Part shown: piece after piece, positions 1 through 64,000 of the stretch
How positions within the stretch are numbered: position 1 is the stretch's first letter
Layout: every line of letters starts with the position of its first letter
DNA from: Deltaproteobacteria bacterium
GTDB taxonomy: Bacteria; Myxococcota_A; UBA9042; PHBI01
Reading direction: 5' to 3'
Length of the DNA: 64,000 nt
NCBI GenBank assembly: GCA_016792665.1
Contig: JAEUKJ010000340.1
Location: 28,880-92,879 of the forward strand
The notes under the pieces: model-generated
Databases searched by the model: none
What the model was told of the DNA's origin: nothing
The model's input: only the letters and a program-made list of their open reading frames with translations
Program-made: the position numbers and the translations under genes

Positions 1-587
1 GGCGTGTGGCCTCCCCACCGGTCGCCGCACCGGCGTCGCGACGCAGCACGCGGCTCGTCGGGAGTGCGCGCGGGCTCCTCGTCCTCGAGCTCGGCGAGGA
101 CCTGGCGCTGGTGGACCCGCAGGCCGCGGTCGAGTTGATGACCCTCCAGGCGTTGGAGGCGCGGCCGGTGGCACAGCCGCTGCTCCTGCCGGCGCGGCTC
201 GATCTCGCGCCGAGCGAGGCGCGGGCCGTGCTTGCGCGATGCGCCGACTTCGCGGCCATGGGGCTCGAGATCGAACCCTTCGGAGGGCCGACCTTCCAGC
301 TCCTGGCCCTGCCCGAAGCGGCACTCGGGGCGAGCCCGACGACCCTCCTCGGCGAGCTCGCGCGGCTCTTGGGGCGACGCCCCGACGCGAGCGAGCTCGA
401 GCTCCGTCGCGCGGTCGCCAAGGTCACCGCGATGGGAGTGCGCACGCCGCTCGATCCGCGCCTCATCGACCGGATCGTCGCCTGGGCCGAGTCCGCCTCG
501 GTCGACGCGCGCGACCATCGGGGGCGACGCGCGTTGCTCCTCCTGAGCGCCGGCGAGATCGCGCGGAGGCTCGGCGATGGCGGCTGA
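1..587 (+). CDS. mutL: DNA mismatch repair protein MutL, C-terminal dimerisation domain (5'-partial; the gene starts upstream of the window)
   Basis: ORF 6..587 reads in frame. The motif MGLEIEPFGGPTFQLLALPEA matches the MutL C-terminal domain (E. coli LGFELEPFGPNTLAVRAVPA). It is followed directly by miaA, as in the conserved mutL-miaA arrangement, and the two genes overlap by 11 bp. Confidence 0.8.
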   Translation, partial: RVASPPVAAPASRRSTRLVGSARGLLVLELGEDLALVDPQAAVELMTLQALEARPVAQPLLLPARLDLAPSEARAVLARCADFAAMGLEIEPFGGPTFQLLALPEAALGASPTTLLGELARLLGRRPDASELELRRAVAKVTAMGVRTPLDPRLIDRIVAWAESASVDARDHRGRRALLLLSAGEIARRLGDGG

Positions 588-1467
588 GCGGCTGCCGCTG
601 CTGGTCATCGTCGGTCCGACGGCCGCCGGCAAGAGTGCCCTGGCGATGACACGCGCACAGGCGAGCAGCTCCGAGATCGTGAGCGCCGACTCGGTCCAGG
701 TCTATCGCGGCCTCGATATCGGTTCGGCCAAGCCCACCGCGGCCGAGCGCGAGGCCGTCCCGCACCACGGCCTCGACCTCTGGAACCCCAGCGAGCAGGC
801 CAACGCGGGCGCCTGGGTGGCGGCCGTGGAGCCCGTCCTCCAGCGCCTCCATGCAGAGGGGCGCGTGCCGGTCGTTTGCGGTGGCACCGGCCTCTGGGTG
901 CGGGCGCTGCTCGAGGGGCTGGCCGAGGTGCCCGAGGTGCCGAGCGAGGTGCGGGACGCCGTGCGAGGACGCCTCGAGCAAGAGGGCGCGCCCGCCCTGC
1001 ATGCGGCTCTCACCAAGGTCGACCCGCGCAGCGCGGCCAAGATCTCGCCTGGCGACAGCCAACGCGTCAGCCGCGCCTTCGAGGTGTATCTTGCGACCGG
1101 GACGCCGCTGTCGTCGTTCCAGGACTCCCATCGCCAACGTCTCGCCGCTGACGGGCGTCGCTATGCGGCGCACCTCGTCGGCGTCTTCCCTGAGCGCGGG
1201 ACCCTCGAACAGCGCATCGCCGAGCGAGCGGCGCGCATGGTCGACGAGGGTCTCGTGGACGAGGTCCGCGGGCTCCTCGGGCGCGGCGTGCCGAGCTCGG
1301 CGCCGGCCCTGCAGACGCTGGGCTACCGCGAGATCGTCCAGGCGCTCGAGGACGGGCTCCCCGCGCGCGACGTGCTCGTTCGACGCCTGGCGACCGCGCA
1401 TCGACGCTACGCCAAGCGGCAGCTCACCTGGTGGCGGGACGTCACGTTCGACGAGCGCGTGGGCTGA
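577..1467 (+). CDS. miaA: tRNA dimethylallyltransferase (tRNA isopentenyltransferase)
   Basis: 296 aa. P-loop GPTAAGKS, DSVQVYRGLDIGSAKP, HHGLD and GGTGLW motifs are typical of MiaA. Downstream of mutL. Confidence 0.92.
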   Translation: MAAERLPLLVIVGPTAAGKSALAMTRAQASSSEIVSADSVQVYRGLDIGSAKPTAAEREAVPHHGLDLWNPSEQANAGAWVAAVEPVLQRLHAEGRVPVVCGGTGLWVRALLEGLAEVPEVPSEVRDAVRGRLEQEGAPALHAALTKVDPRSAAKISPGDSQRVSRAFEVYLATGTPLSSFQDSHRQRLAADGRRYAAHLVGVFPERGTLEQRIAERAARMVDEGLVDEVRGLLGRGVPSSAPALQTLGYREIVQALEDGLPARDVLVRRLATAHRRYAKRQLTWWRDVTFDERVG

Positions 1468-1646
1468 AGCGGCAGGCGTCGCCCGCCCCGTGGCTATTAC
1501 CTCGTCCTTTCAATACCTTACGACTCACCCTAAAGACGCGCGCGAGTTGCGCCCCGGCGTCGAACGTGGCAATCTACCGGCGTCTCGGGATTCGACAATC
1601 GTCTTGCACTTCGCGCCGCGCGCGTGAGTGGGGGAGAGTTCCGAGC

Positions 1647-1653
1647 AGGAGGA
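1647..1653 (+). promoter_or_regulatory. Shine-Dalgarno sequence AGGAGGA, 4 nt upstream of the ATG at 1658
   Basis: Direct read of gcaggaggaagcgATG. The preceding 1470-1627 stretch is distinctly AT-richer than the window and contains TTGCAC at about 1604; it is a probable promoter region. Confidence 0.45.
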
Positions 1654-1657
1654 AGCG

Positions 1658-2311
1658 ATGCCACTCGATACGGCGACCAAGAAGACCCTCGAGGCCACCG
1701 AGGCGGCCAAGAAGGCCGACAAGAAAGAAGACAAGACCAAGAAGTTGGTCAAGCCCGGCGACGACTTCGCGCAGGGTGCGGCGGCGCTCAAGCCGAAGAC
1801 CGACAACAAGAAGAAGGACGCCGACAAGAAGGCGACGCCCGAGGTCAAGGCCGCCAAGAAAGAGGCGGTGAAGAAGGAACCCGCCAAGCCTGAGCAGGCC
1901 GCGAAGAAGATCGTCGAGAAGAAGGACGATCCGAAGCTCAGCAAGAACGCGCTGCACGACGCGACCGTCGCCTCGCTGAACGCCGCGAAGTTCAACGAGA
2001 AAGAGCTCAAGCACTGGATCGCGACCTGCTCGGACATGCTCAAGCAGGCCGACAAGGACCAGGTCCAGGATCTCCAGGGCTGCATCGCGCGCTTCACCCA
2101 GGCGATCGAGGCCATGAAGACCTCGAAGGGCCTGGACGAGAAGGTCCTGGCGAAGTTCGTGGCCGACGCGAACGCCAAGGACCTCGACGCCGCGGCCGCC
2201 AAGGAGCTGATCGAGGAGGGCGAGGATCTCCTCCCGCAGGCTTCGAAGAGCCAGCTCGGCAGCCTGAAGAAGGCCATCGACAAGCTGCACAGCAACGCTG
2301 GCGCGTCCTGA
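1658..2311 (+). CDS. Lys/Ala-rich histone-H1-like hypothetical protein (217 aa)
   Basis: The ORF track lists 1628..2311, but the ATG at 1658 has a strong RBS. The N-terminal 90 aa are KKA/KKE/AKK repeats, very basic and low complexity. The C-terminal ~130 aa are predicted helical with two Cys. Codon usage is AAG-rich and atypical for the window. Its own terminator follows. Confidence 0.6.
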   Translation: MPLDTATKKTLEATEAAKKADKKEDKTKKLVKPGDDFAQGAAALKPKTDNKKKDADKKATPEVKAAKKEAVKKEPAKPEQAAKKIVEKKDDPKLSKNALHDATVASLNAAKFNEKELKHWIATCSDMLKQADKDQVQDLQGCIARFTQAIEAMKTSKGLDEKVLAKFVADANAKDLDAAAAKELIEEGEDLLPQASKSQLGSLKKAIDKLHSNAGAS

Positions 2312-2365
2312 TCGAGAGGTGCCGAGAGGCCCGATCCCAGGCGCAATCGTAGCGTTCGACCCCAA

Positions 2366-2397
2366 GCCCCGGTGCATCCCACCGGGGCTTTCTCGTT
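2366..2397 (+). terminator. Rho-independent terminator (9-bp GC stem GCCCCGGUG/CACCGGGGC, loop CAUCC, then UUUCUCGUU)
   Basis: Seen directly, 55 nt after the stop at 2311. It lies between the convergent genes ending at 2311 (+) and 2439 (-). Confidence 0.5.
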
Positions 2398-2438
2398 CCT
2401 CGGGCAGCCTCGCTCCGCGGGGGCGATCCTGGGCGGGT

Positions 2439-2816
2439 TCAGCCCTCGTTCAGCATGCCGATGACCAGCGACACCGTGTTCGCGACGGTCGACGCGGTGA
2501 GCGCCAGGAGCGCGTTCGGCACGCGCTGCCACGGCCTGCGCCGGGGGAGGACGGCCCAGATGAGGGCCGCCTCGGCGAGGTAGATGACCGCTTCGAAGGC
2601 CCAGACCGAGGCATCGTAGTGGGCGAAGAAGTAGTCGGCCCAGTGCTCCCACGTGAGCCAGAAGATCGGGTGCGTCACGGCCTGGAGGGCCACGCCCATG
2701 GCGAGCGCCGGCCCGAGCCCGAGGCGCCCGCGCAAGAAGAGCGCGAAGATCGGGGCCTCGGCCAGGACGGTGGTGAGAAAGGCCGGCAGCCACAGGGCGA
2801 ACCAATCCGGGCTCAT
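2439..2816 (-). CDS. small integral membrane protein (125 aa, 3-4 TM), hypothetical
   Basis: Hydrophobic segments are present. Its ATG overlaps the stop of the upstream membrane-protein gene (ATGA at 2813-2816), making it the last gene of the amidase operon. Confidence 0.5.
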   Translation of the reverse strand: MSPDWFALWLPAFLTTVLAEAPIFALFLRGRLGLGPALAMGVALQAVTHPIFWLTWEHWADYFFAHYDASVWAFEAVIYLAEAALIWAVLPRRRPWQRVPNALLALTASTVANTVSLVIGMLNEG

Positions 2817-3976
2817 GAGCGCTCCGTGAGAGGCATGGCGGGCTGCGGGGAGACGCCGTGTCCACGACGCGCGACGAGCGCCGCGATGATGCCGAGCTCG
2901 AGCCAGCCGTGGGCCAGCGCGGCCAGCAGGTAGACGTTGCGCACCTGACCGGCGTCGAAGGCGAGCGCAGCCGCGGGGATGGCCAGGGTCAGGACCACGA
3001 GGAGACCAAAGCCGATGGCGCCGAAGTCGCCGCGCACGCGCGCGAGTGAGCGCTCGAAGGTCGGCGGGGCGACACGCGGATCGAAGCGCTGCGGGATGAG
3101 GCGGAGCCAGATCGCGTAGTGCAGCGACTGTGCGAAGGCGTAGGTCGCGACCAGGCGCAGCGCGAGGTCGAGCTCGAGGCCCGGCGCGAGCGTGTCGGCC
3201 ATCTCGATGAGGCCGAAGTGGCCGACGTCGCCTTGGCTCGCGTGGTCGAGGAGGACCCCATCGAGCGCGCCCGAGAGCGGCAGCGCGAGCACCGCCAGGT
3301 AGCTGCCGGCGATGAGGAAGAGCGCGCGGCGCGAGACCTCGACGCGGAAGAGCCAGAGCCAGAGGCCGAAGGCCACGAAGTTGTGGACGTGCGCGATGAT
3401 GACCAGCGAGGTCCAGGGCGAGAGCAACGCGACCGCGGTGAGCGCCAGCACGACCGCGAAGGCCAGGCCCTTCTGGCGCGGATTGCCGCGCGGCGCGAGC
3501 GCGACCCCGCCCAGCATCGCCGCCGAGCCGAGGGCAATCTCGAGCTCGGCGTAGAACGGCGCCCCGAGCGTCGAGAGCACGCGCAAGAATGTCATCAGCA
3601 GAAGCGGCCCGAGGAGCAGGACGAGCCCGCGCCGACCCAGCGGCAGCGGCGGGCGCACGAGCAGGTAGCGGATATCGCTGGCGACGTGCGGGACTCCGAG
3701 GACGAGCGGCCCGAGGAGGAGCAGCCAGACCGGGGCGAGGACTGTCAGCGTGAGGGCCACGGCCATGTGGCCGAGCGCGAGAGTGGTGAGTCGGAGGCCG
3801 CGGTGGCGGATGCAGGCGCGTCCGAAGGCGGTCTTGGCGGAGAGGCGCCAGATCGGGCGCCGGACCGCATCGAACGGGGCCGCGAGCCAGGTGATGAGCG
3901 GCGAGCGGCGCGGCGCGGGCTCACCCGCGGGCGGGCGATCGTCCCAGGGCAGGATGCGGGTCGCGGGCGCCGTCAT
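2813..3976 (-). CDS. polytopic membrane protein (~387 aa, >=8 TM), hypothetical
   Basis: ORF 2813..4066. The ATG at 3976 (MTAPATRIL) forms an ATGA overlap with the amidase stop, which argues for that start. Multiple hydrophobic helices; HVHNFVAFG segment. Function unknown. Confidence 0.6.
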   Translation of the reverse strand: MTAPATRILPWDDRPPAGEPAPRRSPLITWLAAPFDAVRRPIWRLSAKTAFGRACIRHRGLRLTTLALGHMAVALTLTVLAPVWLLLLGPLVLGVPHVASDIRYLLVRPPLPLGRRGLVLLLGPLLLMTFLRVLSTLGAPFYAELEIALGSAAMLGGVALAPRGNPRQKGLAFAVVLALTAVALLSPWTSLVIIAHVHNFVAFGLWLWLFRVEVSRRALFLIAGSYLAVLALPLSGALDGVLLDHASQGDVGHFGLIEMADTLAPGLELDLALRLVATYAFAQSLHYAIWLRLIPQRFDPRVAPPTFERSLARVRGDFGAIGFGLLVVLTLAIPAAALAFDAGQVRNVYLLAALAHGWLELGIIAALVARRGHGVSPQPAMPLTERS

Positions 3977-6900
3977 CGGGCGCCTCCAGAACGCATGCGC
4001 CGAACCACGCGCCAGAGAGAGAGCCAGACCACGAGCTGCGAGACGAGCATGGAGACAGAGACGCACGAGCCGTCGAAACGCGAAGCGGCGCAGCCGTCGG
4101 TCTCGCGCACGCGCCCCGACAAGGTCCGCGTCGGGCGGCCCGGGGTCGCATTGCTTGCGGTGTCGGTGCCGTCGACGACCTCGACGTCGGGCTCGGGGGT
4201 CGGCTCGACCTGCTCGGGTCCGGGATCGGGGTCCGGGTCTCCGCAGGCGAGATCCGCCCAGGTGTCACGGCCCGGCAGGTCGGCGAGCAGGCTCGTCACC
4301 AGCGCGTTGCGTGCCTCGTCGGGATAGAGGGCCTCCAGCGGCACGCCGAAGACGAGCGCGGTGGCGCCGTCGGGGCGCGCGAAGCGAAGGCCGGCCGTGC
4401 CACCGAGGCCACCGGCATAGCTCGCGATGGGGGTCGCGCCCGCGACCGGCGTGAGCACGTCGGGGAAGGCGACGTCGTACGCGTGCGTGCCGTCGTCGAT
4501 GGCGAGCTGGGCGCCGTCGTGAGTGATGGCGTAGGTTCCCGCGCTGTCCGCGCCATAGGCGGCGCCGAGGCCGGCGAGGAAGGCGCGGTCCGAGGCCGAG
4601 CCCTTGAAGTCGAGGTCCCAGGCGAGCTCGGCACCTGACAAGAGCAGCGCGCGTCCCGGGCCGAGCCATGCGGAGAGGAGCCCCTGCTCGAGGTCGGAGA
4701 GCGTCTCGTCGACGGTGGACTCCTCGCCGAGGGCCCAGTCGACCAGGCCATAGGGGTCGAGCGCGACGGCCCGCGACGCGACCGCGGTCGCTTCCGCGGA
4801 GTCGAAGGCGAGCCCCGCCGCGGCCAGCGCGAAGGCATGCGGCACGAGCGCATCGAAGCGGTTCATCGCGTCCAGCCGCATGCGCAAGACCGTCCCGAGG
4901 TCGTAGGCCGAGAGGTCGTCCTGCGGCGCAAGGCCGGAGTCGAGCCGATAGAAGCCGTGGACCAACAGGGCGCGCGGGCGCGTCGTGCTGCAGGCGGGCA
5001 GGACCGCGACGACCGGGGTCGACAGCGACTCGCCGCCGGCGTTGACGGCCGTGACGCGGAAGAAGGTCGGCGCGTCGGGCGCGAGGTCGGTCAGCGCGAG
5101 GACGGGGTCGACGGTCTCGGTACCGTCGTCGAAGGCCCGGCCATCCTGGCTTCGATAGACGCGGAAGGCGCTGGCGAGGTCACCGCCGCCTTCGCGATCG
5201 GTGTCGGCGGCCCGCCACGTGAGCCGCGCCTCGCCGGGCCCGGTGCCGACCACCGCGAGCTCGCGGGGAGGCTCGGGCAGGAGGCGCACGGGCTGGCCGT
5301 CGCGGTCCGCGAAGTAGCGCACGAGGCCCTGGTAGAACGCGCGCGCGGCGACCTGGCGCATGCGTGGCTCTTTCAATTGGGCGGCGTCCGACGCGGTCGC
5401 GTGGAAGGCGACCTCGCAGAGGACTGACGGCATCTCGGGGTTGTGGTTCTTGTTCAGCTCGCCGAAGTAGGCCGAGTACACGCCGCGGTCGCGCCAGGTC
5501 GGATCGACGGCGGCGCGCAGGTCGGCGACGACCTCGTCGTGGACGAAGCGCGCGAGCTTGTCGCTGCCGGCGACGCCCGTGAAGTCGTAGGTCCCGTCGG
5601 GCGGGTTCGGTCCATAGACGTACGTCGAAGTACCGACGCCGGGTGAGGGCGCGTTGGTGTGCCAGGCCAGGTAGACCGCGTCCTCGCCGGCCTCGTTCTG
5701 CCAGGCCGCGTAGCGCGAGCGCGAGCCGACGTCGTCGCTGCGCTCGTCGGCCGTGTAGCGATAGACCGACTGCGGGGCGCCGGTGAACTGGATGTGGTAG
5801 CGGGCGTTCTCTTCCCAGCGCGGGCGGCCCGAGAGTGGCGAGGACGCGGGGCCCGAGCCGTTGCCGCGCGCGGCGTCGCCCATGCCGCCGCCCACGCGGA
5901 TCGCGTCGGCGCTGAGGGTCGCAGCGGCGCTGGCAGCATCGTTCCAGAGCTCGACGCGGCCCCCCGTCGCGAAGCGGAAGCGGCCGAGCGCGAACCAGGT
6001 CCCCCCATGGCGGCGCTGGTTCACGCGCACGTGCGAGGCTCCGCCGTCGTGGAAGACGACATAGTGCGCGTCGGTGGCACGCGAGGGGTCGGCGACCCAC
6101 GCGGCGTAGACCGTGTAGTCGGATCCGCGCGGCACTTCGAACGAGAACGTCGCCTTCGCGGTCGGTTCGCCGAGGGTCGCGTCGACCACGCGGCTCGCCC
6201 CGAGCGCGAAGGGATTCTCGCCTTCGACAAGTGGCGCCAGGCCGCCGCGATAGCCGCTCCCGAGGTCGCGCCAGGCCCCTGTTTCGCCATAGGTTCCGAC
6301 ACCTTCCCCGCGAGTGGCGCCCGCCGTGTCGGCGTCGACGATGACCATCGCGCGCTGGAGGTCGCGCTCGCGGACCGTGAAGACGGTGGCACCCGCGTTC
6401 TCGAGGTAGGTCACGAGAAGCTGATCGATCACCTCGGCCGAGACGAGGTCCTCGACGATGCCGTTGGTGTTGCCGCGCTGGGTCGCCCAGCGACCGAGCT
6501 CGGGCGTCCACGAGAACCCGTGCCCCGCCGACAGATAGACGACCTTGCCGCGCAGCGCGCCGTCGCGACGACGTCCGGGCTCGGCCGCGATGACGGCCTT
6601 GCCGACGCGTGGCGGCGCGACCGCGGGTCCGGCGCGAGGGTCCTCGTAGGGTCGTCGCGGCACCGGAGACACGGGCGGTAGCAGCGCCGCGAGCGGCACC
6701 CACGCGCCGGCCTGCGACACCCAGGGCAGGACGGAGCGGACCTCGAGCCCGGCTTCGTCGGCATCGCTCAGCGCCGCGCGCACGAGCGCTTCGAGGCCCT
6801 CCTCGGTGACAGCGGCCTCACCCGCAAACACGAGGTAGAGGTCGAGGCGCTCGCCGTCGAGCTCCGACGCGATGACCGTCGCGCCATCGGGCAGCGCCCA

Positions 6901-7038
6901 CGCGAGGGGTGGCGCCGGGGCGTGCGACCACGCAGGCGCGGCAAGCAACGTCGCCGTGACGAGGGCAAGGAGCTGCGCAGAGGCTTTCACGGGCGCGAAC
7001 ACGCGCCGAAGCTCACACGGAACCGCGGCTCGACGCAA
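3973..7038 (-). CDS. secreted N-acetylmuramoyl-L-alanine amidase (Amidase_3 with a large insert) plus fibronectin type III domain plus C-terminal extension ending in a Cys/TM/Arg tail (MYXO-CTERM-like)
   Basis: 1021 aa. Signal peptide ASAQLLALVTATLLAAPAWSHA. Amidase_3 halves GKVVYLSAGHGF...TVFTVRERD and NKNHNPEMPSVLCEVAFHATASDAAQL. FN3 segment GEARLTWRA...FRVYRS...FFRVTAVNAGGES. C-terminal tail GCAASRFDGSCVSVSMLVSQLVVWLSLWRVVRRMR. Confidence 0.8.
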   Translation of the reverse strand: MRRAAVPCELRRVFAPVKASAQLLALVTATLLAAPAWSHAPAPPLAWALPDGATVIASELDGERLDLYLVFAGEAAVTEEGLEALVRAALSDADEAGLEVRSVLPWVSQAGAWVPLAALLPPVSPVPRRPYEDPRAGPAVAPPRVGKAVIAAEPGRRRDGALRGKVVYLSAGHGFSWTPELGRWATQRGNTNGIVEDLVSAEVIDQLLVTYLENAGATVFTVRERDLQRAMVIVDADTAGATRGEGVGTYGETGAWRDLGSGYRGGLAPLVEGENPFALGASRVVDATLGEPTAKATFSFEVPRGSDYTVYAAWVADPSRATDAHYVVFHDGGASHVRVNQRRHGGTWFALGRFRFATGGRVELWNDAASAAATLSADAIRVGGGMGDAARGNGSGPASSPLSGRPRWEENARYHIQFTGAPQSVYRYTADERSDDVGSRSRYAAWQNEAGEDAVYLAWHTNAPSPGVGTSTYVYGPNPPDGTYDFTGVAGSDKLARFVHDEVVADLRAAVDPTWRDRGVYSAYFGELNKNHNPEMPSVLCEVAFHATASDAAQLKEPRMRQVAARAFYQGLVRYFADRDGQPVRLLPEPPRELAVVGTGPGEARLTWRAADTDREGGGDLASAFRVYRSQDGRAFDDGTETVDPVLALTDLAPDAPTFFRVTAVNAGGESLSTPVVAVLPACSTTRPRALLVHGFYRLDSGLAPQDDLSAYDLGTVLRMRLDAMNRFDALVPHAFALAAAGLAFDSAEATAVASRAVALDPYGLVDWALGEESTVDETLSDLEQGLLSAWLGPGRALLLSGAELAWDLDFKGSASDRAFLAGLGAAYGADSAGTYAITHDGAQLAIDDGTHAYDVAFPDVLTPVAGATPIASYAGGLGGTAGLRFARPDGATALVFGVPLEALYPDEARNALVTSLLADLPGRDTWADLACGDPDPDPGPEQVEPTPEPDVEVVDGTDTASNATPGRPTRTLSGRVRETDGCAASRFDGSCVSVSMLVSQLVVWLSLWRVVRRMRSGGAR

Positions 7039-7252
7039 AGGCAGCGCGCGGCGGACGGACTTTTGAGCATTGGCGGCCGCGAACGCGAATACCGAGCGCC
7101 CGCTCGTTGCGCACCGTCACCGCGCCTGCGCAGCCGAGCAAAATCAGAATGTTGCAGCGTCTTCACGCGATGGCACGCGTCTTGAGTGCTTCGGCTGGCA
7201 GCGTCCCGGCGCGCCCCCCAACACGGCGCGCCAACGCGAAAGGAGTCCTCCG
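7039..7252. promoter_or_regulatory. divergent promoter region between the amidase operon (-) and the gtrA/GT2 genes (+)
   Basis: 214-bp non-coding gap with a locally AT-richer stretch (caaaatcagaatgttgcagcgtcttcacg). A GAAAGGAG RBS precedes the ATG at 7253. Confidence 0.35.
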
Positions 7253-7693
7253 ATGAATGCGATCCCCGAGTCCAACCTCCCGAGCCTCCGCCCCCTGAAG
7301 GGCACCCTCAAGCGCAGCGCCGTGGTCGGCGTCGTCGCGACCCTGGTCGACCTGCTCATGCTCTGGCTCCTCATCGGAGGAGCACACGTGTCCCCTGCCC
7401 TGGCCAACGTGCCGGCGCTGAGCCTCGGCCTCCTCATCCAGTTCATCGGCAACAAGTACTGGGCCTTCCGCGACCACTCGGACCGCATCGGTCGGCAGGG
7501 CGCAGCCTTCCTCCTGGTCGAGATCGTCGCCTTCGCGCTGAACGCCGGCTTCTTCCACATCCTCGCGGTCGGCCTCGCCGTGACCCCGCTGCTCGCCCGC
7601 GTCATCGCCTCGGCGGTCGTCTACTTCGGCTTCAGCTACCGCTTCTGGGGCCAGATCTTCCACCCCACCGCGCCGCCGACCGCGCGCGCCTGA
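7253..7693 (+). CDS. GtrA-family membrane protein (polysaccharide/glycolipid synthesis and translocation)
   Basis: ORF 7070..7693. The internal ATG at 7253 has an AAAGGAG RBS. About 146 aa with 4 TM helices and the GtrA signature FIGNKYWAFRD. Confidence 0.75.
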   Translation: MNAIPESNLPSLRPLKGTLKRSAVVGVVATLVDLLMLWLLIGGAHVSPALANVPALSLGLLIQFIGNKYWAFRDHSDRIGRQGAAFLLVEIVAFALNAGFFHILAVGLAVTPLLARVIASAVVYFGFSYRFWGQIFHPTAPPTARA

Positions 7694-7760
7694 CACACGC
7701 CCACGCCTCTGCCAGCACCCCGATGCCGCCGCACGCGGCCTCACTGCCCGGAGACCTCGC

Positions 7761-8954
7761 ATGTTGTTCGCCGTGCTCCTCCTGCTCCCGCTGGTCCTCA
7801 CCGCTGCGTCCATCGCCTCGGTCTTTGCGCTCACCTCCCGCCGTCGCCGCGCGGCCCTCGCACGCGACCCGGCGTCCCTCCCGCCGGTCACCGTGCTGAA
7901 GCCGCTCTGCGGCGCGGATGACGACCTCGAGGCCAACCTCGAGACCTTCTTCCACCAGACCCACCCGCACTACGAGCTCGTCTTCGGCGTCGCCCAGGAC
8001 GCCGCCGCCCCTGGACGTCCCCAGACCCTCGACCCGGCCGTCGCGGTCGTGCATCGCCTCATGGCGCGCCACCCCGAGGTCCCTGCGCGTCTCATCCTCC
8101 ACGACGGCGCCCTCGGTCTGAACCCGAAGGTCGCCAACCTCCGCGCCATGCTCCCGACCGCGCGCCACGACCTCATCGTCATCAGCGACTCCAACATCGC
8201 CGTGCCGCAGGGCTGGCTCGCGAACCTCACAGCCGCCTTCACGAGCGACCCGGGCCACGGCCTCGTCCTGAATCCCTTCGTGGGCACCGGCGAGGAGACG
8301 CTCGGCGCCACGCTCGAGAACCTGCACCTGGCGGGCCCCATCGCCGGCAGCCTCGCGGTCTCGCACGAGCTCATGGCTCAAGCCGGTGTGGTCGGCAAGT
8401 CGGCGATGTTCTCACGCGCGGCCTTCGACGCCCTGGGCGGCTTCGAGAGCGTCTCGAGCGTGCTGGCCGAAGACTACGTCATGGGCCGGATGTTCGCCGA
8501 GGCTGGCTACAAGGTGCGCCTCGCCCCGACCCTGGTCGACAATGTCTGCGCGAAGACGACGGTCCGCCGCTTCTTCGCGCGCCAGCTCCGCTGGGGTCTC
8601 ATCCGCAGCCGCATCATGCCGCTGTCCTACCCCTTCGAGCCCCTCGCCTCGCCGATGTTCCCGGCCCTGCTCGCCCCCTTCGCGGGCGCGTACGCCGGGG
8701 CCGTGGTCACGCTCGCCGTCGCCGCCACACTGCTGCGCGATGGGCTCCAGTGGACGCGTCTCCGCGGTCCTCGAGGCCTCCTGGCCGCACTGCCGCTCGG
8801 CCCGCTGAAGGAGCTCTCGCTCATCGGTCTCTGGCTGGTCGCGCCCTTCTTCGGCAAGGTCTCCTGGCGCGGGAAGCAGTTCCGCGTCGCGACGGGGACG
8901 CGCCTCTACGCCGGTCGCGAGCGGCGCGAGCACCACGTCCTGGGCGTCCGCTGA
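7761..8954 (+). CDS. family-2 glycosyltransferase, ceramide glucosyltransferase (GT21)/HpnI-like
   Basis: 397 aa. N-terminal TM helix, then VTVLKPLCGADDDLEANLETFFHQTHPHYELVF, the typical start of the GT21/HpnI catalytic domain. Also D-x-D-like ISDSN, QLRWG and C-terminal TM helices. Confidence 0.8.
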   Translation: MLFAVLLLLPLVLTAASIASVFALTSRRRRAALARDPASLPPVTVLKPLCGADDDLEANLETFFHQTHPHYELVFGVAQDAAAPGRPQTLDPAVAVVHRLMARHPEVPARLILHDGALGLNPKVANLRAMLPTARHDLIVISDSNIAVPQGWLANLTAAFTSDPGHGLVLNPFVGTGEETLGATLENLHLAGPIAGSLAVSHELMAQAGVVGKSAMFSRAAFDALGGFESVSSVLAEDYVMGRMFAEAGYKVRLAPTLVDNVCAKTTVRRFFARQLRWGLIRSRIMPLSYPFEPLASPMFPALLAPFAGAYAGAVVTLAVAATLLRDGLQWTRLRGPRGLLAALPLGPLKELSLIGLWLVAPFFGKVSWRGKQFRVATGTRLYAGRERREHHVLGVR

Positions 8955-8987
8955 GGCGCTGCTTCTGGCTCGCGCTCGCGGGTCACC

Positions 8988-9650
8988 TTGGGTAGACTCT
9001 GCCGGCCCGGTCGCGATCGAGTCGTTGGGCAGCCTCGCTACGCCAGCCCTTCGACGGTGATCGACCCGGGCCATCCGTCCGCGCCCGCTCTCGCCCCGGA
9101 ACGCCACGCCATCGTGCCCTCGAGCTCCCACTTCGCTCTCGTGCTGTCACTCGCGGTCCCCGCGTGCGCGACCAACGACGGCACCTTCGCCAGCGACGAC
9201 GACCTGGTCGCGTCCATCATCACGACGACGGTCGGGGGTGGCGTCTCGACCACTGGCGCGGTCCTCGGCCTCGACCTGAGCGAGAGCAGCGACGACCTCT
9301 GGGTCGCGAACCGGCGCGAGACCGAGATCGCCCTCGCACGCGGCACGGGCCCCTGGATCGACGACGTCGCGGCGCGCCTCGCCCTCCCCGCGGGCCTCGT
9401 GCCACGCCTCGGGGCGGCTCTCCACCGGCAGCGGGACTACCTCCTCGGCGTCCTCGCACGGGACCTGCTCACGACCCATGACTGGATGGCGGCCGTCGGG
9501 GCCGCAGCCTGCTGCGACCCCTGGCTGCGCGCCTTCGCCGAGCCACGCCTCGGCTGCACGCCACCGGTCTCGGAACCGTCCGCGCAAGGGGACGATGGCA
9601 CTGCCGCGCGCGAAGGCGCCGACACCGCGGAGCTGCGATGCACACCGTGA
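8988..9650 (+). CDS. hypothetical lipoprotein, paralogue A (true start uncertain, possibly an internal GTG/TTG)
   Basis: Lipobox-like LAVPAC. Shares the block LARGTGPWIDDVAARLALPAGLVPRLG with the next gene. An 11-bp overlap with the next gene suggests an operon with the GT2 gene. Confidence 0.5.
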   Translation: MGRLCRPGRDRVVGQPRYASPSTVIDPGHPSAPALAPERHAIVPSSSHFALVLSLAVPACATNDGTFASDDDLVASIITTTVGGGVSTTGAVLGLDLSESSDDLWVANRRETEIALARGTGPWIDDVAARLALPAGLVPRLGAALHRQRDYLLGVLARDLLTTHDWMAAVGAAACCDPWLRAFAEPRLGCTPPVSEPSAQGDDGTAAREGADTAELRCTP

Positions 9651-10099
9651 CGTCGCGATCGGTCCTCGCGCTGGCGTGCCTCGTGTTGGGCGCCTGCTCG
9701 AACCTCGATGTCTCCGACCTGAACAACGTCTCGGTGCGACTCGCCCTCGTGACGGGCTCGAGCGTCGGCGTCACCGCGGGTGCCGTGAGCGCCGCCTCGC
9801 GCGACCCCGACCCGGGTCCGATGATCGCCGATCGCCGCGCCCTCGCGACCGATCTCGCGCGCGGCGACGGCCCGTGGGTCAACGACCTCGCCGCGTGGCT
9901 GGCCCTCCCCCAGAGCCTCGTCCCCCAGCTCGGCAAGACCTTGCGCGAGGCCCGCCCCGTGCTCGCCGAGGCACTGGCCGAGCCGCTCTCGGAGTCGGCC
10001 TTCCGCACCCTGCTCGGCGTCACGTTGTGCCGCGACGAGGCACTGCGCTTTCACGCGTGGCGGCGCTTCGATTGCGCCAAGCTCGCGCCCAAGTCCTGA
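9638..10099 (+). CDS. hypothetical lipoprotein, paralogue B (153 aa)
   Basis: Canonical lipoprotein signal MHTVTSRSVLALACLVLGAC. The conserved block LARGDGPWVNDLAAWLALPQSLVPQLG is paralogous to the preceding gene. Confidence 0.55.
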   Translation: MHTVTSRSVLALACLVLGACSNLDVSDLNNVSVRLALVTGSSVGVTAGAVSAASRDPDPGPMIADRRALATDLARGDGPWVNDLAAWLALPQSLVPQLGKTLREARPVLAEALAEPLSESAFRTLLGVTLCRDEALRFHAWRRFDCAKLAPKS

Positions 10100-10158
10100 A
10101 GCAGCTCGAGGCTCACCTCGCGCGGGCCGACGCGACAATCACCTCGAGCGCGCCGACC

Positions 10159-10689
10159 TCAGCCGATCTCCATCAAGAGTGCCCCGCCCTCGACCGAGCC
10201 ACCCTCGGCCACGTGCACGGCCTGGACGACGCCGGCGCGCTTGGCCTTGACCTCGTTCTCCATCTTCATGGCCTCGATGATGAGGACCGGCTGGCCCTTC
10301 TCGACGTGGTCGCCGACCTTGGAGAAGACCTTGACCACGCGCCCCGGCATCGCCACCGACACCGCGCCCGAGCCGGCCCCGTCGTCGCCCGCGGACAGGA
10401 GGGCGTCGAGCTCGCGCCGCGCCTTCACCGCGAAGTCGTGGCCGCTGACCAGGCCGCCGATGTTCACGACGCGCTCGGCCCGGACCTCGGCCCCGACCCA
10501 CGCCGTGACCGTCCGACCGTCCTCGGTGCGCAGCACGCGCTCGCCGTTGTCGGCGCGCACCGCGACGTCGAACACCAGCTCGCGCACGCCCGCCTTGGTC
10601 TCGATCCGGGCGCGGACCTTGTCGCCCTCCCGCACGAGCTCGACCGTCGCCGCCTCATCGTCGATCCACGTGACCCAGCGCGCGTTCAT
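10159..10689 (-). CDS. biotin carboxyl carrier protein-type subunit (biotinyl domain with an N-terminal extension) of an acyl-CoA carboxylase
   Basis: ORF 10159..10740. The ATG at 10689 (MNARW) overlaps the biotin carboxylase stop (ATGA). The C-terminus has the biotinylation motif IEAMKMENEV and a hammerhead fold. Confidence 0.8.
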   Translation of the reverse strand: MNARWVTWIDDEAATVELVREGDKVRARIETKAGVRELVFDVAVRADNGERVLRTEDGRTVTAWVGAEVRAERVVNIGGLVSGHDFAVKARRELDALLSAGDDGAGSGAVSVAMPGRVVKVFSKVGDHVEKGQPVLIIEAMKMENEVKAKRAGVVQAVHVAEGGSVEGGALLMEIG

Positions 10690-12212
10690 CCGAGACCTCC
10701 GAGACCCATCAAGCTGCGTCGCAGCCCATCCGCCGCCCACGCGCTGCGCCCATCCGAAGACGCCCCCTCGGCCTTGCCGCGGCGTGCGTGCGAGGCCTCC
10801 TCGGCCGCCAGCGCCGCCAGGACCCGCGCCAGATCGCGCGCGTCCTCGGTGGGCGGGGTCGGCTGGAACGCCATCTCCGACAAGAGCGCCGTCGTGTAGC
10901 GCCCGGCCGTGAACGCCGGCGCCTGCAGGACCGCGTCGAGCAGGGCGAGGTTCGTCTTGATCCCGTGGACCTCGTACTCGCGCAGTGCGGCACGCGCCCG
11001 GTCGATCGCCACGGGCCGCGTGTCACCGGACACGATGAGCTTGGCGACCATCGGGTCGTAGAGGCTCGAGACGACATCGCCCTCGACCACGCCATCGTCG
11101 ACGCGCACGCCCGGTCCGCGCGGCGGGCGATAGACGTGCAGGGGGCCAGGCGAGGGCTGGTAGTTCTGGGCCGGGTCTTCCGCGTAGAGGCGCAGCTCGA
11201 TGGCCGCCTTCTTCGCGACGAGTTCGTCCTGGCGCCAGGGCAGGACGCCGCCGGCGGCAACGATGAGCTGAGCCTTGACGAGGTCGACCCCGAAGGCCTC
11301 CTCGGTCACGCAGTGCTCGACCTGGAGGCGCGTGTTCATCTCGAGGAAGTAGTAGTTCTCGTCTTTGTCGACGAGGCACTCGACCGTGCCCGCCCCCTCG
11401 TAGCCGACCGCGCGCGCCGCCGTGACCGCCATCTCGCCGAGACCACGTCGCGTCGCGTCGCTGAGGCTCGGGGCGGGAGCTTCCTCGACCACCTTCTGAT
11501 GGCGACGCTGCACCGAGCACTCGCGGTCGCCGACATAGACCGCGTGACCATGATGGTCGCAGAAGACCTGGACCTCGATGTGACGCGGCCCGACGATGGC
11601 CTTCTCGATGTAGACCGCGTCGTCGCCGAAGCTCGAACGCGCCTCGCGCTGCGCGCCCTCGAAGGCACCGACCAGGTCCCCCGCGGCATGCACCACGCGC
11701 ATGCCCTTGCCGCCGCCGCCCGAAGCCGCCTTCAACATCACCGGGTAGCCGATCTCGTCGGCCACGCGGAGCAGCTCCTGCCGGTCGCGCAGCGGCTCGG
11801 TCGTGCCCGGCACCACGGGCACCCCGGCCGCGGCCATGGTCCGGCGCGCGAGCGTCTTTTCGCCCATGAGATGCATGGCGCGGGACGGCGGGCCGATGAA
11901 GACGATGCCGGCCGCGTCGCAGGCGTCGCGGAAGCCGGAGTTCTCCGACAGGAAGCCGTAGCCCGGGTGGATCGCCTGGGCGCCCGACCGCTTCGCGACC
12001 TCGAGGATGCGCTCGCCGACGAGGTAGGACTCGCGCGACGGCGGCGGCCCGATGCAGAAGGCCTGGTCGGCCATGCGCACATGCAGGGACCGCGCGTCGG
12101 CCTCCGAGTACACCGCGACCGTCTCGATCCCGAGGGCGCGCGCCGCGCGGATGACGCGGCAGGCGATCTCGCCCCGGTTCGCGATGAGGATGCGTGCAAA
12201 AGGTCTCGTCAT
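10686..12212 (-). CDS. accC: biotin carboxylase (acyl-CoA/acetyl-CoA carboxylase alpha, ATP-grasp)
   Basis: Starts at MTRPFARILIANRGEIACRVIRAARALGIETVAVYS. ATP-grasp motifs GGGGKGMR and KAIVGPRHIEVQ. Biotin carboxylase C-terminal domain. Confidence 0.9.
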   Translation of the reverse strand: MTRPFARILIANRGEIACRVIRAARALGIETVAVYSEADARSLHVRMADQAFCIGPPPSRESYLVGERILEVAKRSGAQAIHPGYGFLSENSGFRDACDAAGIVFIGPPSRAMHLMGEKTLARRTMAAAGVPVVPGTTEPLRDRQELLRVADEIGYPVMLKAASGGGGKGMRVVHAAGDLVGAFEGAQREARSSFGDDAVYIEKAIVGPRHIEVQVFCDHHGHAVYVGDRECSVQRRHQKVVEEAPAPSLSDATRRGLGEMAVTAARAVGYEGAGTVECLVDKDENYYFLEMNTRLQVEHCVTEEAFGVDLVKAQLIVAAGGVLPWRQDELVAKKAAIELRLYAEDPAQNYQPSPGPLHVYRPPRGPGVRVDDGVVEGDVVSSLYDPMVAKLIVSGDTRPVAIDRARAALREYEVHGIKTNLALLDAVLQAPAFTAGRYTTALLSEMAFQPTPPTEDARDLARVLAALAAEEASHARRGKAEGASSDGRSAWAADGLRRSLMGLGGLG

Positions 12213-12365
12213 GCAGCTCTCTCCTGCCGGCCTCCCGAGGCCCCGCGGCGCGAGGCTGACCACCTGGGTACGCGGGCCTCGACGCGCTCCCGGATGCCCT
12301 CCCGCACGGCCCCTGTCAAGCTGGTCGCGGTTGCGCCGAACGACCCCATGCGCTACGCCCTCGCC

Positions 12366-13184
12366 ATGAACGCGCGCCTCGCCTCGCTTACGACCTCGCT
12401 CTGCGCTGCCTTCGTGGCGGCGTGCTCACCGACCCCGCGGCCGACCGTGCTCGAGGCGTCGACCACCGCGTCGAGCCGCGAGAAGAAGGCGGACGGGACA
12501 CCGGTCGACGACCCCACCGTGGTCGACCCCGAGGCGGTCACGACCCCGGCTCTCGGCGCCGTCGAGCCGCTGGTGGTCGTCACGATCTTCACCGACTACC
12601 AGTGCCCGAACTGCAAGCGCATGCACGACCTCGCAGCGCGCCTCGTCGATCGCTGGCCGGACGAGGTCCAGGTCCAGTTCCGCCAGGTGCCGCTGGCCAT
12701 CCACCCGCTGGCGCGACAGGCCGCCAACGCCGCCCTGGCCGCGCACCGACAGGGCCGCTTCGCGTGCATGCACGCGGCACTGGTGCGTTCGCGCCTGGAC
12801 TGGACCGGCTTCGACGCGCCCCACTTCGATCGGTTCCTGGAAGAGGTGCTCGTCCCCCATTGCGGGCTCGACGCAGCGCGCTTCGCTCGCGACCTCGTCG
12901 ACCCGCGCATCGCGACCAAGGTGCAGGAAGACTGGAAGCTCGCGGGCGACGCCGAGGTCCCCGGCACCCCGACCGTGCTCGTCGATGGCCTGCGCGCGCG
13001 TCTGTGGCCACGGGCCGGCGTCGAGCCGCAGCTGCTCCTGAACGCGCTCGTGCGCCGGAACCTGCGCGAGGCCCGCGAGCAGCTCGCCCATGGCACCAAG
13101 CGCATCGAGCTGCCGGCGCTCCGCCTCTACGGCAACACCGGCGACGAAGAGCTCACGCTGCGCCTCCTCGACGCCGAGCGCTGA
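12366..13184 (+). CDS. DsbA-family thiol:disulfide oxidoreductase lipoprotein
   Basis: This is the real C-terminal third of the artefactual ORF 10788..13184. Lipoprotein signal MNARLASLTTSLCAAFVAAC. CxxC active site DYQCPNCK; cis-Pro region GTPTVLVDG. Confidence 0.8.
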   Translation: MNARLASLTTSLCAAFVAACSPTPRPTVLEASTTASSREKKADGTPVDDPTVVDPEAVTTPALGAVEPLVVVTIFTDYQCPNCKRMHDLAARLVDRWPDEVQVQFRQVPLAIHPLARQAANAALAAHRQGRFACMHAALVRSRLDWTGFDAPHFDRFLEEVLVPHCGLDAARFARDLVDPRIATKVQEDWKLAGDAEVPGTPTVLVDGLRARLWPRAGVEPQLLLNALVRRNLREAREQLAHGTKRIELPALRLYGNTGDEELTLRLLDAER

Positions 13185-13195
13185 GCCTGCGAGCG

Positions 13196-16100
13196 TCAGC
13201 GGATGTTCACGACCGCCGAGGTCGCGGGGCGAATCGGGACCAGGTCGAGCCCGACCAGGACGACCTCGACGCGATGAGGCCCGGGCGAGAGGCCCGTCAA
13301 CGTGACCGGTGAGGCCGTCGCCACCGCACGCACCCGCCCATCGACCATGACCAGCGCCGCGCCGCGCCCGACCTGGGGCCGGCCGCGCAGTCCGACCGGG
13401 TCGAGGGTGAGCCCGCTCACCGTGAAGGCGACCGCGACCGTCCCGTCGACCAGCGTGTTGGGCGTCGGGGCCGTGATGGCGACGGTCGGGAGGGCGCCGC
13501 CGACGCGCAGGGGCGACTGCGCGATCACCGCAGGCACGTAGGGCGTGAGGTCGCCCTTCAGGAGCTCGACCTCCATGACGTGCTGGCCGGCAGCGACCGG
13601 CCCGAAGGTGCCGGTGTCGGCCGCGATGAGCGCCGCCTGGCGCCCGTCGACCTTGACCGAGACCCAGCCCGTGGTCGGGCCCAGGGTCGCCCCGGTGACG
13701 ACCACCTCGAGCCCCACCGCGGGCCCATACCAGGTGTTCTCCGGGCGGGGCGCGCGCACCGACAGGCGCGGACCCGCGCTCACGAGGATCGGCAGCTCGG
13801 CCTTGGCCGCCGGCACGACCCGCGATCCATCGCGGTGCCAGAGCTCGGCGATCAGGGTCTGCGCCCCGCTCGGCATGGCCGGCAAGGGGACCGTCGCGCT
13901 CGCGTAGGGACCCCACACGAGGTCGGGCCTGGCCCGCGTCGTCAGCGTCCAGAGCCCATCACCAGGCACCGCCGGGCCGAGCCCGAGGGCCCCGTCGAGC
14001 GAGAAGCCGACGACGCCGATCGTGACCGTGGCCCCGGGCAGCAGCGTCGCGTTCGGCAGCGGCGCGACCCACGAGACCCGCGGCGGCGTGACCCCGACGA
14101 CCTCGAAGCGCACCGTGTCGGCGACTCCGTTGGGCAGGTTCGCGCCGGCCGCGTTGAGCGGCATCGTGACCGCCTCGTGCGGCCCCTCGGCGAGCGGCGG
14201 CACCGTGAAGAGGCCCGGCACGCCGACCTCGACGAGCACACCATCGAGCCACAGCCCGACGAGCCCTTCGGTCGGCAGGTTCTCGCCGACCAGGTCGAAG
14301 GTCGGCTCGGCCCCATAGACGAAGCCGCCGTCCTCGGGCGTGACGATGGCGACGTGCGGCGCGGTGTCGACCTGGACCTGCACGCTCGCCGGCACGGTGC
14401 CCGCGATGGCGCTGTGATCGTTCTCGTGCAGCGTCACCTTGATCGTGTGGAGCCCGGCACTCGCGATGGTGACCGGGAAGCGCGTCGTGGTCTCGAAGCC
14501 CTGGTAGACGTCGTCGACGAACACGTGCACGTGCCCCTCGCCAGGCACCGCAGCGGCGCCCGCCTTGTCGACGACGCTCAGGTTGTCGACCTCGACCTGG
14601 ACGTCGAACGGGGCCCCGGTCACGCGGTCCCCGGGGCCAGGCGCGACGATGCGGACGCGCGGGGTCGGGTCGTACTCGAGGTCGATGATGTGCCCCACCG
14701 CCCCGGTGACAGGGGTGTGGTTGCTCCGGTGCAGGAATGCCTCGAGGGTGTGCGTGCCCTTGACCAGCGGCGTCAGCTTGGTCGTCGCGGGGTCGAGGAT
14801 GGCCCACGGGTTCGTGTAGAAGTCCTGATAGACACTATCGATGAACAGGTGGAAGTGGCCGCGCAGGTCGGAGATCTCGCCGACCGGGATGAGCTCGAAG
14901 TTGTCGACCGAGACCGCCACCGCGAACGGGCCGCGCCCGATCCTGGCCCCGTCGGCAGGGCTCTCGACATGGATGGTCGGGCGGTCATCGACGACGACCG
15001 TGACCAACGCTTCGACCGGCGGCACGACCTGCGAGTGGTTCTCGTAGTGGAGGGCCACGAGGACCTCCCAGGTGCCCGCGGAGTCCGCCGTGAGCTCGAA
15101 GGTCTCGGAGAGGAAGAAGCCCTGGTACACGAAGGCGCCGCCGCCCTGCTTGCGCATGAAGGCGTGGAAGTGGCCGCGTCCGGGCACCGGGTCCGCGTTC
15201 GGGGCCAAGATGGTCTGCGACAAGGTGAAGTCCTCGAACGCGACCGCCACCGGGAAGCGCTTGGGGACGACCTCGCCCGGCCGCGGCGACAAGATGCTGA
15301 CCGAGGTCTCGACCGCGACCACCTCGACCGTGCGCTTGGCCTCGACCGCGGGCGTGAGCGGCGTGCCCGCGTTGTCGACGAGGCGTGCCGTGAGCTGGTG
15401 GGTGCCCGGCTGCAACGAGACCTCGGCCTGGGTCTGGGTGAGGCGATCGCGCGCGACGACGCCGTCGACCAGGAGCTGCCAGCCGCCCTGGCCGGCGACC
15501 AGGGGGCCGGGGATGGCGCCCGCCGTGAAGACGAAATAGTGAGGCAGGACAGCGACTTTCACGGCACCCTCGGCCACGCGCGGGCTGGTCGGCAAGACCA
15601 TGTCCAGGCCGGGCGGAAGGATGCGCGTCTCGAAGTCGACGGTCGCGACGACCGGGGGATTGAGGGCTTCGTTGTCGTAGCTGCGGAGCTCGACCTCGAG
15701 GCGATGCTCGCCCGCGGCGAGCCCGCTGAGAGACGCGGTGGTGCCGGTGAGAGCGCTCGCGACGAGGTTGCCATCGAGGGTCGCGCGCCAGGTGCCGTGG
15801 CCTGGCACGAGGTCGCCGTCGAGTACGAAGCGCTCGACCTCGAGGGCGATCAAGAGGCGCCCGCCATCGACCACCTGCGCCGCCTCGGGAGAGACGATGC
15901 GCAGCACCGGAGGCAGCGCGACCGAGAAGCTGACGCTGGCCGGAGCCGCCCCGGGCCAGGCCACGCCGTCGGCATCGACCAGGGTCGCGACCAGGGTGTG
16001 AGCGCCCGCGGACAAGGTCGCCAAGGTGCCGCTCGCGTTGGCGACCACGGTCGGCTCGCCCGCGTCGATCGCCAGCGCGACGCGCCCCTGGCGCGGACCG

Positions 16101-16723
16101 GTCGGCGCGGCGCCCGCGGCCAGCAGCGTGAAGTCCGTGACGGCGAAGGCATAGGTCACGGGCTCGCCGACCCCGAAGAAGGCGTCGTTCGCGGGGGCCG
16201 TCAGGGCAAGGGCCGGGACGAGGCGCGTCACGGTGACAGCGACTTCGTCCGAGACCGGAGGCGTCAACGGCGCGCCAGCCTCGACCAGTTCGGCGCGCAC
16301 CGTCGCGGCGCCCGCGGGTGCCCTCAAGACCGCGCTGGATGCGGCGACGACGACGCTCGACGCGGCCGCCTCGGCGCCGTCCGGCCACACCGAGAAGCGC
16401 ACCGAGAGACCGCGCGCGAGCGGCTCACCGACCAGCGTTGCCTCGACGACGATCCAGTCGCCATCGACGCTCGCCCTCGCACTCGGCTTCGTCACGCTGA
16501 TGCCGAGCTCGCCGCTCGTGTCGGGCGTGACCGCGGTATCGCTGCTCGTGTCGGTGACCTGCGTGTCGGGCGGCGGCAGGTTCTTCACCGCCTCCAGGCC
16601 GCCGTCGAAGCCGCTGCACGCCGCGAGCGCAAGCCACCCCAGGCACGCCAGCACGCCGTGAGCACCCACCCTGCCCCATGGGTCCGAAGCCCGACCCGCG
16701 GCCCGCGACCCGATGCCGTTCAT
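13196..16723 (-). CDS. large lipoprotein (~1175 aa) built of about 9 tandem ~100-aa beta-sandwich repeats, three of which carry a conserved P-x-G-x-G-H-[FV]-H-x-F-hD motif (possible metal-binding, DUF4399-like)
   Basis: Only the C-terminal 1175 codons of ORF 13196..17779 are real; upstream of the ATG at 16723 the frame is an R/G-rich artefact. Lipoprotein signal ...LACLGWLALAACSG. Repeat units contain GRGHFHAFM, LRGHFHLFID and GEGHVHVFVD. A further repeat has GGWQLLVDG. Confidence 0.75.
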   Translation of the reverse strand: MNGIGSRAAGRASDPWGRVGAHGVLACLGWLALAACSGFDGGLEAVKNLPPPDTQVTDTSSDTAVTPDTSGELGISVTKPSARASVDGDWIVVEATLVGEPLARGLSVRFSVWPDGAEAAASSVVVAASSAVLRAPAGAATVRAELVEAGAPLTPPVSDEVAVTVTRLVPALALTAPANDAFFGVGEPVTYAFAVTDFTLLAAGAAPTGPRQGRVALAIDAGEPTVVANASGTLATLSAGAHTLVATLVDADGVAWPGAAPASVSFSVALPPVLRIVSPEAAQVVDGGRLLIALEVERFVLDGDLVPGHGTWRATLDGNLVASALTGTTASLSGLAAGEHRLEVELRSYDNEALNPPVVATVDFETRILPPGLDMVLPTSPRVAEGAVKVAVLPHYFVFTAGAIPGPLVAGQGGWQLLVDGVVARDRLTQTQAEVSLQPGTHQLTARLVDNAGTPLTPAVEAKRTVEVVAVETSVSILSPRPGEVVPKRFPVAVAFEDFTLSQTILAPNADPVPGRGHFHAFMRKQGGGAFVYQGFFLSETFELTADSAGTWEVLVALHYENHSQVVPPVEALVTVVVDDRPTIHVESPADGARIGRGPFAVAVSVDNFELIPVGEISDLRGHFHLFIDSVYQDFYTNPWAILDPATTKLTPLVKGTHTLEAFLHRSNHTPVTGAVGHIIDLEYDPTPRVRIVAPGPGDRVTGAPFDVQVEVDNLSVVDKAGAAAVPGEGHVHVFVDDVYQGFETTTRFPVTIASAGLHTIKVTLHENDHSAIAGTVPASVQVQVDTAPHVAIVTPEDGGFVYGAEPTFDLVGENLPTEGLVGLWLDGVLVEVGVPGLFTVPPLAEGPHEAVTMPLNAAGANLPNGVADTVRFEVVGVTPPRVSWVAPLPNATLLPGATVTIGVVGFSLDGALGLGPAVPGDGLWTLTTRARPDLVWGPYASATVPLPAMPSGAQTLIAELWHRDGSRVVPAAKAELPILVSAGPRLSVRAPRPENTWYGPAVGLEVVVTGATLGPTTGWVSVKVDGRQAALIAADTGTFGPVAAGQHVMEVELLKGDLTPYVPAVIAQSPLRVGGALPTVAITAPTPNTLVDGTVAVAFTVSGLTLDPVGLRGRPQVGRGAALVMVDGRVRAVATASPVTLTGLSPGPHRVEVVLVGLDLVPIRPATSAVVNIR

Positions 16724-16740
16724 GCCTGCCTGCAGCTCCG

Positions 16741-19374
16741 TCACGGTCCCCCTCCGATCAGCGTCGGCACCCCATCGCGCACGAACGTCCCCACCCACGC
16801 CGCGAACTGTCGCTTCGCCCGCGCGTCGCGGAAGAGCGCGAAGTGCCCATCGTATCCATCGGGCTGCACCTGGATCATTACCGCGGTCGCCGCCCCTCCC
16901 GGCTCGGTCAGGTTCGCTTTGACCGGCGGCTCGAGCTTCTGGAACGCGGCGCCGAGATCCTTCAGCACCGGGTTCGCGACCGCGAGGCGCAGGGCGCGCG
17001 CAAAGGTCTCGATGGTGGCCGGCGGCGTGTAGGTGTCGCCCAGCCCATAGACATGCAGCACGTGCTGGACGCCGAGGGCGGCCGCGCGCTCGACCGTCGC
17101 GGCCCGCGCGTGGTTCAGCGGGTCGACCGGATCGAAGAGCCCCTGGATGAGGGTCAGCGCCGGGTGCATGTCGCCGAGCGTCGCGGGCACGAAGCCGTCG
17201 AGCTCCTGCAGCGCGATGGCCACCGCCTTGGGCGCATCGACCGGACTCTTCTTGGCGAGCAGCGACAGCACCAGCCCCGCCCCGGCACCCGACCACACGA
17301 CCGCCCCGATCCCCGGCTCCCAGGCGGTTGCGAGCGGCCCGGTCGTCGCGCCTTGCGAGTGCCCGACATAGAGCACCCGGGTCGGGTCGAAGCGGATCGC
17401 CTCGCCGGTCGGGCTCTTGTCGGCGGCCAGCGACCAGGTCCCCAGCACGCGCACCAGCGCGAAGAGATCGGCCGCCCCCTGGACGAGGTTGCCGCGCGCC
17501 GCCAGCGGGTTCGCGAAGTTGTAGAAGAGGCCCTCGGGATCGAGGTCCACCCCGCGCCGCTTGCCGTGCATGGGGCCGTCCCATCCGACCGTGGCCACGT
17601 GTAGCGGGGCCGCCTCGGGAGGGCTGTCGGGCAGGGTCGCGGGGTCGATGTCGGCCAGCACGGCGCCGACGTCGCGCACCGCCGAGCGGAAGCTGCCGCC
17701 GGTCCCGTGCCCGTAGATCGCCACCGGCCAGCCGCCGCTCGGCATCGTGCCGTGCTTGGGGATCGTCATCGAGACACATACGTCCTCGGTGCCCTGCAGG
17801 ATCGGTCGCCCTGCATCATCGAGCACGAGACCGCCCCCGTCCTCGGGACGCAGGTACGGACGTGTGCCAGCCTGCACCTTCGGCAGCGGCAAGAGCAGGT
17901 GCAGCTCGTAGAAGGCGTCGTCCTCCTCGAAGCACCCGCGCACGTGGGCGTCCCCGGTCAGCCCGTCATCGCAGGGCGACACGACCCCGGCCGCGCACTT
18001 CGTCAGCGCCTTGGCCTGGGGCATCGGGCTCGCCGCGATCGCCTCGCGGACCTTCGGCATGAGCTCGGTCGAGCGCTGCGTCGTGAAGACCGCGGCCGCG
18101 ATGACCCGCCCCTTCGGCAGGGCCGCGCCCTCATCGGCGAGGTAGTCGCGCAGCGGCTGATAGCGATCCCACGCCACGCCCAGCTCGGGCTCGCTCGGAC
18201 GGGCCTCTGCCAACATCGCCTGCATGTCCGCGTCGGCCCCGAACAGCGCCCCGTCGCGGGTCTTCACGCCCTCGCCGAGGATCACCGCATAGGTCGTCCC
18301 CGGCAGGAGCGGCGCATACCAGGCCGGGTGCACGCCGACGTAGCGCGGGCACACGTACTTCGACCCGCCGTCGGTCACGAAGTACCCGAAGTCCGGGGTC
18401 CACTTGTACTGTGGCGAAGCCTTGTCGATATTGACGAAGTACAGCGTCGGCTCGCCGGGCGGTGGGTTCTGGATGCCGCCGGCCCAGATCGACCCCAGAT
18501 CGAAGCCGCGCGACAGGCGGAACAGGACGGCCGGCTCGTTCGAGAAGCCGGTCTGCACCTGCTCGGCCGCGTCGATGACCCGCGCCACCGGGTCGAAGCC
18601 GACGACGCCGGGCCCGGGGGTCGGGAAGCCGCTGAGGTCGACGCGCCCGTTCTTCATGCGGATGTCGTTCGGGAAGGGCAGCCGGAAGAAGTCGCTCGCT
18701 GTGCCCGCGCGTGGCACCTCGAAGTGCACGACCGGCGGGTCGACGAGGTCCTCGTTCTCGCACACGACGCCCGACCACGGCCTCAACCCGAAGACCGGCG
18801 ACCCGGCCGCGCACGCACCGTTCGCGTCGCAGACGAGGCCCGCCTGGCAGTCCTGGAGGGTCGCGCACGCGGCGTCGATGTCGCCCGTGCCGGCCGCGAC
18901 GCACGATCCGGAGAACCCCAGCGACAGGCACACGAGCCCGGCCTCGCAGTCCCCAGCAGTCGCGCAGGTCGTGCCGACGGCGCCGTCCCCGGCCGGGGTG
19001 CAGACGCCGCTCAGCGCGCAGTAGAGGCCGTCGGCGCACTCGGTGCTGGTCACGCAGGGCTGGTTCTGGGGCGTGACGCCCGCGGCCTGGCAGGTGCCCG
19101 CGACGCACTGAAGCCCGAAGCGGCAGTCGGACAGGGCACCGGCGGTCTGGCACGCCTCGCCGGTCTTCTTGCCGCCGGTCGGGTCGCGCGTGATGTCGCC
19201 GATGTCGAAGCTGTCGAGGTTGATGTCGAGGGCCGACTTGAAGAAGTCCCGACATCCCGTGAGCGCCGCGACGCACGCGACCGCGACCCCCAGCCGTGAG
19301 AGCCATGACCTGGACTGGCCACGCCCGACCTCAACCGAGCCCTCGTGTCCGTCGCGCGCGTTCGCCTCGCCCAT
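16741..19374 (-). CDS. secreted lipoprotein alpha/beta-hydrolase (lipase/esterase) with four N-terminal Cys-rich repeats
   Basis: ORF 16741..19458. ATG at 19374. Lipobox LTGC. Four ~25-aa C-x6-C-x5-C-type repeats (CQTAGALSDCRFGLQCVAGTC...) resemble the Myxococcus cysteine-rich repeat. Nucleophile elbow YVGHSQGATTG (G-H-S-x-G) and oxyanion-region IYGHGTGGS. The stop lies 18 nt before the next gene's ATG. Confidence 0.75.
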   Translation of the reverse strand: MGEANARDGHEGSVEVGRGQSRSWLSRLGVAVACVAALTGCRDFFKSALDINLDSFDIGDITRDPTGGKKTGEACQTAGALSDCRFGLQCVAGTCQAAGVTPQNQPCVTSTECADGLYCALSGVCTPAGDGAVGTTCATAGDCEAGLVCLSLGFSGSCVAAGTGDIDAACATLQDCQAGLVCDANGACAAGSPVFGLRPWSGVVCENEDLVDPPVVHFEVPRAGTASDFFRLPFPNDIRMKNGRVDLSGFPTPGPGVVGFDPVARVIDAAEQVQTGFSNEPAVLFRLSRGFDLGSIWAGGIQNPPPGEPTLYFVNIDKASPQYKWTPDFGYFVTDGGSKYVCPRYVGVHPAWYAPLLPGTTYAVILGEGVKTRDGALFGADADMQAMLAEARPSEPELGVAWDRYQPLRDYLADEGAALPKGRVIAAAVFTTQRSTELMPKVREAIAASPMPQAKALTKCAAGVVSPCDDGLTGDAHVRGCFEEDDAFYELHLLLPLPKVQAGTRPYLRPEDGGGLVLDDAGRPILQGTEDVCVSMTIPKHGTMPSGGWPVAIYGHGTGGSFRSAVRDVGAVLADIDPATLPDSPPEAAPLHVATVGWDGPMHGKRRGVDLDPEGLFYNFANPLAARGNLVQGAADLFALVRVLGTWSLAADKSPTGEAIRFDPTRVLYVGHSQGATTGPLATAWEPGIGAVVWSGAGAGLVLSLLAKKSPVDAPKAVAIALQELDGFVPATLGDMHPALTLIQGLFDPVDPLNHARAATVERAAALGVQHVLHVYGLGDTYTPPATIETFARALRLAVANPVLKDLGAAFQKLEPPVKANLTEPGGAATAVMIQVQPDGYDGHFALFRDARAKRQFAAWVGTFVRDGVPTLIGGGP

Positions 19375-19464
19375 GATGCCCCTCCGAATGACGCCCTCCG
19401 GGTCGCGCGGGAGCCTACCATCGCCGCGCGCTCGCTGCACCCCGCCCGCCTGGACCACGTGGGA

Positions 19465-19728
19465 CTACGTGCGCGTGCGCGCGGGCCTCAGCGCGAGTCG
19501 CCGCCGCGCCGGCACCTGCACGGGCTCGCCGGTCGCGGGGTTCTTGGCGAGGCGCGGGCCCAGCGCACGGGCCTCGAAGGTGCCGAAGCCGCGGATGGCG
19601 ACGGAGCGGCCGGCCGCGAGCTCGGTCGGGATGACGACGTCGAAGAGGGCGTCGACCACGCGCGCGACCTCGTCTTTGCCGAGGCCCGTGTGGCGCGCGA
19701 GGCTCTGGATCAGCTGGGTCTTGTTCAT
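19465..19728 (-). CDS. HU/IHF-family DNA-binding protein (87 aa)
   Basis: ORF 19465..19842. The internal ATG at 19728 gives MNKTQLIQSLARHTGLGKDEVARVVDALFDVV...RGFGTFEARA...NPATGEPVQVPA, which is canonical HU. The C-terminal tail is unusually Arg-rich. Confidence 0.8.
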   Translation of the reverse strand: MNKTQLIQSLARHTGLGKDEVARVVDALFDVVIPTELAAGRSVAIRGFGTFEARALGPRLAKNPATGEPVQVPARRRLALRPARTRT

Positions 19729-19859
19729 CGACGGACGACCCCTGGGAGCGCTTCCGAGGCGGCCCCCAGCGGGACCGACGGCAAGGTGGAGACGACGCGG
19801 CCAAGACTCCCACCACAACGGGTGACGTCCGGCGCGCGGCATACTACAGTCCCGCCGCC

Positions 19860-20555
19860 ATGGTCGACCAGCGCCCCGAACCCCGTCCCCGTCGCCGCTT
19901 CCGGCTCCCCCGACTGCCGCGTCTGCGCGGGCGCGGCGCCTCGAAGGCCAAGAAGGAGAAGCGGCGTCCGCTCTCGGAAGAGATCAAGAAGCTCCCGAAC
20001 CTGCTGACGCTGGGCCGCGTGGCCCTCATCCCGCCGGTCATGTACTTCCTCCTGCTCGACACGAAGCTCGGCAACTTCGTGGCGACGCTCTTGTTCTCGG
20101 TCGCGGCGATCACCGATTGGCTCGACGGCTACCTCGCGCGCAAGCAGGGCCTCGAGTCGCTCCTCGGCAAGTTCCTCGATCCCCTGGCCGACAAGCTCAT
20201 CGTGCAGGCCGTGCTGATCATCGCGGCCGAGCTCGGGCGCATCCCAGGCTGGTTCGTGGTGCTCTTGCTGTCGCGCGAGATCGCTATCACCGGGCTCCGC
20301 GCCATCGCATCCTCGGAGGGGCTCTCGATCGACGTCGCCCAGTCGGGCAAGATGAAGACCGCGCTGCAGCTCGTCGGCCTCGTCGCGCTCATCCTGAACG
20401 AGCGCTTCACGATCGACTTCCTCATCACCGAGGCGTCCATCGACTTCAACGTGGTCGGCGTCGTGCTCCTCTCGCTGAGCATGGTCTTCTCGCTGCTCTC
20501 GGCCTTCACCTACTTCCGCGGCTTCGCCCAGGCGGTCGACGCACGCTCGAAGTGA
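19860..20555 (+). CDS. pgsA: CDP-diacylglycerol--glycerol-3-phosphate 3-phosphatidyltransferase (CDP-alcohol phosphatidyltransferase)
   Basis: Signature D-x2-DG-x2-AR-x8-G-x3-D-x3-D (DWLDGYLARKQGLESLLGKFLDPLADK). Membrane protein. The start may lie downstream of the basic N-terminal extension. Confidence 0.85.
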   Translation: MVDQRPEPRPRRRFRLPRLPRLRGRGASKAKKEKRRPLSEEIKKLPNLLTLGRVALIPPVMYFLLLDTKLGNFVATLLFSVAAITDWLDGYLARKQGLESLLGKFLDPLADKLIVQAVLIIAAELGRIPGWFVVLLLSREIAITGLRAIASSEGLSIDVAQSGKMKTALQLVGLVALILNERFTIDFLITEASIDFNVVGVVLLSLSMVFSLLSAFTYFRGFAQAVDARSK

Positions 20556-20633
20556 CGCCCGCGACCTCGCCCCATGCTTGACCGCCCGCGCGCATCGCTG
20601 CTACGCGGGGGACCCCGTCCGAAGGAGCCTCTC

Positions 20634-21734
20634 ATGCGTCTTGGAACAAGCCTGTCGAAGTCCTGGACCATCGCGCTCCTCGTGCCGTTCGCGGGTCTCG
20701 CCGCATGTGACGGTGCGGCCACGGAAGACGACGGGCTCGACACCATCACGGCCGGCATCATCGCCGAGGGCTCGCCCGAGGCGCTCGGCATCCTCGGCTT
20801 CCTGAACGCCGTCACGACCACCGTGACCACGCTCGATATCACCGTCGGCCTCGACGCCCGCGCCGCCAAGGCCCTCGTCGCGCACCGCGACGGCCCCGAC
20901 AAGGCCTTCGGCACGGCCGACGACGACCGCTTCGGGTCGGTCCTCGAGGTCGACTCGGTCGCCTATGTCGGCACCGCGGCCCTCGACAAGCTGCTCGCGT
21001 ACTGCCGCAACAACAACCTCATCCCGCAGCCCAGCGACGTCCTCGGCACCTACCGCGACGTCCTCTTCACCATCGACGAGGGCACCAAGACCCTGGCGCT
21101 GGTCAACACCGCGACGCTCGAGCGCCTCGATGCGCTCATCGATGTGCGCGCCGCCAAGAACATCATCGCGGCCCGCCCCATCGCGTCGGTGCTCGACCTC
21201 TCGAAGATCACCTACGTCGGCACCAACGCGCTGAAGGTCCTGAAGGCCGCCGCCCTCGCCGGCCCGACCCAGCCGCCCGGCGCGACCGTCGCGGCCCACC
21301 TCGCCACGGCCTCGAACGGCCTCTGGCACACCAGCGAGTCGGACTACCCGTTCGTCGTCGTGCGCATCGCCGCCCCGCCCACCGGCTCGGCCGCGCTGAC
21401 CACGGCCAACATCAAGTCGGTCCTGGCCTCGGTCTACATGAATCGCCCCGAGGAGCCGACGCTTGCCCAGCGCGACGTCGAGCTCGTGACCCTCGACAGC
21501 TTCTTCGACCGCTACACGGTCGTCCAGGGCTGGTGGGAGGACGACCAGCGCGTCCAGGCCCCGGCGTTCTCCGCGCTGCGCCAGCTCCTCGAGCGCGAGC
21601 TCACCGACGTCAAGGTGTTCCGCCTCGGCCGCCGCTCGGGCAACTATCTGATGGGCGCCATCGACGTCTTCATCCTGGGCCGCACCTCGGATGGCGAGGT
21701 CGTCGGCATCAGCACGATCTCCGTCGAGACCTGA
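20634..21734 (+). CDS. hypothetical lipoprotein with two ComEA-like helix-hairpin-helix motifs
   Basis: ORF 20574..21734. ATG at 20634. Lipobox FAGLAAC. HhH repeats LNAVTTTVTTLDITVGLDARAAKALVAHRDG and VNTATLERLDALIDVRAAKNIIAARP. The C-terminal ~170 aa have unknown function. Confidence 0.6.
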   Translation: MRLGTSLSKSWTIALLVPFAGLAACDGAATEDDGLDTITAGIIAEGSPEALGILGFLNAVTTTVTTLDITVGLDARAAKALVAHRDGPDKAFGTADDDRFGSVLEVDSVAYVGTAALDKLLAYCRNNNLIPQPSDVLGTYRDVLFTIDEGTKTLALVNTATLERLDALIDVRAAKNIIAARPIASVLDLSKITYVGTNALKVLKAAALAGPTQPPGATVAAHLATASNGLWHTSESDYPFVVVRIAAPPTGSAALTTANIKSVLASVYMNRPEEPTLAQRDVELVTLDSFFDRYTVVQGWWEDDQRVQAPAFSALRQLLERELTDVKVFRLGRRSGNYLMGAIDVFILGRTSDGEVVGISTISVET

Positions 21735-21977
21735 TCGCGGCGCCGGGTTCGAGCATGCCTTGTCTCGTTGGGTCTGCGCGTGGTGGGTGTGCTCGCGTGT
21801 GGTGGCCCGCTCACGCCGCCGCCGCTGTCGCCAGCCCTGCCGGCGACAAGACCATCGCCATCCCGAAGCCGGTGCCGATCGGCGCGATCCACCCGGGCTC
21901 ACGCTGGGCCGACGACGTCGCGATCTCGGAACTCGGCCTCGTTGCAGATTCGACCGTCGGGCGCTATCCACCGCCCC

Positions 21978-22742
21978 ATGCCGAAGCCCCTCGTCCAGCG
22001 CCACCTCGTCGCAGACCTGTCGCCGTCCCTCTGGGACGAGGTCTGGGAGTTCGCGTCGCGCTTCAACGAAGGCTCGCGACAGGCCTTCGAGGCGAGCCTC
22101 CGCGCCAAGCGCTTCCTCGTGACCCTCCGTGAGCGGCCGTCCAAGCGGCTCATCGGCATCGGCGCGATCGACGTTTACCCCTTCGACGGGCCGCGTGCAG
22201 ACGCCCACGGCCGACCCGGCCGATGCATCGTCATCTACACCGGCAACCTCGCCTTCGAGCCCGGCCTCCGCGGATTCAGCCTGGTCCAGCGCATCGGCTT
22301 CAAGTGCTACCTCGAGGCCCGCCTGCGCCACCCGCTCACGCCCGTCTGGCTCTTCTACGACACGTTCAGCTACAAGAGCTACCTCATGCTCGCCAACAAC
22401 TTCGGGACCTACTGGCCGCGCTTCGACCGCGCGACACCACCCGACGTCCTGGACTTCATCGACCGCCTCGGCCAGCACCGCTATGCGGCCGGCTGGGACG
22501 TCACGCGCGGCCTCTGTCGCGGCGGAGAGAGGCGCCTCCGCTCGGGCGTCGCGGACGTCACGCCCGACCTCCTCGACAACCCGTTCATTCGCTACTTCGC
22601 GGCGCGCAACCCCGGCTACGCCAACGGCGACATGCTGGCCGTGGTGGCTCCACTGAACGTCTCGAACTGGCAAGCCGTGTGGCGGCGGTTCTGGCAGCGG
22701 AAGAAGCGCAACGCCTCGCCCGACCTCAAGGTCGATCGCTGA
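21978..22742 (+). CDS. hypothetical cytoplasmic protein (254 aa), possible acyltransferase-like fold
   Basis: ORF 21768..22742. The first ATG after the Pro/Arg-rich junk is MPKPLVQRH. No recognisable catalytic motif. Convergent with moaDE, overlapping it by 17 bp. Confidence 0.45.
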   Translation: MPKPLVQRHLVADLSPSLWDEVWEFASRFNEGSRQAFEASLRAKRFLVTLRERPSKRLIGIGAIDVYPFDGPRADAHGRPGRCIVIYTGNLAFEPGLRGFSLVQRIGFKCYLEARLRHPLTPVWLFYDTFSYKSYLMLANNFGTYWPRFDRATPPDVLDFIDRLGQHRYAAGWDVTRGLCRGGERRLRSGVADVTPDLLDNPFIRYFAARNPGYANGDMLAVVAPLNVSNWQAVWRRFWQRKKRNASPDLKVDR

Positions 22743-23421
22743 CCCAGCTCGCCCCGTCGGGCCCGACCTCGCGCTTCCAGATCGGCACCTCGCGCTTCAA
22801 CAGTTCCAAGAGCTCGCGCAGCGCCTCGAAGGCGGCCGCGCGGTGCGCACTGCCAGCTGCCGCGATGACCGCGACGTCGCCGACGACCAGCCTCCCCACG
22901 CGGTGATGGATCGCCAGCCGCGTGCCCGGCCACTGCGCCTCACACGCGGCCACGATCTCCGCGAGCTTGGTCTGGGCCATCGACGGATAGGCCTCGTACT
23001 CGAGCTCGGTCACCGCTCGTCCGCGCGCGTGGTCTCGCACCACCCCCGAGAACGTCAGCACCGCCCCGTGCCCCGGCCCACCGACGAGCCCCGCCAACGC
23101 CGCCGCCCGCGCATCGTCCAGCACCTCGGGCCCCAGCGCGACCTTGGCCACACCCGCCCCGTGCTCGTCGCCCGACCCGCCCGCGACCGGCGGGATCAAG
23201 ACCAGCTCGCGCCCCTCGCCGACCGCGGCGTCCAACGCCACGAACTCACCGTCGAGGGCGACCCTCACGCTCGGCATCAGCACGCCCAACGCCGGATGCC
23301 GTTCCACAATCGCGAGCACCACCGCGCCCACGGTCGCGTCGTCGGCGACCTCGAAGGTCTCGCTCGCGACCCCGACCTTCTCCCTGACATGCGCGAAGTA
23401 CAGCGTCGCTATCGTCTTCAT
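22726..23421 (-). CDS. moaDE: molybdopterin synthase MoaD-MoaE fusion protein
   Basis: N-terminal MoaD with a ThiS/ubiquitin fold ending in ...IPPVAGG. C-terminal MoaE motifs LTFSGVVRD, AIHHRVG and PIWKRE. Confidence 0.8.
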   Translation of the reverse strand: MKTIATLYFAHVREKVGVASETFEVADDATVGAVVLAIVERHPALGVLMPSVRVALDGEFVALDAAVGEGRELVLIPPVAGGSGDEHGAGVAKVALGPEVLDDARAAALAGLVGGPGHGAVLTFSGVVRDHARGRAVTELEYEAYPSMAQTKLAEIVAACEAQWPGTRLAIHHRVGRLVVGDVAVIAAAGSAHRAAAFEALRELLELLKREVPIWKREVGPDGASWVSDRP

Positions 23422-23633
23422 CGCCCCATCCTATCGACCCTCCCGCCCCGCGTCACCTGCGCCCCATGCGGCGTCGTCACGCGCAAAGTATCGACGCCGG
23501 TCTTTGACCTTTGCCGTTCAAGCTCGTAAATGATCGTTTTCGCACACCCCGGCACCCAATGCGTATCCGTGGTCGCGATCCCCCAGTGGGCGCGACTCGG
23601 ACCGCGGCGTACCCGCATATCCAAGGCGATGAC
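23422..23633. promoter_or_regulatory. divergent intergenic region between moaDE and the PAS kinase (promoters; possible 5'-UTR element of moaDE)
   Basis: 212 bp with a locally AT-richer core (caaagtatcgacgccggtctttgacctttgccgttcaagctcgtaaatgatcgttttcg). A Moco riboswitch was considered but could not be confirmed by eye. Confidence 0.3.
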
Positions 23634-25136
23634 ATGAACCTCGCATCGCTCGAGCTCCTCCTCGAAGCCGTCCCCGACGCCATGCTCATCGTGGACGAGG
23701 CCGGCATCATCGTCGCCGCCAACACCCAGACGGAGCGCCTTTTCGGTTGGACGCGGGCCGAGCTCGAGCGCCAGCCCATCGACCTCCTCGTGCCCGAGCG
23801 TTACCACGCACAACACGGTCCACACCGCGCCAGCTACTTCGCGGAGCCGCGCCCGCGGCCGATGGGCGCTGGCCTGGATCTCCTCGCCCGCAGAAAGGAC
23901 GGCTCCGAGTTCCCATGCGAGGTGAGCCTCGCCCCAACCCACGTCGACGACACGAGGCTCGTCACGGTCGCGGTCCGCGACATCGCCGAACGGAAGCGCG
24001 TCGAGGAAAAGTACCGTCGCTTCCTCGACGCCGCCCCCGACGCCCTCGTCATCGTCGGCCCCGACGGCCTCATCGTGCACGTGAACTCGCGCACCGAGCA
24101 GCTCTTCGGACACGCGCGCGAGAACCTCCTGGGCCGCCCCGTCGAGGTCCTGATGGCCGAGCGCTTCCGCGGCCGCCACGAGCGCCACCGCGTCGGCTAC
24201 TTCCACGAGCCGGTCGTGCGCGCCATGGGCTCGGGCCTGGAGCTCTTCGGCCTCCGCGCCGACGGCCACGAGTTCCCGGTCGAGATCAGCCTGAGCCCCG
24301 TCGAGACCGCCGAGGGGGTCCTCGTCGCCAGCGCCATCCGCGACATCTCCCAACGCAAGGCGGTCGAGGCCGTGCTCCACCGCGCCCACGAGGACCTCGG
24401 CGCCAAGACCGCCCAGCTCGAGGCCGCCAACCGCGAGCTCGAGGCCTTCAGCTACTCCGTCGCCCACGACCTGCGCGCCCCGCTCCGCGGCATGATGGGC
24501 TTCACGCAGATCCTGCTCTCGGACCATGCCGCCGAGCTCTCCCCCGACGCGCGCGACTGCCTGGACGAGATCAACGCCAGCAGCCGCAAGATGGGCGCCC
24601 TCATCGACGCCCTGCTCACGCTGTCGCGCGTCACGCGCGGCTCGCTCGAGCCCGAGCGCGTGGACCTCGGTGCACTCGCCCGCGAGGTCGCCGCCGAGCT
24701 CCGAGCCACCGAGCCCGAGCGCAAGGTCGAGGTCGTCATCGGCCCCCACCTCGAGACCACCCTCGACCCACGTCTCGCCCGCGGTCTCATCGAGAACCTC
24801 GTCGGCAACGCCTGGAAGTTCACGCGCCTCGTGCCGGACGCGCGCATCGAGATCGGCTCGACCGACCGCCTCGACGAGGGCGCGGACGTCGACGGCGAGC
24901 TCGCCTTCTTCGTCGCCGACAACGGCGCCGGCTTCGACATGGCGTATGTCGACAAGCTCTTTGCCCCCTTCCAGCGGCTGCACGCCGCCCGCGACTACCC
25001 AGGAACGGGCATCGGGCTCGCCACCGTCCAACGCATCCTGAGCCGGCATGGTGGGCGCATCTGGGCCCGCTCTGCGGTCGGCCAAGGGGCGACCTTCTGG
25101 TTCAGCACCCCTCAACGCAAAGAGGTCGCCTCATGA
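23634..25136 (+). CDS. sensor histidine kinase with two PAS domains (PAS-PAS-HisKA-HATPase_c)
   Basis: ORF 23511..25136. ATG MNLASLELL. Two PAS blocks (LLEAVPDAMLIVDEAGIIVAAN... and FLDAAPDALVIVGPDGLIVHVN...). H-box SYSVAHDLRAPLR. N, G1 and G2 boxes (NAWKFT, DNGAGFD, GTGIGL). Confidence 0.85.
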   Translation: MNLASLELLLEAVPDAMLIVDEAGIIVAANTQTERLFGWTRAELERQPIDLLVPERYHAQHGPHRASYFAEPRPRPMGAGLDLLARRKDGSEFPCEVSLAPTHVDDTRLVTVAVRDIAERKRVEEKYRRFLDAAPDALVIVGPDGLIVHVNSRTEQLFGHARENLLGRPVEVLMAERFRGRHERHRVGYFHEPVVRAMGSGLELFGLRADGHEFPVEISLSPVETAEGVLVASAIRDISQRKAVEAVLHRAHEDLGAKTAQLEAANRELEAFSYSVAHDLRAPLRGMMGFTQILLSDHAAELSPDARDCLDEINASSRKMGALIDALLTLSRVTRGSLEPERVDLGALAREVAAELRATEPERKVEVVIGPHLETTLDPRLARGLIENLVGNAWKFTRLVPDARIEIGSTDRLDEGADVDGELAFFVADNGAGFDMAYVDKLFAPFQRLHAARDYPGTGIGLATVQRILSRHGGRIWARSAVGQGATFWFSTPQRKEVAS

Positions 25137-25585
25137 ACGACACGCGACGCTACCTCCTCCTCGTCGAGGACGATCCCACCGACGAGAAGCTGGCACTACG
25201 CGCGCTCGCGCGGTCGAGTCGCGAGGTCCCGATCGTCATCGCGCGGGACGGCGCCCTCGCGCTCGAGCACCTCATCGTCCCGAGCGACGCCGGCGATGCG
25301 ACCCCGCCGCGCCTGCCCGCCCTGGTGCTCCTCGATCTGAAGCTCCCGCGCATCGATGGGCTCGAGGTCTTGCGCCGCATCCGCGCCGACCCGCGCGCGC
25401 GCTTCGTGCCCGTCGTCATCCTCACCGCCTCGCGCGAAGACCGCGATCTGCTCGAGTCCTACTCCCTCGGCGCCAACGCGTACGTTCGAAAGCCGCTCGA
25501 CTTCGACGAGTTCGCGGCCGCGATGGGAGCCATCGCGCAGTTCTGGCTCGGGCTGAACGAGCCCGCACCGCGAGGGGTCTCATGA
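25133..25585 (+). CDS. single-domain CheY-like response regulator
   Basis: 150 aa. LLLVEDDPTD...LVLLDLKLPRIDG...VVILTAS...YVRKP. Start and stop overlap ATGA with both flanking kinases. Confidence 0.85.
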   Translation: MNDTRRYLLLVEDDPTDEKLALRALARSSREVPIVIARDGALALEHLIVPSDAGDATPPRLPALVLLDLKLPRIDGLEVLRRIRADPRARFVPVVILTASREDRDLLESYSLGANAYVRKPLDFDEFAAAMGAIAQFWLGLNEPAPRGVS

Positions 25586-27222
25586 GCGCGCCGCCAGCCA
25601 AGGCTGGCCCCCTTCACGTCCTGATGGTCGAGGACTCCCCGACCGACGCGAAGCTCGTCCTGCGCGCGCTCCGCGACATCGGCCGCGAGATCGTCTCGAC
25701 CCGCGTCGACAGCGGCCCGGCTCTCACCCAACTGCTGTCCGAAGGCCCTTGGGACGTGGTGCTCAGCGATTGGTCGATGCCGTCGTTTGGTGCCCTCGAC
25801 GCGCTCGCGATCGTGCAGGCCTTCGACCCCGACCTGCCCTTCCTCATCGTGTCGGGGACCGTCGGCGAAGAGCGTGCCGTGGCCGCGATGCGGGCGGGCG
25901 CACACGACTACGTGATCAAGGACAACCTCGCGCGCCTCGCCCCCGCCATCGAGCGCGAGCTGCGCGAGCACGCCGAGCGTCGTCTGCGCAAGCAGGCCGA
26001 GCTCGACCGGCGACGCGTCGAAGAGGCCCTCGCGCGCACCCACGAACAGTTGAGGCACGCGCAGAAGATGGAGGCGATCGGCCGCCTCGCCGGTGGCGTC
26101 GCCCACGACTTCAACAACCTCCTCACGGTCATCCTGAGCTACGGCACCTTGCTGCGCGAGAGCCTCCCGTTCAGCCCCGAGGCGGTGGCGGACCTCGACG
26201 AGATCTGCAACGCCGGGCAGCGCGCCGCCGCCCTCACGCGTCAGCTCCTCGCGTTCTCGCGCCAGCAGGTGCTCGAGCCGCGGATCGTCGACCCGAACGA
26301 GATCGTCGTGAACATGGAGCGCATGTGCACCCGCATCCTCGGCGAGAACATCGAGCTGCGCGCGGTCCTCGGGCCCGCGGTGGGCGAGGTGCTCATCGAT
26401 CCGAGCTCGCTCGAGCAGGTGATCATGAACCTCGTCGTCAACGCGCACGACGCGATGCCGCGCGGCGGCAAGCTCACGATCGAGACCACGCGGCTCGACC
26501 TCGACGACGACTTCGCGGCGACCCACCTCGGCGTGGTCCCCGGCCCGCACCTCTGCTTGAGCGTCAGCGACGATGGCTCCGGCATGGACGCGGCGACGAT
26601 GCAGCACATCTTCGAGCCGTTCTTCACCACCAAGGAGCAGGGCAAGGGCACCGGCCTCGGACTCTCGACGGTCTTTGGTATCGTGCGTCAGGCCGGCGGC
26701 ACGATCTGGGTCTATAGCGAACCCGGGCTCGGCACGACCTTCAAGGTGCTCCTGCCGATCACCATGGGCACCCCCACCGCCAAGCGCACGCCGAGGCCCG
26801 TCGTCGATCTCCGCGGCACCGAGTCGATCCTCCTGGTCGAGGACGACGACGCGGTGCGCGCCGTCGCGGCCGGCATCTTGCGCAAGCACGGCTATCAGGT
26901 GCTCGCCGTGGGGAGCCCGCTCGAAGCGCTCACGGTGTCCGATGCGATGCTCGATACCTTCCATCTGCTGATGACCGACATCGTGATGCCGGGCATGAGC
27001 GGTCCCGAGCTCGCCATGCGCCTGCGCGAGCGCCGCCCGAACCTCAGGGTCCTGTGCATGTCGGGCTACACCGACGAGGCCGTCATGCGGCACTCGGGGC
27101 TGGGGGCCCTGCCGCGCAACGGCAACCCCAGCGGCCTCTGGACCGAAGCCGGCTTCGCGTTCCTGCAGAAGCCGCTCGTCCCCGACGCGCTCTTGCGAAA
27201 GGTCCGCGAGACCCTCGCCTGA
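25582..27222 (+). CDS. hybrid histidine kinase (REC-HisKA-HATPase_c-REC)
   Basis: N-terminal receiver VLMVEDSPTD...VVLSDWSMP. H-box GGVAHDFNNLL. ATPase NLVVNAHDA...DDGSGMD...GTGLGL. C-terminal receiver ILLVEDDDAV...LLMTDIVMPGMSG. Confidence 0.85.
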   Translation: MSAPPAKAGPLHVLMVEDSPTDAKLVLRALRDIGREIVSTRVDSGPALTQLLSEGPWDVVLSDWSMPSFGALDALAIVQAFDPDLPFLIVSGTVGEERAVAAMRAGAHDYVIKDNLARLAPAIERELREHAERRLRKQAELDRRRVEEALARTHEQLRHAQKMEAIGRLAGGVAHDFNNLLTVILSYGTLLRESLPFSPEAVADLDEICNAGQRAAALTRQLLAFSRQQVLEPRIVDPNEIVVNMERMCTRILGENIELRAVLGPAVGEVLIDPSSLEQVIMNLVVNAHDAMPRGGKLTIETTRLDLDDDFAATHLGVVPGPHLCLSVSDDGSGMDAATMQHIFEPFFTTKEQGKGTGLGLSTVFGIVRQAGGTIWVYSEPGLGTTFKVLLPITMGTPTAKRTPRPVVDLRGTESILLVEDDDAVRAVAAGILRKHGYQVLAVGSPLEALTVSDAMLDTFHLLMTDIVMPGMSGPELAMRLRERRPNLRVLCMSGYTDEAVMRHSGLGALPRNGNPSGLWTEAGFAFLQKPLVPDALLRKVRETLA

Positions 27223-27368
27223 TCTCGGGACGGGCTCCGCGAGCCATTCAATCTGAAGGGCGCACCGGTCGAAGTGACGGCCCTTCGACTCCGAGCTCGC
27301 TCCGATTCGAGCCCCTGATCGCGGGACTCGGCGGCTCGGAACTTGCTCGTGAACCAGGCCGAGGTGTC

Positions 27369-28319
27369 ATGTTCGATGTCACGGCGGCACGTGTCCTTGC
27401 GCGGCTCATGGTCGTGCTCCCCTGGCTGGGCGCCCCGGGCTGCATCGAGTCCAGCGAGCGGCGCATGCCGGCGGTGGCCCCCGACACGAACGACACGAAC
27501 GACACGAACGACGCGAGCACCGCGGACACCGACACGAGCACCGCGGACACCGACGCGAGCACCGCGGACACCGACGCGCGCACCTGCATGCCCGGCCATG
27601 CCATCGACGAGAGTGGGACCTGCGCGCCGTGTGGCGCCCAGACCGCGCACGGCCTCGCGGTCTATTTCACCTTCGACACCGAGAGCCTCGGGCGCGACCT
27701 CGGCGGCGGCGGACACGACGGCGTCGCGAGCCACCTGACCTCGGTCCCGGGCAAGCTCGGACAGGCCGCGCGCTTCGATGGGGTGACCTCGAAGCTCGCC
27801 CTCACCAGCGACACCAAGCTCGAGTCCTCCCGCACGCTCTGCGCGTGGGTGAGCCCGGCCGAAGCGCTCGGGCGCGGCGGTCCGATGCTGGTCGCCTCGG
27901 GCAACGACAAGGGTCCGCAGTCGCGCGTGGACCGCCTCGGCATCACGGCCTCGGTCGCAACACCCGGCACCTGCGGCTCAGTAACGCCAGGCTCGGCCCC
28001 CTATGCGGACACCAAGACCTGTGTCATCGGCGCGGGCCACATCGCCCCGCGCGCTTGGACCTTCGTCTGCTACGCGTGGACCGAACCTTCCAAGACGCTC
28101 GTCATCTACGTCGACGGCGCGGCGACACCGCTGTCTGACATCTCGCTCGTCAAGACCAAGCTCCGCGACATGACGGTCGGGGCCAACCCCACCGGCGGGG
28201 CCTCGACCCGCACCTACTTCGAAGGCGACCTCGACGAGGTCGCGCTCTGGGCCCGCGCGCTCAGCCTCGCCGAGATGGACGCCCTCTACAACGGGGGCGA
28301 GGGCTGCCTCATCCGCTGA
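27369..28319 (+). CDS. secreted LamG-like (concanavalin A-type jelly-roll) protein with a Thr/Asp-rich repeat linker
   Basis: ORF 27054..28319. ATG at 27369 gives the signal peptide MFDVTAARVLARLMVVLPWLGAPGC. The C-terminal YFEGDLDEVALWARALSLAEMDALYNGG is the hallmark of Laminin_G_3 domains. Confidence 0.65.
   Translation: MFDVTAARVLARLMVVLPWLGAPGCIESSERRMPAVAPDTNDTNDTNDASTADTDTSTADTDASTADTDARTCMPGHAIDESGTCAPCGAQTAHGLAVYFTFDTESLGRDLGGGGHDGVASHLTSVPGKLGQAARFDGVTSKLALTSDTKLESSRTLCAWVSPAEALGRGGPMLVASGNDKGPQSRVDRLGITASVATPGTCGSVTPGSAPYADTKTCVIGAGHIAPRAWTFVCYAWTEPSKTLVIYVDGAATPLSDISLVKTKLRDMTVGANPTGGASTRTYFEGDLDEVALWARALSLAEMDALYNGGEGCLIR
27483..27584 (+). repeat. in-frame tandem repeats: 9 bp x3 (gacacgaac = TND) followed by 21 bp x3.5 (gacgcgagcaccgcggacacc = DASTADT)
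   Basis: Seen directly in the nucleotide sequence. Encodes TNDTNDTND ASTADTDTSTADTDASTADTDA inside the LamG gene. Confidence 0.8.
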
Positions 28320-28409
28320 GCGCACAAGGCACGCGCTCGGGCTCCAAGTCCGTTGAGGGATCGTCCGACCCCGGCTATGCTCCCGCGCCGACTTCGGAGG
28401 TCCCCCATC

Positions 28410-29966
28410 ATGTCTGCGGGTCTCGCCGCCTTCCTCGCCCTGGCCCACGCGCAGCCGCGCCCGGCCAAGATCCCGCTCGTGCGCCACGTCACGGCCGACC
28501 TCGACACCCCCGTCGCTGCCTTCTGGAAGCTGCGACGCGGGTCGCACTCCTTCCTCCTGGAGTCGGTCGAAGGCGGCGAGAAGCTCGCGCGCTACACGCT
28601 GCTCGGCACCGAGCCCCGCGCCATCTTGAGCGCGCGCGGCCGCGAGCTCGTGACCGAGATCCCCGGTCACGCGCCGACCTCGACCTTCCCCGACCATCCG
28701 CTCGGCGCCCTCGGCGCTATCCTCGATCGCTTCGAGGGTGGCCCTGGCCGCGCGGGCCCGTCGCTGGGACTCGACGTCGCGACCGGCCTGGAGGTCGCCC
28801 TGCCCCGCTTCTACGGCGGCCTGGTCGGTGCCATCTCCTACGACGCCGTCCGCCAGGTCGAGCGCCTCCCCGACCGCCACCAGTCGCCGACCGACCCGCC
28901 CGAGCTGGTCTTCCTCGAGACGCGCGAGCTCCTCGTCTGGGACAACGTCGCGCACCGCGCGATGCTCGTGCACCTGGTCGACGTCTCCGAAGGCATCGCG
29001 CTGGAAGCGACCTACCGCGACGCCGTGGCCTCGCTCGACGCCCTCCAGGCCCGCCTGGAAGGCCCTCTTCCGCCGCTCCCCACCTCACCCTCGGCCACGC
29101 CCGAGGCGGTCACCGTCTCGATGGACGACCTGCGCTACGCGGCCGTCGTCGACGAGGCGCGCGAGCTCATCGCCGCCGGCGACATCATCCAGGTCGTCCT
29201 CTCGCGTCGCTTCACGCAGGCGCGCAACGGCCTCCATCCGTTCCTCGTCTACCGCACGCTGCGCGGCCTGAACCCCTCGCCCTTCATGTTCTACCTCGAG
29301 CTCGGTGAACGCACGCTGGTCGGCGCCTCCCCCGAGCTGCTCGTGCGTCGCACGGCGTCGACCCGCGAGGTCGAGGTCCGCCCCATCGCCGGCACGCGCC
29401 CGCGCGGCAAGACCCCGGAGGAAGACGAGCGCTTGATGGCCGAGCTGCGCGCCGACCCGAAGGAGATCGCCGAGCACGTGATGCTGCTCGACCTCGGCAG
29501 AAACGATCTGGGCCGCATCGCCGAGACCGGCTCGGTCACCGTCGACGCCGTCATGGTCTTCGAGCGCTACAGCCACGTGACCCACCTCGTCAGCCACGTC
29601 CGCGCCACCGCGCGCCCCGACGTGGGCCCGGCCGCCACCGTCGCCGCGACCTTCCCGGCCGGCACCTTGTCGGGCGCCCCGAAGATCCGCGCCATGGAGA
29701 TCATCGACGCGCTCGAGGACCACCGCCGCGGGACCTATGGCGGCGCGGTCGGCACGGTCGGCATCGACGGGTCGCTCGACCTCGCCATCGCCATCCGGAC
29801 GCTTGCCGCCGATCCCGAGACGTTCACGGTCCAGGCCGGAGCCGGCATCGTGTGGGACTCCGTGGGCCAGACCGAAGCCGACGAGACCCGCAGCAAGGCC
29901 CGCGCGGTGCTCACCGCCATCGACCGCGCGCGCGCCGCCTTCGCGCCCAAGGAGGTCTCCCGATGA
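28410..29966 (+). CDS. trpE: anthranilate synthase component I
   Basis: ATG with a GGAGG RBS. Chorismate-binding motifs [37 protein letters not shown] and [20 protein letters not shown]. The 4-bp start/stop overlap (TGATG-type) with the next gene could not be confirmed by eye. Confidence 0.92.
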
Positions 29967-30586
29967 AGCTGCTGATGATCGACAACTACGACAGCTTCAC
30001 CTTCAACCTCGTGCAATACCTCGGCGAGCTCGGCGCGACCCTCGAGGTCGTGCGCAACGACGCCCTCACCGTCGACGAAGCCCTGGCGCGCCGCCCCGAC
30101 GCCTTCGTCATCTCCCCCGGCCCGTGCTCTCCGAAGGAGGCCGGCATCTCGGTCGAGCTCATCCAGAAGGCCTCGGGCAAGGTCCCGCTGCTCGGCGTCT
30201 GCCTCGGCCACCAGTCGCTGGCCGCGGCCTATGGCGGCTCGATCATCCGCACCGGCCTCATCATGCACGGCAAGACCTCGCCGATCTCGCACCGCGACAG
30301 CGACATCTTCAAGGGCCTCCCGAACCCGTTCGCGGCGACCCGCTATCACTCGCTGATGGCCGACCCGGCCGATCTCCCGGGCTGCCTCGAGGTCACCGCC
30401 TGGACCGACGACCCGCGCCCCGACGGCACCACGCGCCGCATCATCATGGGCCTGGCCCACACCACGCACCCGACCTGGGGCGTCCAGTTCCACCCCGAGT
30501 CGATCCTCACGACCGCTGGCAAGTCCCTCTTGAGGAACTTCCTCGCGCTGGCCGGCGAGGCCCGCACGCTACTGGGTGCGGCATGA
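29963..30586 (+). CDS. trpG: anthranilate synthase component II (glutamine amidotransferase)
   Basis: [20 protein letters not shown]. Catalytic Cys in GVCLGHQ. HPES at the C-terminus. GGAGG RBS. Confidence 0.9.
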
Positions 30587-31662
30587 GCGTGAACGACCCC
30601 TTCAAGGAGTCGCTGCTGCGCGTCGCGGCCGGCACCCCGCTGTCCGAGTCCGAGGCCTACGAGGCGACCTCGGCCATCATGGACGGCCCGGTCTCCGAGC
30701 CGCGCATCGCCGCCTTCCTCACCGCGCTGAAGGTCCGCGGCGAGACCTCGGACGAGCTCACCGGCGCGGCCCGCGCGATGCGTCAGCGCGTCGTGCCGAT
30801 CGCGCATGGCTACGACCGCCTCCTCGACACCTGCGGCACGGGCGGCGACGGGACCCACACCTTCAACGTCTCGACGACGGTCGCCTTCGTGTGCGCGGCC
30901 GCCGGCGCCAAGGTCGCCAAGCACGGCAACCGCGCCGTCTCCTCGTCGGTGGGCAGCGCCGACGTGCTCGAGGCCCTGGGCGCTGCTATCGGCCTCACCC
31001 CGGTCGACGTGCTCCGCTGTATCGACACCCTGAACGTCGGCTTCATGTTCGCCCCACGCCACCATGGCGCGCTCGCGCATGCGGCCCCGGTGCGGCGCGA
31101 GCTCGGCTTCCGCACGATGTTCAACCTGCTCGGCCCGATGACCAACCCCGCGGCCGCCACCCACCAGCTCATGGGCATCTTCGACGGACGCCGCCTGAAC
31201 CAGGTGGCCGAGGTGCTCATGCGGCTCGGCGTGCGCCGCGCGCTGGTCGTGCATGGGCCAGGCGGCATGGACGAGCTCGGGCTCGACGGCCCGTCGCACG
31301 CGACCCACCTCATCGATGGTCGCCTCCACACGATGACCATCGACCCGGCCCCGCTCGGCCTCAGCCCCGCCTCGACCGCGGACCTCAAAGGCGGTGACGC
31401 GGCCTTCAACGCCACGATGATCCGCGAGGTCCTGGCCGGTCGGCGCGCCGGCGCCGCAGCCGACATCGTCGCCTTGAACGCGGGCGCGGCGCTCTGGGTC
31501 GCCGAGCTCGCCGAGTCTCTCGCCGACGGCGTCGCCCTGGCCCGCGACATCCTCCAGCGGGGCACGGCCCTGGACGTCGCCCAGGCCTTCATCGACCTCA
31601 CCCGCACCCTGGCCGATGCTTACGTCTCGGGCGCGCCCGCCGACGGAAAGGCCCACCGATGA
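30583..31662 (+). CDS. trpD: anthranilate phosphoribosyltransferase
   Basis: [22 protein letters not shown] and MFNLLGP motifs. The 4-bp overlap (TGATG-type) with the next gene could not be confirmed by eye. Confidence 0.9.
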
Positions 31663-32507
31663 GCGTCCTCGAGTCCATCGTCCAGCGCACGCGCCAGCGC
31701 CTCGCCGAGTCGCCGCCCCACCTCGAGGCCCTCTGCGCGCGCGTCGAAGACATGAACCAGGCCCTGCCGCCGCTCGACGTGCTGGCCGCGCTCCGGGCGC
31801 CCGGCCACCGCATCATCGCCGAGCTGAAGCGCCACTCGCCGAGCCTCGGCGCGCTGGCCCCCGACGCCGATCCCTTCGCGGTCGCGACTGCGTACGCCGA
31901 CGCCGGGGCCGCGGCCATCTCGGTCCTGACCGAGCCCGAGCGCTTCGGCGGGAGCTTCGCCGACCTCGACGCCGTCTCGCGGCTCGTGCATCCGCGCGGG
32001 GTCCCGACCCTCTGCAAGGACTTCGTCGTCGACCCGCGCCAGGTGCTCATGGCCCGCGCCCACGGGGCGAGCCTCGTGCTCTTGATCGTCCGCGCCTTGG
32101 ACGACCAGGCCCTCGTGAGCCTGCGCGAGCAGATCGAGTCGCTCGGCATGCAGGCCCTGGTCGAGACCCACGACGCCCACGAGATCGCGCGCGCGGTCGC
32201 CACCGGGGCCAGGATCATCGGCGTCAACAGCCGGAACCTCGACACCCTGGTCATCGACCTCGCGGTCGCCGAGGCCCTGCGCGCCGCCATCCCCGCCGAC
32301 CGCATCGCCATCGCCGAGAGCGGCATCGAGTCGTCGGCACATGTCGCGCGGCTCGCCCGATCCGGTTATCGTCACTTCCTGGTCGGCTCGAGCCTCATGC
32401 GCCACGCCGACCCCGCCGCACTACTCAGAGAGCTGATCAACGCCGAAGGCCTGGCCGAGCCAGGCAGCCCACGGAGTGATAGCCACCCCGACGTGAGGAG
32501 CCCGTGA
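31659..32507 (+). CDS. trpC: indole-3-glycerol-phosphate synthase
   Basis: IIAELKRHSPS, LCKDFVVDP and IGVNSRNL motifs. Confidence 0.9.
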   Translation: MSVLESIVQRTRQRLAESPPHLEALCARVEDMNQALPPLDVLAALRAPGHRIIAELKRHSPSLGALAPDADPFAVATAYADAGAAAISVLTEPERFGGSFADLDAVSRLVHPRGVPTLCKDFVVDPRQVLMARAHGASLVLLIVRALDDQALVSLREQIESLGMQALVETHDAHEIARAVATGARIIGVNSRNLDTLVIDLAVAEALRAAIPADRIAIAESGIESSAHVARLARSGYRHFLVGSSLMRHADPAALLRELINAEGLAEPGSPRSDSHPDVRSP

Positions 32508-33232
32508 GCGACGATACGGACACGATGGAGGTCGCGCAGGCGCACCCCCCGAAAAAGAAGATGCCGTACATCAAGTTCTGCGGCTTCATGAACGCGCGCG
32601 AGGCAGCGACCGCGGTCTCGCTGGGGGCCGACCTCATCGGCATCAACTTCTGGCCGGGCTCGCCGCGCGCCATTCATCTCAAGCTGGCGCGCTCGATCCA
32701 CGAGGCCGTCAAGAAGGCCTCGGCCGAGCGCAACAGCAAGCGTCCCGCCCGCACGGTCGCGGTCATGGTGAACCCCGACGCCGAGCTCGTGCTCGAGATC
32801 CTGCGCGAGGTCGAGCCCGACATCCTGCAGTTCCACGGCGAAGAGCCGGTGCACGTGTGCCGCTACTTCCGCCACCCGTTCATCAAGGCCTTCCGCCCGC
32901 GCGGCTCCGGCGACCTCAAGGCGATCGCGACGTACACCGGCGGCTACAACGTCGGCTACCTGCTCGATGGCGCGCGCGACGACGAGTACGGCGGCACCGG
33001 CAAGATCGTGTCACCCGCCCTGGCCACCGAGGCCTTCCAGTCCATCCCGCGCGGCTTCCTGGCCGGAGGCCTCACGCCCAAGAACGTGGCCGGCCTCGTG
33101 CGGCAGATGTCGCCCTACGGCGTCGACGTGGCGAGCGGCATCGAGATGCGCGTCGGCATCAAGAGCCTGGACCTCATGGCGGAGTTCATCCGCGAGGTGC
33201 GCGCCGCCATCGAGAACCCGCTCGGGCTCTGA
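32504..33232 (+). CDS. trpF: phosphoribosylanthranilate isomerase (with an 19-aa N-terminal extension if the ATGA-coupled start is used)
   Basis: IKFCGFMNAREA...GADLIGINFWPGSPR...LQFHGEE...GGLTPKNV. An alternative start is MPYIKF at 32561. Confidence 0.85.
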   Translation: MSDDTDTMEVAQAHPPKKKMPYIKFCGFMNAREAATAVSLGADLIGINFWPGSPRAIHLKLARSIHEAVKKASAERNSKRPARTVAVMVNPDAELVLEILREVEPDILQFHGEEPVHVCRYFRHPFIKAFRPRGSGDLKAIATYTGGYNVGYLLDGARDDEYGGTGKIVSPALATEAFQSIPRGFLAGGLTPKNVAGLVRQMSPYGVDVASGIEMRVGIKSLDLMAEFIREVRAAIENPLGL

Positions 33233-33235
33233 GCA

Positions 33236-33266
33236 CGGCGCGCCTGGTTTCCCAAGCGCGCCTGCC
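33236..33266. terminator. GC-rich hairpin (GGCGCGCC ... AGCGCGCC) between convergent trpF and the lipoprotein gene; candidate bidirectional terminator
   Basis: Seen directly: cacggcgcgcctggtttcccaagcgcgcctg in the 52-bp convergent gap. Confidence 0.35.
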
Positions 33267-33284
33267 CGGTTCGGCGAGTCGCGG

Positions 33285-35441
33285 CTAGTCGTAGTAGTAG
33301 ATGACGTCCGCGCTCTGGATACACGCGACGCCTTCGCTCACGACCGAGTTGCTGGCCGTGTCGAAGCAGAAGCACTCGAAGTTGATGCACGTCCCGACGA
33401 TGATCTCCGTGCTCGTGGCGTGGTCGATCGTCTGGTCGAGGAGCGTGACGCCCGCATCGAGGAGGTCCACGAAGTCGGCCTGGAGCTGCACCGAGGTCGC
33501 GTTGCCACCCGACTGGTTGATGGCGCCGAGGTCCGCGATATAGCCGAGGTTGGTCGCCTGGAAGGAGACCTTGTCGGCGGTCGCGGCGCTGACGATGGCG
33601 CCGAGGTCGGCCTGGCGCTGCGCGATGAAGTCGTTCTTGGCCGAGATGTTGCCAAGCACCGTGGCGAGCTGGTCGAGTCGGCCGTTGTTGGCCTCATCGT
33701 AGCTCGCGATGAGCTCGTTCCGCGCCGCCAGCGCGGCGACCAGCTGGCCTTGCTTCTGCTGGAGGGAGGCCTGGGCGCCGAGGATCTCCGCGTCGAGCTG
33801 CGCGATGACGGCGGTGTGCGAAGCCACTTCGTTCTGGAGCTGCTCATCGAGCTGGAGATACGCGTCGTTGGCGTCCTGGTAGCTCCCGTAGGTCGTGCCC
33901 TCGACGACCCAGGTCTGGGGATCCTCGACCACGATCGGGGACGCGCCGAGCGCGGCGAGCCGGCCGGCGGCGTTGTCCAGCGACGCCTGGATCCCGACGC
34001 GGCTGTCGAGGTAGGAGGCGATATCGTTCTGCAGGTTGGCGATGTTCGCGTCGAGGCCATCGATCTGCTTCGCGTGGTTCGCGAGGTCGACGCTGTACTG
34101 CTGGTCGGCGCGCGCGATCAGCACATCGACCTGCGCCTTCTGCGCCAGCAATCCCTTGAGGTCGTTGCCCGCGTTGATGATGTCGACGCGCGGCGGGGCG
34201 ATCTCGCTGTGGCGGGTCTCGAACGCCGCGATCTTGCCGATCGCCTCGCTCTTGCCGAGCTGGAAGCGCAGCAGATCGAGCGAGGTGCAGCCGGGGTCGC
34301 TGGACGCGGTGACCGACGTGCCATCGTAGTGGTAGCAGAAGAGACGCGGCACGCCGAAGGGCGTGTACTCGGTCTTGACCTCGTCGCCACCGTTGAGCGG
34401 GTGCTGCGAGCAGGTGAGGCCACCCGTCGGCCCCGTCACCGGGACGTCGAAGTGGATGACCGGGTAGCTCGCGTTGCTCGCGGTCCAGCCGGAGGTCATC
34501 TGGGTCGCGTCCGAGGCGGTCGCGAAGAGCGACACGCTGCAGTCGGCCTGGCTCTGGTCGATGCCGATGGCGATGTTCCAGAACTTCTTCGCGCAGGTCT
34601 CGCCGTCGCAGTCGAGGTCCTCGCTGCCGGTGTAGACGGCATACTGCCACACCGCGTCTTCGAGGTCCGGGTCGGGGTTGAGGGCGGTGTACGCGTTGCC
34701 GGGCGCGATGCTCGGGTCGAGGGCGATCGTGTCGCCACCGCAGGTGACGCGCACGTCGCCGTCGATGTGCAACACGGTGTCGCCGCCGGGACCGCCGGTG
34801 CAGGCGATGGCGGCGACGACGGTGTCACCGCGCGAGCCGTCGGCCTGGAAGAGGAGCTGGAGGGCGTCGTCGTTGGCGTCGGTGCAGTCGAACTTCGCCG
34901 AGCAGAAGATGTCCTCGAAGTTCACCGCGATGTCGAAGAAGCCCTGGTTGGCGTCGCGCATGATGGTGAGGTTGAAGGTGACCGCGGTGTCCTGGTTCTC
35001 TTTGCAGTCGAACGCGAGCGTGCAGCCTTCGGCGCCGCAGGGGTTCTGCCAGTTGGACTGGCCGTCGTCGGCGATGTCGTCACCGCCGGCATCGTAGAGG
35101 CCGTCGACCCACACCGTGACGGTGTTCGACTGCACGCCGTTCGGGCCCGACGCATCGCACGGCCCGACGTAGCTGATGTCGCCGCCGGGGCCGCTGCCGT
35201 ATTGCCCCGAGCAGATCGTCTCGTCGCCGTCGGCCCACGAGGTCAGGGGATCGCCCTTGGACCACACGGTCTCGTTGGCGGCGTTGGCGACCCGAAGGTC
35301 GAAGCAGGCCTGGGCGATGCCGGGCAGGGTCAGGGGGAGGGTCGCGATTTGCACGGTGCGCCCCGGGGGCGCCGTGCCGGTGTCCGCGCAGGCGACGAGG
35401 GCCAGCGCGCCCGCAAGGGACGAGCAGAGGAGAGCTTTCAT
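33285..35441 (-). CDS. large hypothetical lipoprotein (718 aa): Cys-rich N-terminal half, coiled-coil-rich C-terminal half
   Basis: Lipoprotein signal MKALLCSSLAGALALVAC. About 30 Cys in the first 400 aa; heptad-like Q/A/L-rich segments from about 430 to 640. No catalytic motif recognised. Confidence 0.65.
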   Translation of the reverse strand: MKALLCSSLAGALALVACADTGTAPPGRTVQIATLPLTLPGIAQACFDLRVANAANETVWSKGDPLTSWADGDETICSGQYGSGPGGDISYVGPCDASGPNGVQSNTVTVWVDGLYDAGGDDIADDGQSNWQNPCGAEGCTLAFDCKENQDTAVTFNLTIMRDANQGFFDIAVNFEDIFCSAKFDCTDANDDALQLLFQADGSRGDTVVAAIACTGGPGGDTVLHIDGDVRVTCGGDTIALDPSIAPGNAYTALNPDPDLEDAVWQYAVYTGSEDLDCDGETCAKKFWNIAIGIDQSQADCSVSLFATASDATQMTSGWTASNASYPVIHFDVPVTGPTGGLTCSQHPLNGGDEVKTEYTPFGVPRLFCYHYDGTSVTASSDPGCTSLDLLRFQLGKSEAIGKIAAFETRHSEIAPPRVDIINAGNDLKGLLAQKAQVDVLIARADQQYSVDLANHAKQIDGLDANIANLQNDIASYLDSRVGIQASLDNAAGRLAALGASPIVVEDPQTWVVEGTTYGSYQDANDAYLQLDEQLQNEVASHTAVIAQLDAEILGAQASLQQKQGQLVAALAARNELIASYDEANNGRLDQLATVLGNISAKNDFIAQRQADLGAIVSAATADKVSFQATNLGYIADLGAINQSGGNATSVQLQADFVDLLDAGVTLLDQTIDHATSTEIIVGTCINFECFCFDTASNSVVSEGVACIQSADVIYYYD

Positions 35442-35739
35442 TGACGGCTCCGAGGGTAGGCGATGGGGGCTGTCCGTGACGGAACGCCGGGGAGGCCGCC
35501 GCGTGGCCTTGGGTCACGAGCCTCTTCCCGGCACCGCGGCGATGCCGCGCAACATGACCTCGGGAGCCCGCAACTCCATGAACGAGGTTCACCCGAGCAT
35601 TATCCCAATCGGAACGCGGGGAACAGGACAATCGCCGAGGGCCAGAGAAGACGTGAGCTCGGACCTGTCCATGCGACCGGTGTACGCGGTCCGTGATCAC
35701 ACCTAGCCTCGGCCACCATGGAAGAACCCGCCATTCCCG

Positions 35740-37233
35740 GTGTCGCCCGGCCACCTCTATCGAGGCATCCGAGCCGGCCTGGAAGCGTTGGTCGCGACCT
35801 GGGGCGAGGCCAAGGTGTTCTGCGGCGACCCGCGCCTGCAGGTCGGCCCTGACACCCTCATGATGAACGGCCTGTCGGCCATCACCGATCTCGCGTCGGC
35901 CCAGCGCGCGCTCGACACCATCGTCACCCAGGGCGAAGGCGCCGCCGACCATGACGACCGCTCGCACTATGGGCGCTATGTCGCGCTCCGCGACGAGCTC
36001 TCCCGGCTGCTCGCCATCAACCCCGCGTTCGCTCCGGCACACGCGGCCGCGAGGAACCCGGTCATGCGCCGACCGATCGACACCGAGGATCGGGTGTGGA
36101 TTCAGCGCGAGCCGGCGGCCACGCTCCTCGATGCGGGCAACGCCATCTACGCGCTCATGCTGCGCGCCCTCGGCGGCCTCTTCGGTCATGCCATCACCGA
36201 CGTCACGACGCGCGCCGCGCTGGTCGACGGCGCCATCGACGCCATGCACGCGCTCGCGTCGGTCGCGACCTATCTGCCGCGCCTTCCCGCGACGGACGAC
36301 GACGACGGCCCGCGCGCCGGCTTGACCTTCACGATGTCGCGCATGCCGGAGACCTTCCCGGACGCGCCGCGAGGCCTCCGCATGCTGGCCGAGTCGGCGC
36401 GCGCCATCGCTGCAACGCTCACGCGCGTCGCCATTCCGTTGGATGCGCGCTTCGAGCGCGCGCGAGACCTCGTCGCGACCATGGGCGCGCGCTTCGACGA
36501 GCAAGCCGCGAGAGAGGCGAAGTCAGCCCCGGGCGTGGCCGCGCCGCCCCCTGCCACCGCCGTCGCGACGACGCCCCCGACGGAGGTCGTGGACGGCGTC
36601 GAGATCGTCCAGGGCGAGCGCCTCGAGATCCGCTTCGAGGCGGCGCGCTGTATCCACTCGCGCCACTGTGTGCTCGAGACTCCCGAGGTGTTCCTGGCCA
36701 ACGTCGTCGGTCCGTGGATCCACCCGGATAACGCACCCATCGATCGCCTCGTGCACGTCGCGCGCACCTGTCCGTCGGGGGCCATCACCTACACGCGCAA
36801 GGACGGAGGGGCCGACGAGGACGTGCCGCCGGTCAACCTGATCCGCGTGCGCGAGCGCGGTCCGCTCGCGTTCTCCGCGGACTTGCAGATCGCGGGCGAG
36901 GCGCCGCGTCTGCGTGCGACGCTGTGCCGCTGCGGCGCCTCCAAGCGCAAGCCGTTCTGTGATGGCTCGCACAACCTGATCGGCTTCGACGCGAGCGGTG
37001 AGCCGCCCACCACGCCGACCGAGCCGCTGGCGGTGCGCGGCGGTCCGCTCGTGGTCGAGCCGCTCCAAGACGGCCCGCTGCGCGTACGCGGCCCGATGGA
37101 GGTCGTGTCCGGGACCGGGCGGACGATCAATCGCCTGAACCAGGCCAAGCTGTGTCGCTGCGGTGGCTCGTCGAACAAGCCGTTCTGCGATGGCACTCAT
37201 GCCAGGAACGGCTTCAAGGCCGACGGCACCTGA
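35740..37233 (+). CDS. ferritin-like domain protein fused to an Fe-S Cys cluster and two CDGSH-type [2Fe-2S] zinc-finger domains
   Basis: GTG start (the exact start is uncertain). The N-terminal ~260 aa are helical and ferritin-like. CIHSRHCV...CPSGAI. Two CDGSH motifs, CRCGASKRKPFCDGSH and CRCGGSSNKPFCDGTH. Confidence 0.7.
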   Translation: MSPGHLYRGIRAGLEALVATWGEAKVFCGDPRLQVGPDTLMMNGLSAITDLASAQRALDTIVTQGEGAADHDDRSHYGRYVALRDELSRLLAINPAFAPAHAAARNPVMRRPIDTEDRVWIQREPAATLLDAGNAIYALMLRALGGLFGHAITDVTTRAALVDGAIDAMHALASVATYLPRLPATDDDDGPRAGLTFTMSRMPETFPDAPRGLRMLAESARAIAATLTRVAIPLDARFERARDLVATMGARFDEQAAREAKSAPGVAAPPPATAVATTPPTEVVDGVEIVQGERLEIRFEAARCIHSRHCVLETPEVFLANVVGPWIHPDNAPIDRLVHVARTCPSGAITYTRKDGGADEDVPPVNLIRVRERGPLAFSADLQIAGEAPRLRATLCRCGASKRKPFCDGSHNLIGFDASGEPPTTPTEPLAVRGGPLVVEPLQDGPLRVRGPMEVVSGTGRTINRLNQAKLCRCGGSSNKPFCDGTHARNGFKADGT

Positions 37234-37306
37234 GCACCTGGCACGCGCCCGAGCCACTCGGTGACGATAGAGGCTGAGCGGCCCACACGCGTGCCGGATG
37301 CCTCGA

Positions 37307-37717
37307 CTATGCGACGAGCTCGACGCTCGACGTGATCGCCACCGAGCCGCGCAGCATGTGGGACACCGAGCAGTACTTCTCTTGCGAGAGTGCGACCGCG
37401 CGCTCGAGCTTCTGGAGCGGGAAGTCACCGCCGGCCCGATAGTGCAGGTGGATCTTCGTGAAGACGGCCGGGATGGCGTCGGCGCGCTCGCCGTCGACCG
37501 ACACGTCGAGGTGGGTCACCGTGTGGCGCCCCTTCTGCAGGATGTTGAGCACGTCGATGGCGCTGCACCCGGCGAGGCTCGCGAGCAGCGCCTGCATCGG
37601 CCGAAGCCCTTCCTCGGAGGCGCCGATATCGGGCGAGCCGGCGAGCATGATGGACGCGCCGTCCTCGTTCGTGCCCTTGAACTGGGCGCCGTAGAGTCGC
37701 TCGAGCTGGACCTTCAT
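37307..37717 (-). CDS. osmC: OsmC/Ohr-family peroxiredoxin
   Basis: 136 aa. Two conserved Cys in LAGCSAIDV and KYCSVSHML. ATGA overlap with the upstream cysK. Confidence 0.8.
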   Translation of the reverse strand: MKVQLERLYGAQFKGTNEDGASIMLAGSPDIGASEEGLRPMQALLASLAGCSAIDVLNILQKGRHTVTHLDVSVDGERADAIPAVFTKIHLHYRAGGDFPLQKLERAVALSQEKYCSVSHMLRGSVAITSSVELVA

Positions 37718-38625
37718 CGCGTAGCTCCTTCGAAGAGACCGGACGACAGGTAGCGGTCGCCGCGGTCACACAAGATGCAGACGACCACGCCCGAGTCCAG
37801 GCCACGCGCGACCTCGACGGCCGCCCAGGTGGCCCCGCCCGCGCTCATGCCGACCGAGATACCGAGCTCCTTGGCGAGGCGTCGCGTCATCTCGGTCGCA
37901 TCGTGCTGCGTGACATCGACGTAGCGATCCACCCGTGGGGCCTCGAAGATCTTCGGCAGGTAGGCCTCGGGCCAGCGGCGGATCCCGGGGATCTTCGCGT
38001 CCCCATCAGGTCGAACGCCGACGATCTCGACATGACTCGCCTGCGCCTTGAAGAAGCGCGAGCACCCCATGATGGTCCCGGTCGTGCCCATGCTCGAGAC
38101 GAAGTGCGTGACGGTCCCGTCGGTGTCGCGCCAGATCTCCGGGCCGGTCGTCGCCTCGTGGGCGCGCCAGTTGTCGGGGTTCGAGAACTGGTCGAGCATG
38201 AGGTACCCACCTGCCGCGACCTTCGCCCGCGCGTAGTCGATGCAGCCCTCCATGCTCTGCTTGGCGGGCGTGAGGATGACCTTGGCGCCGTAGGCCTCCA
38301 TCGAGAGCACGCGCTCGCGCGTCGCGTCCTCGGGCATGACCAGCTCGATCTCGTAGCCCTTCATCGCCGCGATCATCGCGAGCCCGATGCCGGTGTTGCC
38401 GCTGGTCGGCTCGATGAGGCGCACGCCGGGGCGCAGCTCACCGCGGGCCTCGGCCTGCTCGATCATCCACTTGGCCGGACGGTCCTTGACGCTGCCGCCA
38501 GGGTTGTTGCCCTCGCACTTGCCGAAGAGGCGCACGTCGGCCGAGCCACCCGCGGCGGTCACCAGCGGCGAGAGGTCGACGAGAGGCGTGTTGCCGATGA
38601 GATCGAGAGCGCTGAGAACCTTCAT
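37714..38625 (-). CDS. cysK: cysteine synthase (O-acetylserine sulfhydrylase), PLP-dependent
   Basis: PLP lysine in NPGGSVKDRPA. Glycine-rich loop SSMGTTGTIMG. The fold is that of a type II PLP enzyme. Confidence 0.9.
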   Translation of the reverse strand: MKVLSALDLIGNTPLVDLSPLVTAAGGSADVRLFGKCEGNNPGGSVKDRPAKWMIEQAEARGELRPGVRLIEPTSGNTGIGLAMIAAMKGYEIELVMPEDATRERVLSMEAYGAKVILTPAKQSMEGCIDYARAKVAAGGYLMLDQFSNPDNWRAHEATTGPEIWRDTDGTVTHFVSSMGTTGTIMGCSRFFKAQASHVEIVGVRPDGDAKIPGIRRWPEAYLPKIFEAPRVDRYVDVTQHDATEMTRRLAKELGISVGMSAGGATWAAVEVARGLDSGVVVCILCDRGDRYLSSGLFEGATR

Positions 38626-38809
38626 GGTCTCGCCACCCTGCCCCGCTCCCCGCCGAATCTCAAGCCCGTTCGGCGGCTCGTCGGGCGACTGTGACCGCGA
38701 ACACGCATGTCGGCTCCGCCGCTTGGCCGCGCTCTACTTGTAGTTGTAGGTCGGCGCCGGAATGTAGACCGACTGGGGAGCGACGACCCACTCGAGCGGC
38801 TTTGGAAGC

Positions 38810-39508
38810 TCAGGAGAACTGCTCGGGCAGCGACACATCCTTCGTGACGGCGCGCGCGAGCCGCGAGAGCAGCACCAGGAACGCGACCAGCGCCCAGATG
38901 ACCAGGCCGAGAGCAGTGAGCCCGAGGAGGAGCGCCATGACAGGGATCCTGCCCACGAGCAGCAACATCAAGAAGAGGATGACGGCCACGCCGATGAGCA
39001 GCATGACGGTCACGGCCTGCCTCGAGAGGTCCTGTCGGCCGATGTACTCGGCGGTCGCCTTGAGCGCGCCGAGCAGCGTGAAGATCTGGGCGAGCCCCAC
39101 GATGCGCGCGAGGATGTCCCAGAGGCCGTTCGAGCCGAGGTCGCGGACGCGGATGTCGCCCAGGAGCGGCACGAGCGTGATGATGCCGATGATGAGGCCG
39201 ATGACCGACAGGATGAGCGCGCCAGTCGCCGCCCCGCGCGCGCCGGAGTGGTCGGGGATGCGCGAGATCTTGTTGAGGCCGACGATGCCGAGGATGGAGA
39301 GGCCGATGCCGATCGCGGCGGCGACCCGCGTCAACGTGATGAGCGACTTCATCGCCTTGTAGCTGCCGCTGCTGGCGATGGCGTACGAGATGAGGGCGAC
39401 GATGAGCCCGAAGACCACGGTCATCAGGGCATACGAGAAGTAGATGCGGAGCCCCGAAGCGACCGTGCCCCAGCTCTCGTCCTGCGCCCAGTCATTGTCC
39501 TGCGCCAT
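38810..39508 (-). CDS. hypothetical integral membrane protein (~232 aa, 6 TM)
   Basis: ORF 38810..39667. ATG MAQDNDW at 39508. Gly/Ile/Leu-rich helices. Confidence 0.55.
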   Translation of the reverse strand: MAQDNDWAQDESWGTVASGLRIYFSYALMTVVFGLIVALISYAIASSGSYKAMKSLITLTRVAAAIGIGLSILGIVGLNKISRIPDHSGARGAATGALILSVIGLIIGIITLVPLLGDIRVRDLGSNGLWDILARIVGLAQIFTLLGALKATAEYIGRQDLSRQAVTVMLLIGVAVILFLMLLLVGRIPVMALLLGLTALGLVIWALVAFLVLLSRLARAVTKDVSLPEQFS

Positions 39509-39575
39509 GCCCACTCCTGCGATTGTGCTCCCTCGAAGGGTCGCCCACGGACGCAGCGTCGGCAAGAGCACCGGG

Positions 39576-40238
39576 CTATTTGCCGAGTGCACCCTCGACG
39601 GCGGACACGACCTCAGGGGCCAGCGGATCGACCGACGACGCGAAGCGCGCGACGACGAAGCCCTCACGATTCACGAGGAACTTCGTGAAGTTCCACTTCA
39701 CCTCGCCGGCCAGGTCGCCGGGCAGGTCCTCGGTCAGGGTCTTCCAGAGCGGCGACTTCGGACCCGGCCCGGACTTGGTGATGCGCTGCTTCTCGAAGAC
39801 CGGGAAGGTCACCTGGTAGGTCTTGGAGAGGTAGTCGCGGATGGTCTTCGCGTCGCCCGGCTCCTGCCCGCCGAAGTCGTTGCACGGGAAGGCGAGCACC
39901 TCGAGCCCGCGCTCGCGATAGCGCTCGTAGAGCGTCTGGAGCCCTTCGTACTGCGGCGTGTAGCCGCACTCGCTGGCCGTGTTCACGATGAGGAGGGCGT
40001 GCCCGCGCAGCTCGGAGAGCTTCATCGCCGAGCCATCGAGGAGCTTCACGTCGTGGTCGATCTTCGGGCCCAGGGTTCGCCCCGCGTCGCGCGGCGTCGG
40101 TCGAGGTCCGGGGGCCTTGTCTGCGGTCGGCTCGGGCGGGGCGGCGCGAGCATCATCGCCACCGGCCTTGCACCCTGCGCCGACAGCGAGGGTGAGGGTC
40201 AACACGGACACGAGCCTCGGCAGCGACCACGAACGCAT
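39576..40238 (-). CDS. glutathione peroxidase lipoprotein
   Basis: Lipobox VGAGC. GPx motifs NTASECGYTPQYEGLQ (Cys-type active site), FPCNDFGGQEPG and WNFTKFLV. Confidence 0.9.
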   Translation of the reverse strand: MRSWSLPRLVSVLTLTLAVGAGCKAGGDDARAAPPEPTADKAPGPRPTPRDAGRTLGPKIDHDVKLLDGSAMKLSELRGHALLIVNTASECGYTPQYEGLQTLYERYRERGLEVLAFPCNDFGGQEPGDAKTIRDYLSKTYQVTFPVFEKQRITKSGPGPKSPLWKTLTEDLPGDLAGEVKWNFTKFLVNREGFVVARFASSVDPLAPEVVSAVEGALGK

Positions 40239-40243
40239 CGCGA

Positions 40244-42316
40244 CTATCCCTTGCCGAGCGACTCCCAGACGAGCTCGGCCACGTCCTTGGCCTTCACGGC
40301 CACCTGCTTGGCCCCTATGCCGTCCTCCATCATGAGGTTACAGAAGGGGCAGGCGACCGCGATGGTATCGGCCTGGGTCTCCATCGCCTGCTCGACGCGG
40401 GTGTGGTTGATGCGCGCGCCGCGGTGCTCTTCCATCCACACGCGCGCCCCGCCGGCCCCGCAGCACATGCCGGTCGTGCGGTTGCGCGCCATCTCCTTCA
40501 GCTCGAGGCCGGGGATGGCCGTCAGCGCCGAGCGCGGCTGCTCGTACACCTCGTTGTAGCGGCCGATGTAGCAGCTGTCGTGATAGGTCACGCGCGTGAC
40601 CCCCTCGGGCTTGTTCTTCGGCTTGATGCGCCCGGTGCGGACGAGCTCCTCGATGAGGACCGAGTGGTGCACGATCTGGAACTGACCGCCGAACTGCGGG
40701 TACTCGTTCTTGATGGTGTTGAAGCAGTGCGGGCAGTGCGTGACGAGCTTCTTCTTCGCGAGGCCGGCGCCGTTCATCATCTCGACGTTGGCGGTCGCCT
40801 GCTGCTGGAAGAGGTACTCGTTGCCGGCGCGGCGCGCGGGGTCGCCCGTGCACCCTTCGTCGTTGCCGAGGATGGCGAAGCTCACGTTCGCCTCGCGCAA
40901 GAGGTTCACCAGTGCGCGCGAGACCTTCTTCTGGCGCTCGTCGTAGGCGCCGGCGCAGCCGACCCAGAAGACGTACTCGGCGTCGGGCTTGTCGGCGAGC
41001 AGCGGGATGTCGAGGCCGTCGGCCCACTTGGCGCGGTCCTTGGTCGGCAGTCCCCAGGGGTTGCCCTTGGACTCGAGGTTCTTGAAGGTCTGCTTGAGCT
41101 CCTTCGGGAAGCTCGCCTCCATGAGGACCAGGTGGCGGCGCAGGTCGATGATCTTGTCGACGTGCTCGATCATGACCGGGCACGCCTCGGAGCACGCGCG
41201 GCAGGTCGTGCAGTCCCAGATCGCCTCTTCCTTCACGTCCTCGATGAGCGACTTTTCGTGCTTCTCGACATCCCAGCCGGTCGCGTCCTTCTCGCCGACG
41301 ACGAGCTCTTTCTCGCGGGCGTAGAGGTGGTCGCGGATGTCGAGGATCAGGAACTTCGGGTTGAGCGCCTTGCCGGTGATGGTGGTCGGGCAGTTGACGC
41401 TGCAGCGGCCGCACTCGGTGCAGGTGTAGGTGTCGAGGACCTGCTTCCAGGTGAGGTCGCGGGCATCGCCGACGCCGAACTTCTCCTGCTTGTCGATGTC
41501 CTTGATCTGCTCGATGGCGCCGCGCGGCTTCAAGTCCGCGAACAGCACGTTGGGGATCGAGGTGATGACGTGGAAGTGCTTGGACCCGGGCAGCAGGTTC
41601 AGGAACACCAGCACGATGCCGATGTGGGTCCAGTAGGCCATTTCCTGGAGCGCCATGAGCGTGCCCGACGAGACCCCCGTGAAGAGGTGGGACAGCGTGC
41701 CGGCGATGGGGGCATAGGCGAGCTCGGACTGGATGGCGGCCGCGCGATCGGCGGCGACGTGGCCGATCTTGGCCCAGTCGAAGAACATCGCGCTCTCATA
41801 GCCGGCGTCCTTCTGGGCGAGCGCGTAGGCGAACACGTCGAGCAGGATGTCGGAGATCATCAAGCCGCCGATCATGCCGAGGATGACGAGGGCCTCGGCC
41901 GAGAACGAGAGGCGCTTGGGCTTGGTGACGACGCGGCGGTAGGCGGCCCAGCTCACCCCGAAGATGACGACCAGGGCGGTGATCTCTTTGATGAGGGTGT
42001 AGGGGTGGTGGATGAAGGGGATCTGCGCCCCGGGGATGAAGGCGCACACCATGAGGTAGAGGGTGCGGAGCTGGAGGACCAGGAAGCCCCAGAAGATGAA
42101 CGCGTGCATGAGGCCCGCGCCCTTCTCCTTGAACATCTTCTTCTGCCCGAAGGCGTAGGTCATCACGTTGGCAAAGCGCCGCGGGAGCTCGGTGAAGAAG
42201 CGGGCGCGGTGCTGGGTCGCCAGCAGCAGGCGGAACTTCGACTGCATCACGACGGCGAAGTAGCCGAACGCAGCGAGCAGGGCGAAGACGAGCGGGAGCC
42301 AGCGGATATCGTTCAT
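40244..42316 (-). CDS. membrane-anchored Fe-S oxidoreductase, HdrD/GlpC/EtfD-like (N-terminal TM domain, 2x 4Fe-4S ferredoxin motifs, 2x CCG domains)
   Basis: ORF 40244..42601. The ATG at 42316 (MNDIRWLPLVF) overlaps the trmB stop (ATGA). CTECGRCSVNCP and CTTCRACSEACP. CCG motifs VFWVGCAGAYDE and YHDSCYIGR...GMCCGAGG. Confidence 0.8.
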   Translation of the reverse strand: MNDIRWLPLVFALLAAFGYFAVVMQSKFRLLLATQHRARFFTELPRRFANVMTYAFGQKKMFKEKGAGLMHAFIFWGFLVLQLRTLYLMVCAFIPGAQIPFIHHPYTLIKEITALVVIFGVSWAAYRRVVTKPKRLSFSAEALVILGMIGGLMISDILLDVFAYALAQKDAGYESAMFFDWAKIGHVAADRAAAIQSELAYAPIAGTLSHLFTGVSSGTLMALQEMAYWTHIGIVLVFLNLLPGSKHFHVITSIPNVLFADLKPRGAIEQIKDIDKQEKFGVGDARDLTWKQVLDTYTCTECGRCSVNCPTTITGKALNPKFLILDIRDHLYAREKELVVGEKDATGWDVEKHEKSLIEDVKEEAIWDCTTCRACSEACPVMIEHVDKIIDLRRHLVLMEASFPKELKQTFKNLESKGNPWGLPTKDRAKWADGLDIPLLADKPDAEYVFWVGCAGAYDERQKKVSRALVNLLREANVSFAILGNDEGCTGDPARRAGNEYLFQQQATANVEMMNGAGLAKKKLVTHCPHCFNTIKNEYPQFGGQFQIVHHSVLIEELVRTGRIKPKNKPEGVTRVTYHDSCYIGRYNEVYEQPRSALTAIPGLELKEMARNRTTGMCCGAGGARVWMEEHRGARINHTRVEQAMETQADTIAVACPFCNLMMEDGIGAKQVAVKAKDVAELVWESLGKG

Positions 42317-43044
42317 GAGGGCATCATCCGGTGGAAGCGGAGCATGTGGAAGGGGACCCCGAGGTCGGCGCACTTCTTCTCGCGGTGCGAGCGTGGCAGC
42401 GACGCGAGGAGCTCGTCGACCGAGCCCTCGCCGCGCAGCTCGAGGCCAGCGGCGGTGGCCTCGTCGATGACCTGGTCGACGTAGGCCGGGACGTCGGTCT
42501 TGACGACCAACATGCCGGTCTCGGGGACCAGACGCGAGGCGATGAGCGCGGTGAAGTCCGAGGTGAAGACGCGGCGCTTGTGGTGCCGCTTCTTCCACCA
42601 CGGGTCGGGGAAGAGGACGTGGATGCCGTCGACCGAGCCCTCGGGGACGAGCCGCTCGAGGTGCGGGCGGGCGTCACCCTCGATGACGCGGACGTTGCCG
42701 AGCCCGTCGCGCTGGGCACGCTCGCTGGCGGCGCGGACCCACTCGCGCTTGATCTCGAAGCCGAGCACGTGGGCGTCAGGCAGATTGCGGGCGAGGTCAA
42801 GGAGGTAGTGCGGGCGGCCGAAGCCGATCTCGATGTGCAGCGGGTGATGCGCCACGAAGGCGCGCGTGACCGCGTCGTCGCCGTCCCGGCGATAGGGGGC
42901 GAGGACGTACGGATGGTCGACCGGCGGCACGCGCGAGTGCTGGGCGCGCACCTCGAGGTCGCCACCGATCAAGCTCGAACGCCTGACTTCGCCAGGCTGC
43001 TCAGAGTCGATCAAGCCATTCTGCGCGCTTGCGTCCTTGCCCAC
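42313..43044 (-). CDS. trmB: tRNA (guanine46-N7)-methyltransferase
   Basis: HIEIGFGRPHY (SAM binding), HVLFPDPWWKKRHHKRR and LVVKTD motifs. Confidence 0.85.
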   Translation of the reverse strand: MGKDASAQNGLIDSEQPGEVRRSSLIGGDLEVRAQHSRVPPVDHPYVLAPYRRDGDDAVTRAFVAHHPLHIEIGFGRPHYLLDLARNLPDAHVLGFEIKREWVRAASERAQRDGLGNVRVIEGDARPHLERLVPEGSVDGIHVLFPDPWWKKRHHKRRVFTSDFTALIASRLVPETGMLVVKTDVPAYVDQVIDEATAAGLELRGEGSVDELLASLPRSHREKKCADLGVPFHMLRFHRMMPS

Positions 43045-43228
43045 GCCCCGGGAATAGCCTCACCGGCTGCTCCACGCAAGCCGATAGTGCTCGCAGTGCG
43101 GCCTGGCTCGCGGGTCGCGGCGACGCGGTCGTCAGCCTTCACTCGCTCGCGTCTGCGATGGCGGGGCCTGCCTCACTCGCATGCGTCCACACCCCGCCAC
43201 CACATCACACCGACCGAGCGACGCCTGC

Positions 43229-44014
43229 TCAGGGCGCGGCTGGCGCGTCGCCCCCCGCGTCCCCGCCGCCGCCCGCGCTGGGGTCCTCGGCGTCCTCGGC
43301 CGGCGTCGCCGTGCCGGCCGCCGCGAGCAGCCTCCGCCAGTCGCCGACCAACGACTCGCGCGCCTGCCGGGTCGCCGGCGCGTCGCCCTTGTGCACCTTG
43401 TCGACGACACGCGCGAAGGTCGCCCAGGTCTCCAGCGCGTCCCGCCGCGCCGCGAACAGCTCGGGCGAGCTCGGGTTTCCGAGCTTGTCGAGGCGCGCCT
43501 GACGCACCTTCTGCAGGCTCGCGCGCAAGGCCGTCGCGGCGGCGGTGATCGCCGCGAGATCGCTCGCCAGCTCGGGCAGCGGTCCCGCCAGCGTGCGCAG
43601 CGCGGCCTCGACGTCGGGGCGGCGCAGACGCTCCTCGAACTTGGCGTGGTAGGCGACCTCGACCTCGAAGGGGCGGTTGATGAAGGCCAGGCCGTCGGCA
43701 TAGGCCAGGCGTAGGACCAGCGTGGCGGCCGCCGCGACCTCGGGCCGCTCGTCGTCGGCCAGCGCCGTCAGCAACCGATGGGTCTTGCGGTGGCGCCGGT
43801 CGTGCAACTTGTCGTTGTCGTTGGCCTCCTTCTGCGCGGCGGCCAGCGTGGCGTCGACCGTGCCGCCCCCCAGCTTCGTAAGGATGCGGTTGCGGGCATC
43901 CACGAGCTCGGAGACCCACGACGCGAGTCTTGGGTCCTTCAGGTGGTCGGTGAACCGGAGGGCGTTGTCGATCAAACTGGCGAGCATCTCGGCGGTGACG
44001 AGCTCGAAGGCCAT
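43229..44014 (-). CDS. hypothetical all-helical protein (261 aa)
   Basis: C-terminal part of ORF 43229..44560. The ATG MAFELVTAEML is preceded by an AAGGAG RBS. Ala/Leu/Arg-rich with a Gly/Asp-rich tail. Confidence 0.5.
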   Translation of the reverse strand: MAFELVTAEMLASLIDNALRFTDHLKDPRLASWVSELVDARNRILTKLGGGTVDATLAAAQKEANDNDKLHDRRHRKTHRLLTALADDERPEVAAAATLVLRLAYADGLAFINRPFEVEVAYHAKFEERLRRPDVEAALRTLAGPLPELASDLAAITAAATALRASLQKVRQARLDKLGNPSSPELFAARRDALETWATFARVVDKVHKGDAPATRQARESLVGDWRRLLAAAGTATPAEDAEDPSAGGGGDAGGDAPAAP

Positions 44015-44345
44015 GGGAAACTCCTTGGGTGGGGAACTACGATCGACTGTGACGAAGCTCCCACCGTCCGTCAAGAGACCCACCGAACACCGCCGAGCCC
44101 ATTGCGCCGGACGCTGCGCCTCCTCCACCCTCCCCTGGCCCCGCACCCACCCCGGGCAGGAGACACCGACCCTCGCGGAGGTCCCACTCCAACCCCAGGG
44201 ACCGCCGAGCGACCCTCCGAAGGGTCTCCGCCCCGACCCCGGGGATGGCCGACGACCCTCGGGAGCCCCGGGGGCCGTGCCGCTCGCCGGTCGCCAGCGC
44301 CACCCCGAGCGGCCAGGAGCCGGGACACGCCCCCCGACTTTTGCT

Positions 44346-46364
<2,019 letters not shown>

Positions 46365-46448
46365 CCCGAGCGAGCACGCCTCCCATCGCGCGCGCGCTTT
46401 GTGTACTCTGCCTGCGTCGCGGCGGCCGACCGCCGCGCAGGAGCCCCG

Positions 46449-49400
46449 ATGTCGTCACTCAAGTCGTTCGCTCTCTCGGGCATCGTCGCGCTCGCGACCC
46501 TCGCGGCCTGCTCGTCCGATGACGCCGCCCCGACGGTCCACACGGCCGCGCTGCTCGGCGACTCCGGCGACCCCTACCTCCTCGCCGCGCCCGCCACGCG
46601 CAGCGGTGCCTCGGCCGCCGCCGACCAGTCGCGCTTCTACCGCATTGCGGTGCCGGCCGATCACCAGGGCCTGCGCATCGCCGTCCGCGCCACCGCCAAG
46701 GTCGATGCCTGGGTGCGTCGCGGCGGCGCCCAGGGCGGCGCGCTGGCCTCGGGTGCCGACCTCGCGCGCCACACCTTCTTCTTTCCCCAGGACCAGGTCA
46801 CCGCCGACAGCGACTGGTGGCTCGAGGTCAAGCCTCGCGCTGCCGCCACCATCGACGTCCAGGTCGAGGCCCTCTACGCCCGCCCCCTGACCTGGGATGA
46901 CGGCGCCACCTTGCTCGGCACCCAGGCCGCGACCCGTCCGGCCAACGCGTTCGGCGACCACCTCTACAAGATCAACGCGACCCTCGCCCGCTACGGTGCG
47001 TGGCGCAACGTGCTGCGCGTCTCGGCTGGCGAGGCCGACCTCTTCCTCTACCCCGGCTCCTTCCCGCCCGACTGGTCCAGCTGGAACGGCACCGCGGTCG
47101 GCTCGGACGCCGTCACCCTGGCCCAGCCCGAGTTCCAGGAGAACCAGGTCTGGTACCTGCGCGTGCGCGCCGGTTCGAACGACGCGAACTGGTCGCTGCT
47201 CTCCGGCGACCTCTTCGTCACCGACTTCGGCGCCCTCGCCAACGACGCCCCGCGCACGCTGACCTACGATGTCGGCGGCGTCGCTTACTTCAAGACCGAA
47301 GCCCAGGCCGACACGCTCGCGTGGCGCCTCCGCGCCGCCGGCGCCCAGCTCTACATCAACGACACGCAGGCCCCGGTGCCGCGCTACGGCGCCTCGACCT
47401 GGGACTACCGCTACGACGACGAGGCCCTCCTCGTCCCGAGCTACCTCACCGCGCGTGGCTACCTCGTCGCGGTGACCGGCACCGGCACGACCGTCTCGGT
47501 CGACTCGAAGAAGCACACGGTCATCGATCCGCTGACCGTCGGCGGCGTGACCAACGGCTTCTCGTTCACGGTCTCGAACACCGACGACGCGGGCTTCGGC
47601 TATCGCACCTACAAGGTCGTCGTCCCCGTCGATCAGATCGCCTGGCAGGTCGCGCTGAAGCCCCTCTCGGGCGAGGTCGACCTCTACGTCGCCAAGGAAC
47701 GCGTCCCGAGCGAGCTCCTGAACCAGGGCCTCTCGGAGATCGCCGGCGTCACCGACACCGTGACGCTCGTGCCCCCGAGCCTCTCGAACGGCGTCTTCTA
47801 CGTGACCGTCAAGGGCCGCGCGCCCTACTCCTTCCAGCTCGTCTCTGGCAACCCGACCATCACCGACATCGCCTTCGTCAACGACCCGACCCCGGTCGAC
47901 AACGGTGCGGCCTTCACCGGGCTGGCCGGCTGGCGCTACTACCGCGTGCCCGACATCGAGTCGCAGGTCGGGGCACTCGGCTGGATCCTCGAGCTCGAGA
48001 ACCAGGTCGCGGGCACGCAGATCGCCCTCCGCAGGAACGCCGTCCCGGGCCGCTGGAACTACCGCGACACCAACACCTACGGCCAGCTCAGCTACACCGA
48101 GCACATCGACCACCAGAGCGCGCTCGGCTTCCTCGAGCGCCCGAACCACCCGGCCGACATCTGGTACATCGGCATCTATCAACCCAGCGCCGCGCTCGGG
48201 GCCTTCAAGCTGCGCACGAAGGTCATGACCGCGACCGACCTCACCTTCAACGGCGGCTCGCTCAACGTCTCGAACCAGACCTCGGGCCGCTGGCGCTACT
48301 TCAAGGTGAACGTCCCGGCCGATGCCCAGGGCTGGGATCTGCGCCTGGACCCGGTCACCTCGGGCCGCCCGCACATGGTCGTCCGCGCCGAGCTCGTGCC
48401 CGGCACCTTCGGCAATGACCCATGCTGCTACCCGCCGATCTGGGGCCGCGACGAGTGGCTCTCGGGTTGGCAGTGGGCCGCCTACGCCGACCTCACGCGC
48501 CGCCCCACCCAGTACATCGCCAACCCCGAGGCCTACATCGACGAGTCCGGGCGCATCCTCACGGGCGGCATGGGCAACCCGATCCGCCAGGGCGTCTTCT
48601 ACATCGGCGTCTCCGACGTGTGGACCACCCCCGACGGGGTTCCCATGTCGTACACGCTGAAGTCGCGCGGCATCGGCACCGGCGCCACCTGGAGCCTGCC
48701 CATCCAGACGCTCGCCTTCGTCAACGGCACCGCCACCGTGACCGGCCTCGCCCCGCGCGAGGTGCGCGTCTACAAGATCGACGTGCCGGCCAACGCCAAG
48801 AGCTGGTTCCTCGAGCTCACGCCGACCGTCGGCGACGCCATGATGGCCATCCGCAAGGACGTCGTCCCCAACGTCGAGGCTGGCTACTCGACCTCCGACA
48901 CCGCCTATGGACGCACCGGGGCGCGGCGCCAGAAGAACGGCTACGAGCTCTTCTATCGCTATCCCGAGTACGACAAGACCGCCCTCGAGGGCGGCACCTA
49001 CTACGTCATGGTCGGGGCCGAGGGCGCGGCCACGGCGCAGGACAGCGTCGTCCGCGGTGGCACCACCAGCTTCACGCTGAAGAGCTGGGGTGAAGCGACC
49101 ATCACCGATGGCGTGCTCACGACCGAGGCGCCGCTCACCTTCTCGAACCAGACGCTGCGCTACGGCGAGCAGAAGGCCTATCGCTTCACGGTGCCCGACG
49201 GGGTCTCGAGCATGGAGATCCGCATGGCCCGCAGCGCGGGCAATCCCTACATGAACGTCACGCGCTCGGGCGTGCAGGCGACCCCCTCGCAGAGCTACGC
49301 CGCGGCCGAGGGCGGGCACTACCCGGCCTACTCCGACGACGACATCATCACCGTCCAGGCCCCCGCCGGGACCTACACGATCACCGTCACGGCGCAGACC

Positions 49401-52400
49401 GCGAGCGGCCCGACCCCGGAGATCGGCGCGAGCTACGGCCTCGAGATCACCGCGCGCGGCGAGAGCATCATCGCGCTGAACGGGGGCACGGCCGCGGTCG
49501 TCGACCAGGACAGCCAGACCTGGCGCTACTTCAAGGTCACCGTGCCCGAGGGCCCGCTGGGCTGGGATCTGCGCCTCGAGAACGTCGTCAGCGGACGCCC
49601 GCGCATGGTCATCCGGCGTGACGACCTGCCCATTCAGTTCTACACCGACCCGTGCTGCTACCCGGCCCTGCCGCTGCGCACCGAGTGGCAGACCGGCTGG
49701 ACCTGGGCCCCGGCCGGCGAGCTCACCCAGCGCAACTACGCCTACTACGACGACCAGACCTACCAGGGTGGCGCCGAAGAGTACGGCCGCCGCGTGTCGA
49801 TGGGGCTCGGCTCGCCGCTCGAGCCCGGGACCTACTACGTCGGCATCTCCGACACGTATCAAGGACAGACCGGCGACCCGATGAGCTACGAGCTCGTGAG
49901 CCGCGGCATCGGCATCGGCAACGACGGCGACGGTCACCCCTGGCTCGTGCAGGTCGAGGACCTCGACTTCGCGAGCGGCACGTCGACCAAGACCCTCGAC
50001 CCGCGCGAGCACGCCTACTACCGCGTGCAGGTGCCCGAGGGCGCCAAGAGCTGGGAGCTCTTCCTCGAGCCCTCGCTGGGCGAGGCCATGATGGCCATCA
50101 ACCGCGCGGCCCTGCCCAGCGCGGACGCGTCGAGCTCGTACGGGACCGAGAACGGTGGCGCGCGCCGCCAGAAGACCGGCTACGAGATCTTCTATCGCTA
50201 CCCCGACTACAACACCGAGGCGATCCCCAGCGGCACCTTTTTCGTCGGCGTCGGCGCCGAGGGTCAGGATGCCTACTCGTCGAGCTACGTCGGCCAGGGC
50301 CCGACCACGTTCACGCTGCGCAGCGAGGGCGAGGTGCCGGTGACGGTCGCCAGCGCGCCGCTCGGAGGCGAGCCCATCCGCTTCGCCCATGAGACGCTTC
50401 GCTACGGCGAGCAGAAGGTCTTCCAGTTCGAGGTCCCCGACGGCACGAAGTCGATGGAGGTCCGCCTCGAGAACAAGGTCGGCCGGCCCTACATGGCGAT
50501 CGGCAAGAGCGCCAAGATCCCCGTCCCCGCGCAGTATTACGCCGCTGCCATCGGCGGCGACTACGGCTTCGCGCAGGGCGAGGGCATCACCACCGTGGCC
50601 GACCCCGCCGGCACGTACACCGTCATCGTCAGCGGCTACTGGCACGACCAGCAGGGCGCCGTCGATTCGCAGTTCGACCTCGTCATCGAGGCCCTGGGCG
50701 AGACCGCGCTCGTGTTCAACGGCGGCGACGTCGCCGTCACGGCCCAGCCGACCCAGACCTGGAAGTACTTCCGCGTGAACGTCCCCGACGCCAAGGACCA
50801 CGGCCTCCTCGGCTGGGACCTCCGCCTGGACGGCGTCACCAGCGGCCGCCCGCGCATGGTCATCCGCCGCGACGACCTCCCCGACAGCTTCTACACCGAC
50901 CCGTGCTGCTACCCCGCCCTGCCCGGCCGCGGCGAGTGGCAGACCGGCTGGCGCTGGGCCCCGGCTGGCGAGCTCACGCAGCGCAACTACGCCTTCTACA
51001 ACCAGGTGGACTACACGGGCGGCGAGGAACAATACGGCCGCCGCGTCTCGATGGGCCTCGGCACGCCGCTCCAGCCCGGCGCCTACATCGTCGGCGTCTC
51101 GGACACCTACACCTCGGCCGGCCCTGCGATGACCTATCGCATCGTCTCGCGCGGCATCGGTATCGGCCTCGAGTCGGCCGAGGCCAACGCCATCCCGTGG
51201 TCCATCCAGGTGCGCGACCTGCCCTTCGGGACCGAGGTCACGGCTCAGAACCTCGCCCCGCGCGAGCACATCTACTACCGCCTGCAGGTGCCAGAGGACC
51301 TCGAGAGCTGGGCCGCCGAGCTCGAGCCGACCCAGGGCGAGGTCATGCTCGCCGTGCGCGAGGGCGCCCTCCCCAACGCCGACGCCACGCAGAGCTACGC
51401 CTCGGACGACAGCTACTATCGTATGGGCACGCGCCGCCAGAAGAACGGCCGCGAGTGGTTCTACAAGCTGCCCTGGTACGACCAGCGGACGCTCCGCGGC
51501 GGCACCTTCTACCTCGCCGTCGCAGGCGAGGGCGAGAACGCCTACAGCTCGAGCTACGTCGGCCTCGGCCCGAGCGCGTTCAAGCTCCGCACCATGGGAC
51601 CCGTGCCCATCGCGGGCGGCATCGACAACGTGGTCGCGACCCAGCCGCTGACCTTCGCCAACCAGCAGCTCGCCTGGGGTCAGCAGAAGTACTACCGCCT
51701 GCGCGTGCCGCCGACGGTCGACGCCTTCGAGGTGCGCCTCGCCAATCGCGTCGGCAATCCCTACTGGGTCGCCGCGGTCGAGCCCTACTTCCAGCCGAAG
51801 ATGCCGCAGGGCACGACGCCCTACTACTACTCGGCCGAGGGCGGGACCTACCCCGATGGGGCCAACGACATCGCCGACCAGATCGTCGGGGTCACGGGTG
51901 ACGTGACCATCGCGGTCTACTCGAACGGGTCGGAGCAGGTCGACAACAGCTACGACCTCATCGTGACACCAATTGCTGTCAAGAACCTGGCCTGGGATGG
52001 CGGCGACGAGGCGGTCACCCTGAAGGACCGCGAGACCGCCTACTTCAAGGTCGAGGTCCCCCAGGACTGCGACGGCGTGGCGCAGGCCGGCTGGATCGTC
52101 ACGCAAGAGGTCACGCGTGGACAGGTCTCGGTCGAGGTCCGGAAAGACACCCTGCCGCGCGCCCCGACCGGGCCCGCGTCGCTCACGACCAGCGCCAAGC
52201 AGACCGTCATCGTGCCCCCCTTCCTGGAGCCCGGCACCTGGTACGTCGCCGTCAAGGCCACGGGCAACGCCGAGGTCCGCATCACCACCGAGGAGGTCAA
52301 GGAAGCGCGCCACTGGACGATGCCGAAGAAGAACGTCAACGCGACGACCCCGGGCCTCAACCATCCCTTCTTCGCCGACACCGGCGTGAAGGACGACGGC

Positions 52401-55400
52401 ACGCCCATCTCGAACCAGGGCACGGGTGACCAGGGCGTCGACCTCGGCGAGGGCAAGTACCGCTTCTACCGGGTGACCATCCCGGCCGACAACGGCGGCC
52501 TCTTCCGGACCCGCATGGAGGCCATCTCCGGCAACCCGCAGCTCTACATCCGGCGCGGCGCCGCCCCGACCTTGAACAGCATGCCCTACCCCTACGGCTA
52601 CCAGTACATCGACTATCGCGACGAGCGCGAAGGCAGCTCGTACGGGCACTGGGTCACGACCGACACGCGCTACGGGCCCGAGCTCGCCCCCGGCGAGTAC
52701 TGGGTGGCCATCTATGCGCAGGGGTCGAACGTGCGCTACCGCCTCTCGCTGGACGTCGGCGTCGTCCAGGACCTCGCCCTCCGCGGCGGCGCCATCACCG
52801 GGCACGCCCTGGCCGCGGGCGACATGCGCTACTACCGCGTGACCATCCCGCAGTCGTCGACCCAGGCCAACACCGGGACGCCGGTCGACTGGACCCTGAC
52901 GCTGACCCAGCAGAGCGGCGACGCGCTCGTGCTCTTGCGTGAGGACGTCCCGCCCGGCCTCTACACGGCCGTCCCGCAGCCGAACCAGGGCGACTACTAC
53001 CTCCGCGACTGGAACGGCGATCGCAACGGCTACATCTACGGGCTGAACCAGCTCCCGAACCTCGACAACACCGGCCCGAAGACCTTCTCGACCCCGGTCT
53101 TGAAGCCCGACACGACCTACTGGGTCGGGGTCTACGCGCGCACCGACACGGTCTATGATCTCGGCTCGCAGGCCTCTGCCGCGACCCTCAAAGTCGACGC
53201 CACCCTCGCCTACCGCGGCGCCACGCTGGACACGAACGTGCCCGCCGGACAGTCGCGCCTGTATCGGATCGATGTGCCGGCCGATGCCGCGCGCTACCTC
53301 CACACGGCGACGGTCAATGACGGCGTCTGGCTCCAGCTGTCGGCCGGCTATGTGCCTCCGGGCCCGCCGAACCGGACCTACGCGGACTGGACCAACTCGG
53401 GCTACGGCTACGCGTCCAACCTCGACCGCCCCCTCGAAGCACCCGGCGGCTACATCGGCAACTTCCCGTGGGTCGCCAACGAGAGCTACTACCTCGCCGT
53501 CGAGAACACGACCGCCACCACGCAGAACGTGCACGTGGTCTTCGATGGGCGCCCGGCCAACGACGACTCCGACACCGATGGCCTGCCCGACGGCTGGGAG
53601 TACAAGTACTTCGGCGGCCTCTACTACGACGCCACCTCGGACTACGACGGCGACACGCTCAGCAACGGCAGCGAGCTCGCCCTCGGCACTGATCCGACCC
53701 GCCGCGACACCGACAACGACTCGGTCGACGACGGCCTCGAGCTCATCGCTGGCGCCAACCCGCTGCTCGCCGACACCGACCTCGACCAGGTCTGCGACGG
53801 CTCGGACTCGGCGCCGAACGACCCCAACGAGTCGGGCAAGATCATCCGCCTCGTCATGGGTCGCTACGACCGTGGCAGCTACGGCAAGAACTACGGCTCG
53901 AACGAGCACACCACGCGGCTCGCGGCGGTCTTCGCGAAGGACCCCTCGGCCCGGATGCACTGGCTCCACATCCAGGGCTGGGACATCGAGTCCGCCAACG
54001 AGGTCGAGGTCTTCCTGAACGGCGTGTCGCTGGGCTTCCTGCCCGTCGGCGGCAACAACGCCTTGTCGACCCCGGTCCTCTTCATGGTCGACTCGAATGA
54101 CCTCCTGGCCTACGGCGACAACCGCCTCGAGCTCCGCCAGAAGACCAGCGGCGAGACCTGGGGCGCAACCCAGCTCGGCCTCTTCACCTTCGGCGAGAGC
54201 TTCGGCTTCGACCCGACCCAGGCCTACGACACGCGCCATCCCCAGGGCATCGATCTGCGCTGGAAGGGGCTCACCGACTCGTTGCTCGAGCTCCGCGCCT
54301 TCGACCTCGATCGCCCCGACGAGATCAGCGTGACGCTCGATGGCGGCGCCTTCCTCGGCAAGCTGGTCCAGACGGACAACAACGCGTGGACGCCGTACCT
54401 GCAGACACCGTTCGTCGCGGCCGATCACGCAGCCGCCCCGACCTCCGGGTGGCGCATGCTCGCGGTGCGTCCGCGCGCCGACTCGGACGGCTGGCAGTTC
54501 CGGCTGGTCGACCAGCGCCCCATCCTCTCGACCTTCGGGACCGAGCAGAACTCCGGCGAGAACGGGCACGCCCGCGGCGAGGTCCACTTCCTCCTGCCCG
54601 ACGGCAAGCCCGAGCTGCGCGAGCTCGTCCTGCAGTATCGGGTGAGCGACGGCGAGTCGGTCGCCCTCACGCGCACGAGCGGCAAGGCGCTCACCTGGGC
54701 CTCGGCGAACTACTACACGTGGAGCCCGAACACCGCGTCGTTCTCGGCCGCGGGCGCCTCGGACGAGGTCGCCGTCAAGCGCATCGCCTCCGAGCCGCCG
54801 GCCTCGTACGTGGTCTTCGCGGTGGCCGTTCGCTACTACGGCCCCTGCACCGACTTCGACCAGAGCGGGGTCCTCGACTGCGAAGAGGTCTGCGAGGATC
54901 TCGACCAGGACGGCGTCGACGGGCGCGGCCCGCTCTGCGGGACGGGCACCGACTGCGACGACAACAACCCGGGGGTGGGCGCGGCCGACGGCGACGCCGA
55001 CTGCGATGGCGTGCCGGGTCAGATCGACTGCGACGACAACGACCCCGAGGTCACGACGACCTCGGCGACCGACGCCGACTGCGACGGCGTCGTGACGGCT
55101 GACGACTGCGACGACTTCGACCCGACCAACACCCGCAGCCCGGCCGGCGACCTCGACTGCGACGGCGTCGCCGACGGGTCCGACTGCGCGCCGAGCGACC
55201 CGCAGAAGCCGAACTTCGACGCGGACTGCGACGGCACCCCGACCTCCAGCGACTGCAACGACCAGAACCCGAGCCAGCCGTCCAACGACGCCGACTGCGA
55301 CGGCTCGCCGAGCGGCACCGACTGCGACGACAACGACCCGTCGGTCCAGACCTGCCCGACCGGCTGCCTCGACAACGACGGCGACACCCACAGCGGACGC

Positions 55401-56639
55401 ACGGCCAGCTGCCTCGACGGCGACGACTGCAACGACGGCAACGCCACCAGCACCTACCGCGCCATCGACGCGGACTGCGACGGGGTCGTCTCCGCACTCG
55501 ACTGCGACGACGCCAACGCGGCCGTCACGCGCAGCCGCACCGAGGACGGCGACTGCGACGGGGTGCTCGCGGCCGTGGACTGCGACGACACCAACGCGGC
55601 CATCACCAAGGTGCGCGACGCCAACGACGCCGACTGCGACGGGCTGCCGGCCCCCATCGACTGCGACGACCGCGACCCCAGCGACACCCGCTCGCGCGTG
55701 AACGACGCGGACTGCGATGGCATCGCCAAGGCCGTCGACTGCAACGACAACGACGCCGCGGTGACCGCGCTGAACGTCGGCGACCACGACTGCGACGGCA
55801 TCGCCACCGAGCTCGACTGCGACGACCAGGACCCGAACGACACGCGCTCGAAGGCGGGCGACGCCGACTGCGATGGATCGCCGGCGGGCGAGGACTGCGA
55901 CGACCAGGACCCCACGGTCCAGGCCTGCCCGGTGTGCCTCGACGCCGACGAGGACGGGCACTTCGCCGAGAGCGCGACGTGCCAGAAGGGCGACGACTGC
56001 AACGACGGCGACAAGACCTCGACCTGGCGTGAGGTCGACCGGGATTGTGACGGCGTCAAGACCGACGACGACTGCGACGACGACGACGCCGACTCGGCCG
56101 TGGTCGCCGACGACGCGGACTGCGACGGCGTCCCGACCGCCGACGACTGCGACGACGAGGACGCGGGCTTGAACGCGAAGGCCGACGATCAGGACTGCGA
56201 CGGCGTGCGCGGCGACCTCGACAACTGCCCGCAGATGGCCAACACCGACCAGCTCGACAGCGACAAGGACGGGGTCGGCGATGCCTGCGAGGACTGCCTC
56301 GGCGCGGACACCGACGGCGATGGCGTGCCCGACATGTGCGACACGTGCCCGGCGATCTTCGACGACCAGACCGACAGCGACGACGACGGCACGGGTGACG
56401 CGTGCGAGGACAGCGACAGCGACGGCATCCTCGACGCGCGCGACAACTGCCCGGCCGTGGCCAACGGCGACCAGAAGGACAGCGACCACAACGGTGTCGG
56501 CGACGCCTGCGACACGATCATCGTCATCGACAAGAGCGACGGCGGTTGCCAGGGCGCGCTCGGGTCCGTGCTCGGCACGCTCGTGCTCCTCGGCCTGACG
56601 CTCGCGCGACGCCGCGGTCGGTCGTCGCCGTCGGCCTGA
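46449..56639 (+). CDS. giant cell-surface lipoprotein (3396 aa): lipoprotein signal, ~20 PPC-like beta-sandwich domains in a 3x ~370-aa super-repeat, thrombospondin-type-3-like Ca-binding repeats, LamG-like jelly rolls, ~22 MopE-like Cys/Asp repeats, MYXO-CTERM tail
   Basis: ORF 46401..56639. The ATG at 46449 gives MSSLKSFALSGIVALATLAAC. PPC-type blocks of the form [FY]-[RK]-[IV]-x-VP...L...GD-[AV]-D-[LM]-[YFA]-[VI]. Triplicated module WRYFKVxVP...GWDLRL...GRPRMVIRRDDLP..FYTDPCCYP. DTDGDGVPD and DSDKDGVGDACED repeats. Terminal DGGCQGALGSVLGTLVLLGLTLARRRGRS. Confidence 0.8.
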   Translation: MSSLKSFALSGIVALATLAACSSDDAAPTVHTAALLGDSGDPYLLAAPATRSGASAAADQSRFYRIAVPADHQGLRIAVRATAKVDAWVRRGGAQGGALASGADLARHTFFFPQDQVTADSDWWLEVKPRAAATIDVQVEALYARPLTWDDGATLLGTQAATRPANAFGDHLYKINATLARYGAWRNVLRVSAGEADLFLYPGSFPPDWSSWNGTAVGSDAVTLAQPEFQENQVWYLRVRAGSNDANWSLLSGDLFVTDFGALANDAPRTLTYDVGGVAYFKTEAQADTLAWRLRAAGAQLYINDTQAPVPRYGASTWDYRYDDEALLVPSYLTARGYLVAVTGTGTTVSVDSKKHTVIDPLTVGGVTNGFSFTVSNTDDAGFGYRTYKVVVPVDQIAWQVALKPLSGEVDLYVAKERVPSELLNQGLSEIAGVTDTVTLVPPSLSNGVFYVTVKGRAPYSFQLVSGNPTITDIAFVNDPTPVDNGAAFTGLAGWRYYRVPDIESQVGALGWILELENQVAGTQIALRRNAVPGRWNYRDTNTYGQLSYTEHIDHQSALGFLERPNHPADIWYIGIYQPSAALGAFKLRTKVMTATDLTFNGGSLNVSNQTSGRWRYFKVNVPADAQGWDLRLDPVTSGRPHMVVRAELVPGTFGNDPCCYPPIWGRDEWLSGWQWAAYADLTRRPTQYIANPEAYIDESGRILTGGMGNPIRQGVFYIGVSDVWTTPDGVPMSYTLKSRGIGTGATWSLPIQTLAFVNGTATVTGLAPREVRVYKIDVPANAKSWFLELTPTVGDAMMAIRKDVVPNVEAGYSTSDTAYGRTGARRQKNGYELFYRYPEYDKTALEGGTYYVMVGAEGAATAQDSVVRGGTTSFTLKSWGEATITDGVLTTEAPLTFSNQTLRYGEQKAYRFTVPDGVSSMEIRMARSAGNPYMNVTRSGVQATPSQSYAAAEGGHYPAYSDDDIITVQAPAGTYTITVTAQTASGPTPEIGASYGLEITARGESIIALNGGTAAVVDQDSQTWRYFKVTVPEGPLGWDLRLENVVSGRPRMVIRRDDLPIQFYTDPCCYPALPLRTEWQTGWTWAPAGELTQRNYAYYDDQTYQGGAEEYGRRVSMGLGSPLEPGTYYVGISDTYQGQTGDPMSYELVSRGIGIGNDGDGHPWLVQVEDLDFASGTSTKTLDPREHAYYRVQVPEGAKSWELFLEPSLGEAMMAINRAALPSADASSSYGTENGGARRQKTGYEIFYRYPDYNTEAIPSGTFFVGVGAEGQDAYSSSYVGQGPTTFTLRSEGEVPVTVASAPLGGEPIRFAHETLRYGEQKVFQFEVPDGTKSMEVRLENKVGRPYMAIGKSAKIPVPAQYYAAAIGGDYGFAQGEGITTVADPAGTYTVIVSGYWHDQQGAVDSQFDLVIEALGETALVFNGGDVAVTAQPTQTWKYFRVNVPDAKDHGLLGWDLRLDGVTSGRPRMVIRRDDLPDSFYTDPCCYPALPGRGEWQTGWRWAPAGELTQRNYAFYNQVDYTGGEEQYGRRVSMGLGTPLQPGAYIVGVSDTYTSAGPAMTYRIVSRGIGIGLESAEANAIPWSIQVRDLPFGTEVTAQNLAPREHIYYRLQVPEDLESWAAELEPTQGEVMLAVREGALPNADATQSYASDDSYYRMGTRRQKNGREWFYKLPWYDQRTLRGGTFYLAVAGEGENAYSSSYVGLGPSAFKLRTMGPVPIAGGIDNVVATQPLTFANQQLAWGQQKYYRLRVPPTVDAFEVRLANRVGNPYWVAAVEPYFQPKMPQGTTPYYYSAEGGTYPDGANDIADQIVGVTGDVTIAVYSNGSEQVDNSYDLIVTPIAVKNLAWDGGDEAVTLKDRETAYFKVEVPQDCDGVAQAGWIVTQEVTRGQVSVEVRKDTLPRAPTGPASLTTSAKQTVIVPPFLEPGTWYVAVKATGNAEVRITTEEVKEARHWTMPKKNVNATTPGLNHPFFADTGVKDDGTPISNQGTGDQGVDLGEGKYRFYRVTIPADNGGLFRTRMEAISGNPQLYIRRGAAPTLNSMPYPYGYQYIDYRDEREGSSYGHWVTTDTRYGPELAPGEYWVAIYAQGSNVRYRLSLDVGVVQDLALRGGAITGHALAAGDMRYYRVTIPQSSTQANTGTPVDWTLTLTQQSGDALVLLREDVPPGLYTAVPQPNQGDYYLRDWNGDRNGYIYGLNQLPNLDNTGPKTFSTPVLKPDTTYWVGVYARTDTVYDLGSQASAATLKVDATLAYRGATLDTNVPAGQSRLYRIDVPADAARYLHTATVNDGVWLQLSAGYVPPGPPNRTYADWTNSGYGYASNLDRPLEAPGGYIGNFPWVANESYYLAVENTTATTQNVHVVFDGRPANDDSDTDGLPDGWEYKYFGGLYYDATSDYDGDTLSNGSELALGTDPTRRDTDNDSVDDGLELIAGANPLLADTDLDQVCDGSDSAPNDPNESGKIIRLVMGRYDRGSYGKNYGSNEHTTRLAAVFAKDPSARMHWLHIQGWDIESANEVEVFLNGVSLGFLPVGGNNALSTPVLFMVDSNDLLAYGDNRLELRQKTSGETWGATQLGLFTFGESFGFDPTQAYDTRHPQGIDLRWKGLTDSLLELRAFDLDRPDEISVTLDGGAFLGKLVQTDNNAWTPYLQTPFVAADHAAAPTSGWRMLAVRPRADSDGWQFRLVDQRPILSTFGTEQNSGENGHARGEVHFLLPDGKPELRELVLQYRVSDGESVALTRTSGKALTWASANYYTWSPNTASFSAAGASDEVAVKRIASEPPASYVVFAVAVRYYGPCTDFDQSGVLDCEEVCEDLDQDGVDGRGPLCGTGTDCDDNNPGVGAADGDADCDGVPGQIDCDDNDPEVTTTSATDADCDGVVTADDCDDFDPTNTRSPAGDLDCDGVADGSDCAPSDPQKPNFDADCDGTPTSSDCNDQNPSQPSNDADCDGSPSGTDCDDNDPSVQTCPTGCLDNDGDTHSGRTASCLDGDDCNDGNATSTYRAIDADCDGVVSALDCDDANAAVTRSRTEDGDCDGVLAAVDCDDTNAAITKVRDANDADCDGLPAPIDCDDRDPSDTRSRVNDADCDGIAKAVDCNDNDAAVTALNVGDHDCDGIATELDCDDQDPNDTRSKAGDADCDGSPAGEDCDDQDPTVQACPVCLDADEDGHFAESATCQKGDDCNDGDKTSTWREVDRDCDGVKTDDDCDDDDADSAVVADDADCDGVPTADDCDDEDAGLNAKADDQDCDGVRGDLDNCPQMANTDQLDSDKDGVGDACEDCLGADTDGDGVPDMCDTCPAIFDDQTDSDDDGTGDACEDSDSDGILDARDNCPAVANGDQKDSDHNGVGDACDTIIVIDKSDGGCQGALGSVLGTLVLLGLTLARRRGRSSPSA
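54850..56530 (+). repeat. array of ~22 tandem ~24-aa MopE-like repeats (consensus DADCDGVxxxxDCDDxDP...), the last few TSP3-like; a near-identical 12-mer gactgcgacggc recurs at the DNA level
   Basis: Seen directly both in the translation and as recurring gcc/gac-gactgcgacggc-gtc nucleotide blocks. Confidence 0.75.
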
Positions 56640-56687
56640 GCGCGTCCGATCCGTTCCCGGTCCGTCGCGCGTCGGGTTGTGTGACCG

Positions 56688-56712
56688 CCAGGTCAAACGG
56701 AGCGCTATCATC
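56688..56712 (+). terminator. hairpin GGAGCGC-uaucauc-GCGCUCC, 50 nt after the giant gene's stop (no U tract)
   Basis: Seen directly. It may only attenuate transcription, since the next gene starts 55 nt later with its own GGAG RBS. Confidence 0.3.
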
Positions 56713-56766
56713 GCGCTCCGTAAGGCCCGGGCACGGGTCGAACACCGTCCACCGCACGGAGCCTTC

Positions 56767-59700
56767 GTGTCGAAAGAGGAGCCCACGCGGCGACACCCGC
56801 AGACGCCCGGTCGTGTCGCCGCCCTGGCACTGGTGCTCACCCTCGGCACGCTCGCCCGCCCCGCCCGCGCGGCGCTCGACAGCCTCTGCGGCACGACGCT
56901 CACCGCCAATCTGACCCTCGACCACGACGTCGACTGCACGGGCTACACCGGCAACGCTCTGACCATCGGCGCCAGCAACGTCACCGTCGACGGCAACGGG
57001 TTCCGCCTCCTCGCCCCCGACTCCGCCCGCGCCATCTCGATCTCCGGTGGCCGCTCGAACGTCACCGTGCGCAACCTCTCGGTCGAGGGTTGGTGCACCG
57101 GGATCGGCATCTACCTCGACGGCGGCACGGGTCACGTCTTCGAGGACGTCTCCGCCACGGGCCGCTCGACCGGCATCGACGCCCGCAACACCACCAACCT
57201 CACGCTCCGCCGCGTGCGCGCCGACAGCGCCGCGACCAATGGCGTCCTCCTGACCAACGTCACGCGCCCCCTCGTGCTCGAGGGGCTGGTGCTCACCAAC
57301 AACAGCACCGGCCTCCGCCTGAACACCTTCGCCGGCCCGCAGACCATCGACGCCGCCGCCATCGCCGACCTCCGCGGCAGCGACACCGGCATCTGGCTCG
57401 AGGGCACCGTCTCGCAGCTCACCCTCGCCGGCCTCACCCTCGATGGCGCGTCCTACGGCGTCCTCGCCAACACCGCGACCCTCTCCAACGTCACCTTCCG
57501 TGACCTCGACGTCTCGACCACCTTCGGCTCGGGCACCGGCATCGCCGCGCGCGGCTCGAGCCTCGTCTTCGAGCGCATCACCGCCAACCGCCGCTCCACC
57601 GGCATCTCGGTCACCAACGCTTCCGACCTCGTCATCGACGACCTCACCGCCAACGGCGCCATCACCACCGGCCTCGCGCTCTCGACGCTCACCGGCTCGC
57701 TCACCCTGCGCAAGCTCACGCTAGAGGACGACGCCACCGCGCTCTCCATCACGGGCTACGCGCCCGCGAGCCAGTTCGCGATCACCGCGTGGGACCCGCA
57801 GACCGGCGCCGGCACCATCGCCTCCCTCGCCAAGAGCGACACCGGCATCAACCTCGCCACCGTCTCGAACACGCGCCTCGCAGGGCTCACGCTCGACAAC
57901 GCGACCTACGCCATCAACGCCACCTCGACCGCCAACGCCAACCTCCTGTTCGAAGACCTCGACCTCTCCAGCGGCCGCCAGGTCGGCACCGGCCTCGGGC
58001 TCGGCGGGCCAAACCACGTCGTGCGCCGCGTCATCGCGCACCGCCGCGGCTACGGCCTCATCGCCACCTCGACCAGCAACCTCCAGGTCAGCGACTTCAC
58101 CTCCACCGGGTCGAACGAAGGGCTCCGCCTCGCCACCCTCGCCCCGCCGTCGGTGGCCCCGACCTTCCTCCGCCTGAACCTCACCGACAACACGACCGGC
58201 CTCTACCTGCAGGCCGTCTCGACCCCGGCGGTCTTCGATCCCTCGAACCTGATCGACGTCCGCCGAAGCCTCACCGGCATCACCATCGCCGGCGCCTCGG
58301 CCGCCCTCACCTTCCGCGACCTCGCCTTCGACAACCTCACGACCGGCATCAGCGCCAACGGCACCGACCTCGTCTTCCAGCGCGTCGACTTCAGCGGCCC
58401 CGGTCGCGGCACCGGCCTCGCCCTGACCGGCACCCGCGCCACGCTCGACACCGTCACCGCCACCGGCCGCGGCACGGGCTTCAACCTCAGCGTCACCCAG
58501 CTCGTCGTGACCGGCCTCGTCGCCAACCAGTGCTCGACCGGCCTCTCCGTGAACAGCCTCTCCGCCGCGCACACGCCGCCGCTCATGTCGGCGCTCGACC
58601 TCAAGCGCAACAGCGTCGGCCTGTCGATCTCGTCGGTCGCGACCACCGCCGTGATGACCATCGACGGCACCCTCGGCTTCGACGTCAGCGAGTGCCAGAC
58701 CGGCATCGGCGTCTCGTACAGCTCGAATATCCGCTTCGTCGGCCTCACCCTGCCCGCCCTCTATCGCGGCGTCGACGCCACCAGCAACAACTCGGCCCTC
58801 ACCTTCATCGACGTCGACGCCTCGGGCCCGGGCTACAGCACGGCCGCCAACGCCACCGGCCTCGCCCTCGGGGGCGCCAACCACGTGCTCGCCAACATCA
58901 CCGCCAACCGCCGCGCCATCGGCGTCTCGATCGCCTCCGCCAAGGGCGCCTCGATCACCCACCTCGTCGCGCGCGGCGCCACCGACACGGCCCTCAGCCT
59001 GACGGGGGTCGGCCCCAGCGACGCCCCGCTCACCCTGTCGCAGCTCGACCTCCGCGACTCGGGCCTCGGCCTCGACCTGGGTTCGATCACCTACCCGCTG
59101 GTCATCGACCCGAGCCTCGGCCTCGACGTGCGCGACGCGAACGTCGGCATCCGCCTGACGAGCTGCACCGACCTCATCATCCGCAACCTCGCCTTCACCA
59201 CCAACCGCGCGACCGGGGTCTACGCCTACTACAACAACACGCGCCTCACCTTCGAGAACCTCGACGTCTCGGGCGAGGGCGTCGGCACCGGCCTCTACAT
59301 CGGCTACCTGAACAACAACTCGAGCCTGTACTACGGCGGCGTGGACCACGTGGTGCGCAACGTCGTGGCCGACCACCGCAACGTCGGCGTCCACGCCATC
59401 GCTGCCAGCAACCTCACCATCACCGGCCTCACCGCGACCCACGGCGTCACCGGTCTGCGCATCGTCGGCTACACCAACAACCCGGGCTATCTGCCCCCGA
59501 AGCTCACCAACCTCACGCTCAGCGACAACAACACCGGCCTCCTCCTGACCATCGTCAACGGCACCGAGCTCGCCCCGCTCGTCATCGACGGCTACGTGCC
59601 CGCGACCCAGACCGGCGCCATCACCTCGCTCGAGCGCAACGCCATCGGCATCGACGTCAGCTACTCGACGTGGATCCGCTTCCAGGGCTTCTCGATCGGC

Positions 59701-62700
59701 GCGGCGGGGTCGGCCCTCTGGTCCGCCGGTAGCACGGGCATCGTCGCCAACTACAACGCGAACCTCACCTTCCGGAACCTCACCCTGGGCACGACGAGCT
59801 ACGGGATCCACATCCAGTACGGCAACAGCACCTGCACCTTCGACCAGCTCGACCTCTCGGGCCAGGGCACGGGCGTCGGGCTCCAGCTCGGCTACCTCTT
59901 CAACAACGCCGTGACCTACTACGGTGGCGTGAACCACGTGCTGACGCAGATCACCGCGAACCGCCGCGACACCGGGATCCGCTCGGTCGGCTCCTCGAAC
60001 CTCGTCATCAACGGGCTCGTCGCCAAGAACAACGCGTCCCGCGGCCTGCACATCGACGGCTTCACCAACACGACCGGGTTCGTCCCCCCGACCCTGTCCG
60101 GCCTCGTCCTCGACGACAACGCGACCGGCCTGTTCCTGAACAACTTCGGCGGCACGCAGGCGGCCCCGTACGACCTCGGCCCGTCGACGATCGTGTCCAT
60201 CGCCAACTGCGGCACGAATCTCTTGCTCACCGCCATGACCAACCTCCGCGTGCACGACCTGACGCTCGGCGGCCGCAGCTATGGCATCGACGCCAGCGGC
60301 ACCGGCCTCACCTTCGCCGACCTCGACCTCTCGGGCATCGGCCAGGGGATCGGCCTGCGCGTGAGCGGCGCCGACCCGACCCTCGACCGCGTCACCGCCG
60401 ATCGCCGCGACCAGGGCGTCTTCTTCAACATCACCTCGAACCCGAAGGTGCGCGACGTCATCGCGCGCCAGAACAAGTCGGTCGGTCTCCAGTTCACGAC
60501 CACCACCCTGCCCATCACGCTCGAGCGTCTCACCGTGAGCGACAACCTCACGGGCCTCCGCTTCTCGACCGTCAACGGCACGGGCTCGCTCGGCATCGGC
60601 ACGGCCGCCATCACCTCTCATGCGCGATCGGTCACCGCCATCACCCTCAGCTCCGCCCCGGCCGTCACCGTCGACAGCACCGCGCTCGGCCTCACCCCCT
60701 CGGGCGGCAACTTCACGGCGCCGGCCCCGAGCTCCGCGCCGCTCTGCGGCACGACGATCACCGCGAGCCTCGTCCTGACCGCGGACCTCGACTGCAGCGG
60801 CATCACCACCACCGCGCTGACGATCGGCGCCGACAACGTGACCGTCGACGGCGGCCCGAGCCGCTACCGGATCATCGCCCCACGCGCCACGATCGTCATC
60901 AAGAGCACCAACCGCAACAACGTCACCCTGAAGCGCCTCGACCTCTCGGGCACCTGGGCCATGGGCGACGCCATCTCGATCGACGGCGGCACCGGGCACC
61001 GCCTGGAAGACCTGACCCTCGATCGGCGCGACCGCGGCGCCTACTTGAAGAACGTCGGCAACCTCACGGTGACCAACGTCAGCGCGCTCGGCAGCCTCAG
61101 CGCCGGCCTCCACCTCGACACCATCGCCCTCCCACTCACCCTGTCGAACCTCACGCTCCGGGACGGCGCGGCTTATGGCCTGCGCGTCATCGGCTTCAAC
61201 GGCAGTAGCGGCGGCAGCGGCGGCGCGGACTTCACGATCGATGGCCAGAGCTTGAGCGACGTCTCGGGCAACGCGACGTCCATCTACTTCGAGGGCAACG
61301 TCGCGAACGTCGCCGTGGTCGGCCCGATCGCCGGCCTCGACGGGACGACCCAGGCCATCAACGCCTCGACCGTGACCAACGCCTCCCTGACCTTCTCGGG
61401 CCTCGACCTCACCCCGCGCTGGACCACGGGCACCGGCCTCTTCCTGCGCGGTGCGGGTCACCAGCTCGTCGACCTCGTCGCCGACTATCGCGTCACGGCG
61501 CTCGACCTCCGCACCTGCTCGAGCCTCACCGTCGACAGCCCGCGGATCCGCTACGCCTCGACCGAGGCACTGCGGCTGGAGGCCTCGACCACGTTCACGC
61601 TGCGCGACCTCTCGCTCACGCGGAGTGCCATCGGCCTGTCCCTCGTCAACGTCGTCGGCGACGGTACGACGATCGGCCCCTGGAGCCCGCTGAGCGACAC
61701 CGGCGCCATCACGAGCCTCGAAGGCAGTCCCACCGCGATCCAGATCGCTGGCACCTCGAACCTCACCTTCGCCGACCTCACCCTCGACGCCCTGGGCTAT
61801 GGCATCCAGGCCGCGAGCGCCACCAACAGCGGCCTCACCTTCACGCGCCTCGATCTCTCGGGTCGCCAGCACGCCGGCATCGGCCTCTACCTGTCGGGGA
61901 CAAACCACGTCGTCACCGATGTCGTCGCCAACGATCGCGATCGCGGTCTCTACACGACCACGGTCACCAACCTCTCGGTCCGCGGCCTGCGCGTCGACCG
62001 CGCCGTCACGGACGCGGCCTACCTCAACGCGACGACCGCGCCGCTCCTCCTCGAGAACCTGACCCTCACGCGCTCGGCCAGCGCCTTGAACCTGAACAGC
62101 TTCAGCGCCAGCGCGGCCTCGCCGTTCATCATCGACGCGTACGACGGCACGCGCGGTACGCTCGCCAGCGTGGCCGGCAGCCAGTACGGCGTCACCCTGA
62201 CCGCCGTCCAGAACGCCATCGTCCAGGACCTCACCCTGCCCTGCCTCGCCAACGCCGTGCGCGCCGCCTCGGCCACCAACAGCGACCTCCTCTTCCGCCG
62301 CCTCGACGTCTCGGGCACCCGCGGCGCGGGCACGGGCCTCAGCCTCCAGGGCACACGCCTCGTCGTCGACGACGTGACGGCCGACCTCCGCAACACCGGG
62401 GTCTATGCGGTCTCCAGCACGGACCTCGAGCTCCGCCACCTGCGCGCGCGCGGGGCCTATGCGTTCGGCGTCCAGCTCGCCACCCTCACTGGCTCGCTGA
62501 CGCTCGTGGACCTGTCCGTGAACAACAGCGCCGTCGGCTTCTACGTCGCGGGCTACACGGCGCCCCCGGCCACACCGCTGGTCCTCGGCCCCTACCTCCC
62601 GGCCTCCGGCACGGGTGCCTTCGCGTCCACCACCAACTGCGACGAGGCGCCTATCAAGCTGGCCAGCGTGCAGAACGTGCGGCTCGAGAACCTGAGCCTC

Positions 62701-64000
62701 GACGGCACCCAGAACGGCCTCAGCGCCTATCACGCGGGCAACCGCAACATCGTCGTCCAGGACGTCGACACCACCCCGCGCCGGATCGGCGGCACGGGGA
62801 TCTACATCGCGGGCACCGACCCCACCCTCACCCGCGTGAGCTCGACGCTCCGCGGCTACGGAGCCACGGCCGGCTCGGTGAGCAACCTGCGCGTCACCAC
62901 CTTCGTCGCCAATCGCGGCAGCTATGGCCTCTGGCTCCAGTCGACCCCGAACACCCCGGCCAGCTACATCGCCCCCACCCTGTCGGGCCTCGACGTGCGC
63001 AGGAACATCGCCGGCCTCGTCTTCTACAGCTGGGCCCTCCCGACCACCGTCGACACCAGCGCCGGCCTCGACGCGCGCGAGTGCGAGACCGGTGTCTCGG
63101 TCACCAGCAACTCGGCCAACGTGACCCTGCGCGGCCTCACCCTCCGCGACAACCCGACCCAGGCCATCACGCTGAACTCGACCGTCACCGACGTGCGCGT
63201 CGAGGACGTCGACGCGACGGGCCTCGGCCTCGGCACCGGCCTCACCCTGTCGGGCGCCACCAACGTGGTCGTGCGCAACCTCACCGCGGACCGCCGCACC
63301 TATGGGATCTCGGCCAACGCCACGCCCAACCTCGACGTCGACGGCCTGACCGCCCGCTTCGGCGGCACCGGCCTCTACATGCTGAACCTCGGTGCCAGCG
63401 CCATCGCTCCGACGCTGCACGACCTGAACCTCACCGACAACGGCACCGGCCTCTACTTCTACTCGTTCGCCGCCCCCACAACGCTCGGCGCCGCCACCGA
63501 CCTCGACGTCCGCCGCAGCGCCACCGGCGTCTACTTGTACAACTGCATGGACATCACGCTCCAGGACCTGGTTCTCGACAACCCGTCCCGCGGCGTCCAG
63601 GTCGACTACTCGCTGTCGGCACGCGTGACCCTGCGCCGCATCGACGCCTCGGGCACGGGGCGTGGGCGCGGCGTGATGCTGGACGGCACCGGGCACCGCC
63701 TCGAAGACGTCATCGCCGACGACCGCGAGTACGGGGTCTATGCGATCAACGCGGTCGGCCTGGTCGTCAACGGTCTCTGGGTCGACGCCGCCGCCACCGC
63801 GGGCCTCTACCTGACCGGCGTCAGCGCCCCTTCGACCGCGCCCCAGCTCTCGAACCTCCGCCTCACGCGCAGCACCTATGGGATCCAGGGCGCGAACCTG
63901 CGCGTGCCGATGACCTGGAACGCGTCGGTGTTCAGCGATCTCAGCGGCAACGCCACGCCGCTCTACCTGGCCTCGAACGTGGCCGACCTCACGATCCGCG
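56767..64000 (+). CDS. giant secreted right-handed parallel beta-helix (PbH1-type) repeat protein, 3'-partial (>2400 aa)
   Basis: Not in the ORF track because no stop is reached before the window end. The reading frame containing SLCGTTLTANLTLDHDVDCTGYTGNALTIGASNVTVDGNG is open from the GTG at about 56767 (RBS GGAG 5 nt upstream). Signal peptide ...RVAALALVLTLGTLARPARAAL. A ~22-24-aa beta-helix rung periodicity is visible, for example NLTLRRVRADSAATNGVLLTNVTRPLVLEGLVLTNNSTGLRL. The complementary strand has a 6-kb stop-free antisense ORF, as expected for such biased coding. Confidence 0.7.
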   Translation, partial: MSKEEPTRRHPQTPGRVAALALVLTLGTLARPARAALDSLCGTTLTANLTLDHDVDCTGYTGNALTIGASNVTVDGNGFRLLAPDSARAISISGGRSNVTVRNLSVEGWCTGIGIYLDGGTGHVFEDVSATGRSTGIDARNTTNLTLRRVRADSAATNGVLLTNVTRPLVLEGLVLTNNSTGLRLNTFAGPQTIDAAAIADLRGSDTGIWLEGTVSQLTLAGLTLDGASYGVLANTATLSNVTFRDLDVSTTFGSGTGIAARGSSLVFERITANRRSTGISVTNASDLVIDDLTANGAITTGLALSTLTGSLTLRKLTLEDDATALSITGYAPASQFAITAWDPQTGAGTIASLAKSDTGINLATVSNTRLAGLTLDNATYAINATSTANANLLFEDLDLSSGRQVGTGLGLGGPNHVVRRVIAHRRGYGLIATSTSNLQVSDFTSTGSNEGLRLATLAPPSVAPTFLRLNLTDNTTGLYLQAVSTPAVFDPSNLIDVRRSLTGITIAGASAALTFRDLAFDNLTTGISANGTDLVFQRVDFSGPGRGTGLALTGTRATLDTVTATGRGTGFNLSVTQLVVTGLVANQCSTGLSVNSLSAAHTPPLMSALDLKRNSVGLSISSVATTAVMTIDGTLGFDVSECQTGIGVSYSSNIRFVGLTLPALYRGVDATSNNSALTFIDVDASGPGYSTAANATGLALGGANHVLANITANRRAIGVSIASAKGASITHLVARGATDTALSLTGVGPSDAPLTLSQLDLRDSGLGLDLGSITYPLVIDPSLGLDVRDANVGIRLTSCTDLIIRNLAFTTNRATGVYAYYNNTRLTFENLDVSGEGVGTGLYIGYLNNNSSLYYGGVDHVVRNVVADHRNVGVHAIAASNLTITGLTATHGVTGLRIVGYTNNPGYLPPKLTNLTLSDNNTGLLLTIVNGTELAPLVIDGYVPATQTGAITSLERNAIGIDVSYSTWIRFQGFSIGAAGSALWSAGSTGIVANYNANLTFRNLTLGTTSYGIHIQYGNSTCTFDQLDLSGQGTGVGLQLGYLFNNAVTYYGGVNHVLTQITANRRDTGIRSVGSSNLVINGLVAKNNASRGLHIDGFTNTTGFVPPTLSGLVLDDNATGLFLNNFGGTQAAPYDLGPSTIVSIANCGTNLLLTAMTNLRVHDLTLGGRSYGIDASGTGLTFADLDLSGIGQGIGLRVSGADPTLDRVTADRRDQGVFFNITSNPKVRDVIARQNKSVGLQFTTTTLPITLERLTVSDNLTGLRFSTVNGTGSLGIGTAAITSHARSVTAITLSSAPAVTVDSTALGLTPSGGNFTAPAPSSAPLCGTTITASLVLTADLDCSGITTTALTIGADNVTVDGGPSRYRIIAPRATIVIKSTNRNNVTLKRLDLSGTWAMGDAISIDGGTGHRLEDLTLDRRDRGAYLKNVGNLTVTNVSALGSLSAGLHLDTIALPLTLSNLTLRDGAAYGLRVIGFNGSSGGSGGADFTIDGQSLSDVSGNATSIYFEGNVANVAVVGPIAGLDGTTQAINASTVTNASLTFSGLDLTPRWTTGTGLFLRGAGHQLVDLVADYRVTALDLRTCSSLTVDSPRIRYASTEALRLEASTTFTLRDLSLTRSAIGLSLVNVVGDGTTIGPWSPLSDTGAITSLEGSPTAIQIAGTSNLTFADLTLDALGYGIQAASATNSGLTFTRLDLSGRQHAGIGLYLSGTNHVVTDVVANDRDRGLYTTTVTNLSVRGLRVDRAVTDAAYLNATTAPLLLENLTLTRSASALNLNSFSASAASPFIIDAYDGTRGTLASVAGSQYGVTLTAVQNAIVQDLTLPCLANAVRAASATNSDLLFRRLDVSGTRGAGTGLSLQGTRLVVDDVTADLRNTGVYAVSSTDLELRHLRARGAYAFGVQLATLTGSLTLVDLSVNNSAVGFYVAGYTAPPATPLVLGPYLPASGTGAFASTTNCDEAPIKLASVQNVRLENLSLDGTQNGLSAYHAGNRNIVVQDVDTTPRRIGGTGIYIAGTDPTLTRVSSTLRGYGATAGSVSNLRVTTFVANRGSYGLWLQSTPNTPASYIAPTLSGLDVRRNIAGLVFYSWALPTTVDTSAGLDARECETGVSVTSNSANVTLRGLTLRDNPTQAITLNSTVTDVRVEDVDATGLGLGTGLTLSGATNVVVRNLTADRRTYGISANATPNLDVDGLTARFGGTGLYMLNLGASAIAPTLHDLNLTDNGTGLYFYSFAAPTTLGAATDLDVRRSATGVYLYNCMDITLQDLVLDNPSRGVQVDYSLSARVTLRRIDASGTGRGRGVMLDGTGHRLEDVIADDREYGVYAINAVGLVVNGLWVDAAATAGLYLTGVSAPSTAPQLSNLRLTRSTYGIQGANLRVPMTWNASVFSDLSGNATPLYLASNVADLTIR

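Follow-up and report, generated by a model that had tools for sequence, protein, structure and literature searches.

In many bacteria hfq is found 3' of mutL-miaA. In the 64,000-nt stretch of DNA that was analysed here as a whole (the window), which comes from a Deltaproteobacteria bacterium, that position is held by a short gene whose product is extremely rich in lysine. The first-pass annotation of the locus described the gene as histone-H1-like with atypical codon usage, drew attention to its location in the slot that hfq occupies in Escherichia coli, and considered a nucleoid-associated or RNA/DNA-binding protein plausible. The locus raises the questions of whether this open reading frame is a genuine gene, whether it is native to its host, whether its position carries any functional information, and what a protein of this kind could do in the cell.

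The coding sequence runs on the + strand from an ATG at 1658 to a TGA at 2311 (1658..2311) and specifies 217 amino acids (the length read before) plus stop; it is the single + strand gene between the miaA stop (1467) and the stop of a convergent gene (near 2439). The identity of the upstream genes, proposed earlier as mutL and miaA, is supported by Pfam matches of the MutL C-terminus (6-587) to PF08676 and of MiaA (577-1467) to PF01715 (E 3e-77). Since ORFs that are long by chance are common in DNA of 70% GC, a spurious ORF had to be considered. GC content by codon position 1/2/3 is, however, 0.60/0.36/0.93, and this is the sole local frame with the coding signature of the host; the antisense ORFs that overlap the gene have third-position GC (GC3) of 0.76 (1525-2865) and 0.62 (1574-2377). 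Homologues exist in about 11 clusters and differ by in-frame indels, and close pairs give dN/dS values of 0.32-0.48, figures that are probably too high, given the constraint that the GC3 bias puts on synonymous sites. Taken together, GC3, indels, dN/dS and homologous clusters indicate that the gene is real and under purifying selection, and its ribosome-binding site and terminator are conserved as well. An artefact of this kind, or a known ribosomal protein (no ribosomal family was matched), can practically be dismissed. An alternative start at GTG 1628 is also unlikely, as the alignment of the region before the ATG to the closest homologous locus (L001) contains indels of lengths not divisible by three, and every homologue has its ATG behind a GGAG-type site and starts with the residues MP(L/F/Y)D.

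The signals around the coding sequence are those of an independent gene. Upstream lies a 190-nt intergenic region taken to comprise promoter and leader (1468..1657, + strand), with a GC content of ~0.63 against ~0.73 around it. Its alignment to L001, which encodes the homologue that is 76% identical, reveals four common boxes: GTGGCA (1566-1571), where the GG-N10-GC spacing fits sigma-54 in both loci, GCGTCTCGG (1580-1588), CGCGTGAG (1621-1628) and GTTCCGAGCA (1638-1647). A consensus scan of the region upstream of the gene returned no sigma-70 site, no Rfam family or tRNA was found in the window, and the leader has an RNA fold z of only -2.3. A sigma-54 promoter at the GTGGCA box was rejected, given that TGC is absent at -12 and that the box is not common to all members of the family. 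The Shine-Dalgarno sequence AGGAGGA (1647..1653, + strand), as read from the sequence, ends four bases 5' of the ATG, and GGAG or GAGGA also precedes the ATG in homologues. Downstream, an intrinsic-terminator-like hairpin (2366..2397, + strand) is formed by GCCCCGGUG-CAUCC-CACCGGGGC (2366-2388), then UUUCUCGUU, and folds as RNA with -22.2 kcal/mol (z -5.0). A simple terminator consensus scan did not include the hairpin among its listings; at L001 an equivalent hairpin is followed by UUUUUCGUU, a better U-tract. The AT-richer upstream region, the strong ribosome-binding site, the terminator and the stand-alone unit that they delimit had all been noticed in the first pass, and they hold up on closer analysis: the ORF is a genuine gene that forms its own transcription unit and has no operon partner.

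The claim of atypical codon usage did not survive comparison with the rest of the window. For every amino acid, synonymous choice in the gene matches that of 15 other window genes (AAG 0.93 vs 0.96, GAG 0.88 vs 0.90, GAC 0.81 vs 0.86), and the gene scores 0.785 on a CAI-like index, close to the window maximum, one giant ORF reaching 0.80. Codon usage is host-typical, even optimised. Because of this index, the strong Shine-Dalgarno sequence and the gene's own terminator, the gene is probably well expressed and its product probably abundant, as far as such signals allow prediction. Horizontal acquisition was also rejected on the host-like codon usage, and a tblastn search for plasmid homologues found none.

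What is unusual is the protein. Lysine makes up 20.3% of its residues and arginine 0.5%, a K:R ratio of 44:1 (44 Lys, 39 Ala, 21 Asp and 16 Glu), whereas 27 other ORFs examined in the window contain 0-5.6% Lys and 2.7-15.7% Arg, with a K:R ratio of about 1:4. The preference extends to the folded domain (K17, R1) and to every family member (Arg 1-3). The lower local GC is due entirely to this amino-acid composition and not to codon choice, a corrective result in place of the atypical codon usage that had been suspected. Against a background of 70% GC, the protein shows strong selection of Lys in preference to Arg.

The family to which the protein belongs is small. Among 5.8 billion proteins a word-indexed search yielded two homologues (76% and 48% identity). 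Five came from an exhaustive profile search, which covered 1.84 billion cluster representatives, and a profile of the C-terminal domain brought the number to nine in all. The total of about 11 clusters comprises 1-2 member sequences each, every one of them derived from a metagenome assembly or a MAG and annotated as 'hypothetical protein' at most. Identity to the window protein ranges from 76% to 25%, and two subfamilies can be distinguished: subfamily A (the window protein, P0001, P0002/P0003 and P0005/P0013) and subfamily B (P0006-P0011), whose members are 25-32% identical to the window protein. A scan of GTDB genomes and two scans of metagenome contigs with family alignments gave no member among the matches listed, a weak negative in that the short, partly low-complexity peptide patterns used would miss subfamily B. 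A literature search found no description of such a Lys-rich protein in myxobacteria. The family is very rare and restricted to a narrow Myxococcota-like lineage that is uncultured, and with this rarity the comparative evidence is thin.

The protein has three parts. The conserved N-terminal head (aa 1-16, MPLDTATKKTLEATEA; 1658..1705, + strand) is predicted to be a short helix, placed by AlphaFold2 at residues 5-16 with low confidence (about 50). M1, P2 and D4 show little or no variation in the family, and positions 8-9 are repeatedly occupied by basic residues, strict conservation being confined to subfamily A. In McdB, PomX and ParB, a Lys-bearing N-terminal peptide stimulates a ParA/MinD-type ATPase. 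By analogy, the conservation at the very N-terminus, its basic positions 8-9 and the disordered charged stretch behind it would suit a partner of such an ATPase, but no ParA-like gene adjoins any family member and this role is highly improbable.

The second part is a disordered Lys/Ala/Asp/Glu/Pro tail (aa 17-92; 1706..1933, + strand) to which AlphaFold2 assigns pLDDT below 50 (about 40). The Lys-rich N-terminal part described in the first pass is therefore real, measures ~92 aa and is predicted to be disordered. Over residues 1-92, head and tail together contain 27 Lys, no Arg and 18 Asp or Glu, with a net charge of +9 (+0.10 per residue) and pI 9.6; the whole protein has net +8 and pI 9.2, and members of subfamily B only about +1 to +2. 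In all members the tail is net positive, by +0.05 to +0.11 per residue, and 17-20% of its residues are acidic (20% in the window protein). Its KK doublets are set apart by acidic residues, Ala and Pro, and the tail is a well-mixed polyampholyte, in which ~0.45 of residues are charged and the net charge is only ~+0.1 per residue. Its length is 86-95 aa in all members. The order of its residues is conserved beyond what composition would give (z 6-12 against shuffles in 4 of 5 comparisons, the exception being P0010), and its mean pairwise identity is 0.44 against 0.36 for the folded domain, which makes the tail at least as conserved. Conserved elements of the N-terminal part include MPxDxK(T)KK in the head and (S/T)KKK-LV, ALKPK and KAAKKEAxKKxPxxPE. 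The conservation of both length and residue order argues for specific contacts rather than a mere spacer.

It was on this tail that the likeness to histone H1 or AlgP had been based, and the likeness turns out to be weak and compositional only. The tail does contain H1-like KAAKK/AAKK elements. The repeats that had been reported, however, were not borne out: Tandem Repeats Finder detected 12- or 18-nt units in no more than 2.0-2.4 copies (scores 34-46), and a repeat finder showed nothing beyond low-complexity similarity. The Pseudomonas proteins AlgP and PhaF, which anchor polyphosphate or PHA granules to the nucleoid, combine a helical domain with a disordered, Lys-rich domain termed 'histone H1-like' and carry net charges of +55 and +35, respectively, with pI above 11 (PMC9239181). 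The protein of the window resembles them in having an alpha-helical domain of ~125 aa and a Lys/Ala/Pro-containing disordered domain, in being non-enzymatic and in avoiding Arg in favour of Lys. It differs in that the order of the domains is reversed, the tail being N-terminal, in that head and tail measure 92 aa as against 154-195 aa for the tails of AlgP and PhaF, in that it has no KPAA tandem repeats, in its far lower charge and pI, and in the absence of any sequence or family match; membership of the AlgP/PhaF family is ruled out by charge, repeats, domain order and sequence. The C-terminal domain of histone H1 and chlamydial Hc1 share with it Lys/Ala/Pro-rich disorder with scattered AAKK/KAAKK elements, but the protein has neither a winged-helix globular domain nor a Pfam linker-histone/Hc1 match, and its tail is rich in Asp and Glu with low net charge. 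A nucleoid condenser of the histone-H1, Hc1 or AlgP type, the reading of the first-pass annotation, could draw on the Lys/Ala/Pro-rich disorder, the KAAKK-type elements, the basic pI and the probable abundance of the protein. With one residue in five of the tail acidic, a fraction of the charge of AlgP or PhaF, no tandem repeat array, some family members electrically neutral overall, and no linker-histone, Hc1 or phasin family match, it is quite improbable.

Similar extensions are known from other high-GC bacteria. In mycobacterial HupB/MDP1 and Ku, a Lys/Ala low-complexity extension (PAKKA-type) is reported to be attached to a folded domain, as in the present protein; those tails are described as repeat arrays on known DNA-binding folds (HU and Ku), whereas the tail here is non-repetitive and its folded domain has no known match.

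The third part is the near-neutral C-terminal domain (aa 93-217; 1934..2308, + strand). The helical domain with two Cys postulated from the letters alone is confirmed as a region of ~125 aa with six predicted helices, which in the full-length AlphaFold2 model lie within residues 96-215, and both Cys are present. Modelled separately from a 7-sequence alignment, the domain is confidently folded (pLDDT 86.7, pTM 0.66). Its invariant residues comprise mainly Ala, together with E151, K154 and Q199, and the elements RFxQAxEALKxPKG and ASKxQ are conserved. Foldseek searches of PDB and BFVD with the full-length and domain-only models gave no match below E about 0.3; the best matches were weak ones to generic helical repeats (Fis1/TPR, 14-3-3 and designed proteins; TM 0.33-0.44, E 0.3-1.4), and all TM-scores were at most about 0.45 except for one designed protein (78 columns, TM 0.57, E 3.3). 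The TPR model of Pfam matched neither the protein nor its family members.

Sequence searches were equally silent. Neither the protein nor seven family members matched any Pfam or NCBIfam model at cut-off; PDB, ribosome structures included, gave no match by sequence or family profile; and PHROG matches had E of at least 0.008 and were inconsistent across members. A PADLOC match to KwaB (16.7 bits, E 7.5e-4) was limited to the window protein, a weak match to the Closter_coat family (E 0.004) likewise occurred in a single member, and both were set aside as chance. The earlier statement that the family was not a recognised one holds across Pfam, NCBIfam, PHROG, PADLOC, PDB and BFVD. A known ribosomal or ribosome-associated protein, an identity raised in the first pass, is rejected for want of an NCBIfam, Pfam or PDB match, and an anti-phage defence or mobile-element protein for want of a consistent PADLOC or PHROG match or a plasmid match. 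The two Cys are conserved no further than the closest homologue, other members having Ala/Ser or Gly in their place, and a redox or metal site was rejected on this ground. No conserved constellation of His, Cys or Asp was seen in the family, so the protein is not considered an enzyme, and no signal peptide or transmembrane segment is visible; judged from sequence, it is a non-enzymatic, cytoplasmic protein. No nucleic-acid-binding domain was detected in it by sequence or fold. It is best described as belonging to the broad class of bacterial proteins in which a Lys-rich disordered region is joined to a small helical domain.

The position of the gene remains to be considered. The remark that this is the slot of hfq was correct as far as it went, as 30 of 80 unrelated MiaA loci have hfq immediately 3' of miaA; the loci came from a scan of GTDB genomes with generic MiaA patterns (best match 45% identity), which is usable only as a survey of miaA-hfq linkage. 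Within the 64-kb window itself, tblastn with E. coli Hfq did not find hfq (best E 0.38); the query was validated by its matching hfq at 30 other loci. It could therefore be proposed that the Lys-rich protein is an RNA chaperone that has displaced hfq in situ, all the more so in that two of the family's contexts follow RNA-modification genes, namely miaA in the window and a gene for an S4-type pseudouridine synthase at L002 and L087. Adjacency to miaA was, though, observed in the window alone (the L001 contig ends 197 nt upstream of the gene). A Ser/Thr kinase gene precedes the family gene in subfamily B members, and at L085, L086 and L091 the family gene lies between such a kinase gene and a gene for a CXXCH protein of ~200 aa; at L083/L092 and L084 it adjoins unrelated genes. 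The only neighbour common to the window and the closest homologue, at L001, is the convergent membrane-protein gene downstream. The nearest relatives of MiaA point the same way: five loci (L093-L097) encoding three MiaA proteins of 62-66% identity keep mutL-miaA and continue with a PQQ_2-like gene encoding 345-394 aa. The closest named MiaA proteins are from Myxococcota, 'Deltaproteobacteria' and Myxococcales MAGs (48-55% identity), from which the window probably derives from an uncultured lineage of Myxococcota. Furthermore, the Lys-rich protein has no Hfq or LSM Pfam match and no Sm/LSM signature, its predicted structure is all-helical and not Sm-like, and hfq may lie in the genome beyond the window. 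Replacement of Hfq is very improbable. Because the neighbours of the family vary and the nearest MiaA relatives carry a different gene at this place, the miaA-adjacent position, which is kept neither in the family nor among these relatives, has no functional weight here; that the hfq slot is without functional information in this case is a second corrective result.

The absence of a conserved neighbour gene argues that the protein acts on a general cellular component and not within a dedicated operon. The favoured, if tentative, reading, by analogy with AlgP and PhaF, is a non-enzymatic adaptor whose tail would bind a polyanion weakly and whose helical domain would bind a partner. In such an arrangement the KK doublets of the tail would make weak, multivalent and salt-sensitive contacts with a cellular polyanion, the candidates being nucleoid DNA, ribosomal or other RNA, and polyphosphate, and the six-helix domain would associate with a protein partner or with itself; the logic would be that of a tether or adaptor rather than of a histone-H1-type condenser. 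A putative nucleic-acid-binding activity is plausible. With 17-20% acidic residues, the tail should bind DNA or RNA electrostatically with much lower affinity than H1, Hc1 or AlgP does. The main weakness of the tether model is the low net charge, which is near zero in subfamily B, and it is this low charge that keeps the protein-scaffold and stress-protectant readings alive.

PopZ consists of a short N-terminal helix, a disordered linker that is acidic and a C-terminal helical oligomerisation domain. The Lys-rich protein is built of the same three parts, and the length of its linker is conserved; the linker is, however, basic and ampholytic, and there is no sequence relation. A scaffold or hub of this type, in which the head docks a partner, the tail serves as a length-tuned entropic linker and the domain oligomerises without nucleic acid, is possible but doubtful. 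The layout, the narrow range of linker lengths and the well-mixed polyampholyte character of the tail are in keeping with it, and so is the nature of the top fold matches, helical-repeat peptide binders of the Fis1/TPR and 14-3-3 kinds, none of which was significant. It leaves the extreme preference for Lys over Arg unexplained, no partner gene is conserved near family members, and AlphaFold2 did not confidently dock the head onto the domain. The docking partner of the head could be the helical domain of another copy.

The same composition could also serve a stress protectant or hydrophilin, that is, an abundant soluble Lys-rich protein that shields macromolecules in desiccation or sporulation. 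The protein is very hydrophilic and half disordered, a preference for Lys over Arg is a solubility-type composition, and the gene is lineage-restricted and monocistronic with its own regulatory region. There is, though, no LEA or hydrophilin match, Gly is low (3%), and the conserved residue order of the tail together with a well-folded domain argues for specific binding, so that a protectant is distinctly unlikely.

In a more ambitious reading, the family would be a new class of bacterial chromatin- or RNA-associated protein with an unseen six-helix fold and a polyampholyte tail of conserved length selected for Lys, acting as a nucleoid or RNA organiser through weak multivalency in an uncultured Myxococcota lineage. 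This is unlikely. It would include a possible takeover of Hfq-like or linker-histone-like duties by a mechanism distinct from those of H1 and AlgP. Should nucleic acid or polyphosphate prove to be bound by the tail, the protein would represent a third design of bacterial Lys-rich tether protein, with an acid-interspersed, non-repetitive and length-constrained tail on a fold that has no known relative. It would also provide a clean example of strong selection that favours Lys in the face of GC mutational pressure. For practical purposes, uncultured Myxococcota have many lineage-specific hypothetical proteins of which this is one, and with neither an operon partner nor a culture its immediate value is modest. 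The organism itself is not confined to the assembly from which the window was taken: a 1.2-kb JGI contig (L090; metagenome 3300036954, Ga0377211_0157874) is 98.9% identical to window positions 2015-3244, which indicates that the species is also present in that sample.

The 217-aa target protein (window 1658-2311, + strand) contains Lys and Arg in a ratio of 44:1, compared with about 1:4 in the remaining ORFs of the window, the GC content of which is 70.5%; the bias towards Lys is seen in the disordered tail and in the folded domain alike. The disparity between this protein and its GC-rich surroundings indicates that selection favours Lys over Arg, in opposition to mutational pressure.

In subfamily B (homologues 25-32% identical to the window protein), sequence conservation extends upstream of the gene. 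The regions of approximately 220 nt that precede three of these genes (L084:180-402, L085:9780-10000 and L091:2800-3043) share 84% overall identity, rising to >90% over the ~110 nt 5' of the Shine-Dalgarno sequence, whereas the coding regions are less alike (67% nucleotide and 55% amino-acid identity). These upstream regions contain a TA(A/G)AAT box, a strong hairpin (GACGCGACAG-CGGA-CTGTCTCGTC) and a GAAGTTCCTT box, which RNAalifold pairs with the Shine-Dalgarno sequence, the three sequences being too few for covariation. The region is a candidate regulatory leader. Upstream of the target gene lies a GTGGCA box (window 1566-1571), conserved at the locus of the closest homologue (L001) and also found at two other family loci (L083 and L087). 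Its complement, UGCCAC, is located at the start codon of the target gene, and GUUCC directly precedes the Shine-Dalgarno sequence, both within window 1638-1664. The leader (window 1560-1670) has a folding z of only -2.3; control of translation is possible.

In E. coli, the corresponding cluster has the order amiB-mutL-miaA-hfq. The window resembles it in having an AmiB-type amidase near mutL-miaA, but the amidase gene (3973-7038) is transcribed from the other (-) strand. Its 1021-aa product combines an Amidase_3 (N-acetylmuramoyl-L-alanine amidase) domain with Golvesin_C and fn3 domains. Among 80 MiaA loci from GTDB genomes, hfq is located immediately 3' of miaA in 30, belonging to Gammaproteobacteria, Bacillota, Acidobacteriota and two deltaproteobacterial genomes; at the loci of the window's nearest MiaA relatives (L093-L097), this slot is filled by a PQQ_2-like gene of 345-394 aa. 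Two hydrophobic ORFs of 125 and 417 aa (2439-2816 and 2813-4066, - strand), overlapping by 4 nt, converge on the target gene and probably encode membrane proteins, with no match for either in Pfam, NCBIfam or PADLOC. The shorter one also adjoins the target gene in L001 and in a JGI contig of the same species (L090).

Elsewhere in the window, two giant ORFs on the + strand, with GC3 values of 0.95-0.96, encode 3424 aa (46365-56639; PPC as the sole Pfam domain) and >2467 aa (56599-63999, running past the window end). The 742-aa product of an ORF at 33285-35513 (- strand) is probably a long coiled coil; its Arg content (2.7%) is unusually low for the host genome, and it matches the intermediate-filament family (PF00038) below the threshold. 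Both the window (20556-21734) and L092 (3586-4674) encode a protein of ~360-390 aa with a NuiA (nuclease-inhibitor-like) domain, in L092 at a distance of ~3 kb from the homologue of the target gene; its presence in both probably reflects merely the relatedness of the genomes.

Follow-up and report, generated by a model that had tools for sequence, protein, structure and literature searches.

We found that two adjacent genes in a 64,000-nucleotide window of a contig (JAEUKJ010000340.1) from an uncultured Myxococcota bacterium (listed as Deltaproteobacteria bacterium) appear to form a unit coding for two envelope lipoproteins, and on balance we consider that this unit is best explained if one of the two, protein A, carries histidine metal sites on a chain of DUF4399 domains. 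Gene A (positions 13196-16723, minus strand; ORF, translation, and Pfam) codes for a 1175-aa lipoprotein with 11 tandem DUF4399-type repeats, and gene B (16741-19374, minus strand; ORF and translation) for an 877-aa lipoprotein serine alpha/beta-hydrolase. The initial annotation had described a two-gene lipoprotein operon, which agrees with what we found: both are co-oriented minus-strand ORFs in high-GC3 frames, only 18 nt separate the gene B stop from the gene A ATG, and both proteins carry a lipobox of the form [LVI][ASTVI][GAS]C (LAAC in A, LTGC in B). An alternative start for gene A, the GTG at 16744, overlaps the gene B stop as GTGA and is the start of NCBI's own gene call (P0001, 1182 aa); an exact look-up of the protein starting at the ATG returned no match, the deposited model beginning at this upstream GTG instead. 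A scan of the locus for promoters and terminators gave no signal exceeding shuffled controls.

Upstream of gene B, at a distance of 90 nt and in the same orientation, is a gene for an HU-like DNA-binding protein (19465-19728, minus strand; PF00216, 80.1 bits), an arrangement also found in L004 and L005, and this gene may be cotranscribed with the B-A unit. It is followed by pgsA (CDP-diacylglycerol--glycerol-3-phosphate 3-phosphatidyltransferase; 19860-20555, plus strand; PF01066, 132 bits; TIGR00560, 150.8 bits against a cut-off of 109.1), which is divergent from the operon and also adjoins B in L001 to L005 and L008. On the other side, the DsbA-like thioredoxin lipoprotein gene (12348-13184, plus strand; PF01323, 49.6 bits against 25.6; active-site motif CPNC) is real and on the opposite strand, as had been noted, but it is convergent with the 3' end of gene A, with 11 nt between the two stops, and therefore lies downstream of the operon rather than immediately upstream. 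It belongs to the context and not to the unit, being two to four genes away from A in relatives, or absent.

Protein A starts with a signal peptide and lipobox (aa 1-36, Cys36; 16616-16723, minus strand; from the translation), followed by the tether motif C-S-G-F-D-G-G. The lipobox cysteine and the D, G, and G after it (C43, D47, G48, and G49 in P0001 numbering) are invariant in 13 orthologues with 47-58% identity; counting the window's own, 14 A-type proteins were found, and a scan of GTDB gave an A orthologue in only two genomes. Almost all of the remainder is made of repeats of about 100 aa, as recognized before, although self-similarity and profile-profile comparison gave 11 homologous copies instead of about nine, each with an hhalign probability of at least 94% to R2, R3, or R7. 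All are on the minus strand. R1 to R4 (15308-16507) and R8 to R11 (13199-14359) are degenerate and lack the histidine triad described below, judging from hhalign links and profile-column residues; the GGWQLLVDG segment that had been reported in a further repeat is present in R4. Between them are R5 (14981-15307), the most conserved repeat, R6 (14663-14980), and R7 (14360-14662). Repeats, histidine motifs, and cysteines are kept at 47-58% identity among the A orthologues and at 37-64% among 59 homologues of B, and therefore they are not due to chance.

The whole of protein A matches the Pfam family DUF4399 (PF14347) with 66.7 bits (E value, 2.4e-18) against a gathering cut-off of 28. Single repeats give marginal scores: R4 reaches the cut-off with 28.4 bits, while R6 (26.2 bits, profile positions 1-80) and R7 (18.2 bits) remain below it. 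These marginal single-repeat scores were counted against the metal reading. The initial annotation had called the repeat DUF4399-like, which holds for both the Pfam score and the histidines, located at the profile columns of canonical DUF4399 domains, yet it could not place the repeat in a characterized family; Pfam does place protein A in DUF4399, which is itself uncharacterized. Judged by its sequence, protein A is thus a new member of a catalogued but uncharacterized domain family. In the literature, we found four passing mentions of DUF4399, one of them calling its characterization scarce, and nothing under PF14347, IPR025512, or DUF6130. Other Pfam matches of protein A were weak (Big_7, BiPBP_C, and PEGA), and a PDB sequence search with the whole protein and the repeat profile gave nothing significant and no solved relative.

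The wider family comprises about 2,700 clusters at 50% identity from bacteria and archaea (2689 cluster representatives in our set; the only taxon hint in the cluster names is a Thermoplasmatota archaeon), and tandem arrays of 2 to 10 copies are common in it. Canonical arrays such as P0192 (525 bits) and P0263, each domain of which scores about 88 bits against PF14347, have histidines at columns 44, 46, 72, and 83; the genomic context of P0192 (SMC, Mnh antiporter) was uninformative. Protein A resembles this E-set type beta-sandwich family in its gathering score, the GHxH and G-x-H-x-L motifs, and the late histidine. It differs from the canonical members in that only 3 of its 11 repeats keep the triad and in its additional fourth histidine (H-x3-H), shared by only 16% of the domains in the family, and both its anchoring as a lipoprotein and its association with a hydrolase are features of its clade only.

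The AlphaFold2 (AF2) model of R6 (pLDDT 96.6) is an eight-stranded beta-sandwich, and as modeled R6 has the Ig-like fold expected of DUF4399, with GHxH on strand 40-47 and H84 and H88 at or past the end of strand 75-85. A Foldseek search with this model against the PDB returned generic Ig/Fn3-like folds (best TM score, 0.62), the closest being linker modules of the Fn3 type from CbhA and glycosidase accessory domains. CopC appeared at rank 42 (TM score, 0.49). Like CopC, PCuAC, and the cupredoxins, R5 to R7 would be small secreted beta-sandwiches with surface histidine ligands, but they have no sequence relation to CopC and the ligand positions differ, so that we do not claim membership. The generic nature of the PDB matches and the low rank of CopC were also counted against the metal reading.

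The only GHxH occurrences in protein A are GRGHFHAFM in R5 (GHFH at 15164-15175), LRGHFHLFID in R6 (GHFH at 14849-14860), and GEGHVHVFVD in R7 (GHVH at 14525-14536). All three had been reported in the initial annotation, but the strict pattern given there, P-x-G-x-G-H-x-H-x-F-h-D, is satisfied by R7 alone, since R5 lacks the D and R6 the P-x-G. Each of these repeats has a second motif, H-x3-H: HYENH in R5 (15035-15049), HRSNH in R6 (14717-14731), and HENDH in R7 (14414-14428). The triad formed by columns 44, 46, and 83 is therefore present in R5 to R7 only, being missing from R1 to R4 and R8 to R11. The column-72 histidine (G-x-H-x-L) has a different distribution, being kept in R2 to R4, R6, and R7, replaced by Trp in R5, and lacking in R1, and it looks structural because it is retained in degenerate repeats. 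The possibility had been raised that the histidines would not be conserved across orthologues; those of R5 and R6 are invariant in all 13, and these two repeats have the highest mean pairwise identity (0.70 and 0.64, respectively, versus 0.45-0.60 for the others), a pattern indicating that the R5 and R6 histidines are under selection. The R7 site has decayed in 4 of the 13 orthologues (variants LHHHH, QHHHR, and SHHQQ), and this loss was likewise counted against the metal reading.

Across the 2689 cluster representatives of the wider family, the triad is kept or lost jointly; for His46 and His83, both were kept in 463 of 573 domains and both were missing in 88, with only 22 discordant. A 252-aa Sulfitobacter protein consists of a PCu(A)C domain (PF04314, 31.9 bits against a cut-off of 29.4) and a C-terminal His-triad domain of about 90 aa that is homologous to R5 to R7. 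Homologues of this fusion form 120 clusters in Rhodobacterales, all of which match the repeat profile (median E value, 2.9e-12) and keep His44, His46, and His83; column 72 is occupied by Tyr. The fusion differs from protein A in carrying a single copy of the repeat, and a PCu(A)C domain is absent from protein A. In Octadecabacter, a multicopper oxidase accompanied by a two-component system is encoded 3 kb from the fusion gene. We found no relevant literature describing the PCuAC fusion. Cupredoxin domains are present in 5 of 49 multirepeat family members (e.g., P0184) and a MopE metal-binding motif in 3 of 10 other members; further fusion partners are globin, Kelch, glucose/sorbosone dehydrogenase, fn3, and DUF4382. 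With such heterogeneous partners, the DUF4399 domain could be a general-purpose module. The joint conservation or loss of the histidines and the fusions to PCu(A)C and cupredoxin domains lend independent support to the metal-binding idea of the initial annotation. Metal binding, probably of copper, is therefore the best-supported interpretation, and we infer that each intact domain among R5 to R7 probably binds a single transition-metal ion, with copper the most probable candidate.

Protein A might instead be a structural or adhesive Ig-like stalk (a spacer, fiber, or adhesin), in which the histidines stabilize the fold or the domain interfaces. Eight of the 11 repeats lack the triad and still have a pairwise identity of 0.45-0.60, the weak Big_7, BiPBP_C, and PEGA matches and the linker and accessory modules found as nearest folds are of this kind, and the retention of the column-72 histidine without the others means that at least one conserved histidine is structural. 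However, a scaffold role does not account for the joint loss or retention of His44, His46, and His83 in the 573 domains, for their strict conservation in the domain fused to PCu(A)C, which has Tyr at column 72, or for the fact that no other repeats are as well conserved as R5 and R6. Together these observations point to a site, beyond a scaffold, and we regard a pure stalk as rather unlikely.

Protein B also starts with a signal peptide and lipobox (LTGC, aa 1-41; 19252-19374, minus strand; from the translation), with Cys41 nearly invariant. A pattern search located a Cys-rich region (aa 75-188; 18811-19152, minus strand), described before as four C-x6-C-x5-C repeats; there are indeed four, but each has four cysteines with the spacing C-x5/8-C-x5-C-x4/5/8-C. 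Cys84 to Cys188 are invariant among the 16 cysteines in a sample of 59 homologues (37-64% identity), and Cys75 is nearly so. These repeats had been likened to a Myxococcus type; however, no such NCBIfam model was matched, and the region scanned alone gave DUF7107 as the best match (25.4 bits against a cut-off of 24.6), with PF04706 (Dickkopf_N) recorded in a few homologues. The identification as a secreted alpha/beta-hydrolase is well founded: HGTGG (556-560), S673 in the nucleophile elbow GHSQG (aa 671-675; 17350-17364, minus strand; H672, S673, Q674, and G675 all invariant), D780, and H844 are invariant in the 59 homologues, so that the elbow, acid, and histidine come in the canonical order, and the AF2 model (pLDDT 92.5) has the corresponding fold, matching CE7 esterases best in Foldseek (E value, 7.9e-9) and many alpha/beta-hydrolases with a probability of 1.00, together with peptidases. 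Protein B is thus a Ser-Asp-His hydrolase of the esterase or lipase type, its catalytic part carried by an N-terminal region in which four 4-Cys repeats are knotted by disulfides. The Ser-Asp-His mechanism requires no metal, a point counted against the metal reading.

The more specific label of lipase is not established. An NCBIfam scan of B (E value of 1 or less) matched only TIGR03502 and a PHA depolymerase model, a PDB sequence search with the B profile gave nothing significant, and the structural matches are generic. TIGR03502 describes VolA/Pla-1, surface lipoprotein (lyso)phospholipases such as V. cholerae VolA (PMC3656444), to which B is similar as a lipoprotein alpha/beta-hydrolase and in the alignment of residues 530-684 (HGTGG to GHSQG) to the profile. 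However, its score of 38.3 bits is far below the cut-off of 383.9, and B is further set apart by its four Cys-knot repeats and a large additional domain at the N terminus.

In each of the five genomes with sufficient sequence (L001, L002/3, L004/5, L009, and the window), B immediately precedes A. Co-occurrence of the two genes in relatives had been proposed as a check, and they are adjacent in all orthologous contigs amenable to it. This adjacency is confined to one narrow clade in which the neighborhood is syntenic as well (biotin carboxylase, GT21, and amidase), and because of this it is weak evidence of coupling. We had considered A to be a clean insertion, with the 262-aa gene after B in L008 equivalent to the 263-aa gene after A in L004, but the two are not homologous. 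The adjacency of pgsA as a sign of lipid action by B was also set aside as weakly suggestive, pgsA being a housekeeping gene and the contexts of distant B homologues being mixed.

The initial annotation had suggested a substrate-capture module, i.e., that protein A captures or presents a substrate for hydrolase B, for instance by feeding a polymeric or lipid substrate to an esterase. The tight linkage (18-nt gap or GTGA overlap), the adjacency without exception in the clade, the lipoprotein nature of both products, and the lipid genes adjoining some B homologues (FadBA and an inositol phosphatase in L013, PLD and an acyltransferase in L006, and a fatty-acid desaturase in L007) would fit such a role. 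Nevertheless, we found no evidence for it: the B family has more than 332 proteins, mostly without A, versus only 14 A-type proteins, B homologues at 51% identity or less lack A (L006, L007, L008, and L011 to L013), the adjacency is restricted to a narrow, broadly syntenic clade, and no carbohydrate- or lipid-binding family was matched, all of which makes it improbable. On a Greek-key sandwich beta-strand, G-H-x-H resembles the copper ligands of Cu,Zn-SOD (GFHVH), and although this favors intact repeats acting as catalytic copper centers of a superoxide dismutase-like or oxidase-like type, as do the cupredoxin fusions and an LPMO domain at rank 19 of the fold search, we consider such centers very unlikely, since that match is weak (TM score, 0.44), the 50 best structural matches include no SOD, an N-terminal His brace is lacking, and neither protein A nor its single repeats matched any Pfam enzyme family.

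Returning to the metal-site reading, protein A would be anchored by its lipid and consist of 11 chained Ig-like beta-sandwich domains of the DUF4399 type, of which the eight without the triad probably serve as spacers. The ligands in R5 to R7 would be two histidines at alternate positions of one strand (G-H-x-H) and a third past the long penultimate strand (N/D-H), to which these repeats add the lineage-specific fourth (H-x3-H); given the topology of the Ig fold, they should converge at one end of the domain. The result may be an elongated envelope protein with two or three metal sites, acting in metal buffering, capture, or hand-over.

The locus itself, coding for two hypothetical lipoproteins found in a few metagenome-assembled genomes of Myxococcota, is unremarkable, and its value is that of a pointer to the large DUF4399 family and to a candidate new histidine-based copper or metal site on an Ig-like scaffold. 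We tentatively propose that the DUF4399 His-triad domain may be an unrecognized and widespread module binding copper or another transition metal, which would be employed as a single copy, in fusions, or, as a metal sponge or relay of the envelope, in arrays with as many as 10 copies, and of which protein A would be a variant with two or three live sites between decayed spacers. If true, this would provide an annotation for thousands of "hypothetical" envelope proteins and extend what is known of copper trafficking in the bacterial periplasm by one component.

In a region with a G+C content of 70 to 75%, where true frames are marked by a GC3 of 0.85 to 0.95, we found three co-oriented genes on the minus strand, coding for an HU-like protein, an alpha/beta-hydrolase lipoprotein (B) and a repeat-containing lipoprotein (A). 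Gene B (16741-19374) codes for 877 aa and gene A (13196-16723) for 1175 aa counted from its ATG, which leaves 18 nt between them; the deposited version of A (P0001, "MAG: Deltaproteobacteria bacterium," 1182 aa) starts at a GTG at 16744 that overlaps the TGA of B as GTGA. With either start, both genes are packed in an operon-like manner. Their products carry lipoboxes (LAAC with Cys36 in A and LTGC with Cys41 in B). In A, the stretch after the lipidated Cys, C-S-G-F-D-G-G-L-E-P-V (aa 37-42; 16600-16615, minus strand), is unusually conserved, with D, G and G invariant in 13 orthologs and a variable linker beyond them, and may represent a sorting or tether signal. The HU/IHF-like gene (19465-19728, minus strand; 87 aa, PF00216 at 80.1 bits), not mentioned in the initial annotation, is located 90 nt upstream of B on the same strand, an arrangement repeated in two orthologous contigs (L004 and L005). 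The divergent neighbor upstream of the unit is pgsA (19860-20555, plus strand; TIGR00560 at 150.8 bits versus a cut-off of 109.1). The DsbA lipoprotein gene (12348-13184, plus strand; PF01323 at 49.6 bits, motif CPNC) does exist but is not upstream, as first described; it converges on the 3' end of A, with 11 nt between the stops.

Windowed self-BLAST revealed a period of ~100 aa along all of protein A, which was cut into 11 units of 92 to 109 aa (R1 to R11, from the N to the C terminus); one profile per unit was built from 13 orthologs, and the units were compared by hhalign. Since each unit links to R2, R3 or R7 at a probability of at least 94%, A has 11 repeats, and not about nine as previously counted. 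R5 to R7 form a tight subgroup (99% probability). By its sequence, the repeat is a DUF4399 domain, in agreement with the earlier suggestion: the whole protein matches PF14347 with 66.7 bits (cut-off of 28), while single repeats are marginal (R4, 28.4; R6, 26.2; R7, 18.2 bits), and weaker matches were obtained with Big_7, BiPBP_C and DUF6130. AF2 predicts eight strands for R6 (pLDDT of 96.6) in a model based on 33 His-type repeats, and a Foldseek search against the PDB retrieved only generic Fn3/Ig-like modules (best TM of 0.62), with CopC at rank 42 (TM of 0.49); PDB sequence searches found no solved relative.

The three GH[FV]H repeats noticed initially are present: R5, R6 and R7 each contain one GHxH, the only three in A, and each of these is followed ~40 residues later by an H-x3-H motif (HYENH, HRSNH and HENDH). 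In an alignment of 13 orthologs (47 to 58% identity), the His residues at the profile columns examined, four in R5 and five in R6, are invariant in all sequences, whereas at least one is missing from R7 in 4 of the 13. R5 and R6 are also the most conserved repeats (mean pairwise identity of 0.70 and 0.64, with 44 and 34 invariant columns, versus 0.45 to 0.60 for the others). In the R6 model, GHxH begins strand C (40-47), while H84 is at the end of strand F (75-85) and H88, completing the H-x3-H, comes just after it. With the topology typical of Ig/Fn3 domains, this secondary structure would place the start of strand C next to the end of strand F, so that the four His should cluster at one pole of the domain. 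R3 (15770-15800, minus strand) contains an invariant P/A-G-H-G-T/S-W/F, with its His two positions upstream of the GHxH of the family; hence, the degenerate repeats of A are not simply decayed copies.

We searched the His-type repeat profile against 1.84 billion cluster representatives and obtained matches in 2,689 proteins at an E value of ≤1e-3 (628 at ≤1e-10), many of them arrays of 2 to 10 copies; Pfam assigns these proteins to DUF4399. The consensus of the domains in the top 148 proteins is G-H-x-H-[VLI]-[YF]-[VL]-D-G ... G-x-H-x-L ... N-N-D-H, with His at columns 44, 46, 72 and 83 of the profile in 90, 81, 87 and 81% of the domains, and two canonical DUF4399 arrays (P0192 and P0263) read GAGH[FM]HILVD ... 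PGEHTL ... FADGAH at the same columns. Among 573 domains, His46 and His83 are both kept in 463, both missing in 88 and discordant in 22, and although relatedness inflates these counts, their joint keeping or loss is the pattern expected from a composite site. The column 72 His survives in degenerate repeats, including most of the eight decayed units of A. The best match of the profile outside the A orthologs is P0135 (1,127 aa), from a "Candidatus Thermoplasmatota" archaeon MAG, whose 10 tandem repeats all contain GHxH and mostly N-N-D-H; therefore, fully intact arrays occur in archaea.

The only match of R5 to R7 in a tblastn search against plasmids was a 252-aa Sulfitobacter protein annotated as the copper chaperone PCu(A)C. 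PF04314 accounts for its N-terminal half (31.9 bits versus a cut-off of 29.4), and its C-terminal ~90 aa read PGEGHAHIYLNG ... LNSHDH. A database search with this protein retrieved 120 clusters of ~250-aa proteins from Rhodobacterales (Sulfitobacter, Ruegeria, Litoreibacter, Octadecabacter, Jannaschia and others), all of which match the repeat profile (median E value of 2.9e-12) and carry the His of columns 44, 46 and 83, with mostly Tyr at column 72; the precomputed Pfam annotation of the family lists PF04314 alone, without the DUF4399-like C-terminal domain. In Octadecabacter temperatus, a multicopper oxidase accompanied by a two-component system is encoded 3 kb away from the fusion gene. 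In both of the loci examined (L014, 6551-7309; L015, 5001-5771), the fusion gene is divergent from a gene for a ~470-aa protein without known domains. A cupredoxin domain is found in 5 of 49 multirepeat family members (P0184 has five repeats and Cupredoxin_1 at 53 bits), and the MopE metal-binding motif and FG-GAP repeats in 3 of 10 others. Fusions unrelated to metals also occur (globin, Kelch, GSDH, fn3 and DUF4382), so the association with copper proteins is recurrent, not exclusive. A His cluster is kept in 3 of the 11 copies, and the wider family and its fusions to copper proteins point to this cluster as a probable metal site. We lean toward the His repeats of A binding metal, copper being the likeliest. 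A purely structural role for protein A appears less likely.

As for protein B, HGTGG (556-560), GHSQG with Ser673, Asp780 and His844 are invariant in a sample of 59 homologs (37 to 64% identity), and its sequence identifies it as a serine hydrolase lipoprotein. Its description as a lipase was a guess: the sole family hint, TIGR03502 (VolA/Pla-1), falls far below the cut-off (38 versus 384 bits), VolA being a surface lipoprotein lysophospholipase (PMC3656444), and the AF2 model (pLDDT of 92.5) matches many alpha/beta-hydrolases, with CE7 acetyl-xylan esterases at the top (E value of 7.9e-9); dienelactone hydrolases and the catalytic domains of prolyl oligopeptidases are matched as well, and no match is specific. 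In the four N-terminal repeats, Cys84 to Cys188 are invariant and Cys75 is nearly so in the same homologs. These had been called Myxococcus type, but no such model was matched in an NCBIfam scan, and the region scanned alone just reached DUF7107 (25.4 versus 24.6 bits). Some distant B homologs have lipid genes nearby (FadBA and an inositol phosphatase; PLD and an acyltransferase; a desaturase) and others do not, a mild hint that the substrate may be a lipid.

B is directly upstream of A in the window and wherever the contig is long enough (L001, L002/3, L004/5 and L009), within one narrow clade. The A-type proteins found number only 14, counting that of the window, and just two GTDB species have one. 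pgsA is the divergent neighbor in the window and in the contigs with gene calls (L001 to L005), and the entire neighborhood is kept in A-bearing genomes, including DsbA, biotin carboxylase, GT21 and an amidase; hence, the adjacency of A and B supports their coupling only weakly. More than 332 proteins belong to the B family; a homolog with 51% identity (L008) keeps pgsA without A, and those at ~40% have neither (L006, L007 and L011 to L013). That A acts as a substrate-capture partner of the hydrolase is improbable.

Elsewhere in the window, Golvesin_C, Amidase_3 and fn3 domains are combined in a 1,047-aa protein (3973-7116, minus strand) that belongs to the clade-wide synteny, since its gene is also near the locus in L004. 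Other genes code for a protein that joins a helix-hairpin-helix region to a NuiA nuclease-inhibitor domain at the C terminus (20574-21734, plus strand; PF07924 at 87 bits) and an apparent MoaD(ThiS)-MoaE fusion in a single ORF (22726-23430, minus strand; PF02597 at 56 and PF02391 at 117 bits). An S9 peptidase-like gene (43704-46364) precedes two very large plus-strand ORFs with a GC3 of ~0.95, one of 3,424 aa with a PPC domain (46365-56639) and one of >2,467 aa with right-handed beta-helix and NosD-like repeats (56599-63999; PF13229 at 215 bits).

Overall, the initial annotation holds once the repeat count, the position of DsbA, the lipase assignment and the Cys-repeat type are corrected. Protein A is an additional member of a catalogued family of uncharacterized function; DUF4399 receives only four mentions, all in passing, in the literature searched, and according to one paper its functional characterization "remains scarce." The value of this locus is mainly that the function of DUF4399 becomes testable.

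What the first reader, a model, noticed from the sequence alone, without database searches (positions are those of the whole stretch)
56767..64000. Adjacent giant beta-helix protein with a ~1.3-kaa internal mega-duplication
Immediately downstream (127-bp gap, same strand) is a gene of more than 7.2 kb whose product is one continuous right-handed parallel beta-helix. The N-terminal module (LCGTT.T..L.L..D.DC.G...ALTIGA.NVTVDG) reappears almost identically at about nt 60730, and its DGGTGH..ED submotif recurs again at about 63690. The gene is therefore built from super-repeats of roughly 3.9 kb. Together with the upstream gene this forms about 17.5 kb devoted to two giant secreted proteins, plausibly a co-expressed fibre/adhesin pair.
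Basis: partly seen in the sequence, partly recalled or inferred. Interest (0 to 1): 0.65.

Follow-up and report, generated by a model that had tools for sequence, protein, structure and literature searches.

The report
Giant two-rod beta-helix surface protein
This is a real gene for a roughly 3,150-residue exported protein from an uncultured myxobacterium, built as two long beta-helix rods joined end to end, most likely a cell-surface fibre, and it belongs to a small unnamed family whose conserved partner is a downstream lipoprotein, not the giant gene upstream.

Summary
The ORF from 56767 to the window end is real. It is open for all 2,411 codons and has GC3 of 0.96. An independently assembled contig, 98.35% identical, continues it to 3,149 aa.

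The product is a right-handed parallel beta-helix: Pfam Beta_helix E 3e-64, and an AlphaFold model of the mid-protein junction with pLDDT 94.5.

The repeats are hierarchical. About six coils make a 146-aa unit. A cysteine-containing cap plus about eight units make a rod, and there are two rods.

The second cap is at nt 60742, 3,858 nt after the first. It is 51% identical to the first cap as protein, not "almost identical".

The rod duplication is genuine but ancient. All 18 homologues have exactly two caps, and unit subtypes run in the same order in both rods.

The third DGTGH..ED motif belongs to an ordinary unit. It does not start a third super-repeat.

The upstream giant gene is a different kind of protein. 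It is absent next to B homologues in seven other loci.

The conserved neighbour is a roughly 400-aa lipoprotein gene that overlaps or directly abuts the stop codon. It lies beyond this window.

Homologues with a MYXO-CTERM tag lack that lipoprotein. This suggests the lipoprotein anchors the fibre in trans. That step, and any adhesive function, are inferred and not shown.

The parts
56640..56766 (+). 127-bp intergenic spacer between upstream gene A and gene B. It contains a 9-bp GC-rich hairpin and a GGAG Shine-Dalgarno-like motif just before the GTG start.
   Evidence: The sequence was read. The RNA fold gives -63.5 kcal/mol, z = -3.0 against shuffles. No sigma-70 promoter or T-tract terminator was found. 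Its role, whether terminator, stabiliser or none, is unresolved.
56767..64000 (+). Gene B, 5' 77% of the CDS (aa 1-2411 of about 3,149). It runs off the end of the window.
   Evidence: The ORF is open for 2,411 codons with GC3 of 0.96. Its 98%-identical orthologue P0001 is 3,149 aa. Window 46767-64000 aligns to L001 1-17234 at 98.35%.
56767..56871 (+). Sec-type signal peptide (aa 1-35: MSKEEPTRRHPQTPGRVAALALVLTLGTLARPARA|A).
   Evidence: Identified by inspection of the translation: a basic n-region, a hydrophobic core and an A-x-A site. It is not a lipobox, because Leu sits at -1 of Cys41. No signal-peptide predictor was available.
56872..57099 (+). Cap module 1 (aa 36-111): LCGTT..L.L..D.DC ... 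ALTIGA.NVTVDG, with two conserved Cys 17 residues apart.
   Evidence: Found by regex and phmmer mapping. It is present at the N-terminus of all 18 homologues. The same module starts hundreds of other beta-helix proteins.
57100..60693 (+). Rod 1: eight units of about 146 aa, each about six beta-helix coils. Units start at nt 57100, 57532, 57985, 58408, 58852, 59320, 59914 and 60346. Unit 6 carries an extra third of a unit.
   Evidence: An iterated unit HMM gives per-unit E-values of 1e-35 to 1e-52.
60694..60741 (+). Pro/Ser/Ala-rich connector TPSGGNFTAPAPSSAP (aa 1310-1325) between the rods.
   Evidence: In the AlphaFold model the pLDDT here is 90-95, and pTM is 0.89 for the whole 510-aa junction. 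This suggests an ordered joint, not a floppy linker.
60742..60963 (+). Cap module 2 (aa 1326-1399), an internal copy of cap 1.
   Evidence: It is 38/75 identical to cap 1 and 77% identical over 111 nt of DNA (family D20). A second cap is present at aa 1100-1340 in all 18 homologues.
60964..64000 (+). Rod 2: units starting at nt 60964, 61429, 61876, 62329, 62791, 63232 and 63664. The last is cut by the window end. The orthologue adds one partial unit before the helix ends.
   Evidence: Shown by the unit HMM, the AlphaFold model of aa 1194-1703 (pLDDT 94.5, all-beta coil pattern) and Foldseek hits, all to right-handed beta-helix proteins.
63682..63708 (+). It is the start of unit 7 of rod 2, not the start of a third super-repeat.
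   Evidence: Every unit starts with G..G..H.v..v.A..R..G. The unit-7 profile is most like the first unit of rod 1, but no cap precedes it.
46401..56639 (+). Context only: upstream gene A (3,412 aa). It has a lipoprotein signal peptide, repeated PPC-like beta-sandwich modules, DCDD/TSP3-like repeats and a MYXO-CTERM-like tail. It is not part of a conserved pair with B.
   Evidence: Pfam finds only PPC. There is a partial MtsC/MYXO-CTERM match at the C-terminus. It is absent next to B homologues in loci L002, L003, L005, L007, L079, L081 and L082.

Best explanation
Gene B encodes a Sec-exported, cell-surface structural fibre.

Shown:
- The polypeptide folds into a right-handed parallel beta-helix.
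- It is organised hierarchically. Coils of about 23-24 aa form six-coil units of about 146 aa. A disulfide-type cap plus about eight units form a rod. Two rods are joined by an ordered junction.
- The family keeps this layout and nearly the same unit count.
- The two rods descend from an ancient duplication of a whole rod that was already differentiated.

Inferred from the 98%-identical orthologue:
- The helix is followed by three PKD domains, four Cys/Asp-rich Ca-binding-type repeats and a small Cys-rich tail.

Inferred from comparative genomics:
- The tail docks onto the roughly 400-aa lipoprotein encoded by the gene that overlaps or directly abuts the stop codon. The lipid-anchored partner then tethers the fibre to the outer membrane.
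- Sister proteins that carry their own MYXO-CTERM lipid-anchor tag do without the partner.
- With 4.8 Angstrom per coil (textbook value), each rod would be about 24 nm. The N-terminal tip would then be held about 50 nm or more from the membrane.

Speculative:
- The purpose is adhesion, spacing or matrix contact, in the manner of other beta-helix adhesins.
For: Coding and full length.

Beta-helix fold:
- Pfam hits.
- AF2 model with pLDDT 94.5 and pTM 0.89.
- Foldseek, where all 24 hits at E<=1e-3 are right-handed beta-helix proteins, including the adhesin PfbA.

Hierarchy and conservation:
- Unit HMM and identity matrix.
- 261 units with G8, R21 and G24 more than 90% conserved.
- Two caps in 18/18 homologues.
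- Unit counts of 8/7-8 in 13 homologues and 7/6 in 5.

Ancient rod duplication:
- R1u1 and R2u1 are reciprocal best matches.
- R1u2 matches R2u2-4, and R1u4/5 match R2u5/6.
- Self-identity at offsets 1297 and 1448 exceeds that at the neighbour offset of 151.

Exported, surface location:
- Signal peptide.
- Four homologues end in MYXO-CTERM tags. This tag is shown experimentally to give surface anchoring of TraA by myxosortase (PMC11980579).
- P0003 carries Ca_tandemer adhesin repeats above the NCBIfam cutoff.

Partner:
- A lipoprotein gene overlaps or directly abuts the stop codon after P0001, P0002, P0009, P0016 and P0018.
- It is absent after the MYXO-CTERM homologues P0003, P0010 and P0007.
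- Of 18 assessable loci with a full-length lipoprotein, 15 have a tail-bearing gene directly upstream and 1 has it directly downstream.
- The cargo ranges from 470 aa to over 3,300 aa and includes non-beta-helix proteins.
Against: - Nothing here shows localisation, binding or expression.
- The tail and the lipoprotein lie outside the window and are known only from a near-identical contig.
- P0008 has a tail-like C-terminus but no lipoprotein downstream.
- Two full-length lipoprotein loci lack a tail-bearing neighbour.
- The lipoprotein model is poor (pLDDT 51.5), and no complex could be modelled.
- The best structural neighbours are polysaccharide depolymerases, so a catalytic or glycan-binding role is not excluded.
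- The relative orientation of the two rods could not be measured, because no coordinates were returned.
Confidence: 0.55

Rival explanations
1. The protein is a polysaccharide-active enzyme, either a lyase, hydrolase or epimerase or a processive glycan binder. The beta-helix groove would bind and cut a prey or matrix polymer, as in phage tailspike depolymerases and alginate epimerases.
For: The top Foldseek hits are a K1 capsule lyase, phage depolymerases, a fucoidan lyase, GH87, AlgE4/6 and AlgG. There are Pfam NosD and Pect-lyase_RHGA_epim hits. Each unit has a conserved His/Arg pair (H11 in 67%, R21 in 93%) that would form a periodic surface site.
Against: TM-scores are only 0.11-0.33 at 8-13% identity, which is fold-level similarity only. 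No PDB sequence match was found. No enzyme family reaches its cutoff in NCBIfam. Fifteen near-equivalent units with no unique insert or groove-forming loop fit a structural rod better than one active site.
Confidence: 0.13
2. The protein is a contact-dependent or polymorphic toxin. The beta-helix would be a delivery stalk like CdiA/FHA, the C-terminal tail a toxin, and the downstream lipoprotein its immunity protein.
For: The layout is a giant filamentous beta-helix protein followed by a tightly coupled small gene. The same tail-plus-partner module is attached to varied upstream proteins.
Against: No TPS, Rhs, PT-HINT or toxin domain is detected in Pfam. The tail is only about 50-60 aa and is conserved, not polymorphic (alignment). 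The partner is a conserved roughly 400-aa Cys-rich lipoprotein with a large paralogue family. In sister proteins a MYXO-CTERM anchor replaces the tail, which fits anchoring and not toxicity. No TpsB gene is adjacent.
Confidence: 0.07
3. B and the upstream giant gene A form one co-expressed two-component surface structure specific to this lineage.
For: The genes share a strand and are separated by 127 bp with no recognisable sigma-70 promoter or T-tract terminator. The adjacency is kept in the 98%-identical contig. Both products are exported, and A has a MYXO-CTERM-like tail.
Against: The adjacency is seen only in one very close relative. Seven other B-homologue loci have unrelated upstream genes. 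The spacer folds into a strong hairpin that could terminate or punctuate transcription. A shares no domains with B except generic Asp/Cys-rich repeats.
Confidence: 0.15
4. The duplication is an assembly artefact from a mis-joined or duplicated contig, or the gene is a decaying pseudogene.
For: None beyond the repetitive nature of the gene.
Against: The two caps are only 77% identical over 111 nt, and no long high-identity DNA repeats exist. An independent assembly matches at 98.35% with 4 gaps over 17.2 kb. All 18 homologues share the layout. The ORF has 2,411 codons without a stop and GC3 of 0.96.
Confidence: 0.01

Closest known systems
Right-handed parallel beta-helix (PbH1 / Pfam Beta_helix PF13229, NosD PF05048; pectate-lyase-like fold)
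   Same: It matches in sequence above the gathering thresholds. The predicted three-stranded coil fold is the same. All structural neighbours belong to this fold.
   Different: It has about 100 coils against 8-15 in the solved enzymes. It has a strict six-coil super-repeat, two cap-initiated rods in one chain, and no recognisable catalytic family. It has no nos-cluster context, so it is not a NosD.
Beta-helix adhesins: PfbA of Streptococcus pneumoniae (4mr0), and autotransporter/TpsA passengers such as pertactin, Ag43, HMW1 and FHA
   Same: A rigid beta-helical rod is displayed on the cell surface. PfbA is among the Foldseek hits.
   Different: B has no LPXTG motif, no C-terminal beta-barrel translocator and no N-terminal TPS domain. 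It is far longer. Anchoring appears to use a separate lipoprotein or, in sister proteins, MYXO-CTERM.
MYXO-CTERM surface proteins of Myxococcota (TraA, MtsC, CglD; sorted by myxosortase MrtX, PMC11980579)
   Same: The phylum is the same. Four family members (P0003, P0007, P0010, P0013) end in a Cys motif, a TM helix and an Arg-rich tag. The 3xPKD stalk of P0001 matches part of the myxosortase-dependent M36 peptidase model.
   Different: The window protein's orthologue has no such tag. It ends in a soluble Cys-rich tail and is followed by a lipoprotein gene.
Giant repeat adhesins anchored at one end (RTX adhesins such as LapA, MpIBP and SiiE; Ca_tandemer proteins)
   Same: The overall logic is shared: a very long rigid extender built from tandem repeats, Ca-binding-type repeats and one terminal anchor. 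P0003 actually contains Ca_tandemer repeats.
   Different: The extender here is a beta-helix, not Ig-like beads. No T1SS signal or RTX repeats were detected in B.

Membership tests
Pfam Beta_helix (PF13229), right-handed parallel beta-helix repeat | Sequence match above the gathering score | tested here: met
   215.7 bits against a cutoff of 25.9, in 11 stretches, E 3.4e-64.
Pfam Beta_helix (PF13229), right-handed parallel beta-helix repeat | Three-stranded coils stacked into a right-handed helix | tested here: met
   The AF2 model of aa 1194-1703 has pLDDT 94.5 and a short-strand coil pattern. Foldseek hits are exclusively proteins of this fold.
NosD (nitrous-oxide reductase maturation protein) | Match to the NosD family model at its curated cutoff, plus nos gene-cluster context | tested here: not met
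   The Pfam NosD domain is hit (101.5 bits). No NCBIfam model, including TIGR04247, is reached by the window protein. The neighbours are a giant PPC-repeat protein and, downstream in L001, a lipoprotein, with no nos genes.
MYXO-CTERM sorted surface proteins | C-terminal tripartite tag: invariant-Cys motif, transmembrane helix, Arg-rich end | tested here: not met
   The orthologue P0001 ends ...VITCDELDGVGLVTPITDTTACE with no TM helix or Arg cluster. The tag is present by inspection in the homologues P0003, P0007, P0010 and P0013 and in upstream gene A.
Type V secretion passengers (autotransporter / TpsA-CdiA) | C-terminal beta-barrel translocator, or N-terminal TPS domain with a TpsB neighbour | tested here: not met
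   No such Pfam domains occur in the window protein, in P0001 or in any homologue. No TpsB-like neighbour occurs in nine loci.
Polymorphic toxin systems | Variable C-terminal toxin domain with a cognate small immunity gene | tested here: not met
   The tail is about 60 aa and conserved across 12 members. The partner is a conserved lipoprotein of about 400 aa. No toxin domain is detected.
Polysaccharide lyases / GH28-type hydrolases / C5-epimerases on the beta-helix fold | Family-specific catalytic residues in a substrate groove | tested here: inconclusive
   Only fold-level similarity was found: TM 0.11-0.33 at 8-13% identity. No sequence match to any PDB chain was found. Catalytic geometry could not be inspected without coordinates.
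The unnamed two-rod family defined here (P0001-P0018, P0024-P0027) | N-terminal cap, 7-8 units, an internal second cap, then 6-8 units, a conserved helix end with the NYWRS motif, and PKD domains | tested here: met
   The window protein has both caps, 8 units in rod 1 and 7 in rod 2 up to the window end. It is 98% identical to P0001, which has the remaining features. Only about 13 full-length representatives exist among 1.84 billion proteins.

The most novel reading that the evidence does not exclude
The small Cys-rich C-terminal tail (consensus ..G-T-I-R-C..x..C-D..L-x-V-Y-x-x-L-x-C-P) and the adjacent lipoprotein of about 400 aa (lipobox Cys, 15 further conserved Cys, C-terminal CCxxPCC) would form a previously undescribed two-gene surface-anchoring module in uncultured Myxococcota. 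The lipoprotein would act as a dedicated lipid anchor supplied in trans. It would be functionally interchangeable with the cis-acting MYXO-CTERM tag and usable by unrelated cargo, including giant beta-helix fibres, DUF11 proteins and MopE-motif proteins. On this reading the window gene is one of its largest cargoes.
Probability: 0.35. Interest if true: 0.6.

Novelty: new member of a known kind. Interest (0 to 1): 0.38.

Why it matters
By itself this is one more very large repeat protein on a bacterial surface, which is a known kind of thing. Two aspects are worth keeping.

First, the architecture is unusually regular and unusually conserved. The count of two caps and 8+7 or 7+6 units holds across proteins only 28-44% identical. 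That implies selection on rod length or geometry, and it makes the family a clean natural model for how long beta-helices are started, stacked and joined.

Second, the comparative data expose a recurrent tail-plus-lipoprotein gene pair that alternates with MYXO-CTERM. If this pair is an anchoring device, it would add a new route for displaying proteins on the myxobacterial outer membrane.

Both points can be tested with standard biochemistry on fragments.

Tried and rejected
- Whole-protein self-BLAST returned only the trivial self hit. I replaced it with chunked BLAST and an iterated unit HMM.
- A raw unit-by-unit identity matrix within this one protein showed no elevated rod-to-rod register, which at first argued against a mega-duplication. 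Position-specific profiles from 13 homologues and ungapped offset statistics reversed that conclusion.
- The PDB sequence search found nothing.
- Literature searches for MYXO-CTERM plus beta-helix, and for giant beta-helix proteins in Myxococcota, found nothing relevant to this family.
- The AlphaFold model of the lipoprotein was too poor to search with: pLDDT 51.5, with only aa 30-130 a confident beta-sandwich.
- A tail HMM at E<=1e-3 recovered only close relatives. Divergent tails had to be recognised by inspecting ORF ends.
- Lipoprotein status for B itself was rejected. Cys41 is preceded by Leu and is part of the cap, which recurs internally.
- Tat export was considered and rejected. An RR pair is present, but there is no Tat consensus and the cargo is implausible for Tat.
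- A simple clustering of the junction region did not separate the MYXO-CTERM homologues cleanly from the lipoprotein-partnered ones. The number of anchor swaps is therefore unknown.
Full report

The window is about 70% G+C, so long spurious ORFs are common. An antisense ORF of 1,991 aa overlaps the region. Codon-position composition settles the strand. The + strand frame from 56599 to 63999 has GC3 of 0.96 and GC2 of 0.53. The upstream + strand ORF (46365-56639) has GC3 of 0.95.

Translation from the GTG at 56767 runs for 2,411 codons without a stop to the window end. The start is preceded by GGAG. It gives a classical signal peptide, MSKEEPTRRHPQTPGRVAALALVLTLGTLARPARA|A. The gap to the upstream stop is 127 bp.

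Pfam reports Beta_helix in 11 stretches (E 3.4e-64), NosD (5.9e-29) and Pect-lyase_RHGA_epim (4.6e-13). NCBIfam has no family for the protein.

- LCGTT... is at nt 56884 and 60742.
- DGGTGH..ED is at nt 57118 and 60982.
- DGTGHRLED is at nt 63682.

**2. How long is the protein, and is the assembly sound?**

A search of 5.8 billion proteins found 18 relatives. P0001 is 98% identical over the whole query and is 3,149 aa long. The other 17 are 28-44% identical and 2,597-4,182 aa long. Those that carry a source name come from MAGs labelled Myxococcota or Deltaproteobacteria.

The contig that encodes P0001 (L001, an independent Logan assembly) aligns to window 46767-64000 at 98.35% identity over 17,236 nt with only four gaps.

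Within the gene there are no long high-identity DNA repeats. The two cap regions are 77% identical over 111 nt. All other repeat families are 60-80% identical over less than 110 nt.

There is no early stop, and there is no assembly artefact.

**3. Anatomy**

On the window protein completed with the P0001 tail, the layout is:
- Signal peptide: aa 1-35.
- Cap 1: aa 36-111.
- Eight units, starting at aa 112, 256, 407, 548, 696, 852, 1050 and 1194.
- A Pro/Ser/Ala connector: aa 1310-1325.
- Cap 2: aa 1326-1399.
- Units starting at aa 1400, 1555, 1704, 1855, 2009, 2156 and 2300, plus a partial unit at 2445.

The window ends inside the unit that starts at aa 2300.

The consensus over 261 units from 18 proteins is GtGl.L.G.gHtl.dVtA..R.tGV...GL.L...PlTL..L.L...tGL.L ... 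TGi.L....vTv.gLtLdg...Gi.A....N..LtF.dLDvS. G8, R21 and G24 are more than 90% conserved. This corresponds to about six coils of 22-24 residues. The first coil carries a signature found only once per unit.

In P0001 the helix ends near aa 2560-2700, around a conserved insert and an NYWRS motif. It is followed by three PKD/K319L-like domains, four CGCG/DxDxDG repeats and a Cys-rich tail of about 60 aa. So the whole product is not one beta-helix, although everything inside the window is.

**4. Structure**

I modelled aa 1194-1703: the last unit of rod 1, the connector, cap 2 and two units of rod 2. The alignment held 12 sequences. The AlphaFold2 model has mean pLDDT 94.5 and pTM 0.89. It shows the short-strand pattern of a beta-helix throughout. 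pLDDT is 90-95 across the connector.

The junction is therefore predicted to be ordered. The rods probably have a fixed relative orientation. I could not measure it, because coordinates are not returned and two fold libraries were unavailable.

Foldseek against the PDB gives only right-handed beta-helix proteins. These include a capsule lyase, phage tailspike depolymerases, AlgE/AlgG epimerases, GH28, GH87 and the pneumococcal adhesin PfbA. TM-scores are 0.11-0.33 at 8-13% identity. The fold is confirmed, but no specific family is.

**5. Is there a mega-duplication?**

Within this one protein, units are 21-45% identical in all pairings, with no obvious rod-to-rod register. Three further results show an old duplication of a whole rod.

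(a) Every one of the 18 homologues has exactly two caps, the second at aa 1100-1340.

(b) Profile-profile comparison of position-specific unit alignments from 13 proteins gives a collinear pattern:
- R1u1 and R2u1 are reciprocal best matches (240/242).
- R1u2 matches R2u2, R2u3 and R2u4 (246-254).
- R1u4 and R1u5 match R2u5 and R2u6 (240-261).

(c) Ungapped self-identity peaks at offsets 1448 (0.155) and 1297 (0.132). Both exceed the neighbouring-unit offset 151 (0.120) and the shuffled background of 0.084 +/- 0.007.

The array was thus already differentiated when it was doubled, and the doubling predates the family.

Its profile is closest to the post-cap subtype (224 to R1u1). It has no cap, and the helix ends one and a half units later. 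It is not a third 3.9-kb copy.

Unit numbers are strikingly stable. Rod 1 / rod 2 counts are 8/7-8 in 13 proteins and 7/6 in five, and are never mixed.

**6. Family size**

An exhaustive HMM search used the junction profile against 1.84 billion cluster representatives. It gives 3,517 hits at E<=1e-3 and 52 at E<=1e-30. Only about 13 full-length proteins, plus fragments, match across the whole junction.

The cap region alone (profile positions about 125-285) matches the N-termini of hundreds of other beta-helix proteins. It also matches internal sites in other giants, for example P0034 (6,361 aa) at 5059-5183 and P0037 (7,114 aa) at 4747-4913. Cap-initiated beta-helix modules concatenated in one chain are therefore a more general design.

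**7. Neighbours**

Upstream gene A has a lipoprotein signal peptide (LAAC), many PPC-like beta-sandwich repeats, DCDD/TSP3-like repeats and a MYXO-CTERM-like end, GGCQGALGSVLGTLVLLGLTLARRRGRSSPSA. It is not a beta-helix.

An A-like gene precedes B only in the 98%-identical contig. The loci of P0002, P0003, P0009, P0016, P0010, P0018 and P0008 have unrelated upstream genes.

The 127-bp spacer has no sigma-70-type promoter or T-tract terminator. It does fold into a strong hairpin structure, z = -3.0. Co-transcription is undecided.

What is conserved lies downstream, just beyond the window. An ORF of 399-428 aa overlaps or directly abuts the stop codon of P0001, P0002, P0009, P0016 and P0018. Its features are:
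- a lipobox Cys;
- 15 further invariant Cys;
- a C-terminal CCxxPCC;
- no Pfam or NCBIfam match.

**8. Tail, lipoprotein and MYXO-CTERM**

Family members fall into two classes by their C-termini.

Class I ends in a small Cys-rich tail, ...GTIRC...x...CD...L.VY..L.CPG. Class II (P0003, P0007, P0010, P0013) instead has extra Ig-like/Ca_tandemer repeats and a MYXO-CTERM tag.

Five of six class I loci have the lipoprotein gene. P0008, with a divergent tail, does not. None of three class II loci has it.

I scanned species-representative genomes and metagenomes with the lipoprotein alignment. This gave 70 and 66 loci. In the genome set the 70 loci come from only six genomes, so the family is large and paralogous.

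Twenty loci have a hit that reaches the CCxxPCC end, and 18 of these can be assessed:
- 15 have a tail-bearing gene immediately upstream.
- 1 (L048) has it immediately downstream.
- 2 have none.

Some of these loci are the same contigs as the protein-derived ones, so the count is not fully independent.

The tail-bearing cargo is not always a beta-helix. Two are DUF11 proteins of 591 and 1,173 aa. One is a MopE-motif protein of 1,615 aa. Others are 470 and 924 aa.

MYXO-CTERM is experimentally tied to cleavage by myxosortase and to cell-surface anchoring of TraA (PMC11980579). The simplest reading is that the tail docks onto the lipoprotein, which supplies in trans the lipid anchor that MYXO-CTERM supplies in cis.

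This is inference from gene association only. The lipoprotein model was poor (pLDDT 51.5), and no complex could be modelled.

**9. Mechanism and rivals**

*Best explanation (0.55).* B is a Sec-exported, surface-tethered rigid fibre. Using the textbook rise of 4.8 Angstrom per coil, cap plus eight six-coil units gives about 24 nm per rod and about 50 nm for two collinear rods. The anchor is at the C-terminal end and the N-terminal cap is distal. Adhesion or spacing is the likely purpose, by analogy with beta-helix adhesins. It is not shown.

*Rivals:*
- A polysaccharide-active enzyme or lectin (0.13). There is fold similarity only, and no catalytic family is matched.
- A CdiA-like toxin with lipoprotein immunity (0.07). 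There is no TPS or toxin domain, and the tail is conserved and replaceable by an anchor tag.
- A lineage-specific A-B complex (0.15). The adjacency is not conserved.
- An artefact (0.01). This is refuted.

**10. Novelty and verdict**

The fold and the general idea of a giant repeat surface protein are well known. The family itself is unnamed and rare. It has a notably regular three-level repeat hierarchy and a conserved two-rod plan. I file it as a new member of a known kind, with moderate interest.

The most novel reading the data allow is the tail-lipoprotein trans-anchoring module. It rests on sequence outside this window and needs an interaction test.

Noticed in passing
L048:6595-10552 (JACKFA010000001.1, MAG HK-STAS-MYXO-48): The gene order is reversed here. 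The lipoprotein homologue (6595-7881) comes first and overlaps a 924-aa ORF (7778-10552). That ORF ends in the same Cys-rich tail (...FKSFRCYYDAGTGIVSCETDGDGQLVLYDPICGG). The pairing is kept although the order differs.
   Followed up: partly
Loci L009-L078 (six GTDB genomes) and L083-L148 (metagenomes): The N-terminal 300 aa or so of the lipoprotein is a hugely expanded paralogous domain. There are 70 loci in only six uncultured Myxococcota genomes. It is often fused to longer C-terminal regions, and it has no Pfam or NCBIfam model.
   Followed up: partly
Homologues P0001-P0018 (protein coordinates): Unit numbers in the two rods co-vary. They are 8 with 7-8, or 7 with 6, and never mixed, in proteins only 28-44% identical to the window protein. 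This hints at a constraint on matched rod length. Common descent of the short forms was not excluded.
   Followed up: no
window:46401-56639 (+): Upstream gene A (3,412 aa) is itself unusual. It has a lipoprotein signal peptide plus a MYXO-CTERM-like tail, which gives it potential anchors at both ends. It has three large internal repeats of PPC-like modules with CCYP motifs and a long run of DCDD.DP repeats. Pfam recognises only one PPC domain.
   Followed up: partly
window:56640-56766: The A-B spacer folds far better than shuffled sequence: -63.5 kcal/mol, z = -3.0. It has a 9-bp GC hairpin (CGGAGCGCU...AGCGCUCCG) but no T tract.
   Followed up: no
window:43722-46364 (+): The gene ending 37 nt before gene A encodes an S9 prolyl-oligopeptidase-family serine peptidase with an N-terminal beta-propeller (Peptidase_S9, E 2e-36). 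A link to the giant proteins was not examined.
   Followed up: no
P0034 (6,361 aa) aa 5059-5183; P0037 (7,114 aa) aa 4747-4913; P0047, P0049, P0059: The cap module also occurs deep inside other, unrelated giant beta-helix proteins. Multi-rod chains restarted by internal caps may therefore be widespread.
   Followed up: no
P0001 aa 2621-2947; P0003 aa 3120-3550: The 3xPKD stalk matches part of the NCBIfam model for myxosortase-dependent M36 metallopeptidases (229 bits, far below the 1500 cutoff). This suggests a shared stalk cassette among Myxococcota surface proteins. P0003 carries Ca_tandemer adhesin repeats above the cutoff.
   Followed up: no
L090:3739-6785 (Ga0209181_10012961): A full-length lipoprotein homologue has no tail-bearing gene upstream. 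It is followed by an ORF that begins with beta-helix units (...GLRFEHLDVSGFGAG...NVTANGRYYGAYF). This may be another rearranged arrangement.
   Followed up: no
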